Source: Myxococcales bacterium
GTDB lineage: Bacteria; Myxococcota_A; Polyangia; Polyangiales; DASUME01
Assembly: GCA_047601445.1 (NCBI GenBank)
Contig: JASGJH010000001.1
Location: 4,096,001-4,160,000, forward strand
DNA length: 64,000 nt
Direction: 5' to 3'
Shown: piece after piece, positions 1 to 64,000 of the stretch
Layout: the number at the start of each line of letters is the position of its first letter
How positions within the stretch are numbered: position 1 is the first letter of the stretch
Notes under the pieces: model-generated
Seen by the model: the letters and a program-made list of their open reading frames with translations, nothing else
Databases searched by the model: none
What the model was told of the DNA's origin: nothing
Program-made: the position numbers and the translations under genes

Positions 1-2
1 GC

Positions 3-659
3 GTGCTCGAGGTCACCGACAGTGGAACGGGGATGAGCTCCGAGACCGTCGCACGCGTGTTCGAGCCCTTCTTCACCACCAAGGAATCCGGCAAGGGGAC
101 CGGGCTGGGGCTCGCGACGGTGATGGCCGTCGCCGAACAAAGCGGTGCACGAATTCGGCTCGAGACCGCGCTCGGCCGTGGAACAAGCATCGGTCTTTGG
201 TTTCCCGCAGATCGCTCCGTCGCGGGCGAAGAGCAGGTGCGCCCGGTGGAGACGCCAAAAGCTCGCAGCATGTGTGTTCTGCTTGCCGAAGATAATCGGC
301 TCCTCCGAAACACCCTGGAGCGGGCGCTCGTGGAGGGTGGCTATCGCGTGATCACTGCCGGAGACGTGCCGGATGCACAGAAGATCGTCGGAGAGAATCG
401 GGGCGCGATCGATCTCCTGTGCACCGATGGTGTGATGCCCGGTGCTCCGGTCAGCGACCTGATCCGAACCTTCCAGGAAAACTGTCCCCAGGGGCGCGTC
501 TTGATCATGTCCGGCTATGTCGACGACGAACTCGCGCGACGCGGGCTCGAATCGGGACGCTACAACTTCATTTCCAAGCCGGTTGGCCTCGAGGAGCTGT
601 TGCTCGCAGTGGCTCAGACGACGACACGCCCCTCGGACTTCTCCGCTCGGCTCGCTTGA
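3..659 (+). CDS. Hybrid sensor histidine kinase, C-terminal part (HATPase + receiver); runs in from the window edge
   Basis: DSGTGM, FEPFFTTK, GTGLGL boxes, then receiver LLAEDN...TDGVMPG...KP. Confidence 0.9.
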   Translation: MLEVTDSGTGMSSETVARVFEPFFTTKESGKGTGLGLATVMAVAEQSGARIRLETALGRGTSIGLWFPADRSVAGEEQVRPVETPKARSMCVLLAEDNRLLRNTLERALVEGGYRVITAGDVPDAQKIVGENRGAIDLLCTDGVMPGAPVSDLIRTFQENCPQGRVLIMSGYVDDELARRGLESGRYNFISKPVGLEELLLAVAQTTTRPSDFSARLA

Positions 660-681
660 TCGTGCAGGGCCCTTCAAATCC

Positions 682-1296
682 TCAGCGCCACGTGGCGTAG
701 ACCCCGAGCGCGGCCGAGATCACCATGCACAGGGCCGCGATGCGGAAAAAGCCGACCGCGAATGCGCGCGAGCGAAAGCGTCGGGCCAGGGCATCCGCAC
801 TGACTCCGTAGACGGCGAGCCCGAGCAGCTCGGTGCACGTGACGGAGACCATCACGATGGCCGCCTGTGTCATCAGGGGCCGTTTGGGGTCGAGATACGC
901 AGGCAGCATGCCGCCGAAGTAGACCAGCGCATTGGGATTGCCTAGCTGCAGCGCTACCCCGCTGGCGAACAAGCGTGTGCGCGGCGGCGCCTTTTCGCGC
1001 TCCAGCTGCACCGTACCAGCGCGGAACAGGCGCACACCGAGCACGATGATAAAGGCGAGACCTCCCAGCTTGAGCAGCGCGAATAGCAGCGGGAACGCCT
1101 GCGAAAGCGAGGCAGCCCCTGCCACCGCGAGACTCGTCCAGAGCAAGTTCGAGGCGCAGATGCCGAGCGCGGGCAGCATGGCGGGCCAGAAGCCGTAGCG
1201 AATGGAACAGGTCACCACCAACATCACGGCCGGGCCGGGTGTGAGTCCGCCGGCAAGGAAGAGCAACATGAGGGCGATCCACGCCGCGAGTTCCAT
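682..1296 (-). CDS. LysE/RhtB family translocator
   Basis: LTPGP and LGNP motifs, hydrophobic helices; start taken at MELAAW (1296). Confidence 0.85.
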   Translation of the reverse strand: MELAAWIALMLLFLAGGLTPGPAVMLVVTCSIRYGFWPAMLPALGICASNLLWTSLAVAGAASLSQAFPLLFALLKLGGLAFIIVLGVRLFRAGTVQLEREKAPPRTRLFASGVALQLGNPNALVYFGGMLPAYLDPKRPLMTQAAIVMVSVTCTELLGLAVYGVSADALARRFRSRAFAVGFFRIAALCMVISAALGVYATWR

Positions 1297-1460
1297 GGCG
1301 CCAAGGATGACGTGAAACGAAGCGAGAGCACGAGGGCGGCCGCCCAGGCCGGGGTGAGTACGGAATAGCCAGCATCCCTGGGCCCGTTCGCGGAGCCGTG
1401 GTCCAGCACTCCTCCTCCCATCACGGCCCGCTGCCCAAGTACGCCCGGCACAGACGCGGC

Positions 1461-2351
1461 ATGCTCTGCGTGCTCGGCTGCCTGCTCGTTGGCGCCTGCT
1501 CCGATGAGCCCTGCCTCCCCCAGAAGGTCTACGCAGAGGACGACTCCTTTCCCGCCGGAGGAGGGGCGACCACGAAAGAAATGGCGGAACGCCTGGCCCA
1601 AGAACAGGCACTGCCCATCACCTGGGGCGGCGAAGAGCATGGGCTCGATTTCCCACCCTTGCCGATCCAGGGCGACGACGAACTGCTGATGCAAGTTACA
1701 CTCGAGAGTGACCTGACCCAGACGTTCTACGAAGGTCACTCCGACAACGGGGAGGACCATCCGCCTCAGCCCGTCAAAGGCAACTGCTACGCGCACGAAC
1801 CCGAGGCCCACGTGCATGTACACGTGCGAACCCGAAGCGGGATACTCGAGGGGTCGTTCGAAGCGAAGCTCGTCGTGGCGACTGAGCTGGAGCAGATGCT
1901 CTTTTTCGAGCGCACCGGACTGGAAACACCCGACGCGCTAGCGAACTACGCTGCCGCGCTCGGCTTCGACCGTCATCAGGTTCACCTGGGCCTGGCTCTC
2001 TACTACGACTTTCGAGGAAGACTTTCGTACGCTCGCGGGTTCCTCGTCATCGATGCCGAGAACGATCCGAGTCGCGACGTCTTCTTTGGTGCGTGCGGAG
2101 ATCAGCCTGGATTGGGTTGGGATGCGGACGCAGGCCTGCAACCCGACCCGCTCGATTGTCCGCCGATCCTGGCCTCGTGCATGAACCCCAAGGCGAGCGG
2201 GCTCGACAGCTGGGGCTCCTTCCTTGCCTGCCTCAACAAGCCTAATTGCGTGACGTGCCCAACTTCGTCGCCCGTGGACGGGGATCCTCAAAAGGCGGTC
2301 TTTGCCGCGTTCGATGGGCCTTGCCGCTGTACTCAGCTGGACATGCCGTGA
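1461..2351 (+). CDS. Hypothetical lipoprotein
   Basis: Lipobox-like LLVGAC, Cys-rich C-terminus; start uncertain (ORF opens at 1398). Confidence 0.6.
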   Translation: MLCVLGCLLVGACSDEPCLPQKVYAEDDSFPAGGGATTKEMAERLAQEQALPITWGGEEHGLDFPPLPIQGDDELLMQVTLESDLTQTFYEGHSDNGEDHPPQPVKGNCYAHEPEAHVHVHVRTRSGILEGSFEAKLVVATELEQMLFFERTGLETPDALANYAAALGFDRHQVHLGLALYYDFRGRLSYARGFLVIDAENDPSRDVFFGACGDQPGLGWDADAGLQPDPLDCPPILASCMNPKASGLDSWGSFLACLNKPNCVTCPTSSPVDGDPQKAVFAAFDGPCRCTQLDMP

Positions 2352-2353
2352 GG

Positions 2354-3007
2354 CTACGAGAGGGGCGCCAGTTCCGAGACGCTCTCGCCCCGAGACTTCC
2401 TGCTTCGCCTCCGTAGCGCGTCGGCGCCGCTCCATGCACAGACACCGTGGGAGCTAGTGGAGGGAGTCGCACCACTGTCCCCCGTACCCGAATCCGAGCC
2501 GTCGCCGATGCTGATGCACACTGCTTGGTCGCGCATGCCTGCATCGTCCTGCTCGTCGGCGCAGCCACAAAACACCTTGGCCGCATACTCGCGATCGAGC
2601 TCTCGAGTGTCGACGTAAATGTCGGCCGGATCCTCGGCCAAGTAGTGGCACAGTGGCGTCGTAGTGTCCCTCGTCTCGGCCCAAGCGCACGTGCCGCTCC
2701 GCGAACTCGGCGCAGAGCTCGCAACGGTTACTTCCCTGAAGGTCCTTGAGCTTCGCTAGATCGTACTCGGTCATGAGCCCGCACCAATCGGCCGCGTGCG
2801 CCCGATGGTAGGCTCGGGCGATCCAGGTCGAACGATCGCGTTCAAGCGACCCTGCTCCGCCCTCCTCAGACACGCGAGAGTCCGTGCTTCGACCACCGCG
2901 TGTGTCGCCAACAACCACCAAGGTTGATCTCGGCCGCGACAGAGGCTCGCGGAGCGCTGCGCTTCAGCGCATCGAGCACGCGCAAAGGAAACACCGACAT
3001 CTTGCAC
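2354..3007 (-). pseudogene. Frameshifted remnant of an unknown gene
   Basis: Protein-like segments in three successive minus frames (HAVVEARTLACL..GRLNAI / TEYDLAKL..HYDATVPLL / AEDPADIYVD..KVFCGC); a paralogous segment occurs at 12640-12818. Confidence 0.45.
2833..2904. repeat. Imperfect direct repeat, copy 1 (copy 2 at 12748-12818)
   Basis: agagtccgtgcttcgaccaccgcgtgtg (2877-2904) vs agagtgcgtgcttcgaccaccgcgtgtg (12791-12818), 27/28 identical; shared gcgttcaagcg upstream. Confidence 0.85.
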
Positions 3008-3156
3008 TCACCCCTCGCTTGCGATTCGCGCTGCACTCAGAGTTCGAACGCGCACAAGCGGGTTAACCTCCGCACTCGCAGAGAAGATGCGTGATAGGAG
3101 ATGCTTGTACGACGGAGCTCTCCCCCGAGTGTCCGTCTGCAGAGAGGAGGTCTCTC

Positions 3157-3180
3157 ATGAAGTACGACCACGTTGGTTGA
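3157..3180 (+). CDS. Putative biarylitide-type micro precursor peptide MKYDHVG
   Basis: AGGAGG (3145-3150), 6-nt spacer, ATG AAG TAC GAC CAC GTT GGT TGA; MxYxH motif upstream of a BytO/RufO-like P450. Confidence 0.75.
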   Translation: MKYDHVG

Positions 3181-3226
3181 TCGTAGCCAATCCTCCATTT
3201 CTTGGTTTCAACAAGGAGCAATCAAA

Positions 3227-3403
3227 ATGAAGTACAGCAATCAAAGCGGTGCTGTGACGAGCGAAGAGGATCTCTTGCTTTCGGATGAGGAGCTCGGCAG
3301 CGTGCATGGTGGACTCTCGACTCCCCCCAGGATTCCGATCCCGCCGCACTTTCCGCCGATCATTCGCCCACCGGTGACCTTCAACCCCGGCTTCTTCGCA
3401 TGA
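3227..3403 (+). CDS. Double-glycine-leader RiPP/bacteriocin precursor with Pro-rich core
   Basis: AAGGAG RBS at 3213-3218; leader ...LSDEELGSVHGG (LSxxELxxxxGG type); core LSTPPRIPIPPHFPPIIRPPVTFNPGFFA. Confidence 0.8.
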   Translation: MKYSNQSGAVTSEEDLLLSDEELGSVHGGLSTPPRIPIPPHFPPIIRPPVTFNPGFFA

Positions 3404-3407
3404 GTCG

Positions 3408-3452
3408 GTGCAGGGGCGAGTTTCGGCTCGCGAGCGAAATTCGTCCCTGCGC
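3408..3452 (+). terminator. Long stem-loop between the precursor genes and the P450 (attenuator or mRNA stabiliser)
   Basis: gcaggggcgagtttcg (3410-3425) pairs with cgaaattcgtccctgc (3435-3450) with two G-U pairs; no U-tract. Confidence 0.6.
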
Positions 3453-3507
3453 TGCTCCCAACGCGGTCGTCGCGAATATGCCTACGAGAAGAGAGGAGAT
3501 TGAGCCG

Positions 3508-4716
3508 ATGCCCCCCGATCCTGTCTACAACCCGTTGGACGCAGACACCCTGGAGAACCCGTTTCCGATCTATGACTATCTGCGATCCAACGCGCCGGTT
3601 TATTGGCACGAGCAGATGCAGTCATGGGTACTCACCCGATACGCGGACTGCCGGAACGTACTCCTGGACCACAAGCTCTTCGCACGCGACGAACGGCGTG
3701 TGGGTGAGTCGATCCCAGACGATCGCCTGAGCGTGCAACAGCTGGATCCCCCGGAAGTCATCCCTTTACGCCGCTTGTTCTTTCAGGCGTTCAAGGCGGT
3801 CGACCTCGAGCAGATTGCAAGGCGCGCACGCGGCCAGATCAGGGGGCTGCTCGATGCCCATGGCAAGAGGCCGATCTTCGATCTCATGGCAGACGTCGCT
3901 TCACCCGTGGCGGAGTCGCTGACTTGCGAATTCTTCGGTTCACCCACCCCACCGGCGCCGGGAAAGTTCATGCAGATTGCCCATGGCATCGCTCTCGGAA
4001 TGGATGCGGGGCTCGAACCCTGTCAGAGGGGCGCCGGGCGGGCCGTCAGCGTCGAGCTCGACCGCATGGTGCGCGACTGGTCGGAGGACCCCATTCCGGG
4101 AAGTTTCATGGCTGAGGTCAAAGACAAGATCCTCCCACGGAAATACCCGGACACGTTGATCTACCGCACCGTCGACGCCATGGTGAACGCATCGTACTCC
4201 ACGATTTACGCGTCCATTGGAAACGCAGCGCTCACCCTGTTTCAGCATCCAGAGATCCGCGCCGCCTTCACTCCGCACAACCTGGTCAGCGGATGCGACG
4301 AGATCCTGCGCTTCGACAGCCCCGCACATGCAACGAGCCGTGTCGCCACCGAGCGCACCACCATCGGCGGCACGGTGATCGAGCGTGGACAGGTGGTCAT
4401 CACGTTGTTCGCCGCTGCGAATCGAGACCCCGACGGTTTTGAACGCCCCAACGATCTCGTTCTCGACCGCCGTCACAATCATCACCTGGGCTTCGGCTGG
4501 GGTTCGCACCAGTGCCTTGGCATCGGCCTGGCGAACGTCGCCCTGCACGAGTTCGTGTCTGCCGCCCTGGCGCTGCCCGCGTTGCGCTCCCTGGGCAAGC
4601 CGAAGCGCTTTCGAACGGCCACTCTGCGCTGGCTGCAAAACCTGCCCGTAACCGCCTCGCCACAGTCGTCACCGGAAATGGAGGAGCAACGTCATGGCAC
4701 AACTGAACACGCATGA
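3508..4716 (+). CDS. Cytochrome P450, biarylitide BytO/RufO-like peptide-modifying family
   Basis: FGWGSHQCLG heme motif, EILR (ExxR); PVYWHE..SWVLTRYADC, LSVQQLDPP and MDAGLEP resemble BytO/RufO; RBS GAGGAG at 3493-3498. Confidence 0.9.
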   Translation: MPPDPVYNPLDADTLENPFPIYDYLRSNAPVYWHEQMQSWVLTRYADCRNVLLDHKLFARDERRVGESIPDDRLSVQQLDPPEVIPLRRLFFQAFKAVDLEQIARRARGQIRGLLDAHGKRPIFDLMADVASPVAESLTCEFFGSPTPPAPGKFMQIAHGIALGMDAGLEPCQRGAGRAVSVELDRMVRDWSEDPIPGSFMAEVKDKILPRKYPDTLIYRTVDAMVNASYSTIYASIGNAALTLFQHPEIRAAFTPHNLVSGCDEILRFDSPAHATSRVATERTTIGGTVIERGQVVITLFAAANRDPDGFERPNDLVLDRRHNHHLGFGWGSHQCLGIGLANVALHEFVSAALALPALRSLGKPKRFRTATLRWLQNLPVTASPQSSPEMEEQRHGTTEHA

Positions 4717-5830
4717 TGAATGGTCGCGAATCAGGGAAGTCATCGTCGGCAGCGCTGCCAACTACACTTCTCATGACCGAGAGCTCTCGTTCGACCTGTT
4801 CTTCCACGAAAACCTCTTCCGCTCGGACTGGGCCTACCCGCGCCTCAAGAGCGCGTGTCCCGTGCGCGATCGGGCCTGGGAGATCAAGCAGCGGTACGTC
4901 GAAGAGCTCAATGAAGACGTGGAAGGCCTCGTCGAGGTCCTGCGCTCTCTCGGCATCACCGTGCACAGGCCGATGCCGCTGCCGCCCAACACCCCCTCAA
5001 TCAAGGGCTTCGGCTGGGAAGCGATGCCCGTTCCTGCGCTCAACGTCCGCGACAACACGCTGATCCTCGGCAACGAGATCATCGAGACCCCGCCGGCCAT
5101 CCGCTCACGCTACCTCGAAACGCGCCTGCTTGCTCCCGCCTTCAAGCACTACCACGACGCAGGCGCTCGCTGGACGACGATGCCGCGTCCCCTCCTCACC
5201 GACCGCTCGTTCGATCTCTCCTACGCGCGCGACACCGAGACCAGCTTGGGGGGACCGACCGAGCCAATCGAGGATCCGCAAGCGTCGCCGTATGACGTGG
5301 GCTTCGAGATGATGTTCGACGGGGCTCAGTGCCTACGCCTTGGCCGCGACCTGGTGATGAACATCGCGAACGCCAACCACGCGCTCGCAGTTGACTGGCT
5401 CGAGCGTCATCTGGAGGGCCGCTACCGCATCCACCGTGCCTTCCGCATGAGTGACAACCACATCGACTCGATGATCTTGGCCTTGCGCCCCGGCGTCTTC
5501 CTTGCGCGTCACGCAGGCATCCGTGAGCACCTTCCGGAGTGCTTCAAGCGCTGGGAGTTCATCGTTCCTCCGGTGCCGGACGTCTTCCCCACCTACGAGG
5601 ACGCAGACCTCGTATTGACCAGCCCATACATCGACCTCAACGTACTCTCCATCAGCCCTACGACATTGCTGGCCAACGCGGCCTGCGTCGATCTGATCAG
5701 AACCCTCGAGCACCGGGGCTTCGAGGTGATCCCCGTTCGGCACCGTCACCGGCGCCTCTTCGGAGGTGGCTTTCATTGCTTCACCTTGGACACCGTCCGC
5801 GATGGCGGACTCGAGGACTACAGCGCCTAG
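4694..5830 (+). CDS. Amidinotransferase (glycine/inosamine amidinotransferase family)
   Basis: N-terminal NTHDEW..REVIVG, then RD, FDGA, HID, and C-terminal GGGFHCFT with catalytic Cys. Confidence 0.9.
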   Translation: MAQLNTHDEWSRIREVIVGSAANYTSHDRELSFDLFFHENLFRSDWAYPRLKSACPVRDRAWEIKQRYVEELNEDVEGLVEVLRSLGITVHRPMPLPPNTPSIKGFGWEAMPVPALNVRDNTLILGNEIIETPPAIRSRYLETRLLAPAFKHYHDAGARWTTMPRPLLTDRSFDLSYARDTETSLGGPTEPIEDPQASPYDVGFEMMFDGAQCLRLGRDLVMNIANANHALAVDWLERHLEGRYRIHRAFRMSDNHIDSMILALRPGVFLARHAGIREHLPECFKRWEFIVPPVPDVFPTYEDADLVLTSPYIDLNVLSISPTTLLANAACVDLIRTLEHRGFEVIPVRHRHRRLFGGGFHCFTLDTVRDGGLEDYSA

Positions 5831-5851
5831 CGCGCGGCATGGGAGGCCTGT

Positions 5852-7162
5852 GTGCGCATCCTGATTGGAAATCACATCGACGACTCACTGCTCTGGCAGA
5901 AGGATCAAAGGGCATTTAGTCAGCGCATCTTGTGGTTTGCGCAGGACGGCGACATCGTGATCCTCTCGTGCGAGCCGGACCCCTCTTTTCTCGAGTACGT
6001 CACGTCGCTTGCGGGGGTCGGACGCGACACCCTCGAGTTTCTCGTCGTGCCCCCGGGCGGCCACGGAACACGGCTATTCGATCCCAATTCACTGCTCGAT
6101 CCCGACTTCGTGGCCGAGGTGAAACGGCGCATCGGCGACGTGTCTGATGTCTTTGCGCTGTGGCCCTCCGCCCAGGTCGCCGAGTTTGCCGAACTGCTCG
6201 GGATCCGAGAGAAGCTACCGGGGGCCAGCTTTTTCGCTCAACAAGGCGACGAGCTCGCGAACAACAAAGGAAACTTCCGTGCCTTTGCCGCGGCCCTCGG
6301 CGTACCCGTCGCCGAGGGGGCAGTTTGCCGAACCAAGGAGCACGCAGAGCGAGTCATCGCGCGGCTCCTGCGGACCGGGCCAGTCATGGTCAAACAGGTT
6401 CACAACGGGGCCGGCAACGGCAACGAAGTTCTCGTCTGCGACGACGAGTTGGCCACTGACCATGCCGGCAACAATCGTCGACAGCGAATCGAACCTGGAT
6501 TTTTCGAGGTTCGCGACTACCTCGAAGCGCGCTGGAATTGGGCATCCGTCGGCGGGCGATTCGCCGTGGTGGTCGAGCGCTTCGTGCCAGGGGCTCGCAC
6601 CATATACGCCGAATTCGAGGCCAGAGACGATGGACTGGCGCACACCGCAACCGGATCACTGGGATATGAGCACGGCCGGCTCGTCGAAGAGGTTACGCCG
6701 CTGCGAGGCGTCACCGATGCGGTGCTCGCGCGACTCGTACACCTTGGCGGCCGCCTCGCCGAGACCTACCGGGCGTTTGGCTACCGCGGGTTCATGAGCG
6801 CTGACGCCGTCGTTGACCAATCCGGCAACCTGTTCTTCACCGAAATGAACGCACGTGTGGGCGCTTCTCTCCACCTCTACGAAGGCATCGGAAAGCGGGT
6901 CGTCGATCAGTTTCGTGTTCCTGAGCGGTCACTGATACAGCTCGTGACGCCCAAGCATTGGAAGGTACCAGGCTTCGACGCATTTTCGCGCGTCACTCGC
7001 GAACTCGGCGTCGCCTTCGACCCACTGACTCGGAAAGGAGTGATGGCGGCGATGCCCTTCGCTGGCGAGCCCTGCGCGGGGGGCCTCCTGTTTTGTATAG
7101 CCTACGAGACGGAGCGAGAGCACCACGCCATCGTGGCCCGGCTGACAGAGCGGTTCGGCTGA
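5852..7162 (+). CDS. Pgm1/KtmD-like ATP-grasp peptide ligase (preATP-grasp + ATP-grasp)
   Basis: ILIGN, QRILWFAQDGD, NNKGNFRA, GAGNGNE, GFMSADAVV, FTEMNARVG; GGAGG RBS before the GTG start. Confidence 0.8.
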   Translation: MRILIGNHIDDSLLWQKDQRAFSQRILWFAQDGDIVILSCEPDPSFLEYVTSLAGVGRDTLEFLVVPPGGHGTRLFDPNSLLDPDFVAEVKRRIGDVSDVFALWPSAQVAEFAELLGIREKLPGASFFAQQGDELANNKGNFRAFAAALGVPVAEGAVCRTKEHAERVIARLLRTGPVMVKQVHNGAGNGNEVLVCDDELATDHAGNNRRQRIEPGFFEVRDYLEARWNWASVGGRFAVVVERFVPGARTIYAEFEARDDGLAHTATGSLGYEHGRLVEEVTPLRGVTDAVLARLVHLGGRLAETYRAFGYRGFMSADAVVDQSGNLFFTEMNARVGASLHLYEGIGKRVVDQFRVPERSLIQLVTPKHWKVPGFDAFSRVTRELGVAFDPLTRKGVMAAMPFAGEPCAGGLLFCIAYETEREHHAIVARLTERFG

Positions 7163-7186
7163 CCCGCCCTTCGCCCGTTCAGCGCG

Positions 7187-10100
7187 TCATGGCGCACTGG
7201 CTTCCGCGGCTAGCGCTGGCGCCGCTTCGTTGAGACGGGACACCCGCCGCTGGAGGCTCGCCATCAAGTCCGTGCATTGCTCTTGATCGACCGCCTCGAC
7301 TACTGCAACGCCAATGCAGGTGGTCGAGCTCTCACGCATGTCGGCCATCGTCTGGCCCACCGGCACGGTCAGCGTGGCCTCCACGACGCCAGGAAGAGCG
7401 CGGATGTCCTCGCATCCAACACGATTGATCCGACCGGCCGACGCGGGGAGAGTCGTTACTCCGAAGACCTTATTCGGCTCACACGGTCGCCGCGGGATCG
7501 CGTCGCCCGTGATCGAGAGCGCTCCGGCCGCCCATAGGTCGACCCCGACCGCGCGCTCAATCATGCTCGAGATGTTGTTGCCAGCTACCCGCGCGGCCAG
7601 CTCGCCCGCAACGAAATCGAACGTACCCGGTCGAGCGAAGACCTCGAAGTGAAACACCCCGGTGACGTGCCCCAAGGCGTCGAGGGCCCGTTGGGTGAAC
7701 GTGCCCGCGGCTTGGTAGAGCTGCGGATGGCGGGACGGCGGGAAGGAAATGCTGGCGTGCTGTTTGCCGTTCTTGATCTCGAGGATAGGGGTCACGTACC
7801 TGGACGCATGGAACGTGTGCAGCTGGCCTTGCAGTACGACCCCGTCGAAGTGCCACTCATCGCCGGCGACAAACTCCTCGACCATCAGCCGGCGCAAATT
7901 CGGGTAATTCGCCACCGTGGTAGATACCGCGCTGACGAGCGCTTCGTCGTCCGATACGAACTGCACGTGACGCGTACCGTACCCGGCGACCGGCTTCAGC
8001 ACGAAGGGAGGACGCAGACCGGCGGTTCGTACCGACGCGAGCACAATGTCGGGGCTGGCACATGCATCGGGCACCACGACGAATCTGGCGGTGGGTATCC
8101 CAGCCTCGTGCCATGCGGCTTTTTGCACCGGCTTGTCGCGACAACGCAGAGCTACCTCGGGGTCGAGCCCACGGATGCCCAGGAGTCGTGCCAGGATGGC
8201 GCTCGAAACGACCCCCGTCTCGCAATTCGAGACCACGGCCCCGATCGGACGTGCGAGCGCACCCACCTGATGCAGCGCCGACCATAGGGACTCGACAGAG
8301 GTAAGCGTGTCGATGGCGCAAAAGTGACGGGCCCGTGGGCGCAGCGCCGAAACCCAGGGCTCTTGCCAGGCTTCGTACAGAAGGGTCACCTCGTGACCGG
8401 CCTCGACGAGGGCATCGAACGCTTCCCGTTTTGCTCTCACCAGCACTACGTGCATCGCTCTGCTCTCCTTCCGGTAGGCAGCTCTACTCTTCGATGTTTG
8501 GCGATTTGGAGCGGGCTCCGAGCGTGTCCCATGGGCAACAGAGGGAGCCCAATCACAACCTCTCCCGCATTTGAGCGAAGGCGGATTCGAAGCGTTCACG
8601 AGGTCGGATCCAATCGGCACTCGGGCGGTGAAGCCCTTCTCCAGGCGCTCGCATCTTACGTGAGTTGCTCTCGTCGTAGACGAGCCGGGTCGTCCAACGC
8701 TGACCGCGAGCTCCCCGCCCCGTTCCAGTGACAATCTTTGGCCGAAGGCCGACACCCCGGAGAACTCGTGAGGGACAGCCACATCGATCGCGTAGCCTTG
8801 GCCCGGCTCAAATAGATACCGGATGCGGAGACCCGATGAGCGGTCGTCCCAGGAACGGAGCACGCACAGCTCGGCCGAGTCCTCAAAGTGTCGGCGATTG
8901 GAGGCGATCAAGCCCTCGATTCGGTCGGAGATCAGCGCGCGATCCCCCGACTCGGCGTACTGGCGGAGCAGCGGAACGTGCCGTCGCAACAGCTGCGGGA
9001 GATACAACTCGGGTCGCTTCTCGTTGCGGATGACAGCCAGTCGAAAGGTCAGCTCCTGAAGCTCAGCGCGCTCGATTTCAGAGTTCGTCGCCCGCGCATC
9101 GAGCTCCTCGCGATACCGAGCGTACGCATCGATCAAGTCCCGAATCCGCTCGTCCTGAGCGCCTCCGAGCAGAACCTGGTTCAGCGCTTCTCGTCCTCTG
9201 GGCCACAGGCGAGCCAGCAAGCAGAGGATGCCACCGAGATCGTAGGTCCCCGTCCAGCGCGGCATGCGCCTCTCGATGAGAATCGGGGATGTGCCATCGA
9301 AAGCAACCTGATGAAGGTGCAAACCAAGCTGACCGTAGAACTTGCTCGGAGTGCACCGGGCCAGCCAGAATTGGGGAAACCCGCACAAGCGCAGGAGGCC
9401 TCGGATGACAGCCTGGGCATACTTTCGCTTCACCCGTTGCTCGAGCTCCTCGCGCTCGGGGATGGCAGCAGCGAGTCGAGGCGACAGCCCGAGGGCGGTG
9501 CAGTGCGCAAGATTTCTCAGCATGTCGCTGAGATTGGCAGGCGAGTCGGAACGGAACGGCGAGCCGCGCACCGCAATGGTGGAACCATGGTTTGGTTGAG
9601 TCGATTGCGTCTCGAAGTCGAGCAGTCGCCCACTGGTCTCGACATTCGACGACGACAGCGCTCCGTGGGGTGCCCGCCGCACGAGTAGCGCAGCTTGCTG
9701 TTCGGCAAGGCGATCGGCGAACTGCAGGAACCCCTCGCGTAGCGCCTCCTCGCAGGAGGCGGGCTCCGGAGTGTTCCGCGGCAAGGCGGCCATGATGCAT
9801 TGCTGCAGGGACCGGAGACTATCGGCGTCCTGACGAGAATAGGGGTTGAGCATGAAATGCGCCGGGCGCACCGGGAAAGGGCGTAGGAGCAGCGCGCGGC
9901 GCTTGCTGCGGCCATCCGGCAAGAGCATTGATGTCCCACAGTCCAGAATGGCGAGCACGCGGTTGGCGCCATGCGGCGCTTCGGCCTGGTTGAGCTCACC
10001 CCAGACTGCCTCGCGCATGGCATCTCCCAAGAACAGACCTCCATGCCGATGATCGTGCGGACTTCCGTGGTCGGCCAGCGACGTCGTCCCGATGCCTTTG

Positions 10101-10522
10101 ATCTGCAGCGATCCGAGCGCGGCTGCGCGGCCGCTCCCACGGTTGGCCCCGATGCCCTCACCACCGTATCGATCGGCATAAAAAGCCCGGGCTTCACCGA
10201 TGAACATGCCAGGCTCATCCTGGTCGTCCGGGATCCGATACGCGAAAGCTTCGAGGAATATGTGCTCGAGCTCAGGTGTGATGCCGTCGCTAGGCAACCC
10301 GAGCTCGAGGTCGCGCAACAGAGACCAGTTCACCCACAGCAGCCTCGCGTCGCGCATTCTTCGGGCGAGCACCGGCACGAACGCCTCCGGTGGTGGTGCC
10401 ACCGGCGCGTTGTCCATGAGCCGAGCGAGCCCGGCTCGGAGCCTGTCGTAGGGGGAAACGGACACGCCAATAGAGGCATGAAGCGATGTTGCGTCGCGAG
10501 CAATCCTCATCACCCCGCACAA
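7187..10522 (-). CDS. MchC/MceJ-like (SelO-fold) domain fused in frame to an ATP-grasp ligase; the ATP-grasp half may also start independently at 8455
   Basis: ADRYGGEGIG.N.GSGR, QIKGIG, REAVWGE, RRALLLR..VRPAHF, HGALSSSN, LDFET; then CRDK, LKPVAGYGT, VEEFVAGDE, FHFEVF, ELAAR. Confidence 0.75.
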   Translation of the reverse strand: MCGVMRIARDATSLHASIGVSVSPYDRLRAGLARLMDNAPVAPPPEAFVPVLARRMRDARLLWVNWSLLRDLELGLPSDGITPELEHIFLEAFAYRIPDDQDEPGMFIGEARAFYADRYGGEGIGANRGSGRAAALGSLQIKGIGTTSLADHGSPHDHRHGGLFLGDAMREAVWGELNQAEAPHGANRVLAILDCGTSMLLPDGRSKRRALLLRPFPVRPAHFMLNPYSRQDADSLRSLQQCIMAALPRNTPEPASCEEALREGFLQFADRLAEQQAALLVRRAPHGALSSSNVETSGRLLDFETQSTQPNHGSTIAVRGSPFRSDSPANLSDMLRNLAHCTALGLSPRLAAAIPEREELEQRVKRKYAQAVIRGLLRLCGFPQFWLARCTPSKFYGQLGLHLHQVAFDGTSPILIERRMPRWTGTYDLGGILCLLARLWPRGREALNQVLLGGAQDERIRDLIDAYARYREELDARATNSEIERAELQELTFRLAVIRNEKRPELYLPQLLRRHVPLLRQYAESGDRALISDRIEGLIASNRRHFEDSAELCVLRSWDDRSSGLRIRYLFEPGQGYAIDVAVPHEFSGVSAFGQRLSLERGGELAVSVGRPGSSTTRATHVRCERLEKGFTARVPIGSDLVNASNPPSLKCGRGCDWAPSVAHGTRSEPAPNRQTSKSRAAYRKESRAMHVVLVRAKREAFDALVEAGHEVTLLYEAWQEPWVSALRPRARHFCAIDTLTSVESLWSALHQVGALARPIGAVVSNCETGVVSSAILARLLGIRGLDPEVALRCRDKPVQKAAWHEAGIPTARFVVVPDACASPDIVLASVRTAGLRPPFVLKPVAGYGTRHVQFVSDDEALVSAVSTTVANYPNLRRLMVEEFVAGDEWHFDGVVLQGQLHTFHASRYVTPILEIKNGKQHASISFPPSRHPQLYQAAGTFTQRALDALGHVTGVFHFEVFARPGTFDFVAGELAARVAGNNISSMIERAVGVDLWAAGALSITGDAIPRRPCEPNKVFGVTTLPASAGRINRVGCEDIRALPGVVEATLTVPVGQTMADMRESSTTCIGVAVVEAVDQEQCTDLMASLQRRVSRLNEAAPALAAEASAP

Positions 10523-10554
10523 CAGTACCGACGCGAACCTTCAGGCGGCTCTGC

Positions 10555-11514
10555 TCACCCGGTTGCAAAGCGATCGAGCGCGCTCATCAGGGCCAATCGC
10601 TTGCTGTTGCTGCGCAGGTGCCCGGCGTCGTCCACCGCGATGAGCTCCGCCCCCGCCCATGCTCGCGCAAGGGCCCAGGCGGTGTCGATTGGACAACTCA
10701 TGTCTCGTCTTCCGTGGATCACCACCCCGGGGATTCCATCGAGCCGCGCCGCGTTCTGGATCAGAGCGCCTTCTTCCAACCAACCGCCATGCCGAAGGTA
10801 GTGGGTACAAATGCGCACGAAGGCCAGCATGTCCTCGACCGGCATCTCAGAGCTCGAGGCCGCGCCGGCACCAGTCTCGAGTGAGAGCACCGCGTCCTCC
10901 CATTTGCACCACCCCCTGGCGGCCGCCACCCTGACGGCCTCCTCAGGGTGATCCATGCGCTGGGCGTAAGCCTCGATCAGGTCCGCCCCACGCGCGGTGT
11001 TGGGTAAGGGACCTCGGAATTGTTCCCATGCTTCCGGGAAGAAACGAGCAGCCCCTGCGTACAGCCACTCGGCCTCACGACGAGTCCACGTAGTCACATT
11101 GCTGAGCACGAGCTCAGAAACCGACTCGCGATGGCGATGCGCATAGGCCAGCGCGAGCGCGACACCCCACGAGGCGCCGGAGACCAACCAACGCTCGATG
11201 CCGAGGTGACGCCGGAGGGATTCCATGTCCGCGATGAGGTGATCCGTCGTGTTGCATGACATGTCCGTGGCGAGGTCACTGGCGGAGGGGATCGACCTTC
11301 CGCAGCCCCGTTGGTCGAACAGAACCACCCTATACTGCTCCGGGTCGAACGCGCGCGCCATGTTGGGAGCGCAGCCTTGCCCGGGACCGCCGTGCAGCAC
11401 CACAGCGGGCTTTCCGTGGGGTACGCCGAAGACCTGCCACGCGATGCGGTTTTCGGAGCTGACCTCCAGGTGTCCTTCTTGGATGGGTCCTCGCAGCGGA
11501 TACAAGTCGACCAT
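10555..11514 (-). CDS. pip: Proline iminopeptidase (S33 alpha/beta hydrolase)
   Basis: LHGGPG, FDQRGCGRS, GASWG nucleophile, HGRRD, DAGH. Confidence 0.9.
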   Translation of the reverse strand: MVDLYPLRGPIQEGHLEVSSENRIAWQVFGVPHGKPAVVLHGGPGQGCAPNMARAFDPEQYRVVLFDQRGCGRSIPSASDLATDMSCNTTDHLIADMESLRRHLGIERWLVSGASWGVALALAYAHRHRESVSELVLSNVTTWTRREAEWLYAGAARFFPEAWEQFRGPLPNTARGADLIEAYAQRMDHPEEAVRVAAARGWCKWEDAVLSLETGAGAASSSEMPVEDMLAFVRICTHYLRHGGWLEEGALIQNAARLDGIPGVVIHGRRDMSCPIDTAWALARAWAGAELIAVDDAGHLRSNSKRLALMSALDRFATG

Positions 11515-11571
11515 GGAGACCTCGCATTCGTTGACACCGGATTTTCGCCAAACGCAACCGACCCCGACCGT

Positions 11572-12615
11572 CTACCCTGAAGACGGGCCCGTGTCTCGTG
11601 GAGGAACGGCCTGCGCGACGAGCACGTGAACGCCGGAGCGGGTGGTCAACACTCGCTCGATCACGAAGCCGGCTGCAACGAGCAAGGCGCGGTTCTCGTC
11701 GAGCGTGCGATCCCGAGCCCCGAACAACACGAGCATCGTCAGGTCTCGAATCGACGATGGAAGTCCGCCCTCGCGCTCCAGGTCGAGCGAGCGCTCGATG
11801 AGCAAGAGGCGCCCACCTCCCGTGATGGCGCGCCGCACGTTGCCAAGGATTTGCAAGGCCTCTTCGTCGCGCCAGTTGTGAATCACTGCCTTGAGCAAAT
11901 AGAGTTCTGCTCCAGCAGGAACCTCCCGCAACAGGTCGCCGGCGAGCGCTGTGCCTCGCCCGCTCACTCCTCGCTCCTGAAGAGTATGCCTGACTTGTTC
12001 GACCACGGCCGCCTGCTCGACCGCGATTCCTTGCAACTCCGGGTGTCCCTTCAGTACCTCGGCGAGCAGGGTTCCGTCACCCGCTCCCAGGTCGACGACC
12101 AGGCCTCGCTCGGGGAACTCGTACAGGGCTTCGAACTCGTTCCAGAAATGGGAGCTGTTGAAGCGCATCGTGCGCGCGAAGGAACGCGCCAGCTCGGGGG
12201 TTTCGCTCATGTAGGTCCACAGCCCCCGCCCATGCACGTGCTCGAAAGCCGAGCGACCGGTACGCAACGCGTAGCTCAAGCAGGCCCAGGCGTCGTAGTA
12301 TTCGGTTCCAGACATTCGAGCGTGACCATGAAGCAGACCCGCCTCGTGGTGCAGCAGCTTGCAGAGCGCGGTACCGTGAACCAGACCGTCGACGCGCTGT
12401 ACGAGCTCGAGTCCCTCAAGCGCATCCAAGTACCTGCGCAGTTCGTTCGTGCCGATACCGGTCAGCTCCGCGAGAGTGCGTTCGGTCTGCGGCCCCTCGG
12501 CCAGAAAGTCCGGGATGCGGAGCGTCACCGCCGAGGCCACGAGCTGCGTAACGATGTACCCACCCAACAGCTTCCCGAGCCGCTCGCCTTCCGGCCTGGC
12601 TTCGTTCTGGAGCAT
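11572..12615 (-). CDS. SAM-dependent methyltransferase (Methyltransf_2 with dimerisation domain)
   Basis: VDLGAGDG, LKAVIHNW; GAGGAGG RBS before MLQNE. Confidence 0.9.
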   Translation of the reverse strand: MLQNEARPEGERLGKLLGGYIVTQLVASAVTLRIPDFLAEGPQTERTLAELTGIGTNELRRYLDALEGLELVQRVDGLVHGTALCKLLHHEAGLLHGHARMSGTEYYDAWACLSYALRTGRSAFEHVHGRGLWTYMSETPELARSFARTMRFNSSHFWNEFEALYEFPERGLVVDLGAGDGTLLAEVLKGHPELQGIAVEQAAVVEQVRHTLQERGVSGRGTALAGDLLREVPAGAELYLLKAVIHNWRDEEALQILGNVRRAITGGGRLLLIERSLDLEREGGLPSSIRDLTMLVLFGARDRTLDENRALLVAAGFVIERVLTTRSGVHVLVAQAVPPRDTGPSSG

Positions 12616-12747
12616 TCGGAACCTCCTCAACTGCTTGCCTCAAGTCGTACTCGAGTGCGAGGCCCATGGCGACGAGGTTAACCCCGCGTGGCGCAAGATG
12701 ACGGCGGTCCAGCCCGCCCAACCGCCGATGGTCCCTATCCGCCATAG

Positions 12748-12818
12748 CGATGGCGTTCAAGCGCCCCGCCAACGCCCCATGAGACAAGCCAGAGTGCGTG
12801 CTTCGACCACCGCGTGTG
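12748..12818. repeat. Imperfect direct repeat, copy 2
   Basis: Matches 2833-2904; minus strand encodes HAVVEARTLACL then, after a frameshift, GRLNAI. Confidence 0.85.
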
Positions 12819-12855
12819 GGGAAGACGCTTGGCTTCTCTTGCAACGAGGTTGGTG

Positions 12856-13839
12856 ATGAGCGAGCACTTGCTTGGTGCGGCCGCGGCGTGCGGCTGTTTG
12901 GTAATGTGGAATCTGCTGGGTGGCTGCGGATCGGAAGACAGCACGTCTGCACGGAGCGCGGACACGCCGAGCGCGCAGGATGCGGGTGAAGGCGACGACT
13001 CTTCCACGGAGCAAGACGGTGATGAACCGTGGGACGACGCAGACGCATCGAGCGAGGAGCCCGGCCCCGATGCCTCGGACAAGGGCTCGCAACCCCCGCA
13101 AGACTCCGCCCTGTGCCACCTGGCTGGCGAGCAGGTGGCGGTGCTGGGGGACTCCTACGTCGCGCTGGATCCCACCTACGTGAAGTTCGACACCCATCCT
13201 TTCACGCGCAATCTGGAGGCGCTGGCGCGCAGCGCGGGAGCGCTCGGCGAGAGCGAGCAATATCGCCGCCTCGCCGTGAGTGGCGCCTCGATGAACGGGT
13301 TTCCCAATGTTCCTGCGCAGCTCGACGGCGCACTCGAGAGCGATCCGGACCTGAAGCTGATCATCATGGACGGCGGAGGCAACGATGTGCTGGTGAACAA
13401 CCGCCAGTGCCTGGAGCACGCCACGGCCGACGAGCTCCTACGGGACGAAAGTTGTGTGGGCACCGTGGATGATGTGCTCGCCGCAGCTCAAGGAATGTTC
13501 GACAAGGCCAGCGCCGCGGGAGTGGAATCCGTGGTCTATTTCTTCTATCCGCATCTGCCTGGCTACGCGTCCGGCTATCTCAACCTCGCCGGTACCTATC
13601 CGAACGTCATGTTGGACTACGCGTATCCACGCATGCAGGCCTTCTGCACGGGACAGCACGCCTTGCCTTGCACCTTCGTGGACATGCGGCCCGTGTTCGA
13701 CACGGACGGCGACGGCGCGCCCGATCCCGGCATGATCAACGTGGATGGCATCCATCCGACCGAGGCGAGCTCCAAGCTGCTGGCCGCGGAGGTCTGGAAG
13801 GTCATGCGGCGGGAGTGCCTTGCCGTGGAGCGCCCGTGA
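12856..13839 (+). CDS. SGNH/GDSL hydrolase lipoprotein
   Basis: LGDSY, AVSGA, GGGND, DGIHP; lipobox LLGGC and acidic linker. Confidence 0.88.
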   Translation: MSEHLLGAAAACGCLVMWNLLGGCGSEDSTSARSADTPSAQDAGEGDDSSTEQDGDEPWDDADASSEEPGPDASDKGSQPPQDSALCHLAGEQVAVLGDSYVALDPTYVKFDTHPFTRNLEALARSAGALGESEQYRRLAVSGASMNGFPNVPAQLDGALESDPDLKLIIMDGGGNDVLVNNRQCLEHATADELLRDESCVGTVDDVLAAAQGMFDKASAAGVESVVYFFYPHLPGYASGYLNLAGTYPNVMLDYAYPRMQAFCTGQHALPCTFVDMRPVFDTDGDGAPDPGMINVDGIHPTEASSKLLAAEVWKVMRRECLAVERP

Positions 13840-14176
13840 TGCTCGGAGCGTTCACGCAGCGCTCGACCTCGGCTGCCATCTGCCCGCGCAGAGCTAGGCG
13901 CAGCATCTTGAAGTCGGCCATGAACGAGTACAGCGCGTGGCCGAAGGTCGCGGGCCGATTGCCCTCCACCAAGAAGTGCCCCAGCCAGGCAGCACCGTAG
14001 CCGACCGCGGGTGCCGCCAGGAGCCACATCGGCTGCAGCGCGAGCGCGCCCGCAGCGACACAACCTAGCGCGCAGAAGGTACCCAGGTAGTGCAGGGCGC
14101 GCGTGAGCGGCTTTTGGTGGGCGCGCACGTAGTACGGCCAGAACGCTTCGAATGAGGTGATTTGGAGACCTGTCAT
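13802..14176 (-). CDS. DUF962/Mpo1-like membrane protein
   Basis: FWPYY..H, LHYLGT, GYGAAWLGHFLVEGNRPATF. Confidence 0.85.
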   Translation of the reverse strand: MTGLQITSFEAFWPYYVRAHQKPLTRALHYLGTFCALGCVAAGALALQPMWLLAAPAVGYGAAWLGHFLVEGNRPATFGHALYSFMADFKMLRLALRGQMAAEVERCVNAPSITGAPRQGTPAA

Positions 14177-14236
14177 GGCCCTCACGCTGCCACATTCAGT
14201 CGCGTCCGCTTGAACGCTAGCGCTGCGGAAAGCCGC

Positions 14237-15148
14237 TCAGGCTGGGGTGGCTTGCTGGCGCACGTGGCGCACCATGGCCTCGAGTCGATCGCGGTCCTGA
14301 TGGGCGTGGGGTCCCCTCAGGGGCTGCGTCGGAAGCTCCAATGAAAGGCGCAAGCTAGGCGAGCGCAGATAGCGCGAAGGCGGCAGGCCGAACATGCCGC
14401 GAAAGACGCGCGTGAGATGCGCAGAGTCGGCAAAGCCCGCGTCGTGAGCCGCGTCCGTCAAATCGTTCCCGAACGCCACGCTGTACACCACCTGGCGCAC
14501 GCGCAGCCATGCCATGTAGCGCCCCAGGGGAACGCCCATCTGCTCCACGAACAGGTGTCCGAGCCGACTCTCCGAGAGCCTGGCGAGCTCGGCCAGCTCG
14601 GCGGCGACGGGGGCCTGCGGAGCGCTGCGCTTCAATGCGTCGAGCACACGCAGGACACGCGCGTCGAGTCGACGCTCGGCGGGACCTGGTGCGCCCAAGA
14701 TCTCCAGTGCCACCTGCCAGACGCCCATGCCCGGGGACAGCCGTGCCAGCGCCGCGAGAACGCCTTCGCGCACAGCTCCGACGTGGGGCTTTTCGAGCAA
14801 GGTCACACGGGGCTGCTCGGTCGGCCACAGGCGCGCGGCCAAACGCGCATACTCCGCGCTCTCGGGATCGATCTGAAGGCTCAACACCAGTCCATTGCCG
14901 GACAGCGCGAGCGGCGTGTTGGGCGGCACGATCACGGCGCATGCCTCTTGCCAGGCCGCGTCCGCGCGATGTCTGAAGCGAAGGCTCCCACTCAACGCCA
15001 GCGTGGCGGAGGCCGTGAAGTGCGTGTGCAAGCCGGTCGTGAGGCCCTCACACAGGAGCGCGCTGCCACCCGGGTGGATGAAGAGTCGGCCGTGGGGGGC
15101 GCGATCACCGGGCAATGCAGAACCTCCGAGAGCTCGAAGGTGCCACAA
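14237..15148 (-). CDS. AraC family transcriptional regulator
   Basis: LSESRLGHLF..MG, AAHDAGFADSAHLTRVFRGMFG. Confidence 0.88.
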   Translation of the reverse strand: MWHLRALGGSALPGDRAPHGRLFIHPGGSALLCEGLTTGLHTHFTASATLALSGSLRFRHRADAAWQEACAVIVPPNTPLALSGNGLVLSLQIDPESAEYARLAARLWPTEQPRVTLLEKPHVGAVREGVLAALARLSPGMGVWQVALEILGAPGPAERRLDARVLRVLDALKRSAPQAPVAAELAELARLSESRLGHLFVEQMGVPLGRYMAWLRVRQVVYSVAFGNDLTDAAHDAGFADSAHLTRVFRGMFGLPPSRYLRSPSLRLSLELPTQPLRGPHAHQDRDRLEAMVRHVRQQATPA

Positions 15149-15487
15149 CGTTTTTGGCTTTGGGGATACGCCGAGTTGGCTGCTGCGGCGTGTCGGCTGT
15201 GAGCAGTCTCCCGCGGATGCGGGTTCAGCTCGTCACCCACAAACAATGGTTAGACCAGTGCTTGCGCGCGCCCTCATGCGCAGCGCCGGTGTTCTTTTGA
15301 AGCTTGCGTGTTAAACGCGGTCTCTGGCGTCACTCCGGAGGCCGCGACAGCAAATTATCCGGCGAAGTCACGTTCCTCGCTCCCCCTAGTATCCGGCTTG
15401 TCGTGCGGGCCGCGTTTGCGCGCTGGCCCAGCGCAACAGGGGGAGGCGGAGCGAGCTGTGCCGCAAGAGGACTCCATTGGACATCAG

Positions 15488-16498
15488 ATGTCCTTGGCCT
15501 TTGCTCGGGGGTTGATCGAAGCCCTCGAAGCACTCGGCATCTCGCAGGCTGAGCTCTTGCGCGGAACCACGGTCTCCGAGGCCGCGCTCGCGGCCAAGGG
15601 TGGCACTCAGCCACTGCACCAGCTCGACGAGTTGGTGGAGCGAGCCCTCGCGCTCACGGCGGACCCTGCCCTCGGCCTTCGCTGGTGGGATCGCGCGACC
15701 TTCGGTGCCTTTGGCGCGGTCGCCCATGCGCTCTCGGTGGCCGAGAACTACCGCGCAGCGCTGGAGTTGATGGCGCGCTACTGGCCGCTCTACTCCAACG
15801 TCGAGCTATTTACGCTGGGCGACGATTCCGAGGCGTGTCGCCTCCGCATGATCCGTCACTCCAAGTCGCAGCTGGCACACCGAACCTACATGGAGTCGGT
15901 CGCTTTCGTGTTGCGCCGCCTGTTGCGCCAGCATGCCGGCTTGTCCGCGGTGCCGCGTCGCATCAGCTTCGACTTTCCCGCCCCGGCGCACGCGCGTGTC
16001 TATGAAGAGGTGCTGGAATGTCCGGTATTGTTCGACGCGCAAGCCACGGAGGTCGTGGTCGACCACGTGCACGCGTTGCGGCCGCAGCCGAACTACCTGG
16101 TGGAGCTCGAGGCTCATCTCACGGCATTCGCGGACGAGTTGATGCAGCAGCGAGGCATGGACGCACTCGCCGGCCGCGTGCTCAAGCTTTTGCGGTCGAC
16201 CCCAGAAGGCCATCGCACCACGATGGAGGATGCTGCCTCGCAGCTGGGAATGAGCGCACGCACGCTGCGTCGACGTCTTCAACTCGAAGGGACGTCCTAC
16301 CCAGTCCTGCTGCAGCGCGTGCAACACGAGACGGCCGAAGCCATGCTGCTCAATCCGAGCCTCTCGGTGAAGGAGATCGCTTACGCTCTCGGCTTCGCCA
16401 ACTCGAGCGCATTTCATCGCGCGGTCCAGCGCTGGACGGGCAAATCCCCGACAGCTCTGCGCACTGCCCAGAGCGCGCTGCCCAAAGCAGGACGCTGA
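15488..16498 (+). CDS. AraC family regulator (OruR/ArgR-like ligand domain)
   Basis: LGMSARTLRRRL, IAYALGFANSSAFHRAVQRWTG; start uncertain. Confidence 0.88.
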   Translation: MSLAFARGLIEALEALGISQAELLRGTTVSEAALAAKGGTQPLHQLDELVERALALTADPALGLRWWDRATFGAFGAVAHALSVAENYRAALELMARYWPLYSNVELFTLGDDSEACRLRMIRHSKSQLAHRTYMESVAFVLRRLLRQHAGLSAVPRRISFDFPAPAHARVYEEVLECPVLFDAQATEVVVDHVHALRPQPNYLVELEAHLTAFADELMQQRGMDALAGRVLKLLRSTPEGHRTTMEDAASQLGMSARTLRRRLQLEGTSYPVLLQRVQHETAEAMLLNPSLSVKEIAYALGFANSSAFHRAVQRWTGKSPTALRTAQSALPKAGR

Positions 16499-16546
16499 CA
16501 TCATCAGCGCCCTGCTTCCCGTGCCAGCCTCGTGCAGCAAGGCGCG

Positions 16547-16602
16547 CCCGTGCCCGCATTCGTGCCCCTGCCCGCATTCGTTCCCGCACTCGCTCCCGCT
16601 CC
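16547..16602. repeat. Degenerate 6/12-nt tandem repeat (cccgcattcgtg-like)
   Basis: cccgtg cccgca ttcgtg cccctg cccgca ttcgtt cccgca ctcgct cccgct. Confidence 0.6.
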
Positions 16603-16758
16603 ACCTCTCCGTCGACGGACAACACATACCCTTGCGCGGAACGTTCTTGTGCTGCCGCAACGAGGGCGGCTAAGTCCGGTTTTCTGCTGATTTCGGCGTG
16701 TGCGAATCGTCTTCGCAGATCGTGAGTTCGCGCGCGCCGACACCGGAGGGGGAACCGC

Positions 16759-18849
16759 ATGTCCGCACGAAGCGCATTGGCTTGGCTCACGCTCTTGGTT
16801 GGTTGTACGGCGGCAGCCCCGCAGAGCGATGTCACCTCAGCCCCATCACCCAGCGCGCCAGGTGACGCGCCCGGGAGTACGCCGACGGGAGAAGCGTCGT
16901 CGAGCTCCGCGCGGGAAGAGGCCCCGAACCCCGACCCGATGTTCGTGGACGCCATTTTCCAGGCCAAGTCCGCGGTGGTCGTGAAGGATGGCCAGATGTT
17001 CGGCGACTGGGAGTGGGTCGAGGTACCTGGTTCCCAGTGTCGGGATGGGTCCACCGCCGGCTACTACATCAAGCGCAACAGTGCGTCCGACAATCTGATG
17101 ATCTTCCTGAACGGCGGCGGCGTCTGCTACGACGACTTCTTCTGCTCCATCAACCCGGCCAACGTGGACCAAAGTCTACCGGGCGAAAACCTGCTCGGCG
17201 CCATCGGCGATATCCTGACAAACAGCGTCGCTCCGGTGCGCCAGGTTCCGCCCGAGGCAGGCATCTTCTTGGATCGTCCCGAGAACCCCGTCGGCAAGTG
17301 GAACATGGTCTACGTGCCCTATTGCACGGGCGATGTGCATGCTGGCACCAAGCGCGACGCGCCCGTGTTCACGGCGTCGTTCGTGGGCAAGCAGCAGTTC
17401 GTGGGCTACGACAACCTGAGCTTGTTCCTGGAAGACTTCGGCGCTGCATTTCAGGGCGCAGAGAAGGTGCTGCTCACCGGATCGAGCGCCGGTGGCTTTG
17501 GCACCCTGCTCAACTTCGACCGCACCCAGCGCTTCTTCTCCGACAGCATGGTGTATGCGGTGAGCGACTCGGGCATCCCCTTCGGCGACGAGTTCCTCGA
17601 GCCGTGTCTGCAGAAGCGCTGGCGCGAGCTCTGGGGCCTCGACGCCGTCTTGCCGCGCGACTGCTCGGGTTGCTTCAACGCCGACGGCGGCGGCCTGGCC
17701 TCGGGACTCGGCCACTACATCTTCAAAGAGAAATACGCAGGCCGCATGTTGGGTGGGGGGATCTCCACCGAGCAGGACGAGATCATCAAGCTCTTCTTCA
17801 GCTCGGGCTTGCGCGAGTGCACCAACAGTGCCCTGCTCGAGACCATCCCACTCTTCCTCGGCTTGACTGGCTATCCTGCAGATCGCTACCCGGGCGGCCT
17901 GCGCGACTTCGTGCAGAACATCGCCGGACTCGACAGTGTGGGCAGCTACATCATGGCCGGCAGCAATCACCAGCACTTGTTCCGCGATCGCTTCTACAGC
18001 TCGAACGGCCTTGGAATCACGCTGGCCCACTGGCTGGCCAAGACCCTGGATGGCGAAGCGGTCCACGCGGGTGCGCTGCTCGATGCGGCGCCCGAGCCCA
18101 CTTTCGGATCCACGGGTCACAACGGTCCACTGAAGGTCGCCAGCTACACCAGCGGCTTCCGCGACGGCCCCGACTTCGCGGACGCGACCATCTGGTACCC
18201 CGATGGCGTGACGGGGCCCCTGGCGAGCGTGGCCGTGGTTCCAGGCTGGGTTTCGAGCCAAGGCGACGTGACCGATTGGGGGCCGTTCTTGGCCTCTCAC
18301 GGTTTTGCCGTGATCACCATCGGCACCAACAGCCCTGCCACGGATCTGCCGGCCGACCGTGAACGCGCGGTCATGGACGCGCTCGAGACGATGCGCGCCG
18401 AGAACAGCCGCTGGTTCGGTCCGCTGCAGAACAAGCTCGACCTGACGCGTCAGGCGGTGATCGGCTGGTCCATGGGAGGCGGCGCGAGCCTGCTGGCGGC
18501 AGCCGATCATCCCGAGCTCAAGGCGGCCGTCTCGCTGTGTGGCTGGAACCCTGGCCATTCCTACAACGACGTGACGGTTCCTTCCCTACTCTTTGCGGGC
18601 ACCCTCGATGCTCTTGCCGGCGGTCAGTCGCAGGGCTTCTACGAGAGCATCCCCAACGCTACGCCGCGCTTGCTCTACGAAGTTCAAGGCGGTGACCACT
18701 GGGTCGCGAATGACCCCGCACACGAAGAGGGACAAATTGGACGCCTCGCGCTGTCGTGGTTGAAGCTCTACGTCGATGGCGACGAGCGCTACCGCAAGTT
18801 CCTGCTCGAAGAGCCCTTCAACGCCGCCGACTTCCGGGTCGACCTGTAG
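16759..18849 (+). CDS. Lipoprotein with pectinacetylesterase-like domain fused to a cutinase/PETase-like alpha/beta hydrolase
   Basis: LLVGC lipobox; CRDGS, FLNGGG.C, VPYCTGDVH, GSSAGG; second domain VVPGW, LASHGF, GWSMGGG, GTLD, GGDH. Confidence 0.85.
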   Translation: MSARSALAWLTLLVGCTAAAPQSDVTSAPSPSAPGDAPGSTPTGEASSSSAREEAPNPDPMFVDAIFQAKSAVVVKDGQMFGDWEWVEVPGSQCRDGSTAGYYIKRNSASDNLMIFLNGGGVCYDDFFCSINPANVDQSLPGENLLGAIGDILTNSVAPVRQVPPEAGIFLDRPENPVGKWNMVYVPYCTGDVHAGTKRDAPVFTASFVGKQQFVGYDNLSLFLEDFGAAFQGAEKVLLTGSSAGGFGTLLNFDRTQRFFSDSMVYAVSDSGIPFGDEFLEPCLQKRWRELWGLDAVLPRDCSGCFNADGGGLASGLGHYIFKEKYAGRMLGGGISTEQDEIIKLFFSSGLRECTNSALLETIPLFLGLTGYPADRYPGGLRDFVQNIAGLDSVGSYIMAGSNHQHLFRDRFYSSNGLGITLAHWLAKTLDGEAVHAGALLDAAPEPTFGSTGHNGPLKVASYTSGFRDGPDFADATIWYPDGVTGPLASVAVVPGWVSSQGDVTDWGPFLASHGFAVITIGTNSPATDLPADRERAVMDALETMRAENSRWFGPLQNKLDLTRQAVIGWSMGGGASLLAAADHPELKAAVSLCGWNPGHSYNDVTVPSLLFAGTLDALAGGQSQGFYESIPNATPRLLYEVQGGDHWVANDPAHEEGQIGRLALSWLKLYVDGDERYRKFLLEEPFNAADFRVDL

Positions 18850-18857
18850 CGCTGACC

Positions 18858-19874
18858 TTACGGGCAGTGATCCACGGGCACCAGGTTGTCCACCGCGAGG
18901 ATGCCGCCCTTGTTGGCATCGGTGCTCGACGGCGCGAGCGAGAGATGAGCGACGTCCGCGGTCGGCACGAAGGTGGCGCAAAAGGTCTGCCACGTGGTCG
19001 TCGGCGTCGGAGACGCCCACAGCAGCTGATCTCGCCCGCAACGCGAGCTTCCGCCCCAGATCTCGAGGTGGTTCGTGCCCGAGACTTCGCCCTGCAGTAG
19101 CGGTGCGGCAACGTCGATCAAGAAGCTGTGGGAAGTGCCCGCTTTGAGCGGCGCGCACAGCGGCTCCGAAGCCCCCTGGGTCCCCACTCCACCGTTGGCC
19201 GAGGTGAGCAAGTAGGTCTTGCCGTCGGTCGGCGCGAGCTGTCCATCCATCCCGGGGTACGGCCGATCGGACCAGATGGTGTTGTTGTCGGTGGGAAAGC
19301 TGCCACAGCTCACCCACGGGCTCGCGCTGGACACCCCGTCGCCGAGCCAGCCTGGCGAGCTGCTTCCCGAAGGATCGCCCTCGATGGATGGATTCGTGAA
19401 ACACACGTTCCCGTCGCCCTTGGTTCCACCATCGGCCTCGCAGTCCAGCACCTCGGCCGTCACCATCGCAGTCGCAGTTTGCTGCTGCTGCGAGAACTCC
19501 TGCGACGAGGCGGGCGCATCCTTCACCGTCACCGAGTAGGCTGTCGTCGCCGTGGGGCAGAGGTGCCGCATGGGATTCGCCGAGCCGTCCTCCCAGGTGA
19601 ATGAGTAAGGTGCCACACCGCCCTTGGCGACCGCGACCACGTCGGCGCAATCTCCTGCGCAGGCGAGCGTGACGATATCGATGGTGACGTGGTCTCGCTC
19701 CACGTGAGCTTTCAGCTTGTCCTCTGGGTCTGCGCCGTCGGGGCCGTCGTCGTCCGCCCCCTGATTGTCATCGGGCGGGCCCCCGGGATCGTCGGTCCGG
19801 CCGACGGTCGCCTGGGTCGCAGAGCAGCCTGCAAGGGCGATGAGCGCCAAGAGAAGAGAGGGCCGGAGGTTCAT
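18858..19874 (-). CDS. Hypothetical lipoprotein (Cys-containing, carbohydrate-binding-like C-terminus)
   Basis: ALAGC lipobox, GGVAPYSFTW. Confidence 0.65.
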   Translation of the reverse strand: MNLRPSLLLALIALAGCSATQATVGRTDDPGGPPDDNQGADDDGPDGADPEDKLKAHVERDHVTIDIVTLACAGDCADVVAVAKGGVAPYSFTWEDGSANPMRHLCPTATTAYSVTVKDAPASSQEFSQQQQTATAMVTAEVLDCEADGGTKGDGNVCFTNPSIEGDPSGSSSPGWLGDGVSSASPWVSCGSFPTDNNTIWSDRPYPGMDGQLAPTDGKTYLLTSANGGVGTQGASEPLCAPLKAGTSHSFLIDVAAPLLQGEVSGTNHLEIWGGSSRCGRDQLLWASPTPTTTWQTFCATFVPTADVAHLSLAPSSTDANKGGILAVDNLVPVDHCP

Positions 19875-19930
19875 GCTCCCTTCATGCGGCGATCCGACCA
19901 GTCCTTGGCCATGGGGAAGGAATTTCTGGC

Positions 19931-20932
19931 TCAGGGATCTCGCGCGCAGCGGAAGCCGAGATGGTTCGTGGTGCTGTCAGGGGCGCCCTTGCCCCGCGCA
20001 CCGGGCATGTAACGGGAGCAGTACTGGTCGGTGCAGAGAAACGAGCCGCCCTTTTGTACCCGCTTGGCCACCCCGGGTTCTTCGGGGTCGTCGCTGTCAT
20101 TCGGACCTCCAGGGTCGGTGACTCGACCGTGGGCCGACACCACCGCGTAGTAGTCCGCACGGTACCAATCCGAAACCCACTCCCAAACGTTCCCCGACAT
20201 GTCGAACAGACCCAAGGCATTGGGAGGGAACGAGCCTACGGGCGCCGTGTGTCGATACCCGTCTTCTTCCGTATTGTGGGTGGGAAATCGCCCCTGGAAG
20301 GTGTTCGCCATCAACCTTCCTTCGGGTCGCGGCTCATGCCCCCAGGTGTAGGGCGCGCGCTCGAGACCACCCCGCGCTGCGAACTCCCACTCGGCTTCGG
20401 TGGGTAGCCGCTTGCGTGCCCAACGCGCGAAAGCCTGCGCGTCTTCATGGGCGATGTGCACCACCGGATGATTGCCGAGGCCACGCAAGTCGCTATCCGG
20501 CCCGCTCGGACGGCGCCAACTCGCTCCCTGCACATAGCGCCACCATGCGTAATGGGAGCCCAGATTCGTCGAGCTTCGAGGGGGCGTAAAGACGGACGAG
20601 CCTGCGACGAGGTTCTCCTTGGGAACCCCGGGATAGCGGTCCGCAGTGGGCATGCGCTCCGCCAGCGTGACGTACCCAGTCGCTCGGACGAAGCGTGCGA
20701 ACTGCTCGTTCGTGACCTCGGTGACGTCGATCCAGAATGGGCTGACCTTCACTTCGTGAATGGGCTGCGCGTCGCGCATGTGGCGCGACGGATTGCCCAT
20801 CGCGAACACACCGCCAGAAACGAACACCATCCCAGTTGGAGGGGTCAGCTCAGTTTGTGCACCGCGTCCGAACGCTGCCGCACTGCCAAAGACGATGGCA
20901 GCCAAGCACCCAAGCACGAGCCATCTTCGCAT
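19931..20932 (-). CDS. Formylglycine-generating enzyme (SUMF1 family)
   Basis: HPVVH, RLPTEAEWEFAARGG, GNVWEW, KGGSFLCTDQYCSRY, GFRC. Confidence 0.92.
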   Translation of the reverse strand: MRRWLVLGCLAAIVFGSAAAFGRGAQTELTPPTGMVFVSGGVFAMGNPSRHMRDAQPIHEVKVSPFWIDVTEVTNEQFARFVRATGYVTLAERMPTADRYPGVPKENLVAGSSVFTPPRSSTNLGSHYAWWRYVQGASWRRPSGPDSDLRGLGNHPVVHIAHEDAQAFARWARKRLPTEAEWEFAARGGLERAPYTWGHEPRPEGRLMANTFQGRFPTHNTEEDGYRHTAPVGSFPPNALGLFDMSGNVWEWVSDWYRADYYAVVSAHGRVTDPGGPNDSDDPEEPGVAKRVQKGGSFLCTDQYCSRYMPGARGKGAPDSTTNHLGFRCARDP

Positions 20933-21059
20933 ATCGCCTCACCTGGTCGTCGCCCCGGCAAGGCAATGCAAAAGCGAAGCCGGAAGAGGTGCAAAACCGT
21001 TCGAGCGCCCGTTGGTGGCTCCCTTCTTGCTGCCGGGTCCTGGCTAGAGGAGGTTCGAC

Positions 21060-22799
21060 ATGGGACGCACTTACTTCGCGCAGCCCCGCACGCTGTCCGC
21101 CTGCACGGCGGTCGCGCTTCAAGTCGTTCTGGGCTGCGCCGGACGCCCGGAATCAACCACCACGGCGGTCGCGCAGGCGGCGCCCCCAAAGCAGGCAGCG
21201 TCTCCAACCCAAGCTTCGCCCACGCCGGGGCCGAATCCGAGTCGAGCGCAGGGGTTCAAGGGGTTCGACCACCCGAACCAGTACATCACCGTGAAGCCGG
21301 TGGCGCCGGCCCCCAACATGGAGCCGATGATTCAACACCCGGAGCAGGAGCGCGAGGTGCGCGATCGACTGGCAGCGCTCGAGAAGAAGATCGGCAAGAA
21401 GCCCAACTTGCTCTTCTTCATGCTCGACGACGTGGGCTGGATGGACGTCGGCTTCAATGGCGGCGGCGCGAGCGTCGGCAACCCCACGCCGAACCTGGAC
21501 GCCACGGCATCCGAGGGCCTCATCCTCACGTCAGCCTACTCGCAGCCCTCCTGCTCTCCCACGCGCGCGACGATCATGACGGGCCAGTACCCCGTGCACC
21601 ACGGCATCTTGCGGCCGCCGATGTACGGCGAGAAAGGCGGTCTCGAGGGTTTTACCACCATCGCCAAAGTTCTTTCCGACCAGGGCTACACCACCCAAGC
21701 CATCGGCAAGTGGCACATCGGAGAGAATGAGAGTTCGCAGCCCCAGAACGTCGGCTTCGACGATTTCCGCGGCTTCCTCTCGGTCTCGGACATGTACACC
21801 GAATGGCGAGATCCGTCGGCCAATCCCGAGGTCGCGCTCAGCCCCGCTCGCACCAAGTTCATGGAGAAGCTCGGCTTCAACAAGAACGACGTGCACGCCA
21901 CACGCGGCGCCAAGGTCCAGAAGGTTCGCGAGATCACGCCGGACAACATTCCGAACCTCGACCAAGAATGGGCTGCCTACGGAGAGCAATTCCTGCGCAA
22001 GATGAAGGACAGCAAGAAGCCGTTCTTCCTCTACTACAACACGCGCGGCTGCCACTTCGACAACTACCCGAACGAGAAGTTCGCCGGACGCTCGCCCGCT
22101 CGCACGCCCTACAGCGATTGCATGGTGGAGGTCGACGACATCTTCGGTCGCTTGCGGAAGGCCCTCGAAGAGACCGGGCAGCTTGAAAACACCCTCATCG
22201 TCTTCACCTCGGACAACGGCCCGGAACAGGAGGTTCCGCCGTACGGACGCACCCCGTTCCGCGGTGGAAAGGGCTCCACCTGGGAGGGCGGCGTTCGCGT
22301 TCCGACGTTCGTCTACTGGAAGGGCATGATCACACCGCGCAAGTCGGAGGGCCTATTCGACATGACCGACGTGTTCCCGACCTTTGCCGCGCTGTCCGGC
22401 AAGCCCACCAAGGATGTCGGACGACTCGTTGGAGACAAGCAATACGTGGACGGTGTCGACCAGGCCTCCTTCCTGCTAGCGAATGACGGCGTCTCGAACC
22501 GCCGAAGCATTCTCTACTTCCTGGACGACAAGCTCTCGGCCACGCGCATCGATGAGCTCAAATACGTCGCTCTCGCGCAATCCCCCACGGCACTGACCAC
22601 CCGAGGAGAACAGGGAGGCTTCACGGGAGCCGTTGAAAAGACGGCTGGTGCACTGATCTTCAACCTCTATACCAATCCGCAAGAGGATGAGGCGGTCGGC
22701 ATTCGCCACATCCCCATGTCCCTGCCCCTGATGCAGGAGCTCGAGCGCTACGGCGAGGTACTGAAGAAGTTCCCGCCCAAGACGCAGATCGGATTCTGA
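21060..22799 (+). CDS. Arylsulfatase (Cys-type)
   Basis: [25 protein letters not shown]. Confidence 0.92.
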
Positions 22800-23134
22800 G
22801 AGGAAGATGAGCGGCCACGCTCACGCACGCCGTCGCTGTTCATGTCAAAGTCCAGGCCCACGTCTTCCACCGCGCTCACGACCCGAGTTGCCATCTGAGC
22901 TCGTTGGCCTGGACTTGGTCGGAAGACGTCGACTTCGACATGAACGGCGACGGCGTGCGTGAACGACAACACGTCACCTACCACGCAAACAGCCGCTCCA
23001 CTCCGCGCCGTCCCAAGAGCACTTCGCTCACACTTGTATGCATTCCATGAATGACACACCAGAATTCGTTTCATTGGAACAATAACGCTCACGAGCCTAT
23101 CGTCGTGCCGGTTGAGGGCGCCAGGGAGCACGAC

Positions 23135-23854
23135 ATGGGCAGCTTGCTTGTTCCAATCGATCAGGGTTTCGCAGAACACTTTGCCCACGAGTGGGTCGCC
23201 GCCTGGAACGCTCACGATCTCGACCGCATCTTCTCGCACTACGCGGACGACTTTGAGTTTTCCTCCCCATTGATCGCTCAGCGGGGCTTCTCGACGACCG
23301 GGACGCTTCGGGGCAAGCAGGCCATGCGTCCCTATTGGTCGGCGGGCTTGGCGTCGGCTCCGCAACTGCGCTTCGAGATCCGCGAGGTGTTCGCGGGCGC
23401 CGATTGCGTGTCCATTCAATATCACAGCGTCGGCCGAGGTCTGGTCAGCGAGATGTTCTTCTTCGATGAGCAGCGCCGAGTCGTGCGCGCAGCGGCGAGC
23501 TATGGACGGAAGATCGAGTCGCCCCCACAGCTGCAGCAAGCTTGCCATGCCTACCGCGTCGACTTCGACTCGCTGCCTTGGGAATCTCCGATGCCGGGAG
23601 TGCGCCACAAGGTGGTGTCGTGCGAAGCGAGCGCCCTTCGCCTCGTCGAGTATTCGCAGGAGATGCCCCCGCATGCATGCGAGCGGGGCCACGCCGGGCA
23701 GATCCTGTCTGGGCGATTGCAAGTCGAGATCTCGGGTCAACGGCTCCAGTTTGGTCCCGGCGATGGGTTGCTGATCCCGCCGGGTCCCGCCCATGCCCAT
23801 GTCGCGGCCGCGCTCACTCCCACCGTGCTGGCGCTCTTCGTCGAGAAGGCCTAG
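23135..23854 (+). CDS. SnoaL/NTF2-like domain fused to a cupin domain
   Basis: WVAAWNAHDLDRIFSHYADD; H.CERGHAG..LSG, GDGLLIP.G..HAH. Confidence 0.7.
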   Translation: MGSLLVPIDQGFAEHFAHEWVAAWNAHDLDRIFSHYADDFEFSSPLIAQRGFSTTGTLRGKQAMRPYWSAGLASAPQLRFEIREVFAGADCVSIQYHSVGRGLVSEMFFFDEQRRVVRAAASYGRKIESPPQLQQACHAYRVDFDSLPWESPMPGVRHKVVSCEASALRLVEYSQEMPPHACERGHAGQILSGRLQVEISGQRLQFGPGDGLLIPPGPAHAHVAAALTPTVLALFVEKA

Positions 23855-25587
23855 CGGCGGGCCCCACGCACGAACTCCGTGATCCTCACGGCGCGCTCTC
23901 GGGCCTCTTCGATCTCCTTCGGATCCTGGGTCTCGATCGCGGCACGCAGATGCGCGATGACAGCACCGAGTTCTGCGCGCTCCACGCCCGTGAGCTCCGC
24001 GTAGAGTGCATCGGCGCGCGCGAGGGCCGTGCGGTTCGGGAGCGCCTCGCGCGGGTGGAACTTGAGGCCCTTCATGGCCGCCCGAGCTTGCTCGATTTGC
24101 TTGGGGCTCAGCGCTCCCGGGCGCTGCTCGATCACCACCACGTGTTTCTTGTCGGAGTCGACGACCTGCATCTCCACCTCGAGAATGCCGTTCAGGTCAT
24201 AGGTGAAGCGCACTTCGACGCCGGCCTCACCCTTGGGCTTTCGCGGGAGATCCTTGACGGTGTATTCGCCGAGCTTGGTGTTGTCCTTACACAGCGAATG
24301 TTCGCCCTGGAAGACCTCCACCTGGATTTGCTTCTGGTTGTCCTCGATGGTGGCGAAACGCTCCGAGCGACTGACGGGAATGGTGGTGCCGCGCTCGATG
24401 ATCGGCGAGAAGATGCCCGCCACGTGACGCTGACCGAATTGGGTCGCGGTCGCGATGCCGAGGCTGAAGGGAGCCACGTCCGTGGCGATCAAGTCGTCCA
24501 CCGCTTGATCCCCCTGCTTGAGCGCAGCTTGCACGGCGGCACCCATGGCCACCGCCTCGTCGGCAGGCAACGTGCGATTCGGCACGCGTCCGAAGGTCTT
24601 CGCCACCATGTCCGCGACGCAGCCCATGCGCGTGGCGCCGCCCACCAGCAGCACCTCGTGCACCGCGGAGGGCAAGAGCGACGCGTCGCGCAGCGCTCGC
24701 GCGATGGGGCCACGCAGGCGCTCGATCAAGGGCTGCCAGATCTGCTCCGCGCGCGCCCGTGTGATGGTCAGCTCCACGTCCTGCGTACCTTGCTTGGTTG
24801 CGAGTCCCACGAGCGCCACGGTGGCCTCAGCAGCCAGTGAGAGGCGTCGCTTGGCGGCCTCGGCGGCCTCTCTCACGCGAGCCTTGAGGACCACATCCCT
24901 GGCCACATCGACGCCATGTCGCTCGAGAAGCTCCCGTTCAAACTCGAGCGCCAGCAGGTCGGCGAAGTCTTCGCCACCCAGGCGGGCGTCACCCGCGGAT
25001 GCTTGAACCTCGATCACACCCTCGATGATCTCGAGCACGGTGACGTCGAAGGTCCCGCCCCCCAGGTCGAGCACGATGGCGCGGATTTCCTGGTCGCGCG
25101 CGTGCAGCCCGTAGGCAAGAGCTGCAGCGGTGGGCTCGTTGATGATGCGCTCCACGTGCAAACCCGCGAGGTCACCCGCGACGCGAGTGGCCTGACGTTG
25201 CGCATCCCCGAAGTAGGCAGGAACCGTGACAATGGCTTCGCGAATCGGGCGACCGAGGGCCGCCTCTGCATCTCGCTTCAACTCCGCCAGCACCAGTGCG
25301 CTCAGCTGCTCGGGCCGAAAGCTGTGCTTGCCCAGGGTGTAGAGGCGGTCGGTCCCCATGTCGCGCTTGAACGCCAGGGCTGTGTGCTCGGGGTGCGTAG
25401 CGGCTCGCGCACGGGCGGCTGCCCCGACCAGCATGCGCCCGTCGTCATCCACGGAGACGGCGCTGGGCGTCAAGAGCTCTCCCACCGCGTTGGGCAGGAG
25501 CACAGGTTTGCCTGCTTGCAGCACGGCACACAGGGAGAACGTGGTCCCGAGGTCGATGCCAACGATCAAGTCGTTCGTGTCACTCAC
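23851..25587 (-). CDS. Hsp70 family chaperone, HscC-like
   Basis: GIDLGTT, TVPAYF, INEPTAAA, DLGGGTFD, VGGATR; C-terminal LKFHPRE typical of HscC. Confidence 0.9.
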   Translation of the reverse strand: MSDTNDLIVGIDLGTTFSLCAVLQAGKPVLLPNAVGELLTPSAVSVDDDGRMLVGAAARARAATHPEHTALAFKRDMGTDRLYTLGKHSFRPEQLSALVLAELKRDAEAALGRPIREAIVTVPAYFGDAQRQATRVAGDLAGLHVERIINEPTAAALAYGLHARDQEIRAIVLDLGGGTFDVTVLEIIEGVIEVQASAGDARLGGEDFADLLALEFERELLERHGVDVARDVVLKARVREAAEAAKRRLSLAAEATVALVGLATKQGTQDVELTITRARAEQIWQPLIERLRGPIARALRDASLLPSAVHEVLLVGGATRMGCVADMVAKTFGRVPNRTLPADEAVAMGAAVQAALKQGDQAVDDLIATDVAPFSLGIATATQFGQRHVAGIFSPIIERGTTIPVSRSERFATIEDNQKQIQVEVFQGEHSLCKDNTKLGEYTVKDLPRKPKGEAGVEVRFTYDLNGILEVEMQVVDSDKKHVVVIEQRPGALSPKQIEQARAAMKGLKFHPREALPNRTALARADALYAELTGVERAELGAVIAHLRAAIETQDPKEIEEARERAVRITEFVRGARR

Positions 25588-27008
25588 CGAGAACTACCTC
25601 CCACAGAGATCGACATTGGACAGCGTCCGTTCGTTTCCTTGAGCGCCAGCGCAAAGCCCAACCGCTGGTTCAAACTGGGCTGTGAGTACTTGCTTGCAAG
25701 CTCGTACTCTCGCGCGAGAGCCGAGAACGCAGCGCGCATCTCATCGCACTCCTCCGCGCGCGACCAACGCAAGGCTTCGTCGCACAGCGCCCCCTGCTCC
25801 TCGCAGAACGCCTTCTGAGGGGTATCTTTCTCGAGGACGGCGTGCTCGTCGAACTTGGGCTTGGCGGTGTCATTGACGCAGTGGTTGCACGTGAGGCGCA
25901 AGAAGTTGATCAAGACCAGCATGCCCCACGTCGGGCCTCCCCAGCTGCCGCGGTACCAGGGCTCGCGGACCGAGTCGTGGGTGCCGCGCAGGCCCTTCTC
26001 GTAGTAGGAGAAGAGCGTGGGCGCCTGGCGTTTGAGTAGGCGTGTGACTTCTTTTCTCGTGGCCTTGTCGGACTGATCGACGAGGTCCAGCAGCTGGCTC
26101 TCTGCGCGCTCCATCTCGCCACTGTCGATGGCCTTCGCGAGCACGCGTGCGAACGCGTCGGGGAGCTCGGGACGTACCGCGACGAGCTCCCGCAGCAAGG
26201 TCAGGCGTGCACCGTCGATGCCAGCTTCGCCGATATCCGTGCGGGCGGAAACCGCTCCGAACACCTGCAGCGCCAGCGCGACCTCGGAGGAACCGAGCAG
26301 CCCAGTGACGACTCGCGTCACCCACCACATCGGCGCACGCGGGCTGAGCGGGTCACCCTTTTCGCGCGCGAGCTCCGACAAGGCAAGTTGTGCTGCCGCC
26401 TTGGCATTCCCGCGCTCGAGCAGAATGCTGGCCATGCGAGCCCACTCGGGTTTGCCCTCGGAGATCTCGCGAAGGGAGGTCAGCTCGGCATCGGTCAGCT
26501 GGTCCGGCCATTGATCTCCGATGCGCAGCAGAAACTCGCGATGCCCACGACGCACAGCCTGGCGCGCCACCAGGAGCTGCTCATTCTCGGCGTCGCGTTC
26601 CTCGAGCGAGGCGAGCAAAAGGGAGTAGGCCTCCTCGGATTGCTCGCGCGCCACGGCCTCCCGAGCGATGCTCTCCTGAACCGCCGGGTCGGACTCGCTC
26701 CAGTAGCGCTCGCTCAACGAGGGCGGTGGATTGGCCAGGGGCTCCTCGAGTGTGACAGGGGCTTCACTCGCTTCCGGTGGAGTCGGCATCTCCATGGCCA
26801 ATGCGAGCGACGACCCGACCACCTCCGGGGCCGGCCCAGACCGTAGGCGCGGCTGCACCGTCTCATAGGCGGCACGCAAGCGCTTGAAGCTCTCTGGGTC
26901 GCGCTCGGGCGGATGCTGCTTGAGTAGACGCAGATAGGCGCGACGCGCCGTCGCGGCGTCGGTCGTGCGCTCGATACCAAGGAGCGAAAGAGCTTCGTCG
27001 AAGGTCAC
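25584..27008 (-). CDS. J-domain co-chaperone (DjlB/C-like) with C-terminal membrane segment
   Basis: LLGI..TTD...RRAYLRLLKQHPPERDPESFKRLRAAYE; coupled to the Hsp70 gene. Confidence 0.75.
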   Translation of the reverse strand: MTFDEALSLLGIERTTDAATARRAYLRLLKQHPPERDPESFKRLRAAYETVQPRLRSGPAPEVVGSSLALAMEMPTPPEASEAPVTLEEPLANPPPSLSERYWSESDPAVQESIAREAVAREQSEEAYSLLLASLEERDAENEQLLVARQAVRRGHREFLLRIGDQWPDQLTDAELTSLREISEGKPEWARMASILLERGNAKAAAQLALSELAREKGDPLSPRAPMWWVTRVVTGLLGSSEVALALQVFGAVSARTDIGEAGIDGARLTLLRELVAVRPELPDAFARVLAKAIDSGEMERAESQLLDLVDQSDKATRKEVTRLLKRQAPTLFSYYEKGLRGTHDSVREPWYRGSWGGPTWGMLVLINFLRLTCNHCVNDTAKPKFDEHAVLEKDTPQKAFCEEQGALCDEALRWSRAEECDEMRAAFSALAREYELASKYSQPSLNQRLGFALALKETNGRCPMSISVGGSSR

Positions 27009-27154
27009 AAGATCGCGCCGACTATACCCCAGGACCCGGGGTGAATCCGGGGTGAACGAGGGGAACGCTCAGCCCGGCAACTGTATTGAACGCCACATAG
27101 CGGTTGGAGCTCACCGCGCCGGTATGAAGCCATGATATTTAGGTTCGATACCAG

Positions 27155-28807
27155 ATGCGTGAACGGCACATGGCGTTCGTGACAGGACTGTTCTGGGGAG
27201 CGCTTGCTGCCTGCTCACCGCAGGGGTCGCCGACGAGTGGGTCTGGCAGCGAGCTCCCGAGGGACCCGGATTCCTTGGCCCCGGTCCCCGACGTCCCCAC
27301 CGTCGCTCCCCCAGCGACACCTTCCTCGGATGCGATGTGTACGGACAACGCGATCGGTGGCATCGCCTATCGGATCTGCAACGCTCCGCGCTCCTGGAGC
27401 CACGCGCGGGAGCGATGCGAAGCACAGGGCATGGTGTTGGCCCAACCTTCCAGCCCTGAATCGATGACGGCACTGGGCGCCGCTTTGAAACGGGCGTTCT
27501 GGCTGGGTGGTTCCGATCGCGCAAGCGAAGGCGAGTGGCGCTGGACCGACGGTACCGTCATCAGCCGCGCCCGCCGCTTCGGCAAGCCCTTCGTCAACCT
27601 TCCGGAATCGGCCTACTACTTCCAGAGCTTCGGGCAGCTAGAGGTGGACTTCGGGCGCAACTGCTTGCGCCTGGCGGAAGGCCGCGTGGACGCGCATGCC
27701 TGCCAGGAAGCCTTGCCCTTCGTGTGCCAGGAGCGTCCGACCGAATACGCCCCGCAGGAGAACGCGCGTGCGACTTGCACGAGCGACGACCTGGGCGGTC
27801 ATCATTATCTGATCTGTGGCGACGCGCGCACGTGGCAAGAGGCGGAGGCACACTGCAATCGCAACGACATGCACCTGGCGACGCTTCAAAGCGTGGATGA
27901 AGCCAAGTTCATCGCCGAGCGCATCCGCGCCGACAGCTTCATCGGCCTCGTCAACTCGACGCATCCGGACTTCAAGCCACAGTTCCCAGTGTTTCCGGAC
28001 AGCCTCGAGCGCGGCGTGTGGAGAAACCTCGACGACAATCGCATCGTCTGGTGTGGCAATGCGCAGGGCATGAGCACCCCGCTCAGCTACACGCGCTGGG
28101 CACAGAACGAGCCGAGCCGCGATGATCTGGCCTGCAGCGCCATGGCATCGGGCACGGGCCAGTGGCGCGCGGTCGCCTGCGGTCGTCCCCTTGCCTATGT
28201 GTGCGAGCAGATCGACGACGGCAAGCCCGACGCTTTTGCCACGCGGCCCGAGCTGATGATCGATTCCTCTCCCGAGCTGCGGCCGGGCACCCTCGTCACT
28301 TCACCCATGCTCTCGCTCGATCGCGCGTTCCATGTCCGCGCGTGTGTGGACCTCTACGAAGCAGCGAGCGTCCCGCAGACCCGTATCAAGGACGTCGAAG
28401 AGCGCTGGTACACGCAACGAGTCAACGGATACCTCGTTGCAGCAAGCGCAGGAACCTTCAGGCTGCGACGCGACCTCCGCACACGGGCGATACGTGCCAT
28501 TTGGGTGGCGTCCGAGAACAATTTCCGCATCCCCGAGCTCGCCAAGCCGAAGCTCTCCGAACGCCAAGCATTCATCAAACTGGGCGAGATCACCGGCGTC
28601 GCGCCGGAGCACATCTCCCTCCAGGCCGGCAGCGGGCTCAGGATTAATCGCAAGCCGCGCATCGTCGAGGAGGAGTACGAGCTCGTCTACGGCTTCCAAA
28701 TCATCGCCGACGCGCCCAAGCTGTCTCCTCTCACCACGCGCCACTACATTGCAGTGAACGCCAATACCGGCGAAATGTCGGGCTACGCCAACGACGTCTA
28801 CTACTGA
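27155..28807 (+). CDS. Lipoprotein with two C-type lectin domains
   Basis: SWSHARERC, FWLGGSD..EGEWRWTDG, LPFVCQ; TWQEAEAHC, W..NEP, AYVCE. Confidence 0.8.
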   Translation: MRERHMAFVTGLFWGALAACSPQGSPTSGSGSELPRDPDSLAPVPDVPTVAPPATPSSDAMCTDNAIGGIAYRICNAPRSWSHARERCEAQGMVLAQPSSPESMTALGAALKRAFWLGGSDRASEGEWRWTDGTVISRARRFGKPFVNLPESAYYFQSFGQLEVDFGRNCLRLAEGRVDAHACQEALPFVCQERPTEYAPQENARATCTSDDLGGHHYLICGDARTWQEAEAHCNRNDMHLATLQSVDEAKFIAERIRADSFIGLVNSTHPDFKPQFPVFPDSLERGVWRNLDDNRIVWCGNAQGMSTPLSYTRWAQNEPSRDDLACSAMASGTGQWRAVACGRPLAYVCEQIDDGKPDAFATRPELMIDSSPELRPGTLVTSPMLSLDRAFHVRACVDLYEAASVPQTRIKDVEERWYTQRVNGYLVAASAGTFRLRRDLRTRAIRAIWVASENNFRIPELAKPKLSERQAFIKLGEITGVAPEHISLQAGSGLRINRKPRIVEEEYELVYGFQIIADAPKLSPLTTRHYIAVNANTGEMSGYANDVYY

Positions 28808-28903
28808 GAGGCCGCCTCTTGGCCGACCCTGCCCGGTGCTTGACTTCTTACGTCGGCTCGAGTGCAGCCCAGACCCGCGAGCGGAACACTCGCTGGCCCT
28901 CTT

Positions 28904-30490
28904 TCAGCGCGGAAGAGTCACCTGGATCCACTGCGGATCGCTGGTTTCCGCGGTGTCGTTCGTGCCCAGGACCGCGTGATTGCCCTGTCCGCTGGCGTCG
29001 GCCGCAGTCTGGCCGGCCCCCTCCTCGAAGTTCCAGGCGCCCACCAGGGTCGATGCCGCACTCGGCGTGGCGCTGTGCATGTCCGCCCAGACTTGCTCGG
29101 CGGTGCGCACCGACGAGAACACGCGCACTTCGTCGATGGCTCCCTTCAAGAGCCCGTTGAGCGATTCATTGTCGGTGTCCGCGCCGATGTACAGCGGATG
29201 CGCGTCGTAGGCGATCGGCGAGGTGGCCTGGGCGCAGGATCGCAGCACACCGTCCACGTAGATGCGAGCTCGGCTGAGCGCGCTCTCGAAGGTCAAGGTC
29301 ACGTGATGCCAGGTCTGTGCATCCGCTGACCATGGCAGCGTGGGCGCGCCGCTCGTGCTCGCCAGGTTGGCTCCTGCGTACAGGGCGTCCGACTGAAACC
29401 AGATCGTGTACGAGTCGTCCGTGCCGGTCTGATAGGGCTTGCTGACCAAGGAAGCGTAGGAGCCGGGACTCACTCCCGAGAACAAGAACCAAGCTTCGAG
29501 GGTCACATCCGAGGGGCGCAGCGACTCGGCATCGCTCACGCTGGCGAACTGGCCTCCATGGAGGGCCAGGGCCGTGCTGGCGGTACCTTGCGACTGCGGC
29601 TGCACCGCATCGGGACTCACCGAGACGACGTCCATCTCGATGAACTGACCGTCGTAGGGCTGGGCAAGGCTGACACCGCCCACACTGACAGGCGCGTTGG
29701 GACCGCCGATATTGAGCAGCTCCGCGCCATCGATGGAGGCGGCGTAGAGCGTCACGGTCGCCCCCGCAGCGACGCGCACCGTCTCCTCGAAATCGAGAGC
29801 CAGCAGCGCCGGGTCCCCCGAAGTACCGCGATTCAGGTAGTAGGTTTGTGCCGGGGAGGAGATGTCGAGCCGATAGATGTTGCCCGTGTCGGAAGCGGGT
29901 GTGCCACCCACCTGCCAGGTGTCGTCGGCCGTGCTGCACCCATCCAGATAGGTCTTGGCTTCCACCACGCCGCGGAAGCGCAGGCGCACGTCGTACACGG
30001 TGCCGGGCGCGCCGCCGAGCGTTGCGGCCACGTTGACGTCCGGACCGTTCGCGCACGCTTCAGTGTTCTTGCTACCCGTGCAGGGCAGCTCCCACGCGAG
30101 GCCTGCCAAGCTGCCGGCAACGTCCAGGCAGCGGTGGTCTGCGCCACACAGGAACCCTTCGCCGCACCCGCTGGCCCCACAACACTCGCCCACCACGCAG
30201 CTGCCGCCGCAGCAGATTCCCTGGCCCCCCGCCTCTGCTGAACAGGTCGCGCCGTCCGCCGTGCAGAGCATGGGAGCACCGCTGTCCGTCTCGGTCGAGG
30301 CGTCCGTGCCTGGCATGTCCGCGTCGTGCTCGCCTGCGTCGGGGGTGGGCACGCGCGCGTCACCCATCGACTGGTTGCCCGAGTCCGCCAGGCTCGCGTC
30401 GGGCTGCGGCCCTTCGTCATACCCGTCTTCGCTGGAACCAGAGCAAGCGCTCAAAGCGATGCAGACCAACCAACAACCACGCCTACGCAT
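28904..30490 (-). CDS. Lipoprotein with C-terminal LamG-like domain
   Basis: TLEAW, WHHVTLTF, IYVDG, IGAD, GAIDEVRVFS, WNFEEG. Confidence 0.82.
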   Translation of the reverse strand: MRRRGCWLVCIALSACSGSSEDGYDEGPQPDASLADSGNQSMGDARVPTPDAGEHDADMPGTDASTETDSGAPMLCTADGATCSAEAGGQGICCGGSCVVGECCGASGCGEGFLCGADHRCLDVAGSLAGLAWELPCTGSKNTEACANGPDVNVAATLGGAPGTVYDVRLRFRGVVEAKTYLDGCSTADDTWQVGGTPASDTGNIYRLDISSPAQTYYLNRGTSGDPALLALDFEETVRVAAGATVTLYAASIDGAELLNIGGPNAPVSVGGVSLAQPYDGQFIEMDVVSVSPDAVQPQSQGTASTALALHGGQFASVSDAESLRPSDVTLEAWFLFSGVSPGSYASLVSKPYQTGTDDSYTIWFQSDALYAGANLASTSGAPTLPWSADAQTWHHVTLTFESALSRARIYVDGVLRSCAQATSPIAYDAHPLYIGADTDNESLNGLLKGAIDEVRVFSSVRTAEQVWADMHSATPSAASTLVGAWNFEEGAGQTAADASGQGNHAVLGTNDTAETSDPQWIQVTLPR

Positions 30491-30504
30491 GCGAGCCTCT
30501 CCCG

Positions 30505-30948
30505 GTGACGCGAGAGATCTTCGGGCTCTCTGCCCGCCGGTGCCATACGCAGTTCACCCGTCGGAATGGCCTCGAGTCGCGGGTCCCCGCGATATCGTGG
30601 GCATATGGATTCCGTGGAACTCAGGCTACGCTCGTTTCACAGGGCTGCAGCGGCCAACTCGCCGAAAACTGGAGCGTGCAGCTCGACGCGAGCCAGCAGC
30701 AAAAGCTGATGGCCTTGCTCCACGCCATGAAGACGACCAAAGGCCCGAGCTCCTGCACCACCGACGTACCGACCGATACCCTCACGGTCTTCGATCGCGC
30801 TGGCACCGCGCGGGTGTTCTTGAACTCCATCAACGCCGGGTGCGACACGAAGCCAGCGCCCGGCACCATGCTGGTCGACTACACCGGAGGCGCGCAATCA
30901 TTCGTCCCTCTGTTGCTCAGCCTCGGACCCACTCGCGACGGCGGCTAA
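30505..30948 (+). CDS. Hypothetical protein (possibly a gene fragment)
   Basis: Fills the gap between flanking genes; plausible composition only. Confidence 0.4.
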   Translation: MTREIFGLSARRCHTQFTRRNGLESRVPAISWAYGFRGTQATLVSQGCSGQLAENWSVQLDASQQQKLMALLHAMKTTKGPSSCTTDVPTDTLTVFDRAGTARVFLNSINAGCDTKPAPGTMLVDYTGGAQSFVPLLLSLGPTRDGG

Positions 30949-30973
30949 GTCCTCGCTCTGTTGGGGAGACGCC

Positions 30974-32158
30974 CTAGCGAGGCAGACACGTCATGAGACT
31001 GATCAGGAGCGCTGCCAGCAGCGTGGCCAGCAACAGGGGCGCGGATAGGCGAAGGATACCGAAGGAACGCCTCGCCACCTCACGCAAAGTGGGCGCGTCC
31101 GGCTCGGTTCTGGGATGGTCGGCAGGGCGCCAAACCACGTCATGAAGTGAGTCGAGGGGCGGCCGGGGGGAGTTCACCGTCGAGCGCGACAAACTCACCG
31201 CCGGCTGCGGCAAGCTCACCGCTGGCTGAAGCAGGCTCACTGCCGGCTCGTCCGCGGGCGTGATCGCAGTGGTGGAGCGCAGGAAGCGCAAACCTTCGAG
31301 GGCCCGGCGCAGCTCCAGCACCGATGCGGTCCGTGCCTCGAGGTCGTGGGCCATCGCGCTCGCCACGCAGGCCGCAATGGAGGGAGGCAGGTCAGCACGC
31401 AGGCGCGCGAGCGGCGTCGGCCTCTCGAACAGGACTTGCTGAATCTCGGCGTGAAGCTCGCCTGCCTTGAAGGCGGGCTTTCCACTCAGCATCTCGTAGA
31501 GGATGATGCCCAGCGCATAGACATCGGCGCGAGCGTCCACGCCTGAAGCATTCTTGAGCTGCTCCGGCGCCATATAGCGCGTGGTCCCAACCAAGGTGCC
31601 AGGCTTGGTCTGCCCGTTGCCCTCCGCCAGCACGGATTTGGCGACCCCGAAGTCCAGCACCTTGATCCGCTCACTGCCGTCCGGTCCCTGACATAGGAAG
31701 AGATTCTCGGGCTTGAGGTCCCGATGCACGAGTCCGCGCGCGTGGGCGGCCTGAACTCCGTCGCAGCACTGCAGCATCAAGCTCAGGGCGCGCGGCAAGT
31801 CCAACGCCCCTTCGGCGCCTAGCAGGTTGCGCAGGGTTCGCCCATGGAGCAGCTCCATCACCAAGTACGGCGTGCCGCCGTCGTCGTCATAGTCGACGAT
31901 CGTCACCACATGATCGTTCACGATCGCGCCGGCGAGCTCGGCCTCGGCACGAAAGCGCTGCAAGGCCGGCCCCCTGGTGATCAAGTCCGGACTCATGAGC
32001 TTGAGCGCGAACCGACGCTTGGTCCGCACGTGCTCGGCCACGAACACCAGACTGGAGCCACCCTGGCCGATCAAGGAGATCAAGCGATAGCGCTCCGAGA
32101 GCACCCGACCGAGCAGCGCGGACACGGACACATCTCCGACCGTCGCCTCGCCAGTCAT
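30974..32158 (-). CDS. Hanks-type Ser/Thr protein kinase with C-terminal TM helix
   Basis: GQGG, ALK, HRDLKPEN, DFG, YMAPE; three PAVSL heptad repeats at 31191-31250. Confidence 0.92.
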   Translation of the reverse strand: MTGEATVGDVSVSALLGRVLSERYRLISLIGQGGSSLVFVAEHVRTKRRFALKLMSPDLITRGPALQRFRAEAELAGAIVNDHVVTIVDYDDDGGTPYLVMELLHGRTLRNLLGAEGALDLPRALSLMLQCCDGVQAAHARGLVHRDLKPENLFLCQGPDGSERIKVLDFGVAKSVLAEGNGQTKPGTLVGTTRYMAPEQLKNASGVDARADVYALGIILYEMLSGKPAFKAGELHAEIQQVLFERPTPLARLRADLPPSIAACVASAMAHDLEARTASVLELRRALEGLRFLRSTTAITPADEPAVSLLQPAVSLPQPAVSLSRSTVNSPRPPLDSLHDVVWRPADHPRTEPDAPTLREVARRSFGILRLSAPLLLATLLAALLISLMTCLPR

Positions 32159-32961
32159 GGGCCGACCGAAGCTCGCGCAGGCGGTCGTTCGCCGAGGCGC
32201 TCTCGGCAACGCGCTTCCAGCTCACGTACGCGCCCGCTCCAGTCGCGCGCGTCCAGCGCCTGGGGTAGCCAACTCGGAGCCTGAAGCTCTCCCGCCGGGA
32301 CGACCAGGCCGAGCCAGTCACCGAGTCGCAACAGCTGATCTCCCCGCAACACGACCCCTTCACGAACGCGCTCCCCGTCGACATGGGTGCCGTTGGTGCT
32401 GCCGAGATCGCGCAACACCAGGACAGGACCACGCAACGAGATCTCGGCGTGGACGCGAGAGACCTTCTCGTAGGGCAGCGACAACTCGCAGTCCGCCCCG
32501 CGCCCGAGGCGTGTGAGCCCTGTGATCGCGAGCGAGGGACCCGCCGGCGGCCACAGCGTGATGATGCCGAGCGAATCGGCGCGCTCGAAGTCCGTTGGCA
32601 GGGAGATCGCCGTGGTCGCGTCAGGCGTCACCGCCGCCGCCTGCAGCGGAGTCTCGAGCTTGGTCAACGGCGCCGTGAACTGATAGCCCCGGCCGTGCAA
32701 GGTCCTCACGGCGTCCGCCCCGTCTTCGCCGAGAGAACGTCGCAGATCTTTGATCAGTCCGGGCAAGGAAGCGGGGCCGACCTGGAGTTCGCCCCAGAGC
32801 GCTCGCTGCAGCTCCTCCTTGGCCACGTAGCGCTCCGAGCGGGACACGAGGTAGAGCAAGAGGTCCATCACCTTGGGCGCCAGGTGAACCTGCTCTCCGC
32901 CGCGCGTGAGCCGTCGCGCCGAGACATCCAATACGTGATTCGAGAAAGCCCACTGGGTCAT
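32155..32961 (-). CDS. Winged-helix (OmpR/Trans_reg_C) + FHA domain regulator
   Basis: LAPKVMDLLLYL..LWG..RTLHGRGYQF; FHA LGRG..VSRVHA..DLGSTNGT. Confidence 0.88.
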   Translation of the reverse strand: MTQWAFSNHVLDVSARRLTRGGEQVHLAPKVMDLLLYLVSRSERYVAKEELQRALWGELQVGPASLPGLIKDLRRSLGEDGADAVRTLHGRGYQFTAPLTKLETPLQAAAVTPDATTAISLPTDFERADSLGIITLWPPAGPSLAITGLTRLGRGADCELSLPYEKVSRVHAEISLRGPVLVLRDLGSTNGTHVDGERVREGVVLRGDQLLRLGDWLGLVVPAGELQAPSWLPQALDARDWSGRVRELEARCRERLGERPPARASVGP

Positions 32962-33203
32962 GTCACTGCGCCCCGACGAGGAGCTCGCTTGCTAACACGG
33001 GACAGCGCGCCTTGACAACGGATGCCCAGCTTGCGAGTCAGCCATCGCTCTCAAAAATCTCCTGAAAGTCTCATGACATTCCGAGCAGAAACGTGCGTCC
33101 CTCTGAAAACCGGCTTTGGTATCGGCTGTTTGGCTTGACAGCCGCCAGCGACAAGGGGCATAGGCGCTTTGAATCCTCCAGCACAACAAGTTGAGGCCTC
33201 CCC

Positions 33204-33879
33204 ATGAGCGTAGGTTGCTCGCACGTCGTGCTTGGCTCCGCCCTTTCCGTGTTCTTGTGCGGCGCCTGCGAACCGGCCGACGGTCTTGCCAGCGCGGACG
33301 CCGGCACACACGACGCCGACGCCGCGGCTTTCCCGCACCGGGACGCGGGCGCGGTGACCCTGTGGCCCCAAGAAGAGGAAGTCGATGCGCAAGCGCCGGG
33401 CCCGTGCGACTTCAGTTGTGGCTCACTGGCCCAGAAGGTGGACGTCCAGGGGACCTCTCCGTGGGGCGAGGTGGTGATCGATCAGAATCGGGGCTGGCTA
33501 CGTGACAGGGTTCACCAACCTGACGTACCTGTACCTGGAGGGAACCGTAGACGGCCAACCATTGCTGGTCACGCTCCTCCCTTACACCGACGATGTCGAG
33601 GACTTCGCGATCGGCCCGGGAACCTATACGGGCGGGGGCACCTACGTGGGGGCAAACGGCCGCGCTGTGCGCAGAAGCGGTAGCGATCAATGCGACGAGA
33701 CAACGCTCGATGAGGTCAAAGTCGTGGTGACCAAGCACGCCTACACCGCGGGCGACGATGGCTTCCAGACGGGAGATGTCGTCATGTTTCAGGGCAGCGT
33801 GGCGGTGCACGGCGGAGGATGGTCGCTCGAGCTGCCCTTTGACATCACCACCGCGTGCGTGGTTTCCGTCGACCTCTGA
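33204..33879 (+). pseudogene. Hypothetical lipoprotein split by a +1 frameshift near 33486
   Basis: Removing one A from cagaatc gives VIDQ-IGAGYVTGFTNLTY and joins ORFs 33204 and 33502. Confidence 0.55.
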
Positions 33880-33902
33880 GCGCTCGTTGCGAGGTAGAGG
33901 CT

Positions 33903-34622
33903 ATGTCCGCCATCGTGATCCGTGACTATCGGCCAGAAGACCGGGCGGCGGTCCGCCGCATCTCCTTCGAGACTGGGATGCAGGGGCAATCCATCGCCCC
34001 CCAGTACGGCGACCTGGAGAGCTGGGCGGACATGTTCACCGGCTATTACACGGACCGTGAGCCCGAGAACGGCATCGTGGCGGAACTCGATGGTGAAGTG
34101 GTGGGCTACATGCTTTCGGCGCTCGACGAGCGGAGAGCCACCAATCCCATGCTCTATGCGCTCAAGCACGCCCTGCTGCGCGGTGCCTGCTTTCGACCCG
34201 ACACGGTGCGCTTCTACCTGCGCAGCGTGGTGGATACCTTCCGCGACCTCCTGGGGCCTCGCGCACCCAAGGTGGACTACGACCTGTACCCCTCGGGTCC
34301 CCACGTGAACCTGCTGCCGGCCGCGCGCCGCGCGGGCGTGGCCAAGGAGATGTTCTATCAGGTGTTCGATCGCGTCGTCGCGCGCGGCTCGACGGGAGCA
34401 CACGGACTGGTGCAGGCATCGAACCAAGCCATCATCGACCTCGCCACCAAGAAGCTCGGCTTTCAAATGGTCGGTGAGCCGTTCTTCGTTCCGGGCTTGC
34501 GCGGCGCGAACGGCGAACGCGTGGCGATCCGCATCTTGGGCCGACGACTCACCGATTGGAAGATCGGCGCCTGGAAGCAAGCCGACGCGCAGCCGAGTGG
34601 CACCATCATGAAAAGCTCATGA
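33903..34622 (+). CDS. GNAT family acetyltransferase
   Basis: IRDYRPED, VAELDGEVVGY, HVNLLPAARRAGVAK, KLGF. Confidence 0.8.
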   Translation: MSAIVIRDYRPEDRAAVRRISFETGMQGQSIAPQYGDLESWADMFTGYYTDREPENGIVAELDGEVVGYMLSALDERRATNPMLYALKHALLRGACFRPDTVRFYLRSVVDTFRDLLGPRAPKVDYDLYPSGPHVNLLPAARRAGVAKEMFYQVFDRVVARGSTGAHGLVQASNQAIIDLATKKLGFQMVGEPFFVPGLRGANGERVAIRILGRRLTDWKIGAWKQADAQPSGTIMKSS

Positions 34623-34714
34623 AAATCTCCCGGCCGTTTTGGCAATTATCCCCATGTTTTTGGGGTGGCATGGTTTGACAGTTCCACGCGGAACGACGTA
34701 GTTCTAGGCCCGAC

Positions 34715-35857
34715 ATGGAACCGTCGGTCACGCAGCAGCAGCGCGTCAGAGCGGTGGCGGACTTCGCTCGCAAGCGCCTCTCCCCTGGCGCCAGCGAGCG
34801 TGAGAAGCACGGGCGCTTCGAGCGAAGCCTGTGGGACGAGGCGGCCGCCTTCGGACTCACGGGCTTACCGATCCCAACGCCGTGGGGAGGCAGTGGCCTC
34901 GACGCCGTGGAGACCATGCAGCTCGTGGAGTCCCTCGGCGAAAGCTGTGAGGACGGCGGCTTGGTATTCTCGCTGTGCGCTCACATGTTCGCATCGGCGG
35001 TGCCAATCTGGCGCTCGAACTCTCCGATCCATCAGCAGCGCTACTTGCGCGACCTCGCGAACGGAAAGCTCATTTGCGCCAACGCGGCCTCGGAGCCCGA
35101 CGCGGGGTCCGACGTGTATGCGATGAAGACCACGGCGACGCGCACCAGCTCGGGCTACGTGCTCGAAGGCACCAAGGTCTTCGTCACCAATGCGCCGATC
35201 GCCGACCTGTTCTTGATCTACGCCAGCACGAGTCCCTCGCGCGGGTACCTGGGAATCTCCGCGTTCCTCGTACCTCGCGATACGCCCGGGCTGCAGGTCG
35301 TTCCGGGTCCCACCAAGCACGGGCTAGGTAGCTCGCCCTGGGGCAGCATCTATTTGACCTCCTGCGATGTCCCGGAGGAAGCGCGCGTCGGGGCCGAAGG
35401 TGCCGGAGCGTCCTTCTTTCGTGAGTCGATGGTGTGGGAGCGAGGCTGCCTCTTCGCGTACTACGTCGGTGCCATGCAGCGGACACTCGATCGCTGCGTG
35501 GAGCACGCCCGGACACGCCGCCAGTTTGGCGAGGTGCTCGGGAAGTTCCAGTCGGTCGCCAATCGCATCGTCGACATGAAGCTCCGACTCGAGACCAGCC
35601 GGCTGCTCCTCTACAGGGCAGGCCAGTTGCACCGTGATGGCAAGCCCTGTGACGAGGCCATCGCGATGAGCAAGCTATGGATCTCCGAGTCCGCCGTGCA
35701 GGTCGGCCTGGATGCCGTGCAGATCTTTGGCGCATCCGGCATCACCCAGGAGCTGGGCATCGACGTCCTGCTCCGGGATGCCCTTCCATCGCGGATCTTC
35801 TCCGGGAGTTCGGAGGTCCAGCGCATGATCGTGGCCCGCACCCTGGGGCTGTCATGA
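34715..35857 (+). CDS. Acyl-CoA dehydrogenase, L-prolyl-PCP dehydrogenase-like (PltE/RedW/CloN3 type)
   Basis: EPDAGSD, GTKVFVTNAP, FQSVANRIVDMKLRLE, VQIFGA; operon context. Confidence 0.85.
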   Translation: MEPSVTQQQRVRAVADFARKRLSPGASEREKHGRFERSLWDEAAAFGLTGLPIPTPWGGSGLDAVETMQLVESLGESCEDGGLVFSLCAHMFASAVPIWRSNSPIHQQRYLRDLANGKLICANAASEPDAGSDVYAMKTTATRTSSGYVLEGTKVFVTNAPIADLFLIYASTSPSRGYLGISAFLVPRDTPGLQVVPGPTKHGLGSSPWGSIYLTSCDVPEEARVGAEGAGASFFRESMVWERGCLFAYYVGAMQRTLDRCVEHARTRRQFGEVLGKFQSVANRIVDMKLRLETSRLLLYRAGQLHRDGKPCDEAIAMSKLWISESAVQVGLDAVQIFGASGITQELGIDVLLRDALPSRIFSGSSEVQRMIVARTLGLS

Positions 35858-37482
35858 AGCGCCTCGAAGCGGTCTTGACATCGGCGTGCGCGACGGAGGC
35901 CGAGCTCATCGCCGTGGAGTGGGGCGAAGAGAAGCTGAGCTATCGCGCGCTCGATGAGCTCGCCAACCGCTTCGCGCACTGCCTGCTCGCAGCGGGTGTG
36001 CGAAGCGGCGATCGCGTGGGACTCCACGTTCCCCGTTCCGGTCGTTGCATCGCGGCCATGCTCGCTTGCTTGCGAATCGGCGCGGCCTACGTGCCGCTCG
36101 ATCCCAGCGCCCCCGCCAAGCGCACGCGCTGGATTGCCAGGGATTGCGCCCTGCGTGCGGTGGTCACCGTACCGCGTCTCTTGGGCACCTGGCTGGAAGC
36201 CGGGGAACATCAGCCACACTTGGTTCTAGTTGAGCACGACGGCGCGACCGACGCGGTCCAGCCCGCGGCGCTTGCAAGCCATGTGACGCGCTGGACCGAA
36301 GTGCTCGCCACCAGCGCAGATGCGCTTCCGCCTCGCCCGGGATCTCCCGACGAGCTCGCCTACATTCTCTATACGTCTGGCTCGACCGGCACCCCCAAAG
36401 GTGTGATGCTCTCGCACGAGAATGCCCTGGCGTTCGTCGAGTGGGCTGCAAGCCAGGCAGGGCTCGCGCGCGGCGAACGCGTGGCGAGCGTGGCGCCCTT
36501 TCACTTCGACCTCTCCGTGTTCGACATCTGGGCCACCCTGTCACGAGCGGGAACACTGATCATCATCGACGATGCCAGCGTGATCTCGGGCAACCGTATG
36601 CTCGATGCCATCCACGCGCGTGGGATCCAAGTCTGGTACTCGGTGCCTTCGGCGTTGGTGCTCTTGCTCGCGGGAGGACTCGAGGCACGCGGCGCTCCGT
36701 CGTTGCGCGTCGTGTTCTTCGCGGGCGAGGTGTTCCCCATCGCGGCGCTACGCCGCGTGATGGCCGCCTTGCCGGGGGCCAGGTTCTACAACCTGTTCGG
36801 CCCGACGGAGACCAACGTTTGCACGGCCTACCCGCTGGAAGTCATTCCCGAGGCTGATCTCCTCGCGATTCCGATCGGCCACCCCGCATGCGGCAATACG
36901 TGCAGCGTTCTCGATGACCACGGCTCCCCCCTGCCCCACGGCGAAGTCGGCGAACTCTACGTCGACGGTGCCACCGTGATGCTCGGCTATTGGCAGGACG
37001 GCTCCTGCAAGCCCGCCGAGCGCCCCTACCCCACCGGGGATCTAGTCTCTCAGCGCGCCGATGGCGCTTTCATGTACCACGGTAGACGCGATCATCAGCT
37101 CAAGGTCCATGGATTCCGCGTCGACCCTGCCGAAGTCGAGGCCGCGCTACACGCCCATCCGCTGATCCGCGAAGGCTTGGTCGTCGTGCTCGAGCAGCGG
37201 CTCGTCGCGCTGGTGGTGCCTGCCGACTCGCCGAGCGCGGGGACGCTACCGGACGGCATCTCGGTGATGGATGTCCGGCGGCACTGCGCCGCTCACCTGC
37301 CGCGCCACATGCTGCCAGCCGAGGTTCGATTCGTCAGCGATCTACCGCGGACTAGCACGGGCAAGCTCGATCGTTTGGGCGCGCGAGATGCCGTGGCGCG
37401 AGGCGCCTGGTGCGTCCTTGGGCAGCCCGCAGGGGCTCCACCGCGAACCGAAGTCACAGCACCTGAAGAGGCACGGACATGA
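35854..37482 (+). CDS. Stand-alone L-proline adenylation enzyme (PltF/RedM/CloN4 type)
   Basis: YTSGSTGTPKG, FDLSVFD, WYSVPS, NLFGPTETNVC; hand-read specificity code DLFYFALVCK. Confidence 0.85.
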   Translation: MKRLEAVLTSACATEAELIAVEWGEEKLSYRALDELANRFAHCLLAAGVRSGDRVGLHVPRSGRCIAAMLACLRIGAAYVPLDPSAPAKRTRWIARDCALRAVVTVPRLLGTWLEAGEHQPHLVLVEHDGATDAVQPAALASHVTRWTEVLATSADALPPRPGSPDELAYILYTSGSTGTPKGVMLSHENALAFVEWAASQAGLARGERVASVAPFHFDLSVFDIWATLSRAGTLIIIDDASVISGNRMLDAIHARGIQVWYSVPSALVLLLAGGLEARGAPSLRVVFFAGEVFPIAALRRVMAALPGARFYNLFGPTETNVCTAYPLEVIPEADLLAIPIGHPACGNTCSVLDDHGSPLPHGEVGELYVDGATVMLGYWQDGSCKPAERPYPTGDLVSQRADGAFMYHGRRDHQLKVHGFRVDPAEVEAALHAHPLIREGLVVVLEQRLVALVVPADSPSAGTLPDGISVMDVRRHCAAHLPRHMLPAEVRFVSDLPRTSTGKLDRLGARDAVARGAWCVLGQPAGAPPRTEVTAPEEART

Positions 37483-37748
37483 GGGAAGTCGTCACGCAGG
37501 GCATTCGGGACTACATCGTGAACACCTGGTTAAGCGGCGACCCCCGTGGCTTCCATGACGATACCGACCTGCAGGAGACGGGGATCCTCGATTCGTTCTC
37601 GACCTTGGCGCTCGCCGCCTTCCTCGAAAAGACCTTCTCGACTCAACTCGAGCCCTCCGAGATCAACGGAGACACGTTTCGGAGCGTGCAGACGCTGACG
37701 CAGCTGGTGCTCGAGCGTCGAACCTCTTCCTTGGAGCAACGAACATGA
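37479..37748 (+). CDS. Peptidyl carrier protein (PltL/CloN5-like)
   Basis: DTDLQETGILDSF phosphopantetheine motif. Confidence 0.85.
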   Translation: MREVVTQGIRDYIVNTWLSGDPRGFHDDTDLQETGILDSFSTLALAAFLEKTFSTQLEPSEINGDTFRSVQTLTQLVLERRTSSLEQRT

Positions 37749-38029
37749 GCTTGAATAGTATTGCAGTCGCGCCGACACCTCGTGACGGCCATCCCTCCTG
37801 GGAACCCGAGCTGCGAGAGATGGTCGCTCGCATCGCCGAGGTTCCAGCCACATTCGCGGCCGATGTGGACATGCGGGAAGAGCTCAACATGGACTCCATT
37901 CGCAGTGTCGAGCTCATGTTCGAGATCGAACAGCGCTTCACCCTCCTGGTCCCCGAGGAGCGCTACGCACAAGCGCGGAGCTTCGAAGACCTCTTGTCCC
38001 TGATTCGCTCGCTAAAGCAGGACACCTGA
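37745..38029 (+). CDS. Acyl carrier protein
   Basis: ELNMDSIRSVELMFEIEQRF. Confidence 0.85.
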   Translation: MSLNSIAVAPTPRDGHPSWEPELREMVARIAEVPATFAADVDMREELNMDSIRSVELMFEIEQRFTLLVPEERYAQARSFEDLLSLIRSLKQDT

Positions 38030-38042
38030 GGCAAGGGCATCC

Positions 38043-39284
38043 GTGGCGATGGCGTCCGTGCGTCGCGTTGCAATCACTGGCTGTGGTGTGGTCAGTGCCG
38101 CCGGTGCCGACCTGCGGTCATTTTGGGACGTGCTCGTGCAGGGCCGCAGCCTGATCCGTCCGCTGCGCGGCTTCGCCATCAAGGACCTGCCGAACTTGTA
38201 CGGTGCCGAGGTGGACTTTCCGGACGAGGGTCTCGGTGCCGACCGGGACAGCCGACGTCGGCGCTGTGCGCGTCTGCTCGGGCTCGCCGCGCGCCATGCC
38301 ACCCGTGACGCCAGGCTGTCCGAGAGCTGGTGCCATGCAGCCCGCATGGGCGTCGCCATGGGGACCACCCTCGGAGAGGAGGAGGAGCTCAATCATCTCC
38401 ATGACCGGGCTGCGGAGGTCGGTGCCCTGACGATCGACGCCACGTTTGCCAGCCGCGCCGACAACACGCGACTCGCGCTCGACGTCGCCCGGGATCACCA
38501 GCTACGGGGCCCCGTGCTGCTCAATGCGACCGCCTGTAGCTCGGGCAATGCAGCGACGGCTTGGGCCTACGATCTCGTGGCCTCGGGCGCCTGCGACGCC
38601 ATGCTCGCCGGCGGCGTGGACACCTTGACGCGGGTCACCTACTCGGGCTTCAGCCGCATGAATGCTCTCTCCAAGAGCGTGTGCAGACCGTTCGACGTGC
38701 GCCGAGATGGCGTCTCGTTTGGCGAGGGCGCCGGGGTCTTGGTGCTCGAGGAGATGGGACACGCCCAGCGGCGGGGAGCCCATGTGTACGCCGAACTGGC
38801 TGGCTACGGCATCGGCAACGATGCACATCACATCACGGCGCCCGAGCCGAACGGACGCGGCATGGCACGCGCGATTCGCGAAGCACTGACCACCACCGCA
38901 ACGTCGGTCGAAGCGATCGACTACGTGAGCGCGCACGGTACGGGCACGCCCTACAACGACGCGGCCGAGGAACGAGCCTTGAGGGCGGTATTCGGGGATC
39001 GCACGACAAGAACACCGGTGAGCTCGATCAAGGCCTCGCTGGGACACACCAACGGCGCAGCGAGTGCCCTGGAGAGCGTCGCGTGCGTGCTGGCGCTCGA
39101 GCACCAGCTGCTCCCACCCACGGCCAACCTCGAGCAGCCTGACCCGGCGTTCGCGCTCGACTTGGTGCGCACGCGCGCACGCGAAGCCCGCGTGAACACG
39201 TGCTTGAACCTCGCGGCCGGCTTCGGTGGCTTCAACGTGTGCCTGGTGCTCAAGAAGGCCCCTCAGGCAAAGGTGCGAGGTTGA
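38043..39284 (+). CDS. Type II ketosynthase (FabF/KS-alpha-like, active)
   Basis: TACSSG, AHGTGT, LGHTNG (C-H-H triad). Confidence 0.92.
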   Translation: MAMASVRRVAITGCGVVSAAGADLRSFWDVLVQGRSLIRPLRGFAIKDLPNLYGAEVDFPDEGLGADRDSRRRRCARLLGLAARHATRDARLSESWCHAARMGVAMGTTLGEEEELNHLHDRAAEVGALTIDATFASRADNTRLALDVARDHQLRGPVLLNATACSSGNAATAWAYDLVASGACDAMLAGGVDTLTRVTYSGFSRMNALSKSVCRPFDVRRDGVSFGEGAGVLVLEEMGHAQRRGAHVYAELAGYGIGNDAHHITAPEPNGRGMARAIREALTTTATSVEAIDYVSAHGTGTPYNDAAEERALRAVFGDRTTRTPVSSIKASLGHTNGAASALESVACVLALEHQLLPPTANLEQPDPAFALDLVRTRAREARVNTCLNLAAGFGGFNVCLVLKKAPQAKVRG

Positions 39285-40480
39285 TGTTCGACGAAGACGC
39301 GATCGTTATCACGGGTGTCGGCGTGCTCACGCCGCTCGGGAACACGTTCGCCGACGTGGGCGCCGCGTTGCGTCGAGATCACTGCAGCATCCTGCCATGC
39401 GCCCATGATCCCAGCATCGGCGAGTCCCTCATCTCGGACTTCGAGCCAACGCGCTATGCCGAGGTGCGCGGCATGCGCGTGTACAACCGCACCACCCAGC
39501 TCGCGATCTGCGCCGGACGCCGCGCGCTGCAGTCTGCGTACTGGCTCCGAGCCAGTCCTCCGCGCGAGCTCGGCGTCGTCATGGCATCGACATTCGGCCA
39601 TCTGGACACGCTCCTCGAATACGACGGGAGTCTGGCTCGCGCGGGGGTCAGGCGCACGAACCCCGCCCTCATGCCACTCTCGCTCGCCAGTGCCTCCGCG
39701 GCGGCCACCGCCCTGGCGTTGGAGGCCGAGGCCTGCGCCGTAACCTTGGCGGGGGACGCACCGGCGGCCCTCGATGCGTTGGCCCTCGCAGCTCGCTTAC
39801 TCGCGGTGGGTCGTGCGCGTGCATGCGTGGTGGTCGCGGCCTTTTCGCCGCTGCTCGCCCTGACGCAATCGGCCAGAGCGGCCGGTAAGCTCGCCTCGGC
39901 CGAGCAGTTCGTGGTGTTGGATCGATCCCATGCCGGCACCGTGTTCGGCGAAGCCGCGGTGGCCTTCGTGTTGGAACGCGACTCGATCGCCCGTACCAGC
40001 GGTGGTCGGCCCCTCGCTTCCCTACGCGGCCATGCCGCCGCGAATGCGCTCACCTCGGAACAGCGCGCGTCGGAGTTGCAGGCGACCTGCGATCGAGCGT
40101 TGCAACATGCGCGCGTTGCCCCAAGAGAGCTGGCCTTGGTGAGCGCAGGCTCCAACGGCACACCCGCTGGCGATGACGCCGAAGCGTTGGCGCTCAGGGC
40201 GTTGCTCGGCGAGGCCGCTGCGACCACCCCCATGTGCGCAGTCAAGGGCCACTGCGGCGAAGCCATGGAAGCGGGCGGCCTGCTGCAAGTCCTGCTGGCG
40301 CTATCCGTGCTCGAGAGCGGTTTTGCACCCGCGATTCGTCACCTCAAGGAGCCCTGCCGTGAGGGCCTGGGCTTCGTGAGCCGCACGGCTCAGGTCTCGC
40401 CTGGTCCCGTTCTCATCAGCGCGACGTCAGAGGCGGGACCTTGCTCCGCACTGGTCGTGGATCGACCCGTGCTGGTTTGA
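39284..40480 (+). CDS. Ketosynthase-like chain-length factor (catalytically inactive)
   Basis: VITGVG, NPALMP, GEAAVAFVLE, KGHCGE; no active-site Cys (LAGDAPAAL); translationally coupled to the KS. Confidence 0.8.
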   Translation: MFDEDAIVITGVGVLTPLGNTFADVGAALRRDHCSILPCAHDPSIGESLISDFEPTRYAEVRGMRVYNRTTQLAICAGRRALQSAYWLRASPPRELGVVMASTFGHLDTLLEYDGSLARAGVRRTNPALMPLSLASASAAATALALEAEACAVTLAGDAPAALDALALAARLLAVGRARACVVVAAFSPLLALTQSARAAGKLASAEQFVVLDRSHAGTVFGEAAVAFVLERDSIARTSGGRPLASLRGHAAANALTSEQRASELQATCDRALQHARVAPRELALVSAGSNGTPAGDDAEALALRALLGEAAATTPMCAVKGHCGEAMEAGGLLQVLLALSVLESGFAPAIRHLKEPCREGLGFVSRTAQVSPGPVLISATSEAGPCSALVVDRPVLV

Positions 40481-43400
40481 GGAAGCGCTGTGACCTCCCT
40501 CGTCTCGCTATGTGCCGCAGCCAACGCTTCCACTCGGCGAGCCGCGGGATCCTTGGCGGCCAAGCGCTGATACTGAGCGAACAGCGTGGGGTGCTGCGTG
40601 TTGCGGACCCACTTCTCCATGGCCGACAGATGCGTCGAGTACGCCGGGCGGTCACTCATCTGAAGCGCGAGCTCCGCGCGAGCCCCGTGACTGAGCCCGT
40701 GCAGCATGGGATTGTCGTGGGCTTCTTGCTTGGCGAGTAGCGTGTCGAGCAGGTCGCGTGCACGCTCGAGTTCTCCCAGCGCCAGATGCGCCAGCGGCAG
40801 CTCGAGTTCCACCGCGAAGGTCATCATCGTGAACGCGGCGTCCTCCGTGCGTAGCCCCGCCAGGGCTCGCTCGCATACACACCGTGCTTGGGCTGCTTTG
40901 CCCGCCTTGCGGAGGATGCGCGCGTAGGCCCCGAGGTACTGGACCTCGCGCGTAGTCAGCGCCGAGCCCGCAATCGACTCGAAGAAACCGCCGTAACGAG
41001 CCAGCGCCTCGTGCGGCAAGCCACGCTCGGACAGGTAGCAAGCGTGGGTCACGTCGCGCAGTCGTGCCACGGAGGGCACTTCATTGGCGATCGCCTGGAT
41101 CTGCTGGGCGGCCCGCTTGAGAGCCACCACGTCTTCACACAGCGTGAGACTATTCCAGAGCAGACGCGGCACCTGCATGTCATGACGCCAGACCGCGTTG
41201 GTCTCGGCGGCCAGCTGGTCGAGCTCCTCGACGTGGCGCAGGAACTCGACACGCTCGCCGCGGTGGCCGTGATAGGCGACCAACATCGTGGAGCGGGTCT
41301 GGCGCGAGGTGAAGGTACTGAGACGCTCGATGGAGCCTAGGTGCTCTTTCACGGCGTCGTCGGTGCGTGTGGCGTCGAGCGCGCCCAGCATGACCAGGAT
41401 GCCGGCCTCGAGCTGGTTGCGGGCGTCCGGCGGGATCGCTTGAGCAGCCGGAGAGCATACGTACGTGAGCGCCCGCCGTGCCAGCTCGCGCGCGGCGCCA
41501 AACTCTCCATTCGCAAGGTGGATCAACGAGCGCTGAAACTCGTGGATTTTGTAGACGCGGTGGCGCTTGGGGAAATACGCCAACATCGAGAGCTGCTCGC
41601 CGATCTTGGCGGCTCCCTCCTCGTCCTGGAAGACCGTGCACACGCTGAGCACGGCCGTCCCGATGCCGATCAGGCCGAGTAGCACCGTGCGGAAGCTGGT
41701 GGCGCCCTGACGCCGTCCCGGCACGAGCATATAGGCCACAAAGGCCAAGCTCATGCACAGCCACAGAGCAAAACGGCCCCCCAAGAAGCGTGCGACACGG
41801 CGCGCGGCCTTGAGCCCGGCGAGCTCTTCGAACACGTCCATGAGCTCGCCGCCGTAGCGAAACGTCAGGCGGAAATCGACGTAGGCTCCCGCCAGCGTCA
41901 GCGCCGGGAGCAGGGGCGTATAGGAGTACCGATGCAGCCCGAGCGCCTTGTGGGTCTCCACCGCGGCTTCCAGATCGGGCGCGGCCTGAGCCAGCATGTC
42001 ACCGCGGATGGTCAGCTCCACCGCCGCCGTGCGTAGCACCTTTCGACCCGTTGCGACCTGGCCAGCGCGCATCAAGTGCAGCCCCATGCTGATCGCACGT
42101 ACGAGCTGCGGAGTGGACACACGGTCCAGTTGATTCGCCTCCACGGCCGCCGCGGCGTCCGGGTCTGCGTCTCGGATGGCCTGGGCGAGCTCACGGTGCA
42201 GGACCGTGCGCTGCATCGAGTCGATCGCGCCGAGCAGCTCACGTCGCACCGCTGCCTGCGCCACGCGATAGCCCTCGGGTGTGTCCACGATAAGCTGTGC
42301 AGTGATCAGCTGCTGCAGAGCTTGGCGCACGCGGCCGTCCTCCGCGCCCGCAGCCAGAGCCTGGCAGATCCCCTCATTCACGGTTCCACCGTGGAGGGCC
42401 AGGGCTCGCGCCAGCCGCTGAGCCAGCGCAGGGAGCGTTTGAATCCTGTCGGCCAGTGCACTCTCGGAGAGCTCATCTGGGGCTTCGTCGGTCAGCGCAG
42501 CCGGTAGAGTCCAGGTGCCCCCGACATCCCGGATCACGGAGCGCGCGAGCAGCTGCTTGAGCAGGCGCATCGTCTGGCCCGGATTGCCGCGTCCATGACT
42601 GAGCAGCCATTGCGCGAGGCGCACGCGGTGGGGCACATCGCCGAAGATGGAGTGCAACAGCTCGTTCACCGCAGCTTCCGGAAGCGTGCTCAGGAGCAAC
42701 GAATCTCCCATGAATGCGAGCTGCTCCACACCGGGCGGTGCGCGTCGCGCCAGGCTACGGCCCACGCTCAAGAGGAGAGGGGCACGCCGCGCGGCCTGAC
42801 CGAGCAGGGTGAACACCAGGGCCGATTCCGGCGGCACGAGGTGGGCATCGTCGATCGCGACGAGGAGAGGTCTCCGCCGTGCCACATCGGCCATCCACTC
42901 CGCGACGGCCTCCTGTTCCGCCAGGGAACGACTCAAGGCTTCGACCGGCTCGTGCGCAGGCTTGGCGGGGGTTGGCTCCGCTTTCGGATCGCCCTCGCCC
43001 AACAGTGACGCCAGCCGCGCCCGATAGGGAGCGATGCACGCACGGGCATCATCTGGAGCGACCGACAAGACCGCGCGCACGAGCCTCGCCAACAAGGAAC
43101 TGCGCTCGGCACTGGGATCGCCCGAGATCAGGACGGTGCGGAGACCCTCGAGGCGCGCCTCGATGGACAACTCGCTCAGTAGTCGCGAGCGGCCCATGCC
43201 CGGATCGCCCAGCACGGTGACGACATCCCCCTTGCCTCGCAAAGTGCTCTCGCAAAGCTGAAGGAGCGCGCGCTGCTCCGCTTTGCGCCCGACCAACACG
43301 CCCGCAGCGAGCCGGCTCTCCGCGATGTTGAGCAAGAGGCCGTCGTCGAGCTGACCGATGGCGCTCAGGCGGTCGATGACGTCGGCCGCGCTCGCAGCCC

Positions 43401-44160
43401 GTCCGAGGGGATCGATGCAGAGCAGCGACTGCACGAGCTCGTTCAGGGCTTCGGGGATCTCCGGGTTGAAGTGGGAGAGCGGGAGTGGAGGCGTAACCCA
43501 AGCCTGCTCGGCGTCTCTCATGCTCCTGATCGCATAGGGCTTCGAGCGCGTGAGGGCCCAGTACATCACCACGCCCAACGAAAACAGATCCGTGCGCGCG
43601 TCGAGGGCGCGGCCTCGCAGCGTCTCCGGAGCAATGCAACTCGGTGTGCCCATCAGCTCATTCGCCACGCCAAAAGGCGAGAGCGCACCGAAGTCCAGGA
43701 GTTTGGCATGGCCGTGCTCGTCGAGCCGCACGTTCCGCGGGTTCACGTCGCGGTGAATCATCCGCTGGTTGTGGAGCAGCGCGAGGGTCGTGCACACGTC
43801 GCGGAGGTAGCGGCACACTTCGCGCCAAGGTAGGGGCGCGAGGTCCCACAGGTCCCGGCCGCCGAGTAACTCCATCGTGTAGTAGCGCTTGCCGTCGTCG
43901 GTGTGGCCGAAGTCGTAAACGGAGATCACGCGCGGGTGGTCGAGCTTGGCGAGCGTCTCGTACTCACGCTCGAAGAGCCCCACGACGCGAGCATCGTGAC
44001 GGCTCATGAGCTTGAGCGCGACGACCCGATTGCAGCCCTCATCGAGGGCGCGATAGACCGCCCCCATGCCACCTCGCCCGAGCTCGGCTTCGATGCGGTA
44101 GCGGCCCGCGATGCGCATGGGAACGTTGGTGCTCAGCAGGGCTGGCGGCGAGCTCTTCAT
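40390..44160 (-). CDS. Large Ser/Thr kinase + AAA/STAND-like ATPase + helical-repeat protein
   Basis: GRGGMG, HRDVNPRN, DFG, APE; GDPGMGRS, VAIDD, GNP. Confidence 0.88.
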   Translation of the reverse strand: MKSSPPALLSTNVPMRIAGRYRIEAELGRGGMGAVYRALDEGCNRVVALKLMSRHDARVVGLFEREYETLAKLDHPRVISVYDFGHTDDGKRYYTMELLGGRDLWDLAPLPWREVCRYLRDVCTTLALLHNQRMIHRDVNPRNVRLDEHGHAKLLDFGALSPFGVANELMGTPSCIAPETLRGRALDARTDLFSLGVVMYWALTRSKPYAIRSMRDAEQAWVTPPLPLSHFNPEIPEALNELVQSLLCIDPLGRAASAADVIDRLSAIGQLDDGLLLNIAESRLAAGVLVGRKAEQRALLQLCESTLRGKGDVVTVLGDPGMGRSRLLSELSIEARLEGLRTVLISGDPSAERSSLLARLVRAVLSVAPDDARACIAPYRARLASLLGEGDPKAEPTPAKPAHEPVEALSRSLAEQEAVAEWMADVARRRPLLVAIDDAHLVPPESALVFTLLGQAARRAPLLLSVGRSLARRAPPGVEQLAFMGDSLLLSTLPEAAVNELLHSIFGDVPHRVRLAQWLLSHGRGNPGQTMRLLKQLLARSVIRDVGGTWTLPAALTDEAPDELSESALADRIQTLPALAQRLARALALHGGTVNEGICQALAAGAEDGRVRQALQQLITAQLIVDTPEGYRVAQAAVRRELLGAIDSMQRTVLHRELAQAIRDADPDAAAAVEANQLDRVSTPQLVRAISMGLHLMRAGQVATGRKVLRTAAVELTIRGDMLAQAAPDLEAAVETHKALGLHRYSYTPLLPALTLAGAYVDFRLTFRYGGELMDVFEELAGLKAARRVARFLGGRFALWLCMSLAFVAYMLVPGRRQGATSFRTVLLGLIGIGTAVLSVCTVFQDEEGAAKIGEQLSMLAYFPKRHRVYKIHEFQRSLIHLANGEFGAARELARRALTYVCSPAAQAIPPDARNQLEAGILVMLGALDATRTDDAVKEHLGSIERLSTFTSRQTRSTMLVAYHGHRGERVEFLRHVEELDQLAAETNAVWRHDMQVPRLLWNSLTLCEDVVALKRAAQQIQAIANEVPSVARLRDVTHACYLSERGLPHEALARYGGFFESIAGSALTTREVQYLGAYARILRKAGKAAQARCVCERALAGLRTEDAAFTMMTFAVELELPLAHLALGELERARDLLDTLLAKQEAHDNPMLHGLSHGARAELALQMSDRPAYSTHLSAMEKWVRNTQHPTLFAQYQRLAAKDPAARRVEALAAAHSETREVTALPQTSTGRSTTSAEQGPASDVALMRTGPGET

Positions 44161-44332
44161 CTACTGCGGCTCGGACCTCTTCTAGCCCACTAGATTAACA
44201 GGGTTCCCGCGCGCTTGCGTAGGGTGTCTTCCCCATGGCGACGTCGAACCATCCCAGCGTGCCGCAGGAGGGAACACATCCCCCTAGACGGGAAGCGGCG
44301 AGCACGGCGCGACAGAAAGTGGGCCGGCTCAC

Positions 44333-45331
44333 TCACCAGAAGTGATTGATCACCAGAACCGCTTGCTTACGGTTGTCATTCGTCGCCACGGACCAGGTTG
44401 TCTGCACTCCCACGTCGACGAACTTGGGATCGGAGTAGAGGATGCCGCCCTCCACGTACCCCGTGGTGCTGCCCTGGCTGCCGATCGTCGGAAAGAACAC
44501 TCGCTCCGACTGGTTCGTCCGCACCTGGATGCTGCCGCCCAACGTGAACACGATGGGAGCGCCCACACTGTTCAAGCGCAGCTGGCTACCCAGACCGAAC
44601 AGCAGGTTGCCGTCGTCCCCCTTCTGTCCGCCCACGGACACATGCTGGTAGCGAAACCCCGTGTTCGCGAACACCCCGAACATGCGGTGGGGCGCTACTG
44701 CAAACATCAGGTTGCCGACCCCGTTTGCCACGTTGCCGCCTTGGGTGAGCGAGCTGATGGCAAAGGTGATGGTCCCATTCTCGTCCGTGGCTGACTGGGC
44801 GAGCGCTGCGGGGAGCACGGCCTCGGCGCGCTGCCATACGCCATCGCCTCGCAGGCTCAAGTACCACTTCTTGCCTTGTGCAAGCCGGAAGTTGACACCA
44901 AGTGTGCCACCGACGGCGTAATTAATGCCGAGATTGAAGGCGCCCGAGCTGTTGATGCCGACGGCGTTTCCCACCGCGAAGCCCCCGCTCAAGCCGAGCC
45001 ACTTGACGAGCTGAACGTCTGCCAAGAACGACTGGGTAAACGAGACCAGCTTTGCGTCGTTGGTCGTCACCACACCCACGTTCGCCACGGGGATGGACTT
45101 CAAGTTCACGATACCCATGCCCGTCTGGCCGGTGACTCGCGTGGTCACGAACGGAAAGGGTAACGTCTGAAACGGTACGAACGCGTGGTTGTTGAGCGTG
45201 CGGGAGGCGTCGTACTTCGGTGGAAGACACGGCTCCTCGCTGCACCACGCCGCCTCCGAGCGCCCCTGCGCCTGGACCGGCGCATGCAAAACCAGGATCG
45301 CGAGGGCGCAGAGTGTCGCCAGTCGGCTCAT
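44333..45331 (-). CDS. Putative outer-membrane beta-barrel protein
   Basis: Signal peptide, alternating beta-strand pattern, terminal aromatic (INHFW); GAGGAGG RBS. Confidence 0.6.
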   Translation of the reverse strand: MSRLATLCALAILVLHAPVQAQGRSEAAWCSEEPCLPPKYDASRTLNNHAFVPFQTLPFPFVTTRVTGQTGMGIVNLKSIPVANVGVVTTNDAKLVSFTQSFLADVQLVKWLGLSGGFAVGNAVGINSSGAFNLGINYAVGGTLGVNFRLAQGKKWYLSLRGDGVWQRAEAVLPAALAQSATDENGTITFAISSLTQGGNVANGVGNLMFAVAPHRMFGVFANTGFRYQHVSVGGQKGDDGNLLFGLGSQLRLNSVGAPIVFTLGGSIQVRTNQSERVFFPTIGSQGSTTGYVEGGILYSDPKFVDVGVQTTWSVATNDNRKQAVLVINHFW

Positions 45332-45456
45332 CGCCGCCACCTCCTCGAACACTATGGTGCGACGCTCTCAGGGCGCGCCACTCCGCACAGGACGAAATTC
45401 GCTTGCAGCCATGGGCTGGGACCCCTTCGCGGCGGCTCCAGAATAGGGCTGATCGC

Positions 45457-47574
45457 TCAGTTGCTAGCGCGTTCCGCCGACGGCGCGCCGTCGAGAGCCT
45501 CTCGCACCTGACGGACGAGGGCGCCCGGCGGAAACGGCTTGGGCAACATGGGCGTGTGACCGACGTCGCTCAGCTGCACCTCCATCCGCGCTTGCTCGGG
45601 GTAGCCAGACATGAACACGACGCGCAGGGCAGGCCGGCTACGCTTCAACTCGCGGGCAAGCTCCGGCCCCGACTTGCCCGGCATCACGACATCGCTGAGG
45701 AGCAGGTGGACGGGATGGGGCCAAGCGTCGCTCAGCGCGATCGCGTCTTCGGCGCTCGAAGCCGCGAGCACGTGGTACCCGTGTGCAGAGAGCATGCGCT
45801 CGATCAGTTCCCGAACCATCCCCTCGTCCTCGGCGACAAGCACGGTTTCGTTCCCAGGAGGCAGCGGTTGCTCCTCAGGTGCCCGAGAGGCTGCTTCGCC
45901 CGTCTCGGACGCTCGGGGCAGATAGACATGGAACGTGGTGCCTTCGCCCTTGACGCTCCTCAGAGAGAGAAAGCCCCCACTCTGTTCGACGATCGTGCAC
46001 ACCGTTGCGAGCCCGAGGCCCGTGCCTTTGCCGGGTGCCTTGGTGCTAAAAAATGGTTCGAACGCGCGAGCCTGTGTCTGGCTCCCCATCCCCGTCCCCG
46101 TATCGCGGACACTGAGGCGTACATACAGACCCGGCACCGCCTCTCGCTCACCGTCCTCACGGTCGTCCATGGACCCACCGAGGTTCACGTTCCCGGTCTC
46201 GATCTGCAGGACTCCGCCTTCGGACATCGCGTCCCGGGCATTGACGACGAGGTTTACGATGACTTGCTCGAGGAGCCCCTTGTCGGCTCGAACATGCCCC
46301 AGATTCGGAGCGAGAGACCGCTCGAGGCGGATCCGTTCGCCGAGCACCCGGTGCAACATGTCGTCGAGCTCCACCAGGAGGGAGTTGAGATCGAGCACGC
46401 GAGTCTCTTGACTCTGCTTACGACTGAAGGAGAGCAACTGTCCCGTCAGGGCGGCTGCTCTCTCGCTGACCTGCTGGATTTGCAGCACTTCGGCGCGGGC
46501 CGGGTGCTCCTTGGATAGCCTCTCGAGCGCGAGACCGCTCGCTCCGAGCATGATCGTGATCAGGTTGTTGAAGTCGTGGGCGATCCCGCCGGCCAGGCGA
46601 CCGACAGCATCCATTCGCTGCGCCTGTCGCAGGTTTTCTTCGGCACGCCGAAGCGCGTGTTCATGCTCCAATTGAGCGCGAAGATCGCGCGCGATGATGG
46701 AATACGAATCGATCCTACCGTCCTCACCGCGGTGACCGAGCATGATCTGTTGGACCGGAACGTTCGTCCGATCGGCGCGAAGCAATGCAAGCGGTCCGCG
46801 CCAGTAGCCCGCGCGGGAGACGGTCGGCACGATCTCCTCGAGGGTACGACCGAGCAACGCGTCGGGCACGAGATTGGGGAACGTGAGCGAGCCGGCGTCG
46901 GTGTCCTTTCTGAGCCCGAGGAGCGCGCGGCCTGCCGGATTGAGGTACGTCACGCGCCCATTGGAGTCCGCCGTGCACAGCAGGTCCGGACTCGCCTCCA
47001 GGATCGCGATCATCTTGGTGCGCGCCGCCTCCTCCGAGAGCTGCTCGCCAATGTCCTCGAATGTGACGGCCGTGCTTCCGGGGCGACCTTCAGGCCCCAG
47101 CAATGGCACGGTGTTGATCCTCGCCCGGATCAACGTCCCGTCGCGTCGTCGAAGCTGAGCCGAGGTGGCCGCGACGTGCCCAGCCCCGAGGCAGGCTCGT
47201 CGAAACTCCGCGGCTGTCTCTGGCGGCTCGATGGGTGCCGAGTTCCCGAGTACTTCCTGCGAGGTCCACCCAAACAAGCGCTCGGCTTCGCGGTTCCAGG
47301 CGGTCACACGTCCGGTGCGATCGACGGCCGCAACCCCGATCGGAGCTGCATCGAGCAGCGACCGAAAGGTCTCCAAGGCCTGATGCTCTCCGGCTTCCTT
47401 TTTTCTCAGCGTTCTCGCCATCCAGAGCACGACCAGCACGCCGACGGCCACCATCCCGAGCAAGGCTCCACGCGAGCGTGTCGCACTGACCGCGAGGGCG
47501 ACGAACGCGGCACCTAACCCCAGCAGGGCGCTCCAGTGCGGCAAACGATGGTGCGATGTGGAGCTTCCGATCAT
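45457..47574 (-). CDS. Membrane PAS-PAS hybrid histidine kinase
   Basis: Two TM helices, WNREAERLFGW, AGGIAHDFNN, NLVVNARDAM, receiver SDVVMP. Confidence 0.92.
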   Translation of the reverse strand: MIGSSTSHHRLPHWSALLGLGAAFVALAVSATRSRGALLGMVAVGVLVVLWMARTLRKKEAGEHQALETFRSLLDAAPIGVAAVDRTGRVTAWNREAERLFGWTSQEVLGNSAPIEPPETAAEFRRACLGAGHVAATSAQLRRRDGTLIRARINTVPLLGPEGRPGSTAVTFEDIGEQLSEEAARTKMIAILEASPDLLCTADSNGRVTYLNPAGRALLGLRKDTDAGSLTFPNLVPDALLGRTLEEIVPTVSRAGYWRGPLALLRADRTNVPVQQIMLGHRGEDGRIDSYSIIARDLRAQLEHEHALRRAEENLRQAQRMDAVGRLAGGIAHDFNNLITIMLGASGLALERLSKEHPARAEVLQIQQVSERAAALTGQLLSFSRKQSQETRVLDLNSLLVELDDMLHRVLGERIRLERSLAPNLGHVRADKGLLEQVIVNLVVNARDAMSEGGVLQIETGNVNLGGSMDDREDGEREAVPGLYVRLSVRDTGTGMGSQTQARAFEPFFSTKAPGKGTGLGLATVCTIVEQSGGFLSLRSVKGEGTTFHVYLPRASETGEAASRAPEEQPLPPGNETVLVAEDEGMVRELIERMLSAHGYHVLAASSAEDAIALSDAWPHPVHLLLSDVVMPGKSGPELARELKRSRPALRVVFMSGYPEQARMEVQLSDVGHTPMLPKPFPPGALVRQVREALDGAPSAERASN

Positions 47575-48422
47575 GTGACTGACTCGCAGGCTGCGTAGTA
47601 CTCCCCGCGCAGCCGAACTCGTTCGGGAATCTTCAAGGCTCTGGGCGTGTACCAGGGCGTGTACGTGCGCACGAGCTTGGGCCAGAACCCAAGCAACGCG
47701 TCGCGCAGGAAACGTGCGTTGCGGGCCAACCTTGCGGCTCCTGCCTCTGCCGCGAGCCGCTCTCGTTGGTCCGCGTGCACGAGCCGCGTCGCACGAAAAA
47801 CGAAGCGACCGAAGTGAAGCTGCGCGAACGCGCCTGCCTTTAACCGGAAAACGTACCCCTTACCGAGCGCTTGGTACGCATCGAAGGCGACCGTTCGGTG
47901 CTCCAACTCCTCCACCAAGTGCCACTCGAATAGCTCGCGCACCGCGGGATCGACCTGTTCAATCCAACCAATCTCGAGGAGAAACAACGCCATCGCGGTC
48001 GTGAACGCCTCGAAGCTTTCGGCGTAGGCGAGGTTAAATGGCATACCGCGCTCACCCGCAAAGCGCCGATAGTCGACCCCGAGCTGTGCTCGCAGCGCGG
48101 CGAGTGGCGGCGAGTGCGGGAGATTGAGCGCCTTGTTGAAGCGAGCGTGCCCCCGCGCATGCTGAGCCTCCTGAGCGCTGAAGCGCCGCATGTCCTCCCT
48201 CAGACGCTCGCTCGCAACCTGTGGAGCGGCCGTGCGCATCGTGCGAATCAGGTAAGGCTCGAGCTCTGCGAACAGGTACGACAGCGCGACGGCGAGGCAG
48301 GATAGCTCGGGCTCGCCCTTGACCAGCATGGCATCGACTTCAGCGGGTAGCTGCAGGTGAAAACTCCTTACCCGGATCTCGTCGACTCGACTCGGTGTCA
48401 TGGATTGTTTCCTCATCATCAA
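47571..48422 (-). CDS. Predicted metal-dependent hydrolase (ferritin-like)
   Basis: QEAQHARGH, EAFT, WHLVEELEHRTVAFD. Confidence 0.85.
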   Translation of the reverse strand: MMMRKQSMTPSRVDEIRVRSFHLQLPAEVDAMLVKGEPELSCLAVALSYLFAELEPYLIRTMRTAAPQVASERLREDMRRFSAQEAQHARGHARFNKALNLPHSPPLAALRAQLGVDYRRFAGERGMPFNLAYAESFEAFTTAMALFLLEIGWIEQVDPAVRELFEWHLVEELEHRTVAFDAYQALGKGYVFRLKAGAFAQLHFGRFVFRATRLVHADQRERLAAEAGAARLARNARFLRDALLGFWPKLVRTYTPWYTPRALKIPERVRLRGEYYAACESVT

Positions 48423-51400
48423 GCCCCCAGACGTTCTCGTCCCCGCGTCGTCAGCGCGTGCCTGAGCTCGCTCGCAAGTCGCGCTACTTCGTTTGGGTCT
48501 AGTGGCCGATGGAAGTGTCCGCTTTCGACCAGCACGGCTGCTCCCACGTAGCCCTCTTCGTCGCGCAACGGTATTAGCCGATGCAGTGTTCTCCCGAGCA
48601 ACAGACTCTCCGTCGGTCGGCCTTCCTCATTTACGGCGCGCCCGGCCTGCTCGACCCACCAGCCGATCGGCAACGGCGGTGAATCCTTGCCAGACCTTGC
48701 CAGAAGCCGCATTCCGTTCGGGCCCTTTTGAAACAGGTAGGCGGTGTCCGCGGCGCCTGCCGCATGGACCAGCACCGCTAGCACACGCTCGGCACACTCC
48801 GCGAGCGAACGGCTCTCGGTGAGCATCTCCTGCACGGTCACGTGCGAGCCCAACCCCACCACGCCGCTATCCGGCGGTCGCCCGGACACCTCGCGCGTTC
48901 TTCCTTCCTCGAACAGGCGCTCACAGCGCTGGATGAGCCCAGGAATAGCCGTTGGTACGTACCAACCACGCATGGCGCGGGCGTGCTCCTCGTACGCAGC
49001 GCGATCCCCTGCCTGCAGGGCCACCTGGGCGCGCGCCTCGTGAAGGGCGCCGAGCGTGAGCGGGTTCTCGTTGTGCTCGAAGCGTGTCAGATAGGACTGC
49101 AATTGCTCTGCCGCCAATTGCGTGTTGCCGAGCCCGGCCTCGGCCAGCGCGAGTTGAATGGGCAGGTCCCAGTTGTGCGCGGTAAAATCGAGGTCTTCCT
49201 GAGCGATACGCCCGATGGCCGAGAGGCAAACCTCCTTGGCCCGCGCGTGCTGCCGCAACTCATTGTGGGCCCTGGCGCGCACTGCTTGCATGCGTGTCCA
49301 GCCGGTCAGCAAGAGCGGCTCCTCTTCGTCTGGCTCGAGCTCGTGCAGCGCATCCTCGGGCCTGCCGCGCCACAGCAAGTAGGACGCATAGGCGCGGTGT
49401 GCAGAGCACGCCATGGTGGGGATGTCCCGGCTCAGCCGCTGCAGCTCTTCCCAGGCGCGCTTGAGGCCGAGCACGTCGTTGGTCCTCATGCTGATCGCGA
49501 TGTTGCTGGCCGGCGCCAAGGTCTCCGCCTGCCACGCCGAGCCCTTACGAATCGCGTGTTCCTCGACACGCCGGGCGTACTCGTCGGCCAGCGCGAGCTT
49601 CCCGCGATGCGAGTAATGGAGCGTCCGTAGCCGGTCGGCGAACAAGCCGTAGAGCTGCCCGTGCGTCTGCTCGAGCTCGTCGGCGAACGCGAGCACATGG
49701 GAGTCGTCGCGGTACGACTCGAGGACACCGAAGGAGTAGGGAGCGCTGGCCAGAAGCTCGATGCGAGTAGGTTCGTCCATTCCACGTATCGGGCCCCGCT
49801 TGAGCCGCTCGATCAGCCTGAGCCCACGCATCCAGGTTTCATATGGGCGGTCCTGAACAATCGCAGCCGTGGCCATGCAGTACTCGTGAACCAAGCTCGT
49901 CACGTGGTTGCGGCCGAGCCCGGCGAGCGGCTCCAGAACGCGCGCACAGCGCATGGCGCCTTGGGGGTCGTGGCAGATGCAGCAACTCGCCGTCAGTCCG
50001 GCCATGACCTGAAACGGAAGGCGCACCGCTTCGCGAAAGCTCGGCACCAGCGGGTTGCGGCGTTGGCGGACGAATTCGAGACCTGCGTACAGCAGTCCCA
50101 GAACCACCGCCACCTTCTTGCCGAGCCAGGGACGCAGCTTGCGGATCGTGTCGAGCCTCAGGCACTCGGAGAGCCTGTCGATCGTCTCGTCGCCATAGCG
50201 CTTCACCAGTCGCCGATCCACGTAGAAGCCGGCGATCGAGAGGCAGACGAGCGGGATGAGCATCTCATGACTGCTGCGACCGGCACTGCGAAACTCGAGC
50301 AACGCGGCTTCCAGCGCGGGTGCCGCTGCGGTGTAGCTGTCGGCCCCCTTGATTTGCGTGCATGCTCGCACGACGCACTCACCGCCGCGTCCAGCCTGAC
50401 CGCCACGCATGAGGTGAAGCCCGGCAGCCAAAAGCTCCAGGTGAACGGGCTCTTTGCGTCTCAGCAGCACGTCTCCGAAGCGAGCGTGGGCACGCTGCTT
50501 CTCGGCTCTGGAGAGCTCGCCCGCGAGGGTCTCGCGCAACTCTTCGTGGGTGAATCGGTAGCCCTGCGGGGACCCCTCCAAGATGCCCTCGCGCGTCAAC
50601 CCATCCGCCGCAGAGAACGCTGCGCCATGGGGCCCATCGAACACCGCGGTGCACGCCTCGAGCGGAATGACACCAGCGTGAACGCTCAGCATTTTTCCGA
50701 GGCTTCGCTCCGAGGGCGTCAGACGCTCGAGTCGGCTCTTGAGGACGTCGAAGCGGGTCGCTGGAAGCGAGATGCTCGAGACGTCGTATGGGATGACCCA
50801 CATGCCCTCGACGAAGCGGATCACGTCCGTGCGGACGAGGTAGTCGCAGAGCTCGAGCACGTGAGCAGGGTTGCCCAATGAGACGCCGTACAGGCGCGCA
50901 GCCAGGCGGGCGAGGTGTGGAACCTCCCCGAACACCGAGGAAAGAAGTTGATCTATGTCGCCGGAGCTCAGCGCGCTCAGGCCAAAACGCGTGGCCCTTT
51001 GCGCAAAGAGCTGGGCCACCGAGCTCGCATCTCGATGAGCCAGCGGCGACGCCGTCGCGAGCACGATGAGATCGCAGCGCTCGGCTTCGATGGCGAGCGA
51101 CGTCAGCCAGGCCAGCGACGGCTCGTCGACCGCGTCGAGGTCATCGACGAACAGGGCGAGCGGCTGCTGAGAGGCAACTGCAGCGAACCAGTCGTGCAGA
51201 GCCGTCTGCAGGAGAATGCGACTCTCGCGAGCATGGAGCACGGCGGGCGCAACCGCGTCACCACCCAGCCTCATGCGCAGTCTCTCGGACAGATTCGAGA
51301 GTACGTGCGCATGCGGTTTGGCCGCCGCCAAAGCCGTCTCGGGCAGCGCGTCGAGGAGCAGGGTGCCCAGCGCGGTCGCGGCCCCGTACACCCCCTCGTG

Positions 51401-52462
51401 GGTGCCGCCCTGAGCATACAGCACGGTGCGTCCCTCGAGACGGAACTCGATGCCAACCTCCTCGAGCAGTCGGGTCTTGCCGATGCCGTCCGAGGCTTCG
51501 ACCAACACGCCCGTACCGTGGCCTTGTTTCGCTCGCACGAGCATGCTTCGCAGCTTCGCGCGCAACGACTCACGGCCGACGAACGCGTGGCTTGCCAGGT
51601 AGGTACCGGCCAGGCCTTCGCTCTTGTGCGGAGAGAACCCGGCGATTGCGTCGAGCTGGTCGATCAACTCGGCGGGGCTCGCTGGACGTGCGATGGGATT
51701 GATGCTTAGCAAAGCATGGAGCAGTCGCCGGAAGGTTTCGGGGACGGGCGGCAGATCGCGCTGCACCTGATCGTCGATGCGAATCGAGCTGGAGCCGGGC
51801 GGGTTGCGCCATAGTTGAGTGAGCTGTGTCAGTGTACCGGCTGGATACGCGTGGTCTCCGACCAAGAGCCAATAAGCCAGGGCCCCCAATGAGTAGAGAT
51901 CGGAGCGTCCGTCGATCGGCTGACCATAGAGAGCCTCGGGAGGAACCAGGGCAGGGACTCCGGCGACGTCCTCGGCGATGCCGAATGACGCCAGGGTCCC
52001 GAAGTCGATCAACTTGATGGTCCCCTCTGGCCGGCGCCACACATTTCTTGGGCTGATGTCGCGGTGTACCAAACGCCTCGTATGAAGGACTCCGAGCACG
52101 GACGCCACGTCGCGCATGACGCGAGAGACTTCGCGCCACGGCATGGGGGCTGCGTTTCGCAAATCGGTCCCCTCCAGCATCTCCATCGTGTAGTACGGTC
52201 CTTGGGCATCGACTCCGAAGTCGTAAACCGTGAGGGCGTGCTCGTGTCGCAGCGTCGCGAGCGTGTGGTACTCGCGCTGGAACATCGATACGAGGCGCGG
52301 ACTGGCGTCTGGACGCAGTCGCTTTAGCGCGAGCACGCGGTCATTCGATTCGTCGCGAACCTCGAGAACCGTCCCCATGCCGCCCGTCGCGAGGGTGCGG
52401 AGTGTCCGGTACCTGCCGGAGATCAGCGACGTGCTCTTCTCGTAGCCCGAGGTTCGCGTCAT
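48419..52462 (-). CDS. Large Ser/Thr kinase + AAA/STAND-like ATPase + helical-repeat protein (paralog of 40390-44160)
   Basis: GGMG, HRDISPRN, DFG, PPE; GIGKT, LFVDD, GNP. Confidence 0.88.
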   Translation of the reverse strand: MTRTSGYEKSTSLISGRYRTLRTLATGGMGTVLEVRDESNDRVLALKRLRPDASPRLVSMFQREYHTLATLRHEHALTVYDFGVDAQGPYYTMEMLEGTDLRNAAPMPWREVSRVMRDVASVLGVLHTRRLVHRDISPRNVWRRPEGTIKLIDFGTLASFGIAEDVAGVPALVPPEALYGQPIDGRSDLYSLGALAYWLLVGDHAYPAGTLTQLTQLWRNPPGSSSIRIDDQVQRDLPPVPETFRRLLHALLSINPIARPASPAELIDQLDAIAGFSPHKSEGLAGTYLASHAFVGRESLRAKLRSMLVRAKQGHGTGVLVEASDGIGKTRLLEEVGIEFRLEGRTVLYAQGGTHEGVYGAATALGTLLLDALPETALAAAKPHAHVLSNLSERLRMRLGGDAVAPAVLHARESRILLQTALHDWFAAVASQQPLALFVDDLDAVDEPSLAWLTSLAIEAERCDLIVLATASPLAHRDASSVAQLFAQRATRFGLSALSSGDIDQLLSSVFGEVPHLARLAARLYGVSLGNPAHVLELCDYLVRTDVIRFVEGMWVIPYDVSSISLPATRFDVLKSRLERLTPSERSLGKMLSVHAGVIPLEACTAVFDGPHGAAFSAADGLTREGILEGSPQGYRFTHEELRETLAGELSRAEKQRAHARFGDVLLRRKEPVHLELLAAGLHLMRGGQAGRGGECVVRACTQIKGADSYTAAAPALEAALLEFRSAGRSSHEMLIPLVCLSIAGFYVDRRLVKRYGDETIDRLSECLRLDTIRKLRPWLGKKVAVVLGLLYAGLEFVRQRRNPLVPSFREAVRLPFQVMAGLTASCCICHDPQGAMRCARVLEPLAGLGRNHVTSLVHEYCMATAAIVQDRPYETWMRGLRLIERLKRGPIRGMDEPTRIELLASAPYSFGVLESYRDDSHVLAFADELEQTHGQLYGLFADRLRTLHYSHRGKLALADEYARRVEEHAIRKGSAWQAETLAPASNIAISMRTNDVLGLKRAWEELQRLSRDIPTMACSAHRAYASYLLWRGRPEDALHELEPDEEEPLLLTGWTRMQAVRARAHNELRQHARAKEVCLSAIGRIAQEDLDFTAHNWDLPIQLALAEAGLGNTQLAAEQLQSYLTRFEHNENPLTLGALHEARAQVALQAGDRAAYEEHARAMRGWYVPTAIPGLIQRCERLFEEGRTREVSGRPPDSGVVGLGSHVTVQEMLTESRSLAECAERVLAVLVHAAGAADTAYLFQKGPNGMRLLARSGKDSPPLPIGWWVEQAGRAVNEEGRPTESLLLGRTLHRLIPLRDEEGYVGAAVLVESGHFHRPLDPNEVARLASELRHALTTRGRERLGA

Positions 52463-52756
52463 GGGTCCCCCGCGCGGGTGCAAGCGCAACCCGTTGGCTC
52501 TTCGGGTACTCTCCCGCAAAGGGCTGGAATTGGCCACTCATCGCACTCGGTTGGGTTCCCGCGCTGGCGCCCGGGTCCGCGCGTCACCGCGCGCGTTCCG
52601 TCAGCCTTGGTCAGCCGCAGCTGTTCCGTAGCCACGGAGCGCACGCTTGCACTCGGCCCGGCCCGCACGGCCTTGGCAGCCGCGTGAGGCCCGATCGTTC
52701 TTGATTCGGCTACGGCGTGGTCGGATCCGCGGAGCGACCTTCCGAGTCGGTCGACG

Positions 52757-52880
52757 GATCGCGTCGATCCCTGCCAGAATCAGGTCCACGCCGGCGATGA
52801 ACTGCTCGCGATCGTCGTACTCGCGCAGCTGCATCGCCACCTGGCGCGCGAACGGGTAGGCTGCCGCGTCGAGCTGGGCA
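52757..52880 (-). pseudogene. TetR-family regulator C-terminal remnant
   Basis: LDAAAYPFARQVAMQLREYDDREQFIAGVDLILAGIDA with no HTH upstream. Confidence 0.65.
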
Positions 52881-52885
52881 CGCTT

Positions 52886-53080
52886 GCTGCAGCCAATGCA
52901 GTCGGCATGGGCGCGCTGTCCCCGATGGCGCCAGGACAGGCCATCACCACTCATCACGAGGCCGGAGGCGTGCTCCACATCTGTGTGCAGCTGAAGCGTC
53001 CGCTCGAATGATTCGCCGAGATCGATTTCAACAACGCCGTGGCCGCCACGGCTCGCGTGGCAGGCGAATTCCAGGGCTGG
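52886..53080 (+). pseudogene. Internal fragment of a TetX-like FAD-dependent monooxygenase
   Basis: AVGMGALSPMAPGQAITTHHEAGGVLHICVQLKRPLE*FAEIDFNNAVAATARVAGEFQGW with in-frame TGA at 53009. Confidence 0.6.
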
Positions 53081-53102
53081 AAAATCCAGGAGCCGTGCTT
53101 GG

Positions 53103-55292
53103 GTGAGCGCGCTCCGAATGCCTCGTCGAGTTCTTCAGAAATGGGCCCGCGGGCCACTCGGGAGCGACGTCCACGCCGTAAGAAGCGCCTTTGCCAGAGG
53201 CTCCACGCACAGAGAACACGTCGAAACCGTCACGTTGGAAGCGGACGTCGCTGCGTGGTACCAGATCAGGGCCATGCTTTGCATGCTGCGCCTCCGCAAG
53301 AATGCGAGTAAGCGGGTCCTAGGGCCGTGGCCGAGCAGGCCGAGGCGTACCGAGCGCCCACGTAAGGAACCACCGTCCCAGCCGGCGCAAGCAGTGCCTC
53401 CATCCGAAGTCTCCTCACCTAGCGCAGCCCACGAGACCCTGCTCGAAGAAGCCGGGCGTGTGGCTCACCTGGGGAGCTGGACTTGGAACCGGCACACGGG
53501 CGAGATCCGCTGGTCCGATGAGTTGTACCGGATTTTCGGTCTCACCCCGCAGAGCGTACCGCCCAACGCCGACGTCTTCTTCGGCGCCGTCCACAGCGAA
53601 GATCGCGCCAAGGTCCAAGTCAGGCTGGATCGCACGCTGAATGCGCACACCATGGAGACCATCTCATTCCGTGTGGTTAGGCCGAGCGGGGAGATTCGCT
53701 ACGTTCGCTCGGACGCGGCGTTTCTGGGCGATCCGCGCGACCCCGAGAGCGCCATCGTCGGGACCATCCTCGACGAAACGGACAAGGAGAGCTTGGCCAC
53801 CAAGCTCACCCATGTCGTGGCGGAGCTAAACGACGCCCAGGATATTGCAGGTGTTGGCAGCTGGCGCTGGGACAAGTCGGCAGATTGCCTGGAATGGTCC
53901 GAAGGCATGTACCGGCTATTCGACATGAGGGATCGGCCGGCCCCTTCGGAGGCACTGTTTTTCGCTCACGTGCACCCAGACGACGTCGAGAGGGTCAAGG
54001 CAGCGTCCGACAATGCGCTGGCGACAGGCGAACCCGGTCAGTTCGATCTGCGCATTCTGCGGGACGACGGCACCGTGCGCGAAGCCACTCTGCGCTCGCG
54101 GGCCCTGCTCACCCCGGAAGGCCAACTCTTTGGTTTCACGGGCATCCTGCAAGACGTCACGGAGCGCGCACGGTTGGAGCGGCAGCTGCGCCACGCGCAG
54201 CGGATGGAGGCCGTCAGCACGCTGGCAGGTGGGGTGGCGCACGACTTCAACAACTATCTTACGGTGATCCAGGGGCACCTGGACTTACTCGCCCTGCGCC
54301 AAGCCGACTCAAGCCCACTGCAAGCTTCCCTCGGAGCGATTCGGCATGCATCGACGCAATGCGCGATCTTGACCCAGCAATTGCTGACCATGAGTCGCAA
54401 ACACAGGGGCGCCCTCGGGCGCGTCTCGCTCACACGCCTCGTCCGGGGGATGGAGCCGACCATCCGCAGCATGCTCGTACCGAAAATTGTTCTGCGTTTG
54501 GAGCTCGCCTCCGAGGCGTCCGACGTCATCGCAGATGCATCTCAAGTGGACCAAGTGCTGATGAATCTGATCATCAACGCGCGAGACGCCATGCCTGACG
54601 GCGGCACGCTGACCCTCGCGATCCACGAGGAACCCGCCCATGCAAGAACTTCGGAGGCCCCCAGAAGGATCTGCCTCTCCGTGACGGACACCGGAACGGG
54701 AATTCCGCAAAGCATTCTGCCGCACATCTTCGAGCCATTCTTCACGACCAAGGAAGTAGGACACGGCACCGGCCTTGGCCTCTCCACCGTCTACGGCATC
54801 GTCCAAGAGGCCGGAGGCAGCGTGGACGTCGTCAGCGAAGCGGGGCGCGGCAGCTCGTTCCGCGTCCACTTTCTTGCGGCTGAAGCCAGTGCGGAGCAGA
54901 CCAGCAACCCTTTGCGGGCGACGCGGACACGCGGCGATGGCAAGCGCATTTTGGTCGTCGACGACGCAGAGGCCGTCCGCCAGGTCACCTGCGCGCTCCT
55001 GGCAGACGCGGGCTACGAGGTGCTGACTGCCGACGATGGAGAGGCCGCGCTGACCCTGATGGAGAGGGAAACCGGAATCGATGCGGTGTTGACCGATATC
55101 ACGATGCCGAAGATGGATGGCCGGTCCCTCTACTGGGAGCTCAGCGAACGACAGCCGCAGGTTCCCTGCTTGCTGATCACGGGCTACGCCGACGAACGCG
55201 CGGACTCCGTCCCCAGCGGCACCCAGCCGATTCTGCGCAAGCCCTTCTCTGCGGAAGACCTGCTAGGTGCGGTCGCGCGGTTGTTCGCCTGA
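53103..55292 (+). CDS. Cytoplasmic PAS-PAS hybrid histidine kinase (true start probably downstream)
   Basis: GSWTW..WSDELYRIFG, VHPDD, AGGVAHDFNN, receiver TDITMP. Confidence 0.9.
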   Translation: MSALRMPRRVLQKWARGPLGSDVHAVRSAFARGSTHREHVETVTLEADVAAWYQIRAMLCMLRLRKNASKRVLGPWPSRPRRTERPRKEPPSQPAQAVPPSEVSSPSAAHETLLEEAGRVAHLGSWTWNRHTGEIRWSDELYRIFGLTPQSVPPNADVFFGAVHSEDRAKVQVRLDRTLNAHTMETISFRVVRPSGEIRYVRSDAAFLGDPRDPESAIVGTILDETDKESLATKLTHVVAELNDAQDIAGVGSWRWDKSADCLEWSEGMYRLFDMRDRPAPSEALFFAHVHPDDVERVKAASDNALATGEPGQFDLRILRDDGTVREATLRSRALLTPEGQLFGFTGILQDVTERARLERQLRHAQRMEAVSTLAGGVAHDFNNYLTVIQGHLDLLALRQADSSPLQASLGAIRHASTQCAILTQQLLTMSRKHRGALGRVSLTRLVRGMEPTIRSMLVPKIVLRLELASEASDVIADASQVDQVLMNLIINARDAMPDGGTLTLAIHEEPAHARTSEAPRRICLSVTDTGTGIPQSILPHIFEPFFTTKEVGHGTGLGLSTVYGIVQEAGGSVDVVSEAGRGSSFRVHFLAAEASAEQTSNPLRATRTRGDGKRILVVDDAEAVRQVTCALLADAGYEVLTADDGEAALTLMERETGIDAVLTDITMPKMDGRSLYWELSERQPQVPCLLITGYADERADSVPSGTQPILRKPFSAEDLLGAVARLFA

Positions 55293-55357
55293 CGGACCTG
55301 CGCAACACGAGCCGATACGCAAGGATCAATCCATCTCGAGCCACGGTCTCGTGAAGA

Positions 55358-56599
55358 CTAGCTCGAGGTGAGGACGATCTTGGTGACCTCGGGGGCCGAG
55401 CCCACGCGAGCAGGTGGTCCCGCCGTGCCGAAACCTCGGTTGACGTAGAGCTGGCTCTCGCCATGGCTGTAGTGTCCGCGTACATAGCCGTGACGCAGGA
55501 CGAGCTGGGCTGGATTGATGAAGAGCGTGATCTGTCCGCCGTGGGTATGCCCGCTGAGCGTGAGATCGGCCGCTCCGTGGGACTCCTGGAAGTAGCTCGG
55601 GTTGTGGCTCAACAGGACGCGCGCGAGGTCGGGTGGAGCACCGTGGAACGCTTGATCGAGTCGTGGCCCCGCGCCTCCGAAGTCAGGCGCCATCACGTCG
55701 TCGAGTCCTGCGAGTACAAGCCTTCCACCCGCATCGCCCCATACGACGTGGCGGTTCTTGAGCACTTCCGCCCCCGCGCCACGGAGCGCGGCCTCGACCG
55801 GCTCGACTCCAGCGTAGTAGTCGTGGTTGCCCGGAATCGCGAACAGGCCGCGTGGTGCACGATCACGCAGCGCGCGCACGAAGCGACCGAGCACGGGCGC
55901 GAAGCGGGCATCGTGGTCCAGCAGATCACCAGTGAGCACGATGATATCCGGCTTGGCCTGCTGAACGAGCTCGAGCGCGCGCCGGAACTCGGGATCGCCC
56001 ACGAACAGACCCACGTGGATGTCGGAGAGCTGGACGATGCTCAAGCCGTCGAGGCTGCGCGGAAGTTTGGCGAGGCGGACCGGGACGGTCTCCAACGTGA
56101 AGTCATGGCGACCGATGAGCGCGCCGTAAAGTGCAGCGCCCATGCCCACCGAGGTGGCGCTCCCGACGGCCGCTTGCTTCAGAAAGTCGCGCCGAGCCGA
56201 AGTCGCAGGCACGCGCGAGGGCGGCGTGAGGTCCGGCGGCTGCGCAGAAGCTTGAACCTGGGCGGGCTCGGCACCGCGTCCGGCCAGTCTGCGCTGCACC
56301 ACGCCCGCGATCATCACGAAGGTTTCGTAGGGGAGCAGCAACACGCTGCTGATCAGGATGCCAAGCACGATGGCGCCGCCGGCGCTCCCCATGGGGCGAG
56401 CGAGCTCGGGGGCCCCGGAGAGGAAGCGGGAGACCATGGTCATCACGATGCCCGCACCGAATGCGATGGCGACCAGGCGGGACACCCAGGCAGGCGGATG
56501 AAAGGCCTCGCGTATGCGGCGGTGAAGGTGGCGACCGAGCGCGGCCAGGATCCATGCCAAGACGACGAACAGCAAGATCATGCGCAGATGCGGCGACAT
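55358..56599 (-). CDS. Membrane-anchored metallophosphoesterase (YaeI/YkuE-like)
   Basis: SDIH, TGD, GNHD, LSHNP, GHTHGGQ. Confidence 0.9.
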   Translation of the reverse strand: MSPHLRMILLFVVLAWILAALGRHLHRRIREAFHPPAWVSRLVAIAFGAGIVMTMVSRFLSGAPELARPMGSAGGAIVLGILISSVLLLPYETFVMIAGVVQRRLAGRGAEPAQVQASAQPPDLTPPSRVPATSARRDFLKQAAVGSATSVGMGAALYGALIGRHDFTLETVPVRLAKLPRSLDGLSIVQLSDIHVGLFVGDPEFRRALELVQQAKPDIIVLTGDLLDHDARFAPVLGRFVRALRDRAPRGLFAIPGNHDYYAGVEPVEAALRGAGAEVLKNRHVVWGDAGGRLVLAGLDDVMAPDFGGAGPRLDQAFHGAPPDLARVLLSHNPSYFQESHGAADLTLSGHTHGGQITLFINPAQLVLRHGYVRGHYSHGESQLYVNRGFGTAGPPARVGSAPEVTKIVLTSS

Positions 56600-56843
56600 T
56601 CGCCAAGGGTAGCAGTCGGGCGGACGATCGCTTCTCGGCCTGGTTCCCGTGCGGTCCTACGGCGTGCGAAAGGTGGAAAGCACGAGCTCTCGGAACGCCT
56701 GCGCGGCCGCGGAGAGCGCTGGCTGGCGCCGTTGAACCAGGTAGACGTCGGAGGAGTACCGCGAGCTGCGTGCGCGCCGTCATGCCGCGGCGCGCAGTCA
56801 CGCCGTCATCGTGTCCGCTGTTCCAGGTCGAGGTGATCCTGGT

Positions 56844-57194
56844 TCAGATCGCGCGCGGGGCAGAGGCTGTGGTCGAGTCCCCCGTGTTGGCGGTTCCCAA
56901 CGGCTCGATCACCAGCACGTGCACCTCCTCGCGTGCGACAGGCCTGTGCTCGACGCCCTTGGGAACGACGAACAGCTCGCCGGGCCCGAGCGTCACGCTC
57001 CGATCCCTCATCTCGATGACGAGCGTGCCCTTGACCACCAGGAAGAAGTCGTCCGTATCGTCATGCTTGTGCCAAACGAACTCTCCCAGCGCCTTCGCCA
57101 AGAGAAGGTCATGGCCATTGAAGGCTCCGACACGATGCGGCTTCCAGTACTCGGAGAACAGCGAGAGCTTCTGCTCTAGGTTGATGGCATCCAT
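56844..57194 (-). CDS. Cupin domain protein
   Basis: GEFVWHKHDDTDDFFLV, GELFVVPKGVEHRP. Confidence 0.88.
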   Translation of the reverse strand: MDAINLEQKLSLFSEYWKPHRVGAFNGHDLLLAKALGEFVWHKHDDTDDFFLVVKGTLVIEMRDRSVTLGPGELFVVPKGVEHRPVAREEVHVLVIEPLGTANTGDSTTASAPRAI

Positions 57195-57332
57195 GAAGGA
57201 GACGAATGTAGCTCGGCAGGTGACGCTCGGCCTCTCGCGGAACTTCGAAGCACTCGGCGCTTGCGCGCCTGGCATTTGCCGAGACCAGTTCGGGCTTACT
57301 TCTGAAGCGCGTTGAACCGCACGGAGGATTCC

Positions 57333-57884
57333 ATGCAAGCAAAGCTCATCTGCCTTTTTGCGAGCGCCGTCGCGGCAGGCGCGTTCGCCCTCGTGGCTGC
57401 TGGACATACTGGCGCTCAAGACCAACCCGAGGCCTCGAAAAAGCCAAAGCCGCAGTACATGTTCGTGCAGAACGCCGACGGGGTGAAGGTGGAAGGCGGC
57501 AAGCTCATTTTGCAGGACGTGAGTCCCACCACGCTCTATTTCACGGACCGCCCCGTGCGCACCACCGGGCACACCCCCACGACGGACTTTCTCGCGCTCT
57601 GGGGCAAGGGCACCGATAGCTTCGCCAAGGATCCACCCAACGCGACGCTCTCGATCTTCGGCCAGGGCGCAGACAAGGACAAGGTCACGGATGTGGTCGT
57701 GGAGCTGAGCCATCCGCAGTTGCACGGCAAGGACCTGGTCTACGACATCCATCGTCTGGACGGTAATCTCCCAGCGCAAGGCGGGCCTGCGGCGCTGTTC
57801 ATCGACTGGGTCGTGGTCAGGCCGGGCGCAGCCGTAGTCGTTCGCCCCGTTCCAGTGACTCCACACGTCGTGGTCGTTCGTTGA
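57333..57884 (+). CDS. Conserved secreted hypothetical protein
   Basis: GGAGG RBS, signal peptide, MFVQ..YFTDRP..PPNA..LFID. Confidence 0.7.
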   Translation: MQAKLICLFASAVAAGAFALVAAGHTGAQDQPEASKKPKPQYMFVQNADGVKVEGGKLILQDVSPTTLYFTDRPVRTTGHTPTTDFLALWGKGTDSFAKDPPNATLSIFGQGADKDKVTDVVVELSHPQLHGKDLVYDIHRLDGNLPAQGGPAALFIDWVVVRPGAAVVVRPVPVTPHVVVVR

Positions 57885-57991
57885 CTGCTTGTTGTCGCGC
57901 AGGCGGCCATGACCGTCCTAGCGACGCGGGCTGCCCCGAGGGTTAGGTGGCCTCTCGCTCGCTGGCAGGTACCCTTTCGCATGGAAGTCCC

Positions 57992-58582
57992 ATGCGCCGC
58001 AACATCTCCCTCGACCGCCTCGCCGAGCAGGCTCGCCTCTACGTCGCCGGCGACGCGATCGTGCACAAGGCTCCGCATCCCACACTGAAGCCCGAGTACG
58101 ATGCGTTGTATCGCTTCGCTCTCGCCAACGCGCTCGCGCGCTGGCTGACGGTGGCGGTCGGAAAATACCGGCTCGCGCACATCGAGAAGCATCGGGACGA
58201 CTTTCGTCTGCTCGATGCCCCAGAGCAACGCATCAGCAAGGTGCGCTGGTGGCCGGGAAACCAAGGAACGAAGCCGCCGCCCGACGTATTCCTCATCCGG
58301 ACCGACGGCTTCGACAACGATTGGGACACGATCCGCGCCGCGATGGGACGCCCTGGAGGCGCCCCCATCTGGCATGACGATCCCGCGTTGTTCGTGCGCC
58401 ATCCCGAAGGCTACATGTGTCGGTCCGCCTGCATCGGGCACGAGGGTGAGATCTATTTCTTTGCCTACGATCACGAAGACGAGTGGACCGCTCAACTCGA
58501 GCAGGCGGGGCTGAAGCTACGGGGGACAGGGCTCACGGCGTACCTGCGGATCATTCAAACGCTGGGCAGCGTCGCGGAGTAG
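57992..58582 (+). CDS. Hypothetical protein
   Basis: Plausible codon usage; followed by a hairpin. Confidence 0.55.
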   Translation: MRRNISLDRLAEQARLYVAGDAIVHKAPHPTLKPEYDALYRFALANALARWLTVAVGKYRLAHIEKHRDDFRLLDAPEQRISKVRWWPGNQGTKPPPDVFLIRTDGFDNDWDTIRAAMGRPGGAPIWHDDPALFVRHPEGYMCRSACIGHEGEIYFFAYDHEDEWTAQLEQAGLKLRGTGLTAYLRIIQTLGSVAE

Positions 58583-58583
58583 A

Positions 58584-58607
58584 AGCCCTACCCGAACGGG
58601 TAGGGCT
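58584..58607 (+). terminator. Perfect inverted repeat, probable terminator or REP-like hairpin
   Basis: agccctacccg-aa-cgggtagggct directly after the stop codon; T-run at 58616-58620. Confidence 0.65.
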
Positions 58608-58648
58608 CGTAGTCATTTTTCAGAAGCCTCACGACCTCGCCGCAAGGC

Positions 58649-61390
58649 TTGCTACATGCATCCCCGAATTGGGGAGGCGAGCACGTGATTCGGAAGGCAG
58701 TCCGTCACTGGAGAGCCGCGAGCTGGCGCGGCTACGGTAGCCCGAGCGTTGGGCTGTTCTTGAGCGCGCTGATCTTGCTGCATGGCACCGCGGCCCGAGC
58801 CGACCGGTACTATGACGACGTGCTTCTGTGCGGGGACCACGGCCTGGACCTGCTGGACACCAATCAAGCCAAGGCTGGTGCGAACGACAAGCGCTTGGCC
58901 GAGATCGACGAGCTACGCAAGGTCGTGTTCAAGTCCGGCCTGATTTGTCAGAACCACGACCAGTTTCCGTTGTGTACAGCGCGGGGAAAGGTTCTCGCGG
59001 AGCGCGCCGACCTTGTAGACCAAGGGTTCGTGAATCCTTCCCCCAACCGCAATCGTGTCTTCGCTGCGCGAGAGAAAATTCCGGCCGTCGATCTGGAACT
59101 CCGCTCTCTCGCCGGTCGGTTGGAGGCGATGGAGAGCTGCGCCGCGGCCTACACGCAGAATCCCAGGCCGGACGCGGTCGAGTTCGCCGACTGCCGCAGG
59201 TGGATCGATAGCGAACGGGGCACGGCCACGCTCGACGCCTTCCTCAAACTCGATAGTTCTTCCTCCACAGTCGACCCGCGCGCGCAGCCTGAGAAGGTGC
59301 TCCGCAATGCCCAGGCCGTTTCGCCGCTCCCCCAGCAAGCTCCGGTCGCCCCAGCGCCAGTGCTCGCGGACTGTTCCGACCCTCCCGCTGCCGACGATCA
59401 AGGAACGGGCAGGTTGTGCGCGGAGAGAAACACGATTGCGGGATGGATCACGGGGTGCTCCACCGCGCCGCTGTACATCGACCCGACTGGCCAAATGCGA
59501 GATCCCGAAGTGGACAAGCAGGGAAAGGCAAAGATCTGCGTGGACACGGGCGAGTCCGCGGCAGGGCGCGCGATCACCGTGACGCTCCAGAGCGTCGGCA
59601 AGCGCAGAGTCGTCTCACTCTGGCCCGGAGAGCCCTCAAAGGACGAGATCGAAGTGCCCACGCAGGGTGACGTGCTGAGCTTGCGCGTGGATGGCAAGCC
59701 CAACGCCTCCACGCTGGCCCAGATGTACACCAAGTGGGCGTCGAGCAACGACGCGCCCCCGCTCGGGTTCACGCTCTCGACCATGTTGCGTTCGTTGTCG
59801 GATGACGCACAGAAGGAGAGCGACGATCAGCAACTGGTGTCGGATCAGCTCAGCGACCTGGAAAACAAGCTACGTCAGGACCCGACCGTGCGAACGACCC
59901 GAGATGCCCTCGGGAAGCAGTTCGACCTGCTGGCACAGGCACCGGATCCGAAGGCACCGCTCGCAGGAATCAACGGCGCCTTCGACAAGGTCCTCGATGC
60001 CGGCACAAAAGTGGCGGAGGCTTGGAGAGATGCGGCCACGGACGCCAGCCTGCGCCAGAAGCGCGCGCGACTGGTCACGCGATTCATCAACCAGTGGAGC
60101 AGTCGTACCCCTACCCCGGTCGAGAATGAGACGCCAGATGCGCGGCGCACTCGCTACTTCAACGCACTGAACTTCGATTTCGTTCGGACGCTTGCGACCG
60201 ACCCTACCCCGGCGAACGGCGTGGTCGGCAACAGTCGCAAGGTCCTCACCGAAACCGTTTCGCGGCTGTGCTTCCTGGCGTCACAACGCGTGCTGGTGGT
60301 TTCGCACGACGCGTTGTTCAAGCCAGCGGCGCCACCGACGTTGCCCCCCGATTGCCCCCAGCGGCTCGACAAGGGCACCATGGTGGACCGCATCGCGCAC
60401 AACAAGAAATGCAGGCAAGCCGAGCGGGTCACCAAGGCGGCCTACGTCCCACCGCCGCCCGTGTTGGCCTTCGACTTCAACCGCGGCATCGAGACCCTGC
60501 TTACCGAGGAGGTGTGGAGCGACCGGCCGTTCTACATCCGCGTGTCGAACGTGCCCCCGGGAGGCGGCGTGACCGTGCAGATCGACGGCCAGACCGTAGC
60601 CAAGTCGCGCAGGGTCGAGGTGCTCGGCGAGCCCAACACCGACGAAGCACCTCCCAGCCAGAGGCTCGTCACCTCCGCGCCCACTCAAGGCGACCCCACG
60701 CCTACCAAGGCGTCCATCATCGGCTTGAGCGGCACCTTGATCGTCCCTGTACTCAACCTGTGGCGCGGCCGCATCTACACCTTTCGCGTTTGCTCGAGCG
60801 CCTCGGGCCCGCCCGCCAAGTGCGACAATACGGATCCGCCCCAGGGCACGCCGGCGCCAACAGTGCAGAGCCAAGCCGCGCTCAAGGTGCACGGACTCTT
60901 TTACCTCGGCCTGCGCAGCGGTCCGGGTGTGGCGTTGCTGGCCGCGAACAAGCGCACCTTGCTCAAGGAGGGCGGGGTCGGCGCCGAGACCGTGTGGGCG
61001 GTTGGCAACGATCCTTTCGCGGCGCGTTTCTCGCTGCCGCTCCTGCTCGCTTGGTACCCATGGGGACGCGACCCGCTCTCTACCAAGACGGCGTTCTCGC
61101 TCTCGGCAGGCGCGGACTTGATGAACATCAAACATCGCTTCGTCGTGGGCGCCCTCGGTCTCGACTGGGGAGGCTTCGGGATCAACGCAGGCGCGGTCAT
61201 CGAAGTGAACCAGCGCTCGCTCGCTCCCAATGGCACTCGCATCGAGAGCGCGACGAAGCCCAACCTCGATGAGTGGGGCAAGAAGGACCATGTCTCCTGG
61301 GGTGGAGGTGCCTGGGTCACCATGGACTTCGACATCTTCCGTGTCCTGTACGCGCGCGTATTCAAGAGCGGTCTTCCGGAGTTGAACTAG
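58649..61390 (+). CDS. Large secreted hypothetical protein (Cys-rich, possible C-terminal beta-barrel)
   Basis: 913-aa ORF, signal-like LFLSALILLHGTAARA; start uncertain. Confidence 0.65.
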   Translation: MLHASPNWGGEHVIRKAVRHWRAASWRGYGSPSVGLFLSALILLHGTAARADRYYDDVLLCGDHGLDLLDTNQAKAGANDKRLAEIDELRKVVFKSGLICQNHDQFPLCTARGKVLAERADLVDQGFVNPSPNRNRVFAAREKIPAVDLELRSLAGRLEAMESCAAAYTQNPRPDAVEFADCRRWIDSERGTATLDAFLKLDSSSSTVDPRAQPEKVLRNAQAVSPLPQQAPVAPAPVLADCSDPPAADDQGTGRLCAERNTIAGWITGCSTAPLYIDPTGQMRDPEVDKQGKAKICVDTGESAAGRAITVTLQSVGKRRVVSLWPGEPSKDEIEVPTQGDVLSLRVDGKPNASTLAQMYTKWASSNDAPPLGFTLSTMLRSLSDDAQKESDDQQLVSDQLSDLENKLRQDPTVRTTRDALGKQFDLLAQAPDPKAPLAGINGAFDKVLDAGTKVAEAWRDAATDASLRQKRARLVTRFINQWSSRTPTPVENETPDARRTRYFNALNFDFVRTLATDPTPANGVVGNSRKVLTETVSRLCFLASQRVLVVSHDALFKPAAPPTLPPDCPQRLDKGTMVDRIAHNKKCRQAERVTKAAYVPPPPVLAFDFNRGIETLLTEEVWSDRPFYIRVSNVPPGGGVTVQIDGQTVAKSRRVEVLGEPNTDEAPPSQRLVTSAPTQGDPTPTKASIIGLSGTLIVPVLNLWRGRIYTFRVCSSASGPPAKCDNTDPPQGTPAPTVQSQAALKVHGLFYLGLRSGPGVALLAANKRTLLKEGGVGAETVWAVGNDPFAARFSLPLLLAWYPWGRDPLSTKTAFSLSAGADLMNIKHRFVVGALGLDWGGFGINAGAVIEVNQRSLAPNGTRIESATKPNLDEWGKKDHVSWGGGAWVTMDFDIFRVLYARVFKSGLPELN

Positions 61391-61392
61391 TC

Positions 61393-62550
61393 ATGCACAA
61401 GCAACTCACCCTTTTGGTGTGCCTCGCTGCGAGCACCGGCGCGTGCGACCCCTCCGCCGAAGAGGTCAAGCCTGCAACCGTGGAGCTCTACTTCTCTGAT
61501 TTGGCAGGACAGCCGCTGAAGATGCTCGCCGCTGGCATGGCCACGAACTCTTGCTCGCCCAGCTCGCCCGAGGCGTATGGCGTCGGCGACCATCGGTTCG
61601 TCACCGCCCGCGTGAGAGTCCTGCCTCAGTCGCAGAACAGCGTGATCACCGTGCAGAGTCGCGGCGCTTGGCGCATCCTGCAGAACGGCACGCCGGTGGA
61701 GGAGGCGAGCCACGTGATCTCCCGCGGTCTCGAAGATCGACTCTGGACCTTCGAGGTCGCTGCCGTCAGCCTCGGCCAGGGTCTGATCCAAATCGTGCAG
61801 CCCTACGACGACGACGTCGACGCTGGCGTCCTCATGCCCGACGTGGAACGTGGCACCAACGTCGCCGTGGTCTCTCCTACGTGGACCCGCTTCAGCGGCG
61901 TCAATCCCGTGTACACCGTGGACCTGTGCAGTAGTGCGGCGGCCGGAGAGGTCATCACGCTCAACGCCACCTCTGGCAGCTGGCTCGGGGGCGATGCGGT
62001 GGAGAATGCGCCTGCCTCCACGCGCAGCGTCAAGCTCACGGCTGCGCCCCTGACGTGCCCGCCGGAGCTCCCGCAGGGCGCAGAACTCGAGTACTTCGCC
62101 GATTCCGCGAACCTCAGCCTGGTGCTGTCCGGCGCAGGCGGCTCTCAACGCTGCGACGCCTACGCCCTCGACAAGGTCGTCGACGACGTGAAAACCGTGC
62201 CGGAAATTCAGGGCACCTGGCTGCCGGTCAACGACGGCAAGGCCGAAGCCCTGGTGAAAGTCTCGGTCACCTTGCTCGGTCTCGGCGTATCCGATGCCGG
62301 CGCGTCCGATGCCGGGGTATCCGATGCCGGCGCCCCCGCTAGTGCCACCTCCACGCCGGCCGCGGCGGTCTCCGTGACCCTCGTAGCCGAGGCGTCGCTC
62401 GTGAGCGCCGAGCTCCCCGCCACCACCGATGCCAACGGCGTGTTCACAGCAAAGATCAGCGCACCCGCCACGCTGGCCAACGTACAGCTGCCCGTGCTCA
62501 TCGGCGGGCGCTTCCGTAAAGTCGTCGACTTCGCCGGACCCAAGCCGTAG
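61393..62550 (+). CDS. Hypothetical lipoprotein with SDAG repeats
   Basis: STGAC lipobox; VSDAGASDAGVSDAG. Confidence 0.65.
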   Translation: MHKQLTLLVCLAASTGACDPSAEEVKPATVELYFSDLAGQPLKMLAAGMATNSCSPSSPEAYGVGDHRFVTARVRVLPQSQNSVITVQSRGAWRILQNGTPVEEASHVISRGLEDRLWTFEVAAVSLGQGLIQIVQPYDDDVDAGVLMPDVERGTNVAVVSPTWTRFSGVNPVYTVDLCSSAAAGEVITLNATSGSWLGGDAVENAPASTRSVKLTAAPLTCPPELPQGAELEYFADSANLSLVLSGAGGSQRCDAYALDKVVDDVKTVPEIQGTWLPVNDGKAEALVKVSVTLLGLGVSDAGASDAGVSDAGAPASATSTPAAAVSVTLVAEASLVSAELPATTDANGVFTAKISAPATLANVQLPVLIGGRFRKVVDFAGPKP

Positions 62551-62846
62551 CCCAACCACCGCGGCGCGGATGTGCGCAGCGAGATCGCCCGGCTTCTTCG
62601 CGGCGCCCCATCGCTCGAAGCCTATCTTGAGCACCAGGACGCCCGCCTCGGCGGCGAGGCTCGCGTTGGGCTCGGCGACTCCACGCGTGGACGCCTGGGC
62701 TGGAGCCCAAGCGAAAAGGGGCTTCTCGCGACCTCGATGACACGCACTACTTCGAGCTAGCGGAGGCGTGAGGAGCAACCCAAGCCCGGAAATTGGCATG
62801 CGCAGTCATTCGGGAAGAGGACCACTCGGCTATAGTCGGAGCCCAG

Positions 62847-63266
62847 ATGAAGCTGCCCCGCGCCGTCGCTCGCTTCAACAAGCGAGTAAACAATCCGATT
62901 CAACTCTCGTGGGCGTGGCTCTTGCCGCCCTGGGCCATCGTGATTCACCGCGGCCGTAAATCGGGGCGGGAGTACCGCACCCCTGTCGTGGCATTCCGGA
63001 GCGGCGATCTCTTCCTCGTCAACGTGCTCTACGGCAGCGAGTCCGACTGGGTGCGCAACCTGCTGGCGTCCAACGGCGGAGAGGTCGTGCGGATGGGTCG
63101 TACCTATCGGCTCTTGGATCCGCGGCTCGAGGAAGTCGCCGGGTCCGGGCGCAGCACGCTGAGTGGCCTCGCTCGACTCGTCACGCGGCTCGGAGACCAC
63201 GTCCTCGTTGCCCAGCTGGGCCCCAGAGTCGTAGAGCGCTCGCCTCGTGGCTACCTTCGCGGCTAG
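62847..63266 (+). CDS. Deazaflavin (F420)-dependent nitroreductase/oxidoreductase family protein
   Basis: HRGRKSGREYRTPV, YGSESDWVRNLLA. Confidence 0.85.
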   Translation: MKLPRAVARFNKRVNNPIQLSWAWLLPPWAIVIHRGRKSGREYRTPVVAFRSGDLFLVNVLYGSESDWVRNLLASNGGEVVRMGRTYRLLDPRLEEVAGSGRSTLSGLARLVTRLGDHVLVAQLGPRVVERSPRGYLRG

Positions 63267-63278
63267 AGCCGCGCCAAC

Positions 63279-64000
63279 CTAGGGCTTCTGCAGGACGAAT
63301 TCCCATCCGGCGGCGCTCGCCCAGGACTTGTTGGGATTGCCGTCGGGAGCGGCCGCCAGGTCGTCCAGGTCGCCCGTGATGGCCTTCACACTCCACTTAA
63401 TGCCGGAGGAGCTCCAGTCGACGCCGTACGCGCCGAGATCGGGCAACATGAGGCTGGTGTCTTGCGTGTAGACCTCCACCTTCGTGGCGCCGTCCGTCCG
63501 TTCCAAACCCGCGCTGAACATGACTTGGTAAACGCAGCCCGCTGAAGGCTTCCAACTGAAGATCGTGGAGGCCGTCCCTTGGGCAAAGACCTCAGGGTAC
63601 CCGCCGTGATCGGGCGCAGGAGTGAGCAGGGTTGGCGGCGTTGGTGCACGGATGGTGATGCCGTCCGGCGGATCGAGCATGCTCGCATTCGAGGCGAACC
63701 CCTGCAGCGGAAGAGGGTCGTTCAGCGGGTAGTTGCCGGAAACGGTCACCAACACGCCAAAGTCAGAGCCGAGGTTGGGCACCGGAAGCGTATAGGAAGT
63801 GGAGACGCCGTCGATGAGCTCCTCCGAAAACGAAGCCCCTGCGCTCGGGAGCAAATTGCTCTTGTCGTGAACCGCAGCGCTGATCACGAGCGACCTGGCG
63901 CCGTCTGCGGCGGCCGTGAAGGAGCGCGTCGACGACGTGATCGGCGCCATCGTCAGCGCGATGGGCACGTCCTTCGCGAAGTCCGCGATCGTGTTGATCG
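63279..64000 (-). CDS. Hypothetical secreted protein, C-terminal part; runs in from the window edge
   Basis: Open frame to the edge, beta-rich with PTLLTP..FSW..LMLPDL. Confidence 0.55.
   Translation of the reverse strand, partial: INTIADFAKDVPIALTMAPITSSTRSFTAAADGARSLVISAAVHDKSNLLPSAGASFSEELIDGVSTSYTLPVPNLGSDFGVLVTVSGNYPLNDPLPLQGFASNASMLDPPDGITIRAPTPPTLLTPAPDHGGYPEVFAQGTASTIFSWKPSAGCVYQVMFSAGLERTDGATKVEVYTQDTSLMLPDLGAYGVDWSSSGIKWSVKAITGDLDDLAAAPDGNPNKSWASAAGWEFVLQKP

Follow-up and report, generated by a model that had tools for sequence, protein, structure and literature searches.

The genes for biarylitide precursors are, to our knowledge, the shortest genes known, and they escape annotation, so that each verified case improves the rules by which further ones can be mined. 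The cytochromes P450 NsRufO (PDB 22YX), RufO (8SPC, 8SPP, 9EBY and 9DUJ) and P450Blt (8U2M) act on ribosomal pentapeptides of the form M-x-Y-x-H (PMC13651536). In P450Blt, Arg188 and Arg230 together hold the C-terminal carboxylate of His5, and Ser239 and His234 form bonds with Tyr3 and His5, respectively (PMC12002111). RufO keeps Arg188 and Arg231 and carries Val at the alcohol position of the I-helix (PMC13651536). In the myxarylin system, a serine protease trims the N-terminal residues of the precursor (PMC12951456).

Ligases of the ATP-grasp type and amidinotransferases form the other part of the background to this locus. In pheganomycin synthesis, PGM1 attaches an alpha-guanidino acid to a ribosomal peptide at its N-terminus, and the genes for the alpha-guanidino arylglycine donor include a type III polyketide synthase among others (PMC8939145). 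In ketomemicin clusters, a PGM1-type ligase occurs together with an amidinotransferase (PMC11943689), and in phevamine synthesis an amidinotransferase makes amidinospermidine, to which two ATP-grasp enzymes add amino acids (PMC6187163). Padva et al. (2026; PMC13417212) describe 47 clusters that pair a Pgm1 ligase homologue with precursors carrying Asp at position 4, and no product appears to be reported for them there.

The window, by which we mean the whole stretch of 64,000 nucleotides analyzed here, contains a 24-nt ORF near a P450 gene of the BytO/P450Blt/RufO clade (Table 1). We assign a probability of about 0.82 to the reading that this ORF is a genuine, translated bytA-type gene of the Asp-4 biarylitide subfamily that is clustered with an amidinotransferase and PGM1/LAL ligases. 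As judged from sequence comparison, it is very probably a real gene for a seven-residue precursor that ordinary gene finders miss.

Table 1. Coordinates, within the window, of the small ORF and of the genes discussed with it
Feature	Position	Strand	Basis or remark
Shine-Dalgarno sequence AGGAGG	3145..3150	+	6 nt 5' of the ATG at 3157
Probable bytA-like precursor gene, MKYDHVG	3157..3180	+	7 codons and stop, read directly
58-aa ORF	3227..3403	+	Shine-Dalgarno AAGGAG; putative leader ending LSDEELGSVHGG, then Pro-rich 29-aa C-terminal part
Cytochrome P450, BytO/P450Blt/RufO clade	3508..4716	+	PF00067; PDB matches
Arginine-dependent amidinotransferase	4694..5830	+	PDB StrB1 1bwd, 9e-46; also AGAT, SxtG, HsvA
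PGM1-like ATP-grasp peptide ligase	5852..7162	+	PF18604 Pre-ATP-grasp, 2e-24; PDB 3wvq PGM1, 2e-78, residues 1-421
1111-aa fusion, C-terminal ~410 aa LAL-type ATP-grasp ligase	7187..10522	-	PF18603, PF13535
Alpha/beta hydrolase	10555..11514	-	PF00561, PF12146; matches S33 aminopeptidase-type models
O-methyltransferase	11572..12630	-	PF00891, 1e-33
LysE-type exporter	682..1611	-	PF01810, 4e-25

Direct reading gives ATG AAG TAC GAC CAC GTT GGT TGA, or MKYDHVG, separated from the AGGAGG by the spacer TCTCTC (3151-3156); both the ribosome-binding hexamer and the ORF lie exactly where the earlier note had placed them. AGGAGG occurs 39 times in the window (15 copies on the + strand and 24 on the - strand), and the Shine-Dalgarno hexamer by itself is therefore uninformative. 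Searched for on either strand of the 64 kb, the pattern ATG-NNN-TAY-NNN-CAY has a single match, at 3157. Its expectation is 0.29 per window, with at least one match in 25 of 100 shuffles, so the motif by itself is not rare, and the case for MKYDHVG rests on context and comparison. The ORF shares its strand with the P450, in a stretch of 500 nt for which arithmetic from the same analysis gives an expectation of ~0.001 matches, and is ~330 nt upstream of the likely start of that gene, which is the sole representative of the BytO/P450Blt/RufO type in a 9.5-Mb single-contig genome; this location is what lifts the ORF beyond chance. Further support comes from the perfect Shine-Dalgarno sequence, from the stop after seven codons, and from equivalent ORFs beside P450 homologues elsewhere. 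The aromatic residues at positions 3 and 5 (M-x-Y-x-H) reproduce a pattern that is common to these relatives.

Among PDB chains, the ten best matches to the P450, which include NsRufO, RufO and P450Blt, have E-values from 3.8e-79 to 3e-57, and the next P450 follows at 1.3e-31. NsRufO (22YX) is matched at 3.8e-79, RufO (8SPC/9EBY) at 1e-67 and P450Blt (8U2M) at 1.5e-67. The enzyme keeps the haem Cys motif, the EXXR motif and the alcohol of the I-helix, here Thr. Its open frame extends back to 3400, and possible starts at 3400, where an ATG overlaps the stop of the 58-aa ORF as ATGA, and at 3478 were considered. We prefer the ATG at 3508, because it has its own Shine-Dalgarno sequence (GGAG) upstream and because homologues align from residue 7 of the protein that begins there.

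This P450 was detected in none of 9 genomes of the same genus, 51 of the same order and 400 sampled genomes of the phylum. With no orthologue among these genomes of its own lineage, selection on MKYDHVG is inferred from distant relatives, whose P450s are 46-48% identical. A scan that used one genome per species yielded 10 Streptomyces loci (P450 identity 44-49%). In 8 of these, a GGAGG and a spacer of ~7 nt precede a seven-codon ORF encoding MRYDHCL, which lies 110-150 nt upstream of the P450 gene, and these eight loci hold the nearest relatives of the window P450. The ninth locus (L009) yielded no small ORF and has a transposase gene upstream, and the tenth (L010) carries two MSYDH copies just downstream of the P450. 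Three further loci were found in metagenomes: one has MSYDH downstream (L012), one ends 8 nt past the P450 match (L013), and one is a weak partial match (L014).

A sample of Streptomycetaceae extends this picture. The P450 was matched at E <= 1e-70 in 34 of 401 genomes, and 30 loci were examined. Under a strict Shine-Dalgarno filter, 24 of the 30 have, no more than 450 nt from the P450, an ORF for 5-10 residues of the form M-x-aromatic-x-aromatic with a Shine-Dalgarno sequence in front; a looser filter raises this count to 26, in one more locus the small ORF is 5 kb off, beside the ligase gene, and in the remaining 3 none was found. The peptides are MSYDH (nine loci), MKYWH (six), MRYDY (three) and MSYNH (two), with single cases of MDYSH, MRYNY, MKYCW, MRYAY, MRYIH, MSYDY and MRYDHCL. 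All but one of the 27 small ORFs have five residues, the exception being MRYDHCL, whose locus is the same place as the first of the Streptomyces scan (L001). The form conserved beside homologous P450s can thus be written M-[KRS]-Y-D-H, with or without two more residues, and tandem copies of bytA occur at L010, L036 and L058.

The eight MRYDHCL copies differ at five sites within sense codons, all of them third positions and all synonymous, including those in the codons for Cys6 and Leu7, and their stop codon is TAG in some and TGA in others. Of the flanking positions, 17 of 30 on the upstream side and 25 of 45 on the downstream side vary. This restriction to synonymous change indicates that, in the MRYDHCL lineage, the two extra residues are maintained as amino acids. 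The earlier note had described MKYDHVG as an extended biarylitide-type precursor and had proposed conservation upstream of close P450 homologues as a test. A Shine-Dalgarno sequence with MRYDHCL indeed precedes the P450 in 8 of the 10 loci, and this, together with the clade of the P450 and MSYDH in further relatives, argues for that description.

Conservation of this kind could also reflect a regulatory role, in which the small ORF, as an upstream ORF or leader peptide, adjusts how the operon is expressed and is not a substrate. MKYDHVG does sit at the 5' end of the operon, and in the MRYDHCL loci a GC hairpin of 13 bp lies directly 3' of the small ORF (z -2.9). In the window, however, the predicted fold of 3140-3230 is no better than those of shuffled sequences (z -0.6), and a scan of 2600-3700 for promoters and terminators found none. 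The conserved Tyr3 and His5 are, moreover, the residues held over the haem in the solved enzymes (PMC12002111, PMC13651536). In many relatives (L010, L012, L020, L021, L023 and L024) the equivalent ORF is downstream of the P450 and cannot act as a leader there. We consider a regulatory role very improbable, and the reading of the ORF as a precursor gene is retained.

An additional ORF of 58 codons intervenes between the small gene and the P450 in the window only, as compared with every relative examined. Double-glycine leaders have a consensus of the type L-S-x-x-E-L-x-x-I/V-x-G-G, and we take the end of the putative leader, LSDEELGSVHGG, to fit it. No other small ORF of the window or of L001-L011 matches a loose double-glycine motif. 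The 29 residues that follow Gly-Gly are rich in proline and include neither Tyr nor Trp. The ORF has no match in Pfam or NCBIfam, a protein-database search matches only itself, and tblastn detected nothing similar in 25 related loci; its look-alikes in the atlas reach 0.81-0.84 at best, which is a lead at most. Its GC3 is 0.69, compared with 0.73-0.82 in neighboring genes. The genome has two frames for a C39 peptidase (PF03412), at 4.87 Mb and 8.28 Mb, and none in the window (4.096-4.160 Mb). A predicted complex of the 58-aa peptide with the PGM1-like ligase (12-row alignment) scored 0.00 with a mark of 0.32, values that speak neither for nor against binding. The ORF starts with M-K-Y, as does the heptapeptide. 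Since tandem bytA copies occur in relatives, it is conceivable that the 58-aa ORF descends from a duplicated bytA copy. From its sequence, we regard it as a candidate second precursor.

Most P450-modified RiPPs besides biarylitides use long leader-core precursors (PMC13417212), and no other ORF lies as near to the P450 as the 58-aa one. It might therefore be proposed that the leader-bearing peptide is the true substrate of the P450 and that MKYDHVG is a chance ORF, which the shuffles given above would accommodate. The absence of Tyr and Trp after Gly-Gly, the orphan status of the ORF and the M-x-Y-D-H ORFs that accompany P450 homologues in other genomes all weigh against this proposal, and we give it hardly any credence, even less than a regulatory role. 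The heptapeptide is accordingly kept as the putative substrate in what follows.

The heptapeptide differs from the pentapeptides in that its His5 is internal, and the P450 differs at the positions that would otherwise hold the C-terminus. In the HMMER alignment, the columns of P450Blt residues Arg188, Arg230, His234 and Ser239 are occupied in the window by Ser181, Asp223, Asn227 and Thr232 (numbered from the 3508 start); the chain offset of 21 was set by the I-helix residues and by the haem Cys, which agree. When 42 enzymes are aligned with MAFFT, the column of Arg188 has Arg in 33, Gly in the eight MRYDHCL enzymes and Ser in the window enzyme. The last nine form one clade in a FastTree phylogeny, with the window enzyme as sister to the other eight (support 0.954). 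The co-occurrence of the extension with the loss of Arg thus represents a single evolutionary event and is not a statistical association. It is nonetheless mechanistically coherent, because the enzymes that lack Arg are those whose predicted substrates no longer end at His5. As the two extensions are unlike (VG and CL), a chemistry common to both is not apparent.

For steric reasons, the myxarylin enzyme P450BytO fails to accept its substrate once a single residue is added at the C-terminus (PMC12951456). This behavior was weighed against the heptapeptide as a substrate, yet it fits the clamp reading. A text search of the literature returned no relevant paper on precursors of the MKYDH or MRYDH type, and on C-terminally extended biarylitides it returned nothing beyond the papers cited here. 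The two-residue C-terminal extension, with its co-occurring loss of the carboxylate-clamping Arg, looks new by comparison of these sequences. Should the P450 indeed cross-link it, the heptapeptide would be the first natural BytO-type substrate to be joined at an internal Y-x-H motif, made possible by loss of the carboxylate clamp.

The proteins of the window were compared by tblastn with 25 loci, namely L001-L010, L012 and 14 wide stretches of 19 kb. The P450, the amidinotransferase, the PGM1-like ligase and the LAL-type ATP-grasp ligase are conserved together. The amidinotransferase and the PGM1-like ligase occur jointly in L001-L009 and in 9 of the 14 wide loci, comprising all eight with MSYDH and the one with MSYDY. 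Neither was detected by tblastn in the MDYSH, MSYNH, MRYDY and MRYNY stretches, or in the wide stretch that lacks a small ORF. L009 and the nine wide loci carry amidinotransferases that share 67-77% identity with that of the window, as against only 27-28% for those of the MRYDHCL loci. For the PGM1-like ligase, identity to its counterparts in related clusters is 36-50%.

These distributions bear on the roles that the earlier note had suggested for individual residues of the peptide. It had proposed that the C-terminal extension provides a carboxylate for an ATP-grasp ligase, but the same PGM1-like ligase and amidinotransferase accompany unextended MSYDH in all eight wide MSYDH loci, which leaves the idea unsupported. 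Lys2, put forward as an amidination site, is unlikely in that role because it is not conserved: position 2 is Ser where the amidinotransferases are 67-77% identical, and Arg in the MRYDHCL loci. The amine of Tyr3, if freed, is a possible amidination site.

In 14 loci a separate gene encodes a counterpart of the LAL part of the 1111-aa protein, at 38-52% identity; the ~690-aa N-terminal domain to which that part is fused in the window was detected in none of the 25. This N-terminal region matches no Pfam family at E-values up to 10, save for one match at the chance level of 0.026. Its atlas look-alikes (0.96) fall in clusters in which 11-14% of members carry PF02696 SelO; it thus has no named family, and a SelO-like nature is a lead. 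Homologues of the alpha/beta hydrolase with 43-52% identity are present in three related clusters (L009, L054 and L056), and the protein is a candidate trimming peptidase. A 28%-identical homologue of the O-methyltransferase adjoins the P450 in L051. L001, L009 and L010 have genes for MFS transporters instead of LysE, and the LysE-type protein of the window has a possible function in export.

The similarity of the P450 to RufO raises the question of which reaction it catalyzes. The PDB chain closest to it belongs to a nitrating enzyme and not to a cross-linking one, an observation that counts against the cross-linking favored below. The earlier note had allowed for RufO-like nitration. This is unlikely, because the enzyme keeps Thr where RufO has Val and because no NO synthase (PF02898) was found in this 98.7%-complete, single-contig genome; as a control, the same search was positive in 2 of 14 named genomes. 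A broader version of the idea is that Tyr3 is modified without forming a ring, or in a ring that is later opened, that the peptide is then hydrolyzed, and that the modified tyrosine is N-amidinated to become the alpha-guanidino acyl donor of the PGM1-like ligase, with a second peptide as acceptor, for instance the core encoded by the 58-aa ORF. The ribosomal pentapeptide on which RufO acts serves as the source of a building block (PMC13651536), and the known donor of PGM1 is an alpha-guanidino aryl amino acid (PMC8939145). NsRufO leads P450Blt among the PDB matches, and both a hydrolase and a leader-bearing peptide are encoded in the window. The I-helix Thr and the lack of a detected NO synthase apply against this route as well. 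In addition, the strict conservation of Asp4 and His5 across PGM1-linked clusters would have no explanation if Tyr alone were used, and none of the 25 related loci searched contains the 58-aa ORF. On balance, this use of the peptide as a source of modified tyrosine seems distinctly unlikely.

We return to the cross-linking of the heptapeptide. The P450 would probably cross-link Tyr3 to His5 within the 7-mer (-2 Da), its pocket having been remodeled so that residues 6 and 7 can pass. Removal of Met-Lys might follow, with the alpha/beta hydrolase of the cluster as a candidate enzyme; for this step we see about even odds. Val6 and Gly7 may either stay in the product or be removed. The amidinotransferase could make an N-amidino compound, whose carboxylate the PGM1-like ligase might couple to the freed Tyr3 amine, as in pheganomycin, and the LAL-type ligase might add a residue at Asp4 or at the C-terminus; this order of steps is tentative. 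The product may finally be exported through LysE. By analogy with known systems, the logic could be either an N-terminal amidino-acid cap or an amidino-amine placed on Asp4 or on the C-terminus. The homology to PGM1 leads us to prefer the cap, although we hold this preference with limited confidence.

A more elaborate product can also be imagined, in which a cross-linked and amidino-capped Tyr-Asp-His(-Val-Gly) is ligated by one or other of the two ATP-grasp ligases to the free N-terminus of the proline-rich, 29-residue core. We think such a two-precursor hybrid RiPP unlikely. If it did exist, it would be a capped, proline-rich peptide from two ribosomal precursors, the core being released from the 58-aa peptide with its double-glycine leader.

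The probable gene described here would extend the biarylitide family beyond precursors of five residues. Together, the tail and the change in the clamp suggest a simple rule, open to test, for telling which P450s take substrates with an internal Y-x-H motif, and such a rule would serve biocatalysis for peptide macrocyclization. The locus also appears to place the Pgm1-linked Asp-4 subfamily in a genome whose 60 relatives and 400 phylum-mates searched lack the P450. What the ligases attach may be hinted at by the parts that the window has in addition, namely a peptide with a leader and a fused ligase.

With the biarylitide systems (BytA/BytO, P450Blt and myxarylin), the locus shares a very short, Shine-Dalgarno-preceded ORF with Tyr3 and His5 beside a P450 of the same clade. 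It differs in having a precursor of seven residues in place of five, so that His5 is not C-terminal, and hence a gene of 24 nt in place of 18 bp. Arg188, Arg230 and His234 of P450Blt are replaced by Ser, Asp and Asn, the small gene is parted from the P450 by the 58-aa ORF and ~330 nt, and an amidinotransferase and two ATP-grasp ligases are added. The rufomycin enzymes RufO and NsRufO, which nitrate the tyrosine of MRYLH, are the closest solved structures to the window P450, and their substrate is likewise a ribosomal M-x-Y-x-H peptide. Thr at the position of the RufO Val, and Ser and Asp at those of Arg188 and Arg231, set the window enzyme apart from RufO.

In pairing an ATP-grasp ligase with an amidinotransferase, the locus resembles the systems for pheganomycin (PGM1), ketomemicin (KtmD/KtmE) and phevamine (HsvABC). 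Unlike the pheganomycin cluster, it has no type III polyketide synthase or other arylglycine gene among the ORFs scanned at 1-30 kb, and the putative partner of its ligase is a P450-modified mini-peptide. With the clusters of Padva et al., the window has in common Asp4, a PGM1-like ligase and an amidinotransferase. The LAL ligase of the window is fused to a 690-aa domain, and its host lies outside the Streptomycetaceae sampled. The main text of PMC13417212, as distinct from its Table S1 of 277 clusters, makes no mention of seven-residue precursors, of a lost Arg clamp or of a second, leader-bearing peptide. Taken together, these sequence comparisons identify the 24-nt ORF as very probably a true gene, hidden from annotation, that belongs to a known family; its peptide is extended at the C-terminus and its enzyme has changed to match, and the hybrid type of cluster in which it lies was described bioinformatically in 2026.

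The amidinotransferase that adjoins the P450 in the window is 75-77% identical to those of the Streptomycetaceae loci L049, L051 and L052, whereas the adjacent P450 and PGM1-like ATP-grasp ligase reach at most 45-48% identity in the same comparison. The P450 is also absent from all 60 relatives and all 400 phylum-mates searched. Together, these differences in sequence identity and distribution suggest that the cluster was acquired by transfer and has a mosaic history.

Coordinates of features in the window and in related loci (L-numbers)
Feature	Position	Strand	Content
58-aa orphan ORF	window 3227-3403	+	Shine-Dalgarno sequence (SD), double-glycine-type leader LSDEELGSVHGG, proline-rich 29-residue tail
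ATGA	window 3400-3403		stop of 58-aa ORF overlapping an ATG in the long P450 frame
Amidinotransferase	window 4694-5830	+
1111-aa fusion	window 7187-10522	-	last ~410 aa LAL-type ATP-grasp; no Pfam family found for first ~690 aa
Downstream genes	window 16759-30490		PETase-like/pectin acetylesterase fusion, FGE-sulfatase, sulfatase, Hsp70-family, C-type lectin and Laminin_G_3 proteins
Hairpin (example)	L001 5883-5925		3' of MRYDHCL ORF
L009 cluster	5983-13131		P450, amidinotransferase, hydrolase, PGM1-like ligase
Tandem precursor genes	L010 7259-7355; L036 1204-1340
L010 MSYDH cluster	8077-12038		two LAL-type ATP-grasp genes, TauD-family dioxygenase

The 58-aa ORF lies downstream of the small gene encoding the heptapeptide MKYDHVG and upstream of the P450, and it shares an M-K-Y start with the heptapeptide. 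The genes listed farther downstream in the window look unrelated to the cluster.

Eight Streptomyces loci (L001-L008) carry a conserved 13-bp GC hairpin directly 3' of their MRYDHCL ORF (z -2.9), and short tandem repeats of a ttcac unit, variable in copy number, precede the P450 start. Together these elements may determine how much precursor transcript is made relative to that of the enzyme. A terminator scan of window 2600-3700 and a fold analysis of 3140-3230 revealed no counterpart there.

No small ORF was found in the L009 cluster, which has a DDE transposase upstream; the ORF that follows its P450 starts with M-S-Y-D-S-G-V and is perhaps a decayed or fused bytA. Precursor genes occur in tandem duplicate beside the P450 in L010, L036 and L058, either as two copies of MSYDH, as in L010, or as two of MSYNH. 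In the flank of the L010 cluster, neither PGM1 nor the amidinotransferase is present.

The first ~690 amino acids of the 1111-aa fusion protein have no counterpart in any of the 25 related loci searched by tblastn, and their language-model look-alikes (0.96) are clusters with SelO (PF02696) on 11-14% of members. The LAL-type ATP-grasp, which in Streptomyces clusters is a separate, stand-alone gene, forms the C-terminal part of this fusion in the window.

Follow-up and report, generated by a model that had tools for sequence, protein, structure and literature searches.

Gene Content of the Locus

The window analyzed here is a 64-kb stretch of a Myxococcales genome (64,000 nt; contig JASGJH010000001.1, positions 4,096,001 to 4,160,000). 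It contains an inserted gene block of ~9.9 kb (2905–12747) with imperfect direct repeats of 72 nt on both flanks (83% identity, E 5e-16; repeat search, blastn and alignment). The right repeat copy overlaps the 5′ end of a GDSL-lipase gene (12814–13839), and after the left repeat, at 2929–2984, lies a 56-nt copy of part of an AraC-type gene (14597–14652). The forward operon of the block encodes, in order, the micro-ORF MKYDHVG, a 58-aa peptide, a P450, an amidinotransferase and a PGM1 homologue. It is faced by a convergent operon for an O-methyltransferase, a prolyl aminopeptidase and a fusion of an MchC-like domain to an L-amino-acid ligase. The features are as follows:

2833..2904, no strand: left direct-repeat copy (repeat search, blastn, alignment)
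3157..3180, +: bytA-like micro-ORF MKYDHVG, 7 aa (sequence; homologous context in related loci)
3227..3403, +: candidate second precursor, 58 aa (GG-type leader, Shine-Dalgarno sequence, coding-like composition)
3406..3457, +: long G+C-rich hairpin directly 3′ of the 58-aa ORF (RNA folding)
3508..4716, +: BytO/P450Blt-type cytochrome P450, 402 aa (PDB matches)
4694..5830, +: amidinotransferase of the pheganomycin-type lineage, 378 aa (PDB matches, tree)
5852..7162, +: PGM1-like ATP-grasp peptide ligase, 436 aa (PDB 3wvq, Pfam)
7187..10522, −: ORF of the fusion protein, 1111 aa (ORF and domain searches)
7190..8410, −: L-amino-acid-ligase-type ATP-grasp domain, C-terminal in the fusion (Pfam, PDB)
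8455..10417, −: MchC/MceJ-like domain (SelO superfamily, kinase fold), N-terminal in the fusion (profile, BLAST)
10555..11514, −: S33 prolyl aminopeptidase family hydrolase, 319 aa (NCBIfam TIGR01249)
11572..12630, −: class I SAM O-methyltransferase of the small-molecule phenol type, 352 aa (Pfam, PDB)
12748..12818, no strand: right direct-repeat copy (repeat search, blastn, alignment)

The gene identities proposed in an earlier sequence-only reading were right, and all of its features are present where it had placed them. It had also treated the two operons as one cluster, and both indeed lie inside the single repeat-bounded block. Furthermore, the sister clusters L029 and L009 hold relatives of the O-methyltransferase, ligase and peptidase of the convergent operon. 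No ABC exporter was found within the window; the genome's two C39-peptidase exporters lie ~0.77 and 4.2 Mb from the cluster. The cluster also has no Dpg-type genes (type III PKS or enoyl-CoA-hydratase for an aryl-glycine), and the two type III PKS genes of the genome are more than 0.5 Mb away.

A Biarylitide-Type Precursor and Its P450

The micro-ORF reads ATG AAG TAC GAC CAC GTT GGT TGA, with GAGAGGAGG 6 nt upstream. The cross-link presumably joins Tyr3 and His5; position 4 is Asp, and two residues, Val-Gly, follow His5. When both strands of the 9.5-Mb genome were scanned, only four ATG-start M.Y.H ORFs of 5–8 aa were found, and the single M.YDH case was MKYDHVG itself. Of 21 related loci that carry the P450, amidinotransferase and PGM1 homologue, 20 have MxY(D/N)H as a micro-ORF or at the start of an ORF (Asp at position 4 in 18, Asn in two), and these micro-ORFs adjoin homologous P450s. 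Judged by sequence and context, the micro-ORF is real and above chance expectation, in keeping with the earlier assignment as a biarylitide-type precursor.

The longest P450 ORF spans 3400–4716, with a likely start at ATG 3508 preceded by AGAGAGGAG. Its best PDB match is the nitrating RufO homologue NsRufO (22yx, 4e-79), followed by P450Blt (8u2m) and RufO (8spc), both at ~1e-67; the next, unrelated P450s stand at 1e-31.

Could the micro-peptide be a mere scaffold that presents its Tyr to the P450 for modification? RufO-type enzymes are described as using MRYLH in this way, supplying nitro-Tyr to an NRPS. By the same logic, the peptidase would free a modified amino acid or dipeptide for non-ribosomal assembly by the amidinotransferase and the ATP-grasp ligases. 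That precedent, the closeness of NsRufO by sequence and the peptidase encoded in the cluster speak for such a scheme. On the other hand, the I-helix motif N-A-S-Y-S-T retains the alcohol residue (Thr, where RufO has Val), the genome search found no NO synthase, and the conservation of His5 and Asp/Asn4 over 20 loci speaks for a role of the YDH unit as a whole. We consider the scaffold scheme very improbable.

The Amidinotransferase, the PGM1-Like Ligase and the Tailoring Enzymes

The amidinotransferase matches StrB1 (9e-46) and AGAT (1e-43) in the PDB, gives no match in Pfam and is 60–81% identical to metagenomic relatives. In a tree of 68 rows, a single clade of 26 (support 100) takes in all 14 biarylitide-linked rows, and the cluster's enzyme sits in this clade. 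The neighboring clade of 17 takes in 12 of the 14 type-III-PKS-linked rows, and a single label change suffices. The PGM1 homologue matches PDB 3wvq at 2e-78 over residues 1–421 (full length) and Pfam PreATP-grasp at 2e-24. In line with the earlier proposal, the two enzymes form a pheganomycin-type pair.

The prolyl aminopeptidase scores 294 bits against TIGR01249 (cut-off 260) and has a 43% identical homologue in L009. The O-methyltransferase matches Pfam Methyltransf_2 (1e-33) with a dimerization domain and, in the PDB, CalO6 (3e-53), MmcR and DtpM; homologues 50–52% identical to it adjoin the amidinotransferase in L029 and L031.

The metagenomic loci L051 and L056 carry a classical pheganomycin gene set, and the set of P450, amidinotransferase and PGM1 homologue is common to at least 21 other loci. 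It is very probable that the cluster belongs to the class with this latter set and runs a core pathway of the following kind. The ribosome would make MKYDHVG, in which the BytO-type P450, going by its family, would cross-link Tyr3 to His5. Met-Lys would be trimmed, with the S33 peptidase as the candidate enzyme, and the amidinotransferase would turn the freed aromatic alpha-amine into a guanidine; its nearest lineage, in type-III-PKS clusters, amidinates aryl-glycines at their alpha-amine. Further amide bonds would then come from the two ATP-grasp enzymes, the PGM1-like one and the L-amino-acid ligase, and the O-methyltransferase would cap a phenol.

A Candidate Second Precursor

The 58-aa ORF has a strong Shine-Dalgarno sequence, AAGGAG, 7 nt upstream. 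The peptide consists of the leader MKYSNQSGAVTSEEDLLLSDEELGSVHGG and the core LSTPPRIPIPPHFPPIIRPPVTFNPGFFA. The leader is of the double-glycine type (LSDEELGSVHGG), with a hydrophobic spacing that is textbook for GG leaders, and the core has 29 aa, 10 of them Pro, with GFFA at its end. The base composition by codon position (0.58/0.49/0.69) is coding-like, and a protein record identical to the sequence exists. The peptide has no homologue anywhere searched, related loci included, so conservation cannot vouch for it. Only 15 ATG-start ORFs of 30–110 aa in the 9.5-Mb genome match a GG-leader pattern, drawn up after the peptide had been seen, together with a Shine-Dalgarno core. On this evidence, the 58-aa ORF is probably a real gene.

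The hairpin that follows folds at −49.4 kcal/mol over 116 nt (z −2.64; 2 of 200 shuffles were equally stable). No T-tract terminator was found there, and the hairpin, which separates the precursor genes from the enzyme genes, is possibly a stem for processing or stabilization.

In a scan of 24 related loci, including 21 with the P450/amidinotransferase/PGM1 set, the GG-leader pattern gave no match, bar one spurious one. These results indicate that the core chemistry does not need a second precursor.

An MchC-Like Domain Fused to the Ligase

The fusion ORF is open from TTG 10522, with a likely start at ATG 10417 (1076 aa). Its ligase domain (residues ~705–1111 of the 1111-aa ORF) matches LAL_C2, ATP-grasp_4 and ATPgrasp_N in Pfam and 4wd3 in the PDB (1e-19), and is 40–50% identical to stand-alone ligases in L001–L009 and L029. 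The label "MchC-like" for the other domain was well chosen: BLASTP finds a plasmid "MchC protein" at 1e-27 and an Aliivibrio "bacteriocin maturation protein" at 2e-39, and tblastn agrees. The profile of this family matches SelO/YdiU structures at 6e-8, Pfam SelO is matched by 23 of 38 family members, and the domain keeps the Lys, Glu, two Arg, Asn and Asp that are invariant in the family.

In the plasmid contexts, a HlyC-type acyltransferase abuts the MchC-like gene in five of five cases, and HlyD and a peptidase-ABC exporter lie within the stretch in four of five. The neighbor of the Aliivibrio gene, annotated "putative bacteriocin", has a GG leader. The cluster has no HlyC-type (MchD/MceI) partner; a genome search for one gave no match, the same search being silent in control genomes too. 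The ligase fusion is absent from the five long MchC-family members checked, and tblastn found the MchC-like domain in none of 90 fetched loci. Consequently, among the loci examined, the 58-aa peptide and the MchC-like domain were observed together only here. As read from the sequence, a second precursor and an MchC-like domain fused to the cluster's ATP-grasp ligase are what is new at this locus.

Could the product be only a small amidino-biarylitide-derived peptide, as in the relatives, with the 58-aa ORF playing no part in it, as a separate or decaying bacteriocin-like gene or as no gene at all? The MchC-like domain would then tailor or inactivate the small molecule, for instance by nucleotidylation or phosphorylation, replacing the APH-type kinases found in five sister loci (L009, L017, L020, L033 and L034) and absent here. 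These kinases, and the fusion of the ligase to another tailoring domain, a methyltransferase, in L034, suggest that the domain could serve in small-molecule tailoring or self-protection. The recurrence of the core gene set without any second precursor, the lack of a nearby exporter, HlyD or MchD-like partner, and a peptide without homologues point the same way. On the other hand, the ORF lies between bytA and the P450 in the inserted block with a strong Shine-Dalgarno sequence and a textbook leader, such ORFs are rare (by the post hoc pattern), the documented role and plasmid contexts of the MchC family concern GG-leader bacteriocins, and the two additions were gained together only here. We regard this reading as a whole as rather unlikely.

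Could the Two Peptides Be Joined?

Our best explanation, held with middling confidence, is a biarylitide/Pgm1-ligase hybrid cluster that gained a microcin-type module. In this added module, the Pro-rich peptide would be a genuine second precursor. It would be processed by the MchC-like domain, whose role in microcin systems is the C-terminal maturation of GG-leader peptides. That the peptide is a substrate of the fusion is a tentative assignment, somewhat short of an even call. Given that the MchC-like domain is fused to the ligase of the core pathway, the fusion would most likely attach the core product, or else an amino acid, to the 58-aa peptide, whose leader a distant peptidase-ABC exporter would then remove. 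The second precursor, the fusion and the bacteriocin/exporter contexts on plasmids make peptide joining plausible, although covalent joining of two ribosomal peptides, by any route, is on balance doubtful. The attachment site is possibly N-terminal, via the PGM1-like ligase, or C-terminal, via the MchC-like domain; by analogy, the microcins argue for the C-terminus.

The sequence-only reading had placed it at the N-terminus. An amidinated, cross-linked YDH unit would be the acyl donor, and the PGM1-like ligase would attach it to the N-terminal Leu of the Pro-rich core, copying pheganomycin logic with a biarylitide in place of the aryl-glycine and the 58-aa peptide in place of PGM2. The full-length PGM1 homologue, an amidinotransferase lineage sister to that of the type-III-PKS clusters, the absence of Dpg-type genes from the cluster with type III PKS genes only at a distance, and a leader-bearing peptide in the same operon are consistent with this route. 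However, the proposed ligation found no direct support. The scan of 24 related loci, 21 of them with the same enzyme set, found no second precursor, so the PGM1-like ligase must join a different pair of substrates there. A GG leader is normally cleaved off at export by the C39 domain of a peptidase-ABC exporter, which would leave an ATP-dependent ligase no free N-terminus in the cytoplasm and fits poorly with N-terminal ligation there. Furthermore, the Val-Gly follower would need removal or must belong to the donor, and the MchC-like domain stays unexplained. We therefore judge the N-terminal route unlikely, its pheganomycin precedent, a guanidino acid joined to the N-terminus of a ribosomal peptide (PMC10591300), notwithstanding.

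Comparison with Known Systems

Pheganomycin clusters combine PGM1, an amidinotransferase, DpgA-D-type genes and PGM2. The present cluster likewise has a PGM1 homologue (2e-78), an amidinotransferase of a neighboring lineage and a leader-bearing ribosomal peptide encoded alongside, whereas a biarylitide micro-ORF and P450 replace the type III PKS/enoyl-CoA-hydratase genes. An amidinotransferase and a PGM1-type ATP-grasp peptide ligase also occur together outside pheganomycin, in ketomemicin (ktm) clusters (PMC11565770, PMC13514850). These clusters have, however, neither a ribosomal peptide nor a P450, and the aldolase, PLP enzyme, dehydratase and dehydrogenase that build their pseudodipeptide are all absent here.

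Class IIb microcins (MccE492/H47) use MceJ-MceI or MchC-MchD, a GG-leader precursor and MceGH/MchEF export. The MchC-like domain (BLASTP 1e-27) and the double-glycine-type precursor are shared with them. In contrast, our cluster has no HlyC-type partner, glycosyltransferase, esterase, or adjacent HlyD or peptidase-ABC exporter, its core ends in GFFA rather than in a Ser-rich C-terminus, and its MchC-like domain is part of a fusion with an ATP-grasp ligase.

With myxarylin and the canonical biarylitides (MRYYH/MRYLH, BytO/P450Blt), the cluster has in common a minimal precursor whose leader is two residues long, a cross-linking-type P450 and a methyltransferase, theirs being the N-methyltransferase BytZ and ours of the phenol-O-methyltransferase type. 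It differs in its seven-residue precursor with the Val-Gly follower and in encoding a peptidase, whereas characterized biarylitide BGCs have no dedicated protease (PMC12951456).

The combination had been thought to be without a characterized pathway. This holds, but the class itself has been published: Padva et al. (JACS Au 2026, PMC13417212) list 47 biarylitide BGCs that encode a Pgm1 homologue and have Asp at precursor position 4, none characterized, and the main text mentions no second precursor, double-glycine peptide or MchC-like enzyme. Our cluster matches the pattern given there exactly, having the MxYDH-type micro-ORF, the BytO-type P450 and the PGM1 homologue, and differs in the MchC-like::ligase fusion and in the 58-aa GG-leader peptide, whose ORF separates bytA from the P450 gene.

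A biarylitide-type precursor and its P450

The genes that the sequence-only reading had listed are all present, including both small open reading frames (ORFs):

3157-3180, bytA-like micro-ORF ATG-AAG-TAC-GAC-CAC-GTT-GGT-TGA, encoding MKYDHVG and preceded by GAGAGGAGG
3227-3403, 58-aa ORF behind AAGGAG, encoding a leader MKYSNQSGAVTSEEDLLLSDEELGSVHGG and then a core LSTPPRIPIPPHFPPIIRPPVTFNPGFFA

MKYDHVG has the length (5–8 residues), the aromatic positions 3 and 5 and the MxYxH/Y/W pattern of biarylitide precursors, and 351 nt separate its start from that of the P450, which is within the distance of about 500 bp used to recognize biarylitide pairs. In the whole 9.5-Mb genome (both strands), only four ATG-start ORFs of 5–8 residues read M.Y.H, and MKYDHVG is the sole M.YDH form among them. 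MKYLH, at genome position 241004, was considered as a further biarylitide gene and discarded, having no P450 nearby and lying antisense within another coding sequence.

We compared the micro-ORF with its counterparts in 90 related loci (L0xx). A scan with the P450 as query, taking one genome per species, gave 13 of these. In eight Streptomyces loci, MRYDHCL stands 100–150 nt upstream of a 47–49% identical P450, and an amidinotransferase, an L-amino-acid ligase and a PGM1 homologue are found downstream. Scanning metagenomes with the amidinotransferase gave the other 77 loci, among which occur the micro-ORFs MRYDH (L016 and L017), MTYDHIA (L018), MVYDH (L020), MFYDH (L022, L033 and L034), MHYNHL (L029), MTYDHIF (L030), MTYDHII (L036) and MTYDHISLP (L032, where the P450 is cut by the contig end). 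A full BytO-like P450 occurs together with an amidinotransferase and a PGM1 homologue in 21 loci. In 20 of them, all except L053 with its contig of 3.1 kb, an ORF or micro-ORF begins with MxY(D/N)H; its fourth residue is Asp in 18 loci and Asn in two (L009 and L029), and C-terminal followers of 1–4 residues are common in this subfamily.

Could the micro-ORF be a mere regulatory leader peptide? We rejected this idea because it is the peptide sequence, rather than the DNA, that is conserved beside homologous P450s in distant loci. Judged from these sequence patterns, the micro-ORF is a real biarylitide-type precursor.

Three related loci depart from the usual arrangement. In L015 (6061-6318), whose amidinotransferase is the closest to that of the window (81%), MCYDH forms the first residues of an 85-aa ORF that is preceded by a strong TAAGGAG; the remainder resembles, by eye, a Cro/C1-type helix-turn-helix domain, and the ORF could be a bytA-regulator fusion or a longer P450 substrate. 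L010 (11259-11355) has two tandem MSYDH micro-ORFs downstream of the P450, with no amidinotransferase or PGM1 homologue. In L037 (8315-8557), an 81-residue C-terminal remnant of a BytO-like P450 adjoins an intact PGM1 homologue and amidinotransferase, and the locus may be a decaying hybrid cluster.

The P450 gene of the window has a Pfam p450 match. Its closest solved structures are NsRufO (22yx, 4e-79), then RufO (8spc and others) and P450Blt (8u2m) at about 1e-67, with other solved P450s at 1e-31 or worse. These RufO and P450Blt structures are, according to PMC13651536, nitrating and cross-linking enzymes acting on MRYLH. The gene most likely starts at the ATG at 3508, behind AGAGAGGAG, and not at 3400, since solved P450s align with it only from that point on. 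The L029 enzyme came out as the sister of the window enzyme in a tree of 25 P450s (support 100/99).

The I-helix reads N-A-S-Y-S-T in the window enzyme, H-A-G-F-E-V in RufO and H-A-G-Y-A-S in P450Blt; the alcohol residue is kept in the window P450 (Thr), and RufO has Val at that position. The RufO-type nitrating set, an I-helix Val with a co-encoded NO synthase, was not found here: a search of the genome for NO synthase (PF02898) gave no match, while control genomes did match. Since the alcohol residue is kept and the genome is without NO synthase, cross-linking is the likely reaction of this P450. A RufO-like building-block logic for the cluster seems very improbable to us, as the I-helix keeps its alcohol residue and both His5 and Asp4 are conserved in the precursors.

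The amidinotransferase and PGM1-like ligase

The amidinotransferase has no Pfam match and resembles StrB1 (9e-46) and AGAT (1e-43). The PGM1 homologue is full-length, matching PDB 3wvq at 2e-78 over residues 1–421, and contains a PreATP-grasp domain. The cluster thus has the ligase and amidinotransferase pair of pheganomycin-type pathways and, with Asp4 in the precursor, the pairing that marks the biarylitide/Pgm1 class. That class comes from Padva et al. (PMC13417212), who count 277 biarylitide BGCs; in 47 of them a Pgm1 homologue goes with Asp at position 4, an association that the authors call "striking". They term these BGCs hybrids of biarylitide and pheganomycin machinery and describe no product. 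Neither a second precursor nor a double-glycine peptide is mentioned in the main text of that paper, whose Table S1 may list this cluster or similar ones. Our literature search for biarylitides with ATP-grasp enzymes, amidinotransferases or pheganomycin returned no paper characterizing such a pathway. The sequence-only reading, which knew of no characterized pathway with this combination, therefore holds as regards characterization, but the biarylitide/Pgm1 hybrids themselves were already reported in that paper.

We then placed the amidinotransferase in a tree of 68 full-length sequences (the window and 67 loci); the enzymes of L001–L008, only 27–28% identical, were excluded. One clade of 26 (support 100) takes in all 14 enzymes whose loci have a BytO-like P450, and a neighboring clade of 17 takes in 12 of the 14 from type III PKS loci; a single label change is enough. 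The tree suggests that clusters linked to an aryl-glycine gave rise, in one switch, to those linked to a biarylitide. No DpgA-D-type domain, for the supply of the aryl-glycine acid, was detected among the cluster ORFs, and the two type III PKS genes of the genome, at 4.65 and 8.54 Mb, are both more than 0.5 Mb away. Our inference is that the amine that is amidinated, once the aryl-glycine, is here the cross-linked peptide, whose N-terminal residue is aromatic.

Among the fetched loci, 14 have a type III PKS near the amidinotransferase. Two metagenomic members of this group, L051 (3068-14315) and L056 (2474-15833), contain the classical pheganomycin/resorcinomycin-type set of type III PKS, enoyl-CoA hydratases, P450, PGM1 homologue, O-methyltransferase, MFS protein and amidinotransferase.

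A second candidate precursor

The 58-aa ORF has a strong Shine–Dalgarno sequence and coding-like composition, and a long hairpin follows directly 3′ of its stop. It fills the spacer between micro-ORF and P450, which is 351 nt here and 93–153 nt in 10 sister loci. Its leader LSDEELGSVHGG has hydrophobic residues at −4, −7 and −12 before the GG, in line with the double-glycine consensus. The ORF thus has the double-glycine leader of a class IIb microcin precursor. A scan of 2700-3600 for promoters and terminators gave nothing.

Outside the window, the peptide appears to stand alone. A word search of 5.8 billion proteins returned no homologue among proteins of near length (only itself) or longer ones, and tblastn over the 90 fetched loci gave none; no paralogue was found in the genome, where the next best match (E 0.01) is part of a long ORF of unrelated sequence. 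The NCBIfam bacteriocin-like match reaches only E 0.09, and the leads from a protein atlas, to small peptides of the lantibiotic and ComC types, were all weak (0.84). Homologous clusters had been expected to carry both MxYxH micro-ORFs and GG precursors upstream of the P450; in 20 of 21 loci a micro-ORF or longer ORF of this kind was found, but a GG-type small ORF in none of 24, save one spurious match in L009.

Several further features of class IIb clusters were not found. The C-terminus of the core, NPGFFA, is not Ser-rich, no siderophore-handling genes accompany it, and no glycosyltransferase is present in the cluster. There is no adjacent HlyD and C39 exporter: the 64-kb window contains no ABC membrane domain or exporter, and the C39-peptidase ABC exporters of the genome lie only at 4.87 and 8.28 Mb, far from the cluster, with no GG-type small ORF near either in a pattern search.

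Is the 58-aa ORF then a bystander of a small amidino-biarylitide pathway? We consider this rather unlikely: next to the lack of relatives stand its translation signals and composition, and together with the MchC-like domain described below it is one of the two features that distinguish the cluster from its relatives. It is mainly because both set the cluster apart, and because the MchC family handles GG-leader peptides, that we link the peptide to that domain. The ORF might also supply the ribosomal peptide partner of a pheganomycin-type pathway, for which the 24 related loci have no counterpart. The route of the sequence-only reading, in which the PGM1-like ligase joins a P450-modified, amidinated YDH unit to the N-terminus of the Pro-rich core, uses this partner and appears improbable.

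The micro-ORF (3157-3165) and the 58-aa ORF (3227-3235) share the start ATGAAGTAC (Met-Lys-Tyr), which could be chance or a trace of bytA-start duplication. Position 5 of the 58-aa ORF is Asn, so the cross-link partner is missing.

The convergent operon and its fusion protein

The convergent operon consists of the following:

1111-aa ORF, the fusion of an N-terminal MchC-like domain (8455-10417) and a C-terminal ligase domain
prolyl aminopeptidase, TIGR01249 at 294 bits against a cut-off of 260
phenol-type O-methyltransferase

The C-terminal 400 residues of the fusion are an L-amino-acid-ligase ATP-grasp domain, 40–50% identical to stand-alone ligases in L001–L009 and L029. The N-terminal ~650 residues alone have no Pfam match and belong to a family of 1337 representatives, in which the nearest relatives (P0004-P0006) show 44–49% identity. 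A family profile of 38 members matches SelO/YdiU structures (6e-8), and 23 of the 38 match Pfam SelO. BLASTP with the domain reached an "MchC protein" (1e-27) and a "bacteriocin maturation protein" (2e-39), and in a plasmid tblastn it matched genes of 22 records, with the annotations "SelO family protein", "MchC protein" and "putative bacteriocin maturation protein". The window protein keeps every residue that is invariant in the family (Lys, Glu, two Arg, Asn and Asp). The cluster thus includes an MchC/MceJ-type maturation protein of the SelO superfamily, as class IIb microcin clusters do. MchC proteins are a distant SelO subfamily (PMC3281104), and they cooperate with HlyC-type MchD/MceI in siderophore attachment to microcins (PMC3281104, PMC6071977).

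In each of the five plasmid contexts fetched, the MchC-like gene abuts an HlyC-type acyltransferase; four of them also have HlyD and a peptidase-ABC exporter, and a neighbor on an Aliivibrio plasmid, annotated "putative bacteriocin", carries a GG leader. No HlyC-type partner was detected among the cluster ORFs; a genome search with PF02794 was also without match, a weak result, as control genomes were likewise silent. The ATP-grasp domain is absent from all five long family members checked, one of which has no extra domain. Because of this absence and of the missing HlyC-type partner, the MchC-like::ligase fusion is unusual. Searches of 400 sampled genomes from the phylum, at E 1e-30, and of three Streptomyces genomes gave no member of the family.

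The other four long relatives (P0051, P0063, P0074 and P0152) are fused to other domains, three to DUF7790 and Zeta-toxin-like/AAA kinase domains and one to an HlyC acyltransferase and an erythromycin-esterase-like domain. Homology of the MchC-like domain to the APH-type kinase of L009 was considered and rejected, as BLASTP shows nothing. ARAGORN called a 97-nt tRNA-Ala(GGC) at 10153-10249 (−), inside the MchC-like coding region, which is probably a false positive.

The O-methyltransferase, ligase and peptidase of this operon have 43–52% identical counterparts inside the sister clusters L029, L031 and L009. Sister hybrid clusters also show additions of their own: an Asp/Asn beta-hydroxylase in three and an APH-type phosphotransferase in five (L017:8658-9659, L033:3026-4006, L034:8757-9983, L009:17388-18488 and others), an L-amino-acid ligase fused to a methyltransferase in L034, and a hexapeptide-repeat acyltransferase with a PLP enzyme of cysteine-synthase fold in L001.

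Boundaries and origin of the block

The following features lie at or beyond the edges of the two operons:

1398-2351 (+), 317-aa ORF outside the inserted block, with a LysE-type exporter gene on one side and the left repeat on the other
2833-2904 and 12748-12818, 72-nt imperfect direct repeat (83% identity, E 5e-16)
2929-2984, 56-nt copy following the left repeat, 84% identical to 14597-14652
14237-15148, AraC-type gene containing 14597-14652
16759-22799, 696-aa protein with pectin-acetylesterase and PET-hydrolase-like domains, then a formylglycine-generating-enzyme gene and a sulfatase gene

What lies between the 72-nt repeats is precisely the two convergent operons. Each cluster gene occurs once in the genome, the G+C content is 0.57–0.66 across the block compared with 0.663 for the genome, and a search of 60 related genomes (nine of the same genus, 51 of the same order) did not find the PGM1 homologue. 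The block looks like one acquired unit, given the repeats, the single-copy genes, the absence of PGM1 and MchC-like homologues from the searched relatives and the G+C. That the two operons belong together, as had been proposed, is borne out by the single repeat-bounded block and by the counterparts of the second operon's O-methyltransferase, ligase and peptidase in sister clusters.

The 56-nt copy (tblastn, 85% over 20 residues) looks like a rearrangement scar beside the left repeat. The 317-aa ORF has coding-like composition (0.69/0.46/0.75 by codon position) and no Pfam, NCBIfam or PDB match.

A possible pathway and comparison with known systems

How might these genes work together? In the pathway that we propose from the identities of the genes, their context and the conserved peptide motif, the P450 would cross-link Tyr3 and His5 of MKYDHVG, Met-Lys would be removed, with the S33 peptidase as the candidate enzyme, and the amidinotransferase would make the N-terminal guanidine. 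The PGM1-like enzyme and the ligase would then add amide bonds and the O-methyltransferase a methyl group, and the MchC-like::ligase fusion would act on the 58-aa peptide. That the two ribosomal products are joined covalently, by whichever route, is a possibility that we consider less likely than not. More specifically, and tentatively, the amidinated, cross-linked unit may be attached to the Pro-rich GG-leader peptide by ATP-dependent enzymes, conceivably at the C-terminus via the fusion or at the N-terminus via the PGM1-like ligase; the product of such a three-way hybrid might be a microcin-like peptide with a biarylitide-guanidine head or tail.

If the peptides are joined, this would be a new natural-product route, in which two ribosomal products are ligated by ATP-grasp or MchC-type enzymes, with the MchC/SelO fold used without its usual HlyC-type partner. 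We believe that no earlier RiPP has been made from two ribosomal precursors, and the biarylitide/Pgm1 hybrid class would gain a function in one lineage or more. Should they remain separate, the amidinotransferase tree would still offer an idea of what the class may make, a guanidino-capped, cross-linked tripeptide unit. Hybrid clusters are widespread, with 47 in print and 21 more loci here, from Streptomyces to metagenomic lineages. None of the other members seen to date is as informative as the window locus, which stands apart from the Streptomyces examples; it offers candidates for steps missing elsewhere (a leader-removing peptidase and a ribosomal partner peptide) and, being compact and repeat-bounded, can be cloned as one 10-kb piece.

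Compared with the RufO system, the NO synthase and the I-helix Val are missing. The MchC-like domain and the GG leader are shared with class IIb microcins, whereas the HlyC-type partner, adjacent exporter and Ser-rich tail are not. With pheganomycin, the cluster has the PGM1-type ligase and amidinotransferase in common but not the DpgA-D-type genes; ketomemicin clusters likewise pair these two enzymes (PMC11565770, PMC13514850). According to the myxarylin paper (PMC12951456), characterized biarylitide BGCs are without a dedicated protease, whereas an S33 peptidase is encoded in the cluster here and in L009. We conclude that the cluster, with its clear boundaries, genuinely belongs to a known, uncharacterized hybrid class and carries a lineage-specific microcin-type addition.

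Follow-up and report, generated by a model that had tools for sequence, protein, structure and literature searches.

A candidate double-glycine peptide gene with a proline-rich core at the precursor end of a biarylitide/PGM1-ligase hybrid locus

Genes and features of the locus

The window, a 64-kb stretch of the genome of a Myxococcales bacterium, carries a group of genes (Table 1) in which a micro-ORF of seven codons is followed by an ORF of 58 codons, by a long hairpin and by genes for a cytochrome P450, an amidinotransferase and a PGM1-type ATP-grasp peptide ligase, with genes for a two-domain fusion protein, a prolyl aminopeptidase and an O-methyltransferase on the opposite strand.

Table 1. 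Positions of the genes and sequence features at the locus, with the basis for each assignment
Feature	Position	Strand	Basis or remark
Micro-ORF MKYDHVG, BytA-type biarylitide precursor, MxYDH motif	3157..3180	+	GAGAGGAGG 6 nt upstream
AAGGAG ribosome-binding site	3213..3218	+	8 nt upstream of the ATG of the 58-aa ORF
AGCAATCAAA / ATGAAGTAC / AGCAATCAAA	3217..3245	+	Perfect 10-nt direct repeat flanking the start and MKY codons
58-aa ORF, leader plus core	3227-3403	+	Conceptual translation
Leader, 29 aa, net charge -5, C-terminal end LSDEELGSVHGG	3227..3313	+	Double-glycine consensus
Core, 29 aa, plus stop codon	3314..3403	+	Translation
Long hairpin, no U tract	3402..3457	+	Directly 3' of the stop codon of the 58-aa ORF
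Cytochrome P450, biarylitide (BytO/P450Blt/RufO) group	3508..4716	+	Structure-database matches, tree
Amidinotransferase	4694..5830	+	1bwd E 9e-46; StrB1, AGAT, SxtG E 1e-41 to 1e-46
PGM1-type ATP-grasp peptide ligase	5852..7162	+	3wvq (PGM1) E 2e-78, residues 1-421, whole length
1111-aa fusion, SelO/YdiU-like domain plus L-amino-acid-ligase-type ATP-grasp	7187..10522	-	Domain search, fold comparison
Prolyl aminopeptidase (S33)	10555..11514	-	TIGR01249, 294 bits vs cut-off 259.75
O-methyltransferase	11572..12630	-	Domain search

The P450 matches the structures 22yx (E 3.8e-79), 8u2m (E 1.5e-67) and 8spc (E 1.4e-67), the last of which is listed with the RufO papers, and 9eby falls in the same group. 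The entry 8u2m is a co-crystal of P450Blt with its pentapeptide (according to the accessible text of PMC12951456). A tree was built of 22 rows, that is, the window enzyme and 21 enzymes chosen from the 83 related loci fetched (L013-L017, L019-L026, L028, L029, L031, L033, L034, L036, L093 and L094, the remaining fetched loci being omitted), and in it the window enzyme is placed with those of L014, L020 and L025, with support of 93/71 that is not starred, this grouping being nested in a well-supported set of 11 rows (97/97). The precursors that accompany these tree neighbours are of the form MxYDH with C-terminal extensions. The closest relatives of the enzyme are 54-63% identical, and a metagenome scan recovered relatives at 40-43% only (L093-L095). 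An ATG at 3400 was considered as an alternative start of the P450 gene and rejected, as the codon score is -0.30 per codon over 3400-3507 and the extended frame would span the hairpin.

The ligase downstream of the amidinotransferase also carries the Pfam PreAtp-grasp domain (PF18604, E 2e-24), so that a P450 of the BytO/P450Blt type and a PGM1 homologue with a Pre-ATP-grasp domain are both present at the locus. The second ligase makes up the C-terminal 420 aa of the fusion protein, whose N-terminal part of about 655 aa is predicted to adopt the SelO/YdiU pseudokinase fold (pLDDT 80.7; match to 6eac at E 2e-14, TM 0.65-0.69 by target). SelO-like homologues were found at 46-48% identity. The fusion, prolyl aminopeptidase and O-methyltransferase genes share one transcription direction, convergent with the P450-side genes.

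Parts of this gene set recur elsewhere. One example is L014, which encodes an amidinotransferase, an L-amino-acid-ligase-type ATP-grasp (44% identity), a PGM1-type ligase (42%) and an O-methyltransferase (49%). Other examples are L021 and L027, where the PGM1-type ligase is 46-48% and the amidinotransferase 68-73% identical to its counterpart in the window, and L093, with both ligases, where the P450 and the PGM1-type ligase occur without an amidinotransferase. The prolyl aminopeptidase was not found in the related loci. Closer to home, the best match to the P450 in 40 relatives is just 31% identical, 400 other genomes of the phylum sample contain no match at E <= 1e-60, and no close orthologue of either the prolyl aminopeptidase or the methyltransferase was recognized in 9 genomes of the same genus. 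Judged by these searches, the entire cluster is foreign to the genus of its host.

The micro-ORF, a curiosity in the original prediction, is the canonical BytA-type MxYDH precursor of a P450/amidinotransferase/PGM1-ligase cluster. The CoreFinder rule, as given in the accessible part of PMC13417212, calls for a precursor of 5-8 aa upstream of a P450 with aromatic residues at positions 3 and 5, and MKYDHVG, with its 7 aa, Tyr3 and His5, fits it. The same arrangement is common among the relatives. We retrieved 80 genome loci with a P450 alignment and inspected 19 of them upstream of the P450; in 9 of the 19, a GA-rich ribosome-binding site accompanies an ORF of 5-8 aa that fits the pattern M-x-aromatic-x-aromatic, and six of these nine have Asp at position 4, namely MRYDHFL (L014), MSYDHVDE (L020), MSYDH (L021), MRYDY (L024 and L026) and MRYDWDQ (L029). 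In L025, MNYDH is the beginning of a 50-aa ORF, and MRYND is found in L017 and L018. In the accessible portion of PMC12150307, YDH is listed as one of three main motifs, with 94 of 435 precursor/P450 pairs, and in that of PMC13417212 a Pgm1 ligase homologue is associated with Asp at precursor position 4 in 47 clusters, with products uncharacterised. On this basis we read MKYDHVG as the canonical precursor, and the locus as a member, of the known YDH/Pgm1 subclass of biarylitide hybrids.

There are numerous clusters of this kind that encode a Pgm1-type ligase together with an amidinotransferase, while their final products and the partner of the ligase are not given in print, nor is a role assigned to the amidinotransferase or to Pgm1, as far as the accessible text of PMC13417212 extends; our literature search on biarylitides with an ATP-grasp enzyme or an amidinotransferase found no other paper. 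The locus shares with the published Asp4/Pgm1 clusters the BytO-type P450, the MxYDH micro-ORF with a strong ribosome-binding site, the PGM1-type ligase, the amidinotransferase, the L-amino-acid-ligase-type ATP-grasp and the O-methyltransferase, all of which are common to L014 and part of which are common to L020, L021, L027 and L093, as well as a hairpin after the precursor. The locus differs from them in the 58-aa double-glycine gene, the fusion of a SelO-like domain to the second ligase, the prolyl aminopeptidase and a longer gap between precursor and P450, and its host is not an actinomycete. Myxarylin (bytA, bytO, bytZ) provides a further comparison, sharing the pentapeptide-type precursor, the BytO-type P450 and the methyltransferase; however, its precursor is MNYLH, and no ligase, amidinotransferase or second peptide gene is reported for it in the accessible sections of PMC8708641 and PMC12951456.

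The 58-aa reading frame: coding evidence and relatives

The frame translates into MKYSNQSGAVTSEEDLLLSDEELGSVHGGLSTPPRIPIPPHFPPIIRPPVTFNPGFFA, a peptide of 58 residues. The original prediction had described it as a 29-aa leader ending in LSDEELGSVHGG and a 29-aa core with 10 Pro, 2 Arg, no Cys and no acidic residues, and both descriptions are borne out, the former by the translation, in which the motif occupies residues 18-29, and the latter by residue counts: the core has 10 Pro (34.5%), 2 Arg, 0 Lys, 1 His, 4 Phe and 4 Ile, it is devoid of Cys, Asp, Glu, Tyr and Trp, and its net charge is +2. Double-glycine leaders follow the consensus LSxxELxxIxGG and end about 15-30 residues from the start, and the leader in question agrees with this consensus at all of the fixed positions (L-12, S-11, E-8, L-7, V-4, G-2 and G-1). 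By the biarylitide rule the peptide fails as a precursor, since position 5 of its MKYSN start is Asn and its length is 58 aa.

A strict version of the leader motif, L[ST]xx[ED]Lxx[IVLM]xGG, was scanned in the six-frame translation of the whole 9.5-Mb genome, and it occurs 3 times, with 1.0 expected. Within frames of up to 200 aa the only match is the 58-aa ORF, and with 0.53 expected for frames of 30-200 aa, that is, about 0.5 in small frames, a chance occurrence somewhere in the genome is possible. At 5.3e-8 per position, the approximately 650 codon positions of the 327-nt spacer would by our arithmetic contain about 3.5e-5 such motifs.

Codon usage was scored with a log-odds model trained on 1,489 long ORFs from the same genome. 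The 58-aa ORF scores +9.3 bits, the top value among its six frames, which corresponds to the 13th percentile of true in-frame windows of 58 codons and exceeds 99% of the +1/+2 frames, while being no better than the in-register antisense frames of real genes, among which it falls at the 45th percentile; the core on its own scores -3.5 bits. Expressed per codon, the score is 0.16 bits, to be compared with 0.21 for the P450 gene and 0.175 for a lipoprotein-like gene lying upstream. None of the other mechanical ORFs in 2454-3609, where there are 12 in all, has a positive score, and the values for the two overlapping antisense ORFs are -0.40 and -0.42. The G+C content by codon position is 0.58/0.49/0.69. 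A TTG at 3173, which would give a product of 76 aa, was rejected as an alternative start, the score dropping to 0.03 per codon. The strict motif, the ribosome-binding site and the codon usage support the original suggestion of a precursor-type gene with a double-glycine leader, and we regard the 58-aa ORF as quite probably a gene.

The gene appears to be an orphan. A word-indexed search of 5.8 billion clusters returned the query only, as did phmmer against 1.84 billion representative proteins at E <= 0.001. By tblastn, its own genome has no paralogue, only low-complexity proline-rich matches, and the gene is absent from all 83 related loci fetched. A relaxed leader motif, applied to frames of up to 130 aa in the same 83 loci, detected one frame of 38 aa in L025, which is unrelated, and the 50-aa MNYDH-ORF of that locus, considered as a counterpart, gave no alignment with the 58-aa ORF. 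The original prediction had also proposed a search with models of double-glycine leaders, and searches with family models turned up nothing at the cut-off in either Pfam or NCBIfam, the best being a weak match of residues 14-29 to NF046113, a model for a bacteriocin-like peptide (E 0.092, 12.8 bits against a cut-off of 40). The neighbours in the ESM Atlas comprise unnamed clusters, a cluster of type-A lantibiotics and a cluster of ComC precursors, and they are leads only, as their scores are just 0.81-0.84. These results suggest that the double-glycine gene is a lineage-specific addition, found in a single genome.

Such a distribution is also what would be expected of a non-functional frame in a stretch that was inserted after the micro-ORF and before the hairpin in this strain only, the leader motif and ribosome-binding site of the frame being products of chance or remnants of a disused gene. 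The number of strict motifs expected by chance in the small frames of this genome and the lack of a transporter nearby speak in the same sense, and so does the 10-nt direct repeat around the start codon, suggestive of a recent small rearrangement; perfect repeats of this kind occur in the genome at a density of 0.24 per kb, or about 0.024 per 100 nt. The frame is, however, the best of six by codon usage and the only one in the spacer with a positive score, it starts with an ATG preceded by AAGGAG at 8 nt, and the motif, the 29-aa leader and the 29-aa core coincide at the site where a precursor is expected, upstream of the hairpin, and we therefore consider this reading rather unlikely. Another direct repeat, D1 (2911-2929 versus 3164-3182, 79%), was judged to be due to chance, about one such pair being expected in 621 nt by our estimate. 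A further repeated element is the stretch of 9 nt with which both ORFs begin, ATGAAGTAC, encoding MKY, at 3157-3165 and 3227-3235. That the two starts are identical and 70 nt apart, as originally noted, is correct. As a hint at duplication or a shared recognition motif the identity carries little weight, since Lys and Tyr would be expected to be encoded by AAG and TAC in a genome of 66% G+C.

Position in the operon, export and the partner of the ligase

The argument for the function of the frame is best developed from its position. The segment 3400-3460 folds with -40.2 kcal/mol (z -6.45, with 0 of 200 shuffles as good), and the RNA directly after the micro-ORF (3179-3230) is unstructured (z +0.62). 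In the relatives that were folded (L014, L020, L021, L024 and L029), a G+C-rich hairpin starts a few bases past the stop codon of the micro-ORF in five of five cases, with z-scores of -3.73, -2.74, -1.06, -2.72 and -4.07, that of L021 being weak (29 of 200 shuffles as good), and in L017 the same hairpin follows the micro-ORF with z -4.41. The gap between precursor and P450 is 327 nt here versus roughly 65-105 nt in L014, L020 and L021, as estimated from coordinates. As the hairpin follows the 58-aa ORF in the window and the micro-ORF in the relatives, the 58-aa gene lies on the precursor side of the divider between precursor and enzymes, in the place that a second precursor would occupy, bounded by the micro-ORF on one side and by the hairpin on the other. 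The case for the 58-aa ORF being used as a precursor, and not being junk, is made best by this location, and no other locus in the comparison has an extra peptide gene with a leader at the precursor end of its operon. The hairpin itself may be a stabiliser or a partial terminator, a role that we infer with caution because the structure has no U tract. Scans for promoter and terminator consensus sequences in 2400-3800 gave 0 and 0, and Rfam gave no match at E <= 1 in 2300-3600.

If the gene is a precursor gene, the question becomes which enzymes it serves, as the locus offers the ligase two candidate partners, the micro-ORF product and the 58-aa core. One possibility is that the cluster uses the 58-aa peptide as a second substrate. 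An ATP-grasp ligase, either PGM1-type or SelO-fused, would join this peptide to an amidino acid or to the YDH product after cross-linking and possibly amidination. The bond could involve the C-terminal carboxylate of the peptide, one of its side chains or, once the leader has been removed in the cytoplasm, its N-terminus, in a version of pheganomycin logic with two ribosomal partners. The gene adjoins the micro-ORF on the precursor side of a conserved hairpin, the ligase matches PGM1 closely, an amidinotransferase is present, and PGM1 couples a guanidino acid to a small core peptide of ribosomal origin (PMC8939145 and PMC13417212, in their accessible parts), the latter source leaving the amidinotransferase and Pgm1 of biarylitide hybrids without a role. 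The cluster combines a prolyl aminopeptidase gene with the gene for a proline-rich peptide, a pairing unique to it among the related loci. With the pheganomycin pathway, the locus shares a ligase homologous to PGM1 over the whole length, an amidinotransferase and a gene for a ribosomal peptide within the cluster. In contrast to that pathway, no domains of a type III polyketide synthase or of other enzymes providing an arylglycine donor were found in the ORFs between 3157 and 12630, a P450 is present along with a micro-ORF precursor, and the candidate peptide carries a double-glycine leader.

Against a second substrate, L014, L021, L027 and L093 possess the P450 and the PGM1-type ligase, and all except L093 the amidinotransferase, without any such peptide, and the cluster enzymes thus do not need it. 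The published association of Asp4 with Pgm1 favours the micro-ORF product as the partner of the ligase (PMC13417212, accessible text). A double-glycine leader would imply cleavage at export, leaving no free N-terminus in the cytoplasm. The last point also bears on the amidino or acyl cap that had been envisaged for the N-terminus of the core, and such a cap is hard to square with cleavage by a C39 peptidase, as the new N-terminus would arise only at export. Since none of the 83 related loci contains the gene and the searches gave no homologue, nothing ties the cluster enzymes to it. The P450, the amidinotransferase and the PGM1-type ligase are assigned to the micro-ORF product, because relatives that lack the peptide have the complete enzyme set, and a biaryl cross-link on the core by the P450 would be unlikely, as the core is without Tyr or Trp. 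Overall, we see the second-substrate reading as improbable.

Export would have to be provided from elsewhere, as no C39 or ABC transporter gene was found in the window, either in the cluster or among the larger ORFs elsewhere in the 64 kb. The genome does encode two complete C39 systems, at 4.87 and 8.28 Mb, the nearer about 770 kb away, each consisting of two HlyD genes followed by a gene for a protein with C39, ABC_membrane and ABC_tran domains. Both of the C39 domains carry QLTPTDCG and NHFVV, which we take to be the Gln/Cys and His motifs of active C39 domains, with Cys and His intact. No leader-type small ORF is found within 15 kb of either transporter. With peptides exported by such systems (class II bacteriocins, ComC-type pheromones and many RiPP precursors), the 58-aa peptide shares the consensus, an acidic leader of 29 aa and a short core; it differs in having no adjacent transporter, immunity or accessory gene, in belonging to no family model at the cut-off, and in a core that is one-third Pro.

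The explanation that we favour, tentatively, is that a biarylitide/PGM1-ligase hybrid operon has acquired the 58-aa ORF at its precursor end as a genuine lineage-specific precursor gene, with the core exported in trans and the cluster enzymes serving the micro-ORF product. The gene would be co-transcribed with the micro-ORF, upstream of the hairpin that in the relatives parts precursor from enzymes, and would be translated from its own AAGGAG site; the leader would be cleaved after Gly29 and the proline-rich 29-mer exported by one of the two HlyD-HlyD-C39/ABC systems, little modified or unmodified, and this 29-mer might serve in antagonism or signalling outside the producer, beside the small biarylitide product. 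The P450, the amidinotransferase and the PGM1-type ligase would in turn act on the micro-ORF product and not on the 58-aa peptide. Several points weigh against this explanation, in that the peptide has no homologue or family, no transporter is encoded nearby, the codon score of the core is negative and about 0.5 motifs are expected genome-wide.

The proline-rich core and its possible significance

The core had originally been likened to the proline-rich antimicrobial peptides (PrAMPs) of animals, and this resemblance stands in part. As defined in the accessible text of PMC7736402, such peptides have at least 25% Pro and a net charge of at least +1, the PRP motif being indicative and not essential, and they are antimicrobial with an intracellular target, the ribosome or DnaK. 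The core, with 34.5% Pro and a net charge of +2, satisfies the compositional part of this definition, its 29 aa fall in the length range of 18-34 given there, and one of the peptides tabulated in that source has 31% Pro, 6% Arg and no PRP motif. However, the same table gives a mean charge of +5, with at least 3 Arg being common, and the core, with its 4 Ile and 4 Phe, is hydrophobic, with just 2 Arg and 0 PRP motifs. Compared with apidaecin, abaecin and Bac5, the core is similar in proline fraction, small positive charge and length; it is different in being bacterial, in having a double-glycine leader and not the eukaryotic pre-pro form, in possessing only 2 Arg and no PRP motif, in being more hydrophobic, and in being known from the gene alone. 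In composition, then, and in composition only, the core is PrAMP-like, at the low-charge end of the group.

A special case of the export model would be that the exported 29-mer acts in the manner of PrAMPs, being taken up into Gram-negative prey by an SbmA-type transporter and there blocking DnaK or the exit tunnel of the ribosome. Besides the low Arg content and the hydrophobicity, this has against it that PrAMPs have so far been described from arthropods and some mammals (PMC5960728, accessible part), that bacterial, bacteriocin or RiPP versions were not found in the open-access literature searched, and that the 58-aa peptide has no sequence match to anything searched; by analogy of composition it is conceivable, and we consider it very unlikely. 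Of comparably slight probability is a single product of two precursors, in which a cross-linked and amidinated Tyr-Asp-His biarylitide would be ligated by an ATP-grasp enzyme to the proline-rich 29-mer, giving a capped PrAMP-like peptide. If true, two RiPP precursors would be ligated peptide to peptide in nature, and the product would be the first bacterial proline-rich inhibitor of the translation type.

The original prediction is thus partly supported, its observation being confirmed. What appears to be new is the combination of genes, and possibly a proline-rich double-glycine cargo, as drawn from one sequence of one genome. The locus may be a natural experiment on what Pgm1-type ligases accept or, alternatively, a compact case of a secreted proline-rich peptide co-regulated with a biarylitide. 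If made, the 58-aa product would be a rare example of proline-rich double-glycine cargo and a candidate bacterial counterpart of the animal PrAMPs; if it is not made, the YDH/Pgm1 subclass would still have in this locus a clean member from outside the actinomycetes, one whose SelO-ligase fusion is unusual.

Components and history of the cluster

The SelO/YdiU-like pseudokinase domain of the fusion protein encoded in the biarylitide-type cluster was modeled by AF2 with a pLDDT of 80.7, and Foldseek matches it to 6eac (E 2e-14). Homologues of this domain also exist as stand-alone proteins (46-48% identity). As the longest-contig values for these (17036, 4848, and 20566 bp) are the same as those for three of the closest relatives of the cluster P450 (P0003, P0004, and P0009), this branch of biarylitide clusters seems to include an AMPylase-like enzyme.

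The amidinotransferase shares 68-73% identity with its counterparts in two actinomycete loci (L021 and L027), and the P450 shares only 42-45% identity with the P450s of the same loci. Judging by these sequence comparisons, separate parts of the cluster appear to differ in history, and cross-phylum transfer is likely.

Features of the window, the genome (G000), and related loci
Feature	Location	Strand	Remarks
Perfect 10-nt direct repeat AGCAATCAAA on both sides of ATGAAGTAC	window 3217-3245
Amidinotransferase	window 4694-5830
SelO/YdiU-like pseudokinase domain and L-amino-acid-ligase-type ATP-grasp, one fused protein	window 7187-10522	-	AF2 model, Foldseek
696-aa protein, pectin-acetylesterase-like and PET-hydrolase-like domains	window 16759-18849		Pfam
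MNYDH motif extending into 50-aa ORF, 5' of BytO-like P450	L025:9784-9936		uncultured bacterium
Micro-ORF MRYND	L017 and L018, ~170 nt 5' of P450		strong hairpin next, z -4.41
Two paralogous HlyD-HlyD-C39/ABC export systems	G000 8.275 Mb (L098) and 4.869 Mb (L099)

The 58-aa reading frame and precursor variants

The two copies of AGCAATCAAA flank ATGAAGTAC, the start of the ORF for the 58-aa double-glycine, proline-rich peptide, a pattern that may have been left behind when a 19-nt duplication gave this ORF its present start; such direct repeats occur in this genome at a frequency of 0.24 per kb. With a relaxed motif, no leader-type small ORF was found within 15 kb of either C39 export system.

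Among related loci, the 50-aa ORF of L025 may encode a biarylitide precursor that carries a long C-terminal extension, and comparison revealed no similarity between it and the 58-aa peptide. MRYND is a BytA-like peptide devoid of an aromatic residue at position 5.

A further gene in the window

The Pfam matches of the 696-aa protein are to PAE (E 3e-24) and PETase (E 8e-60).
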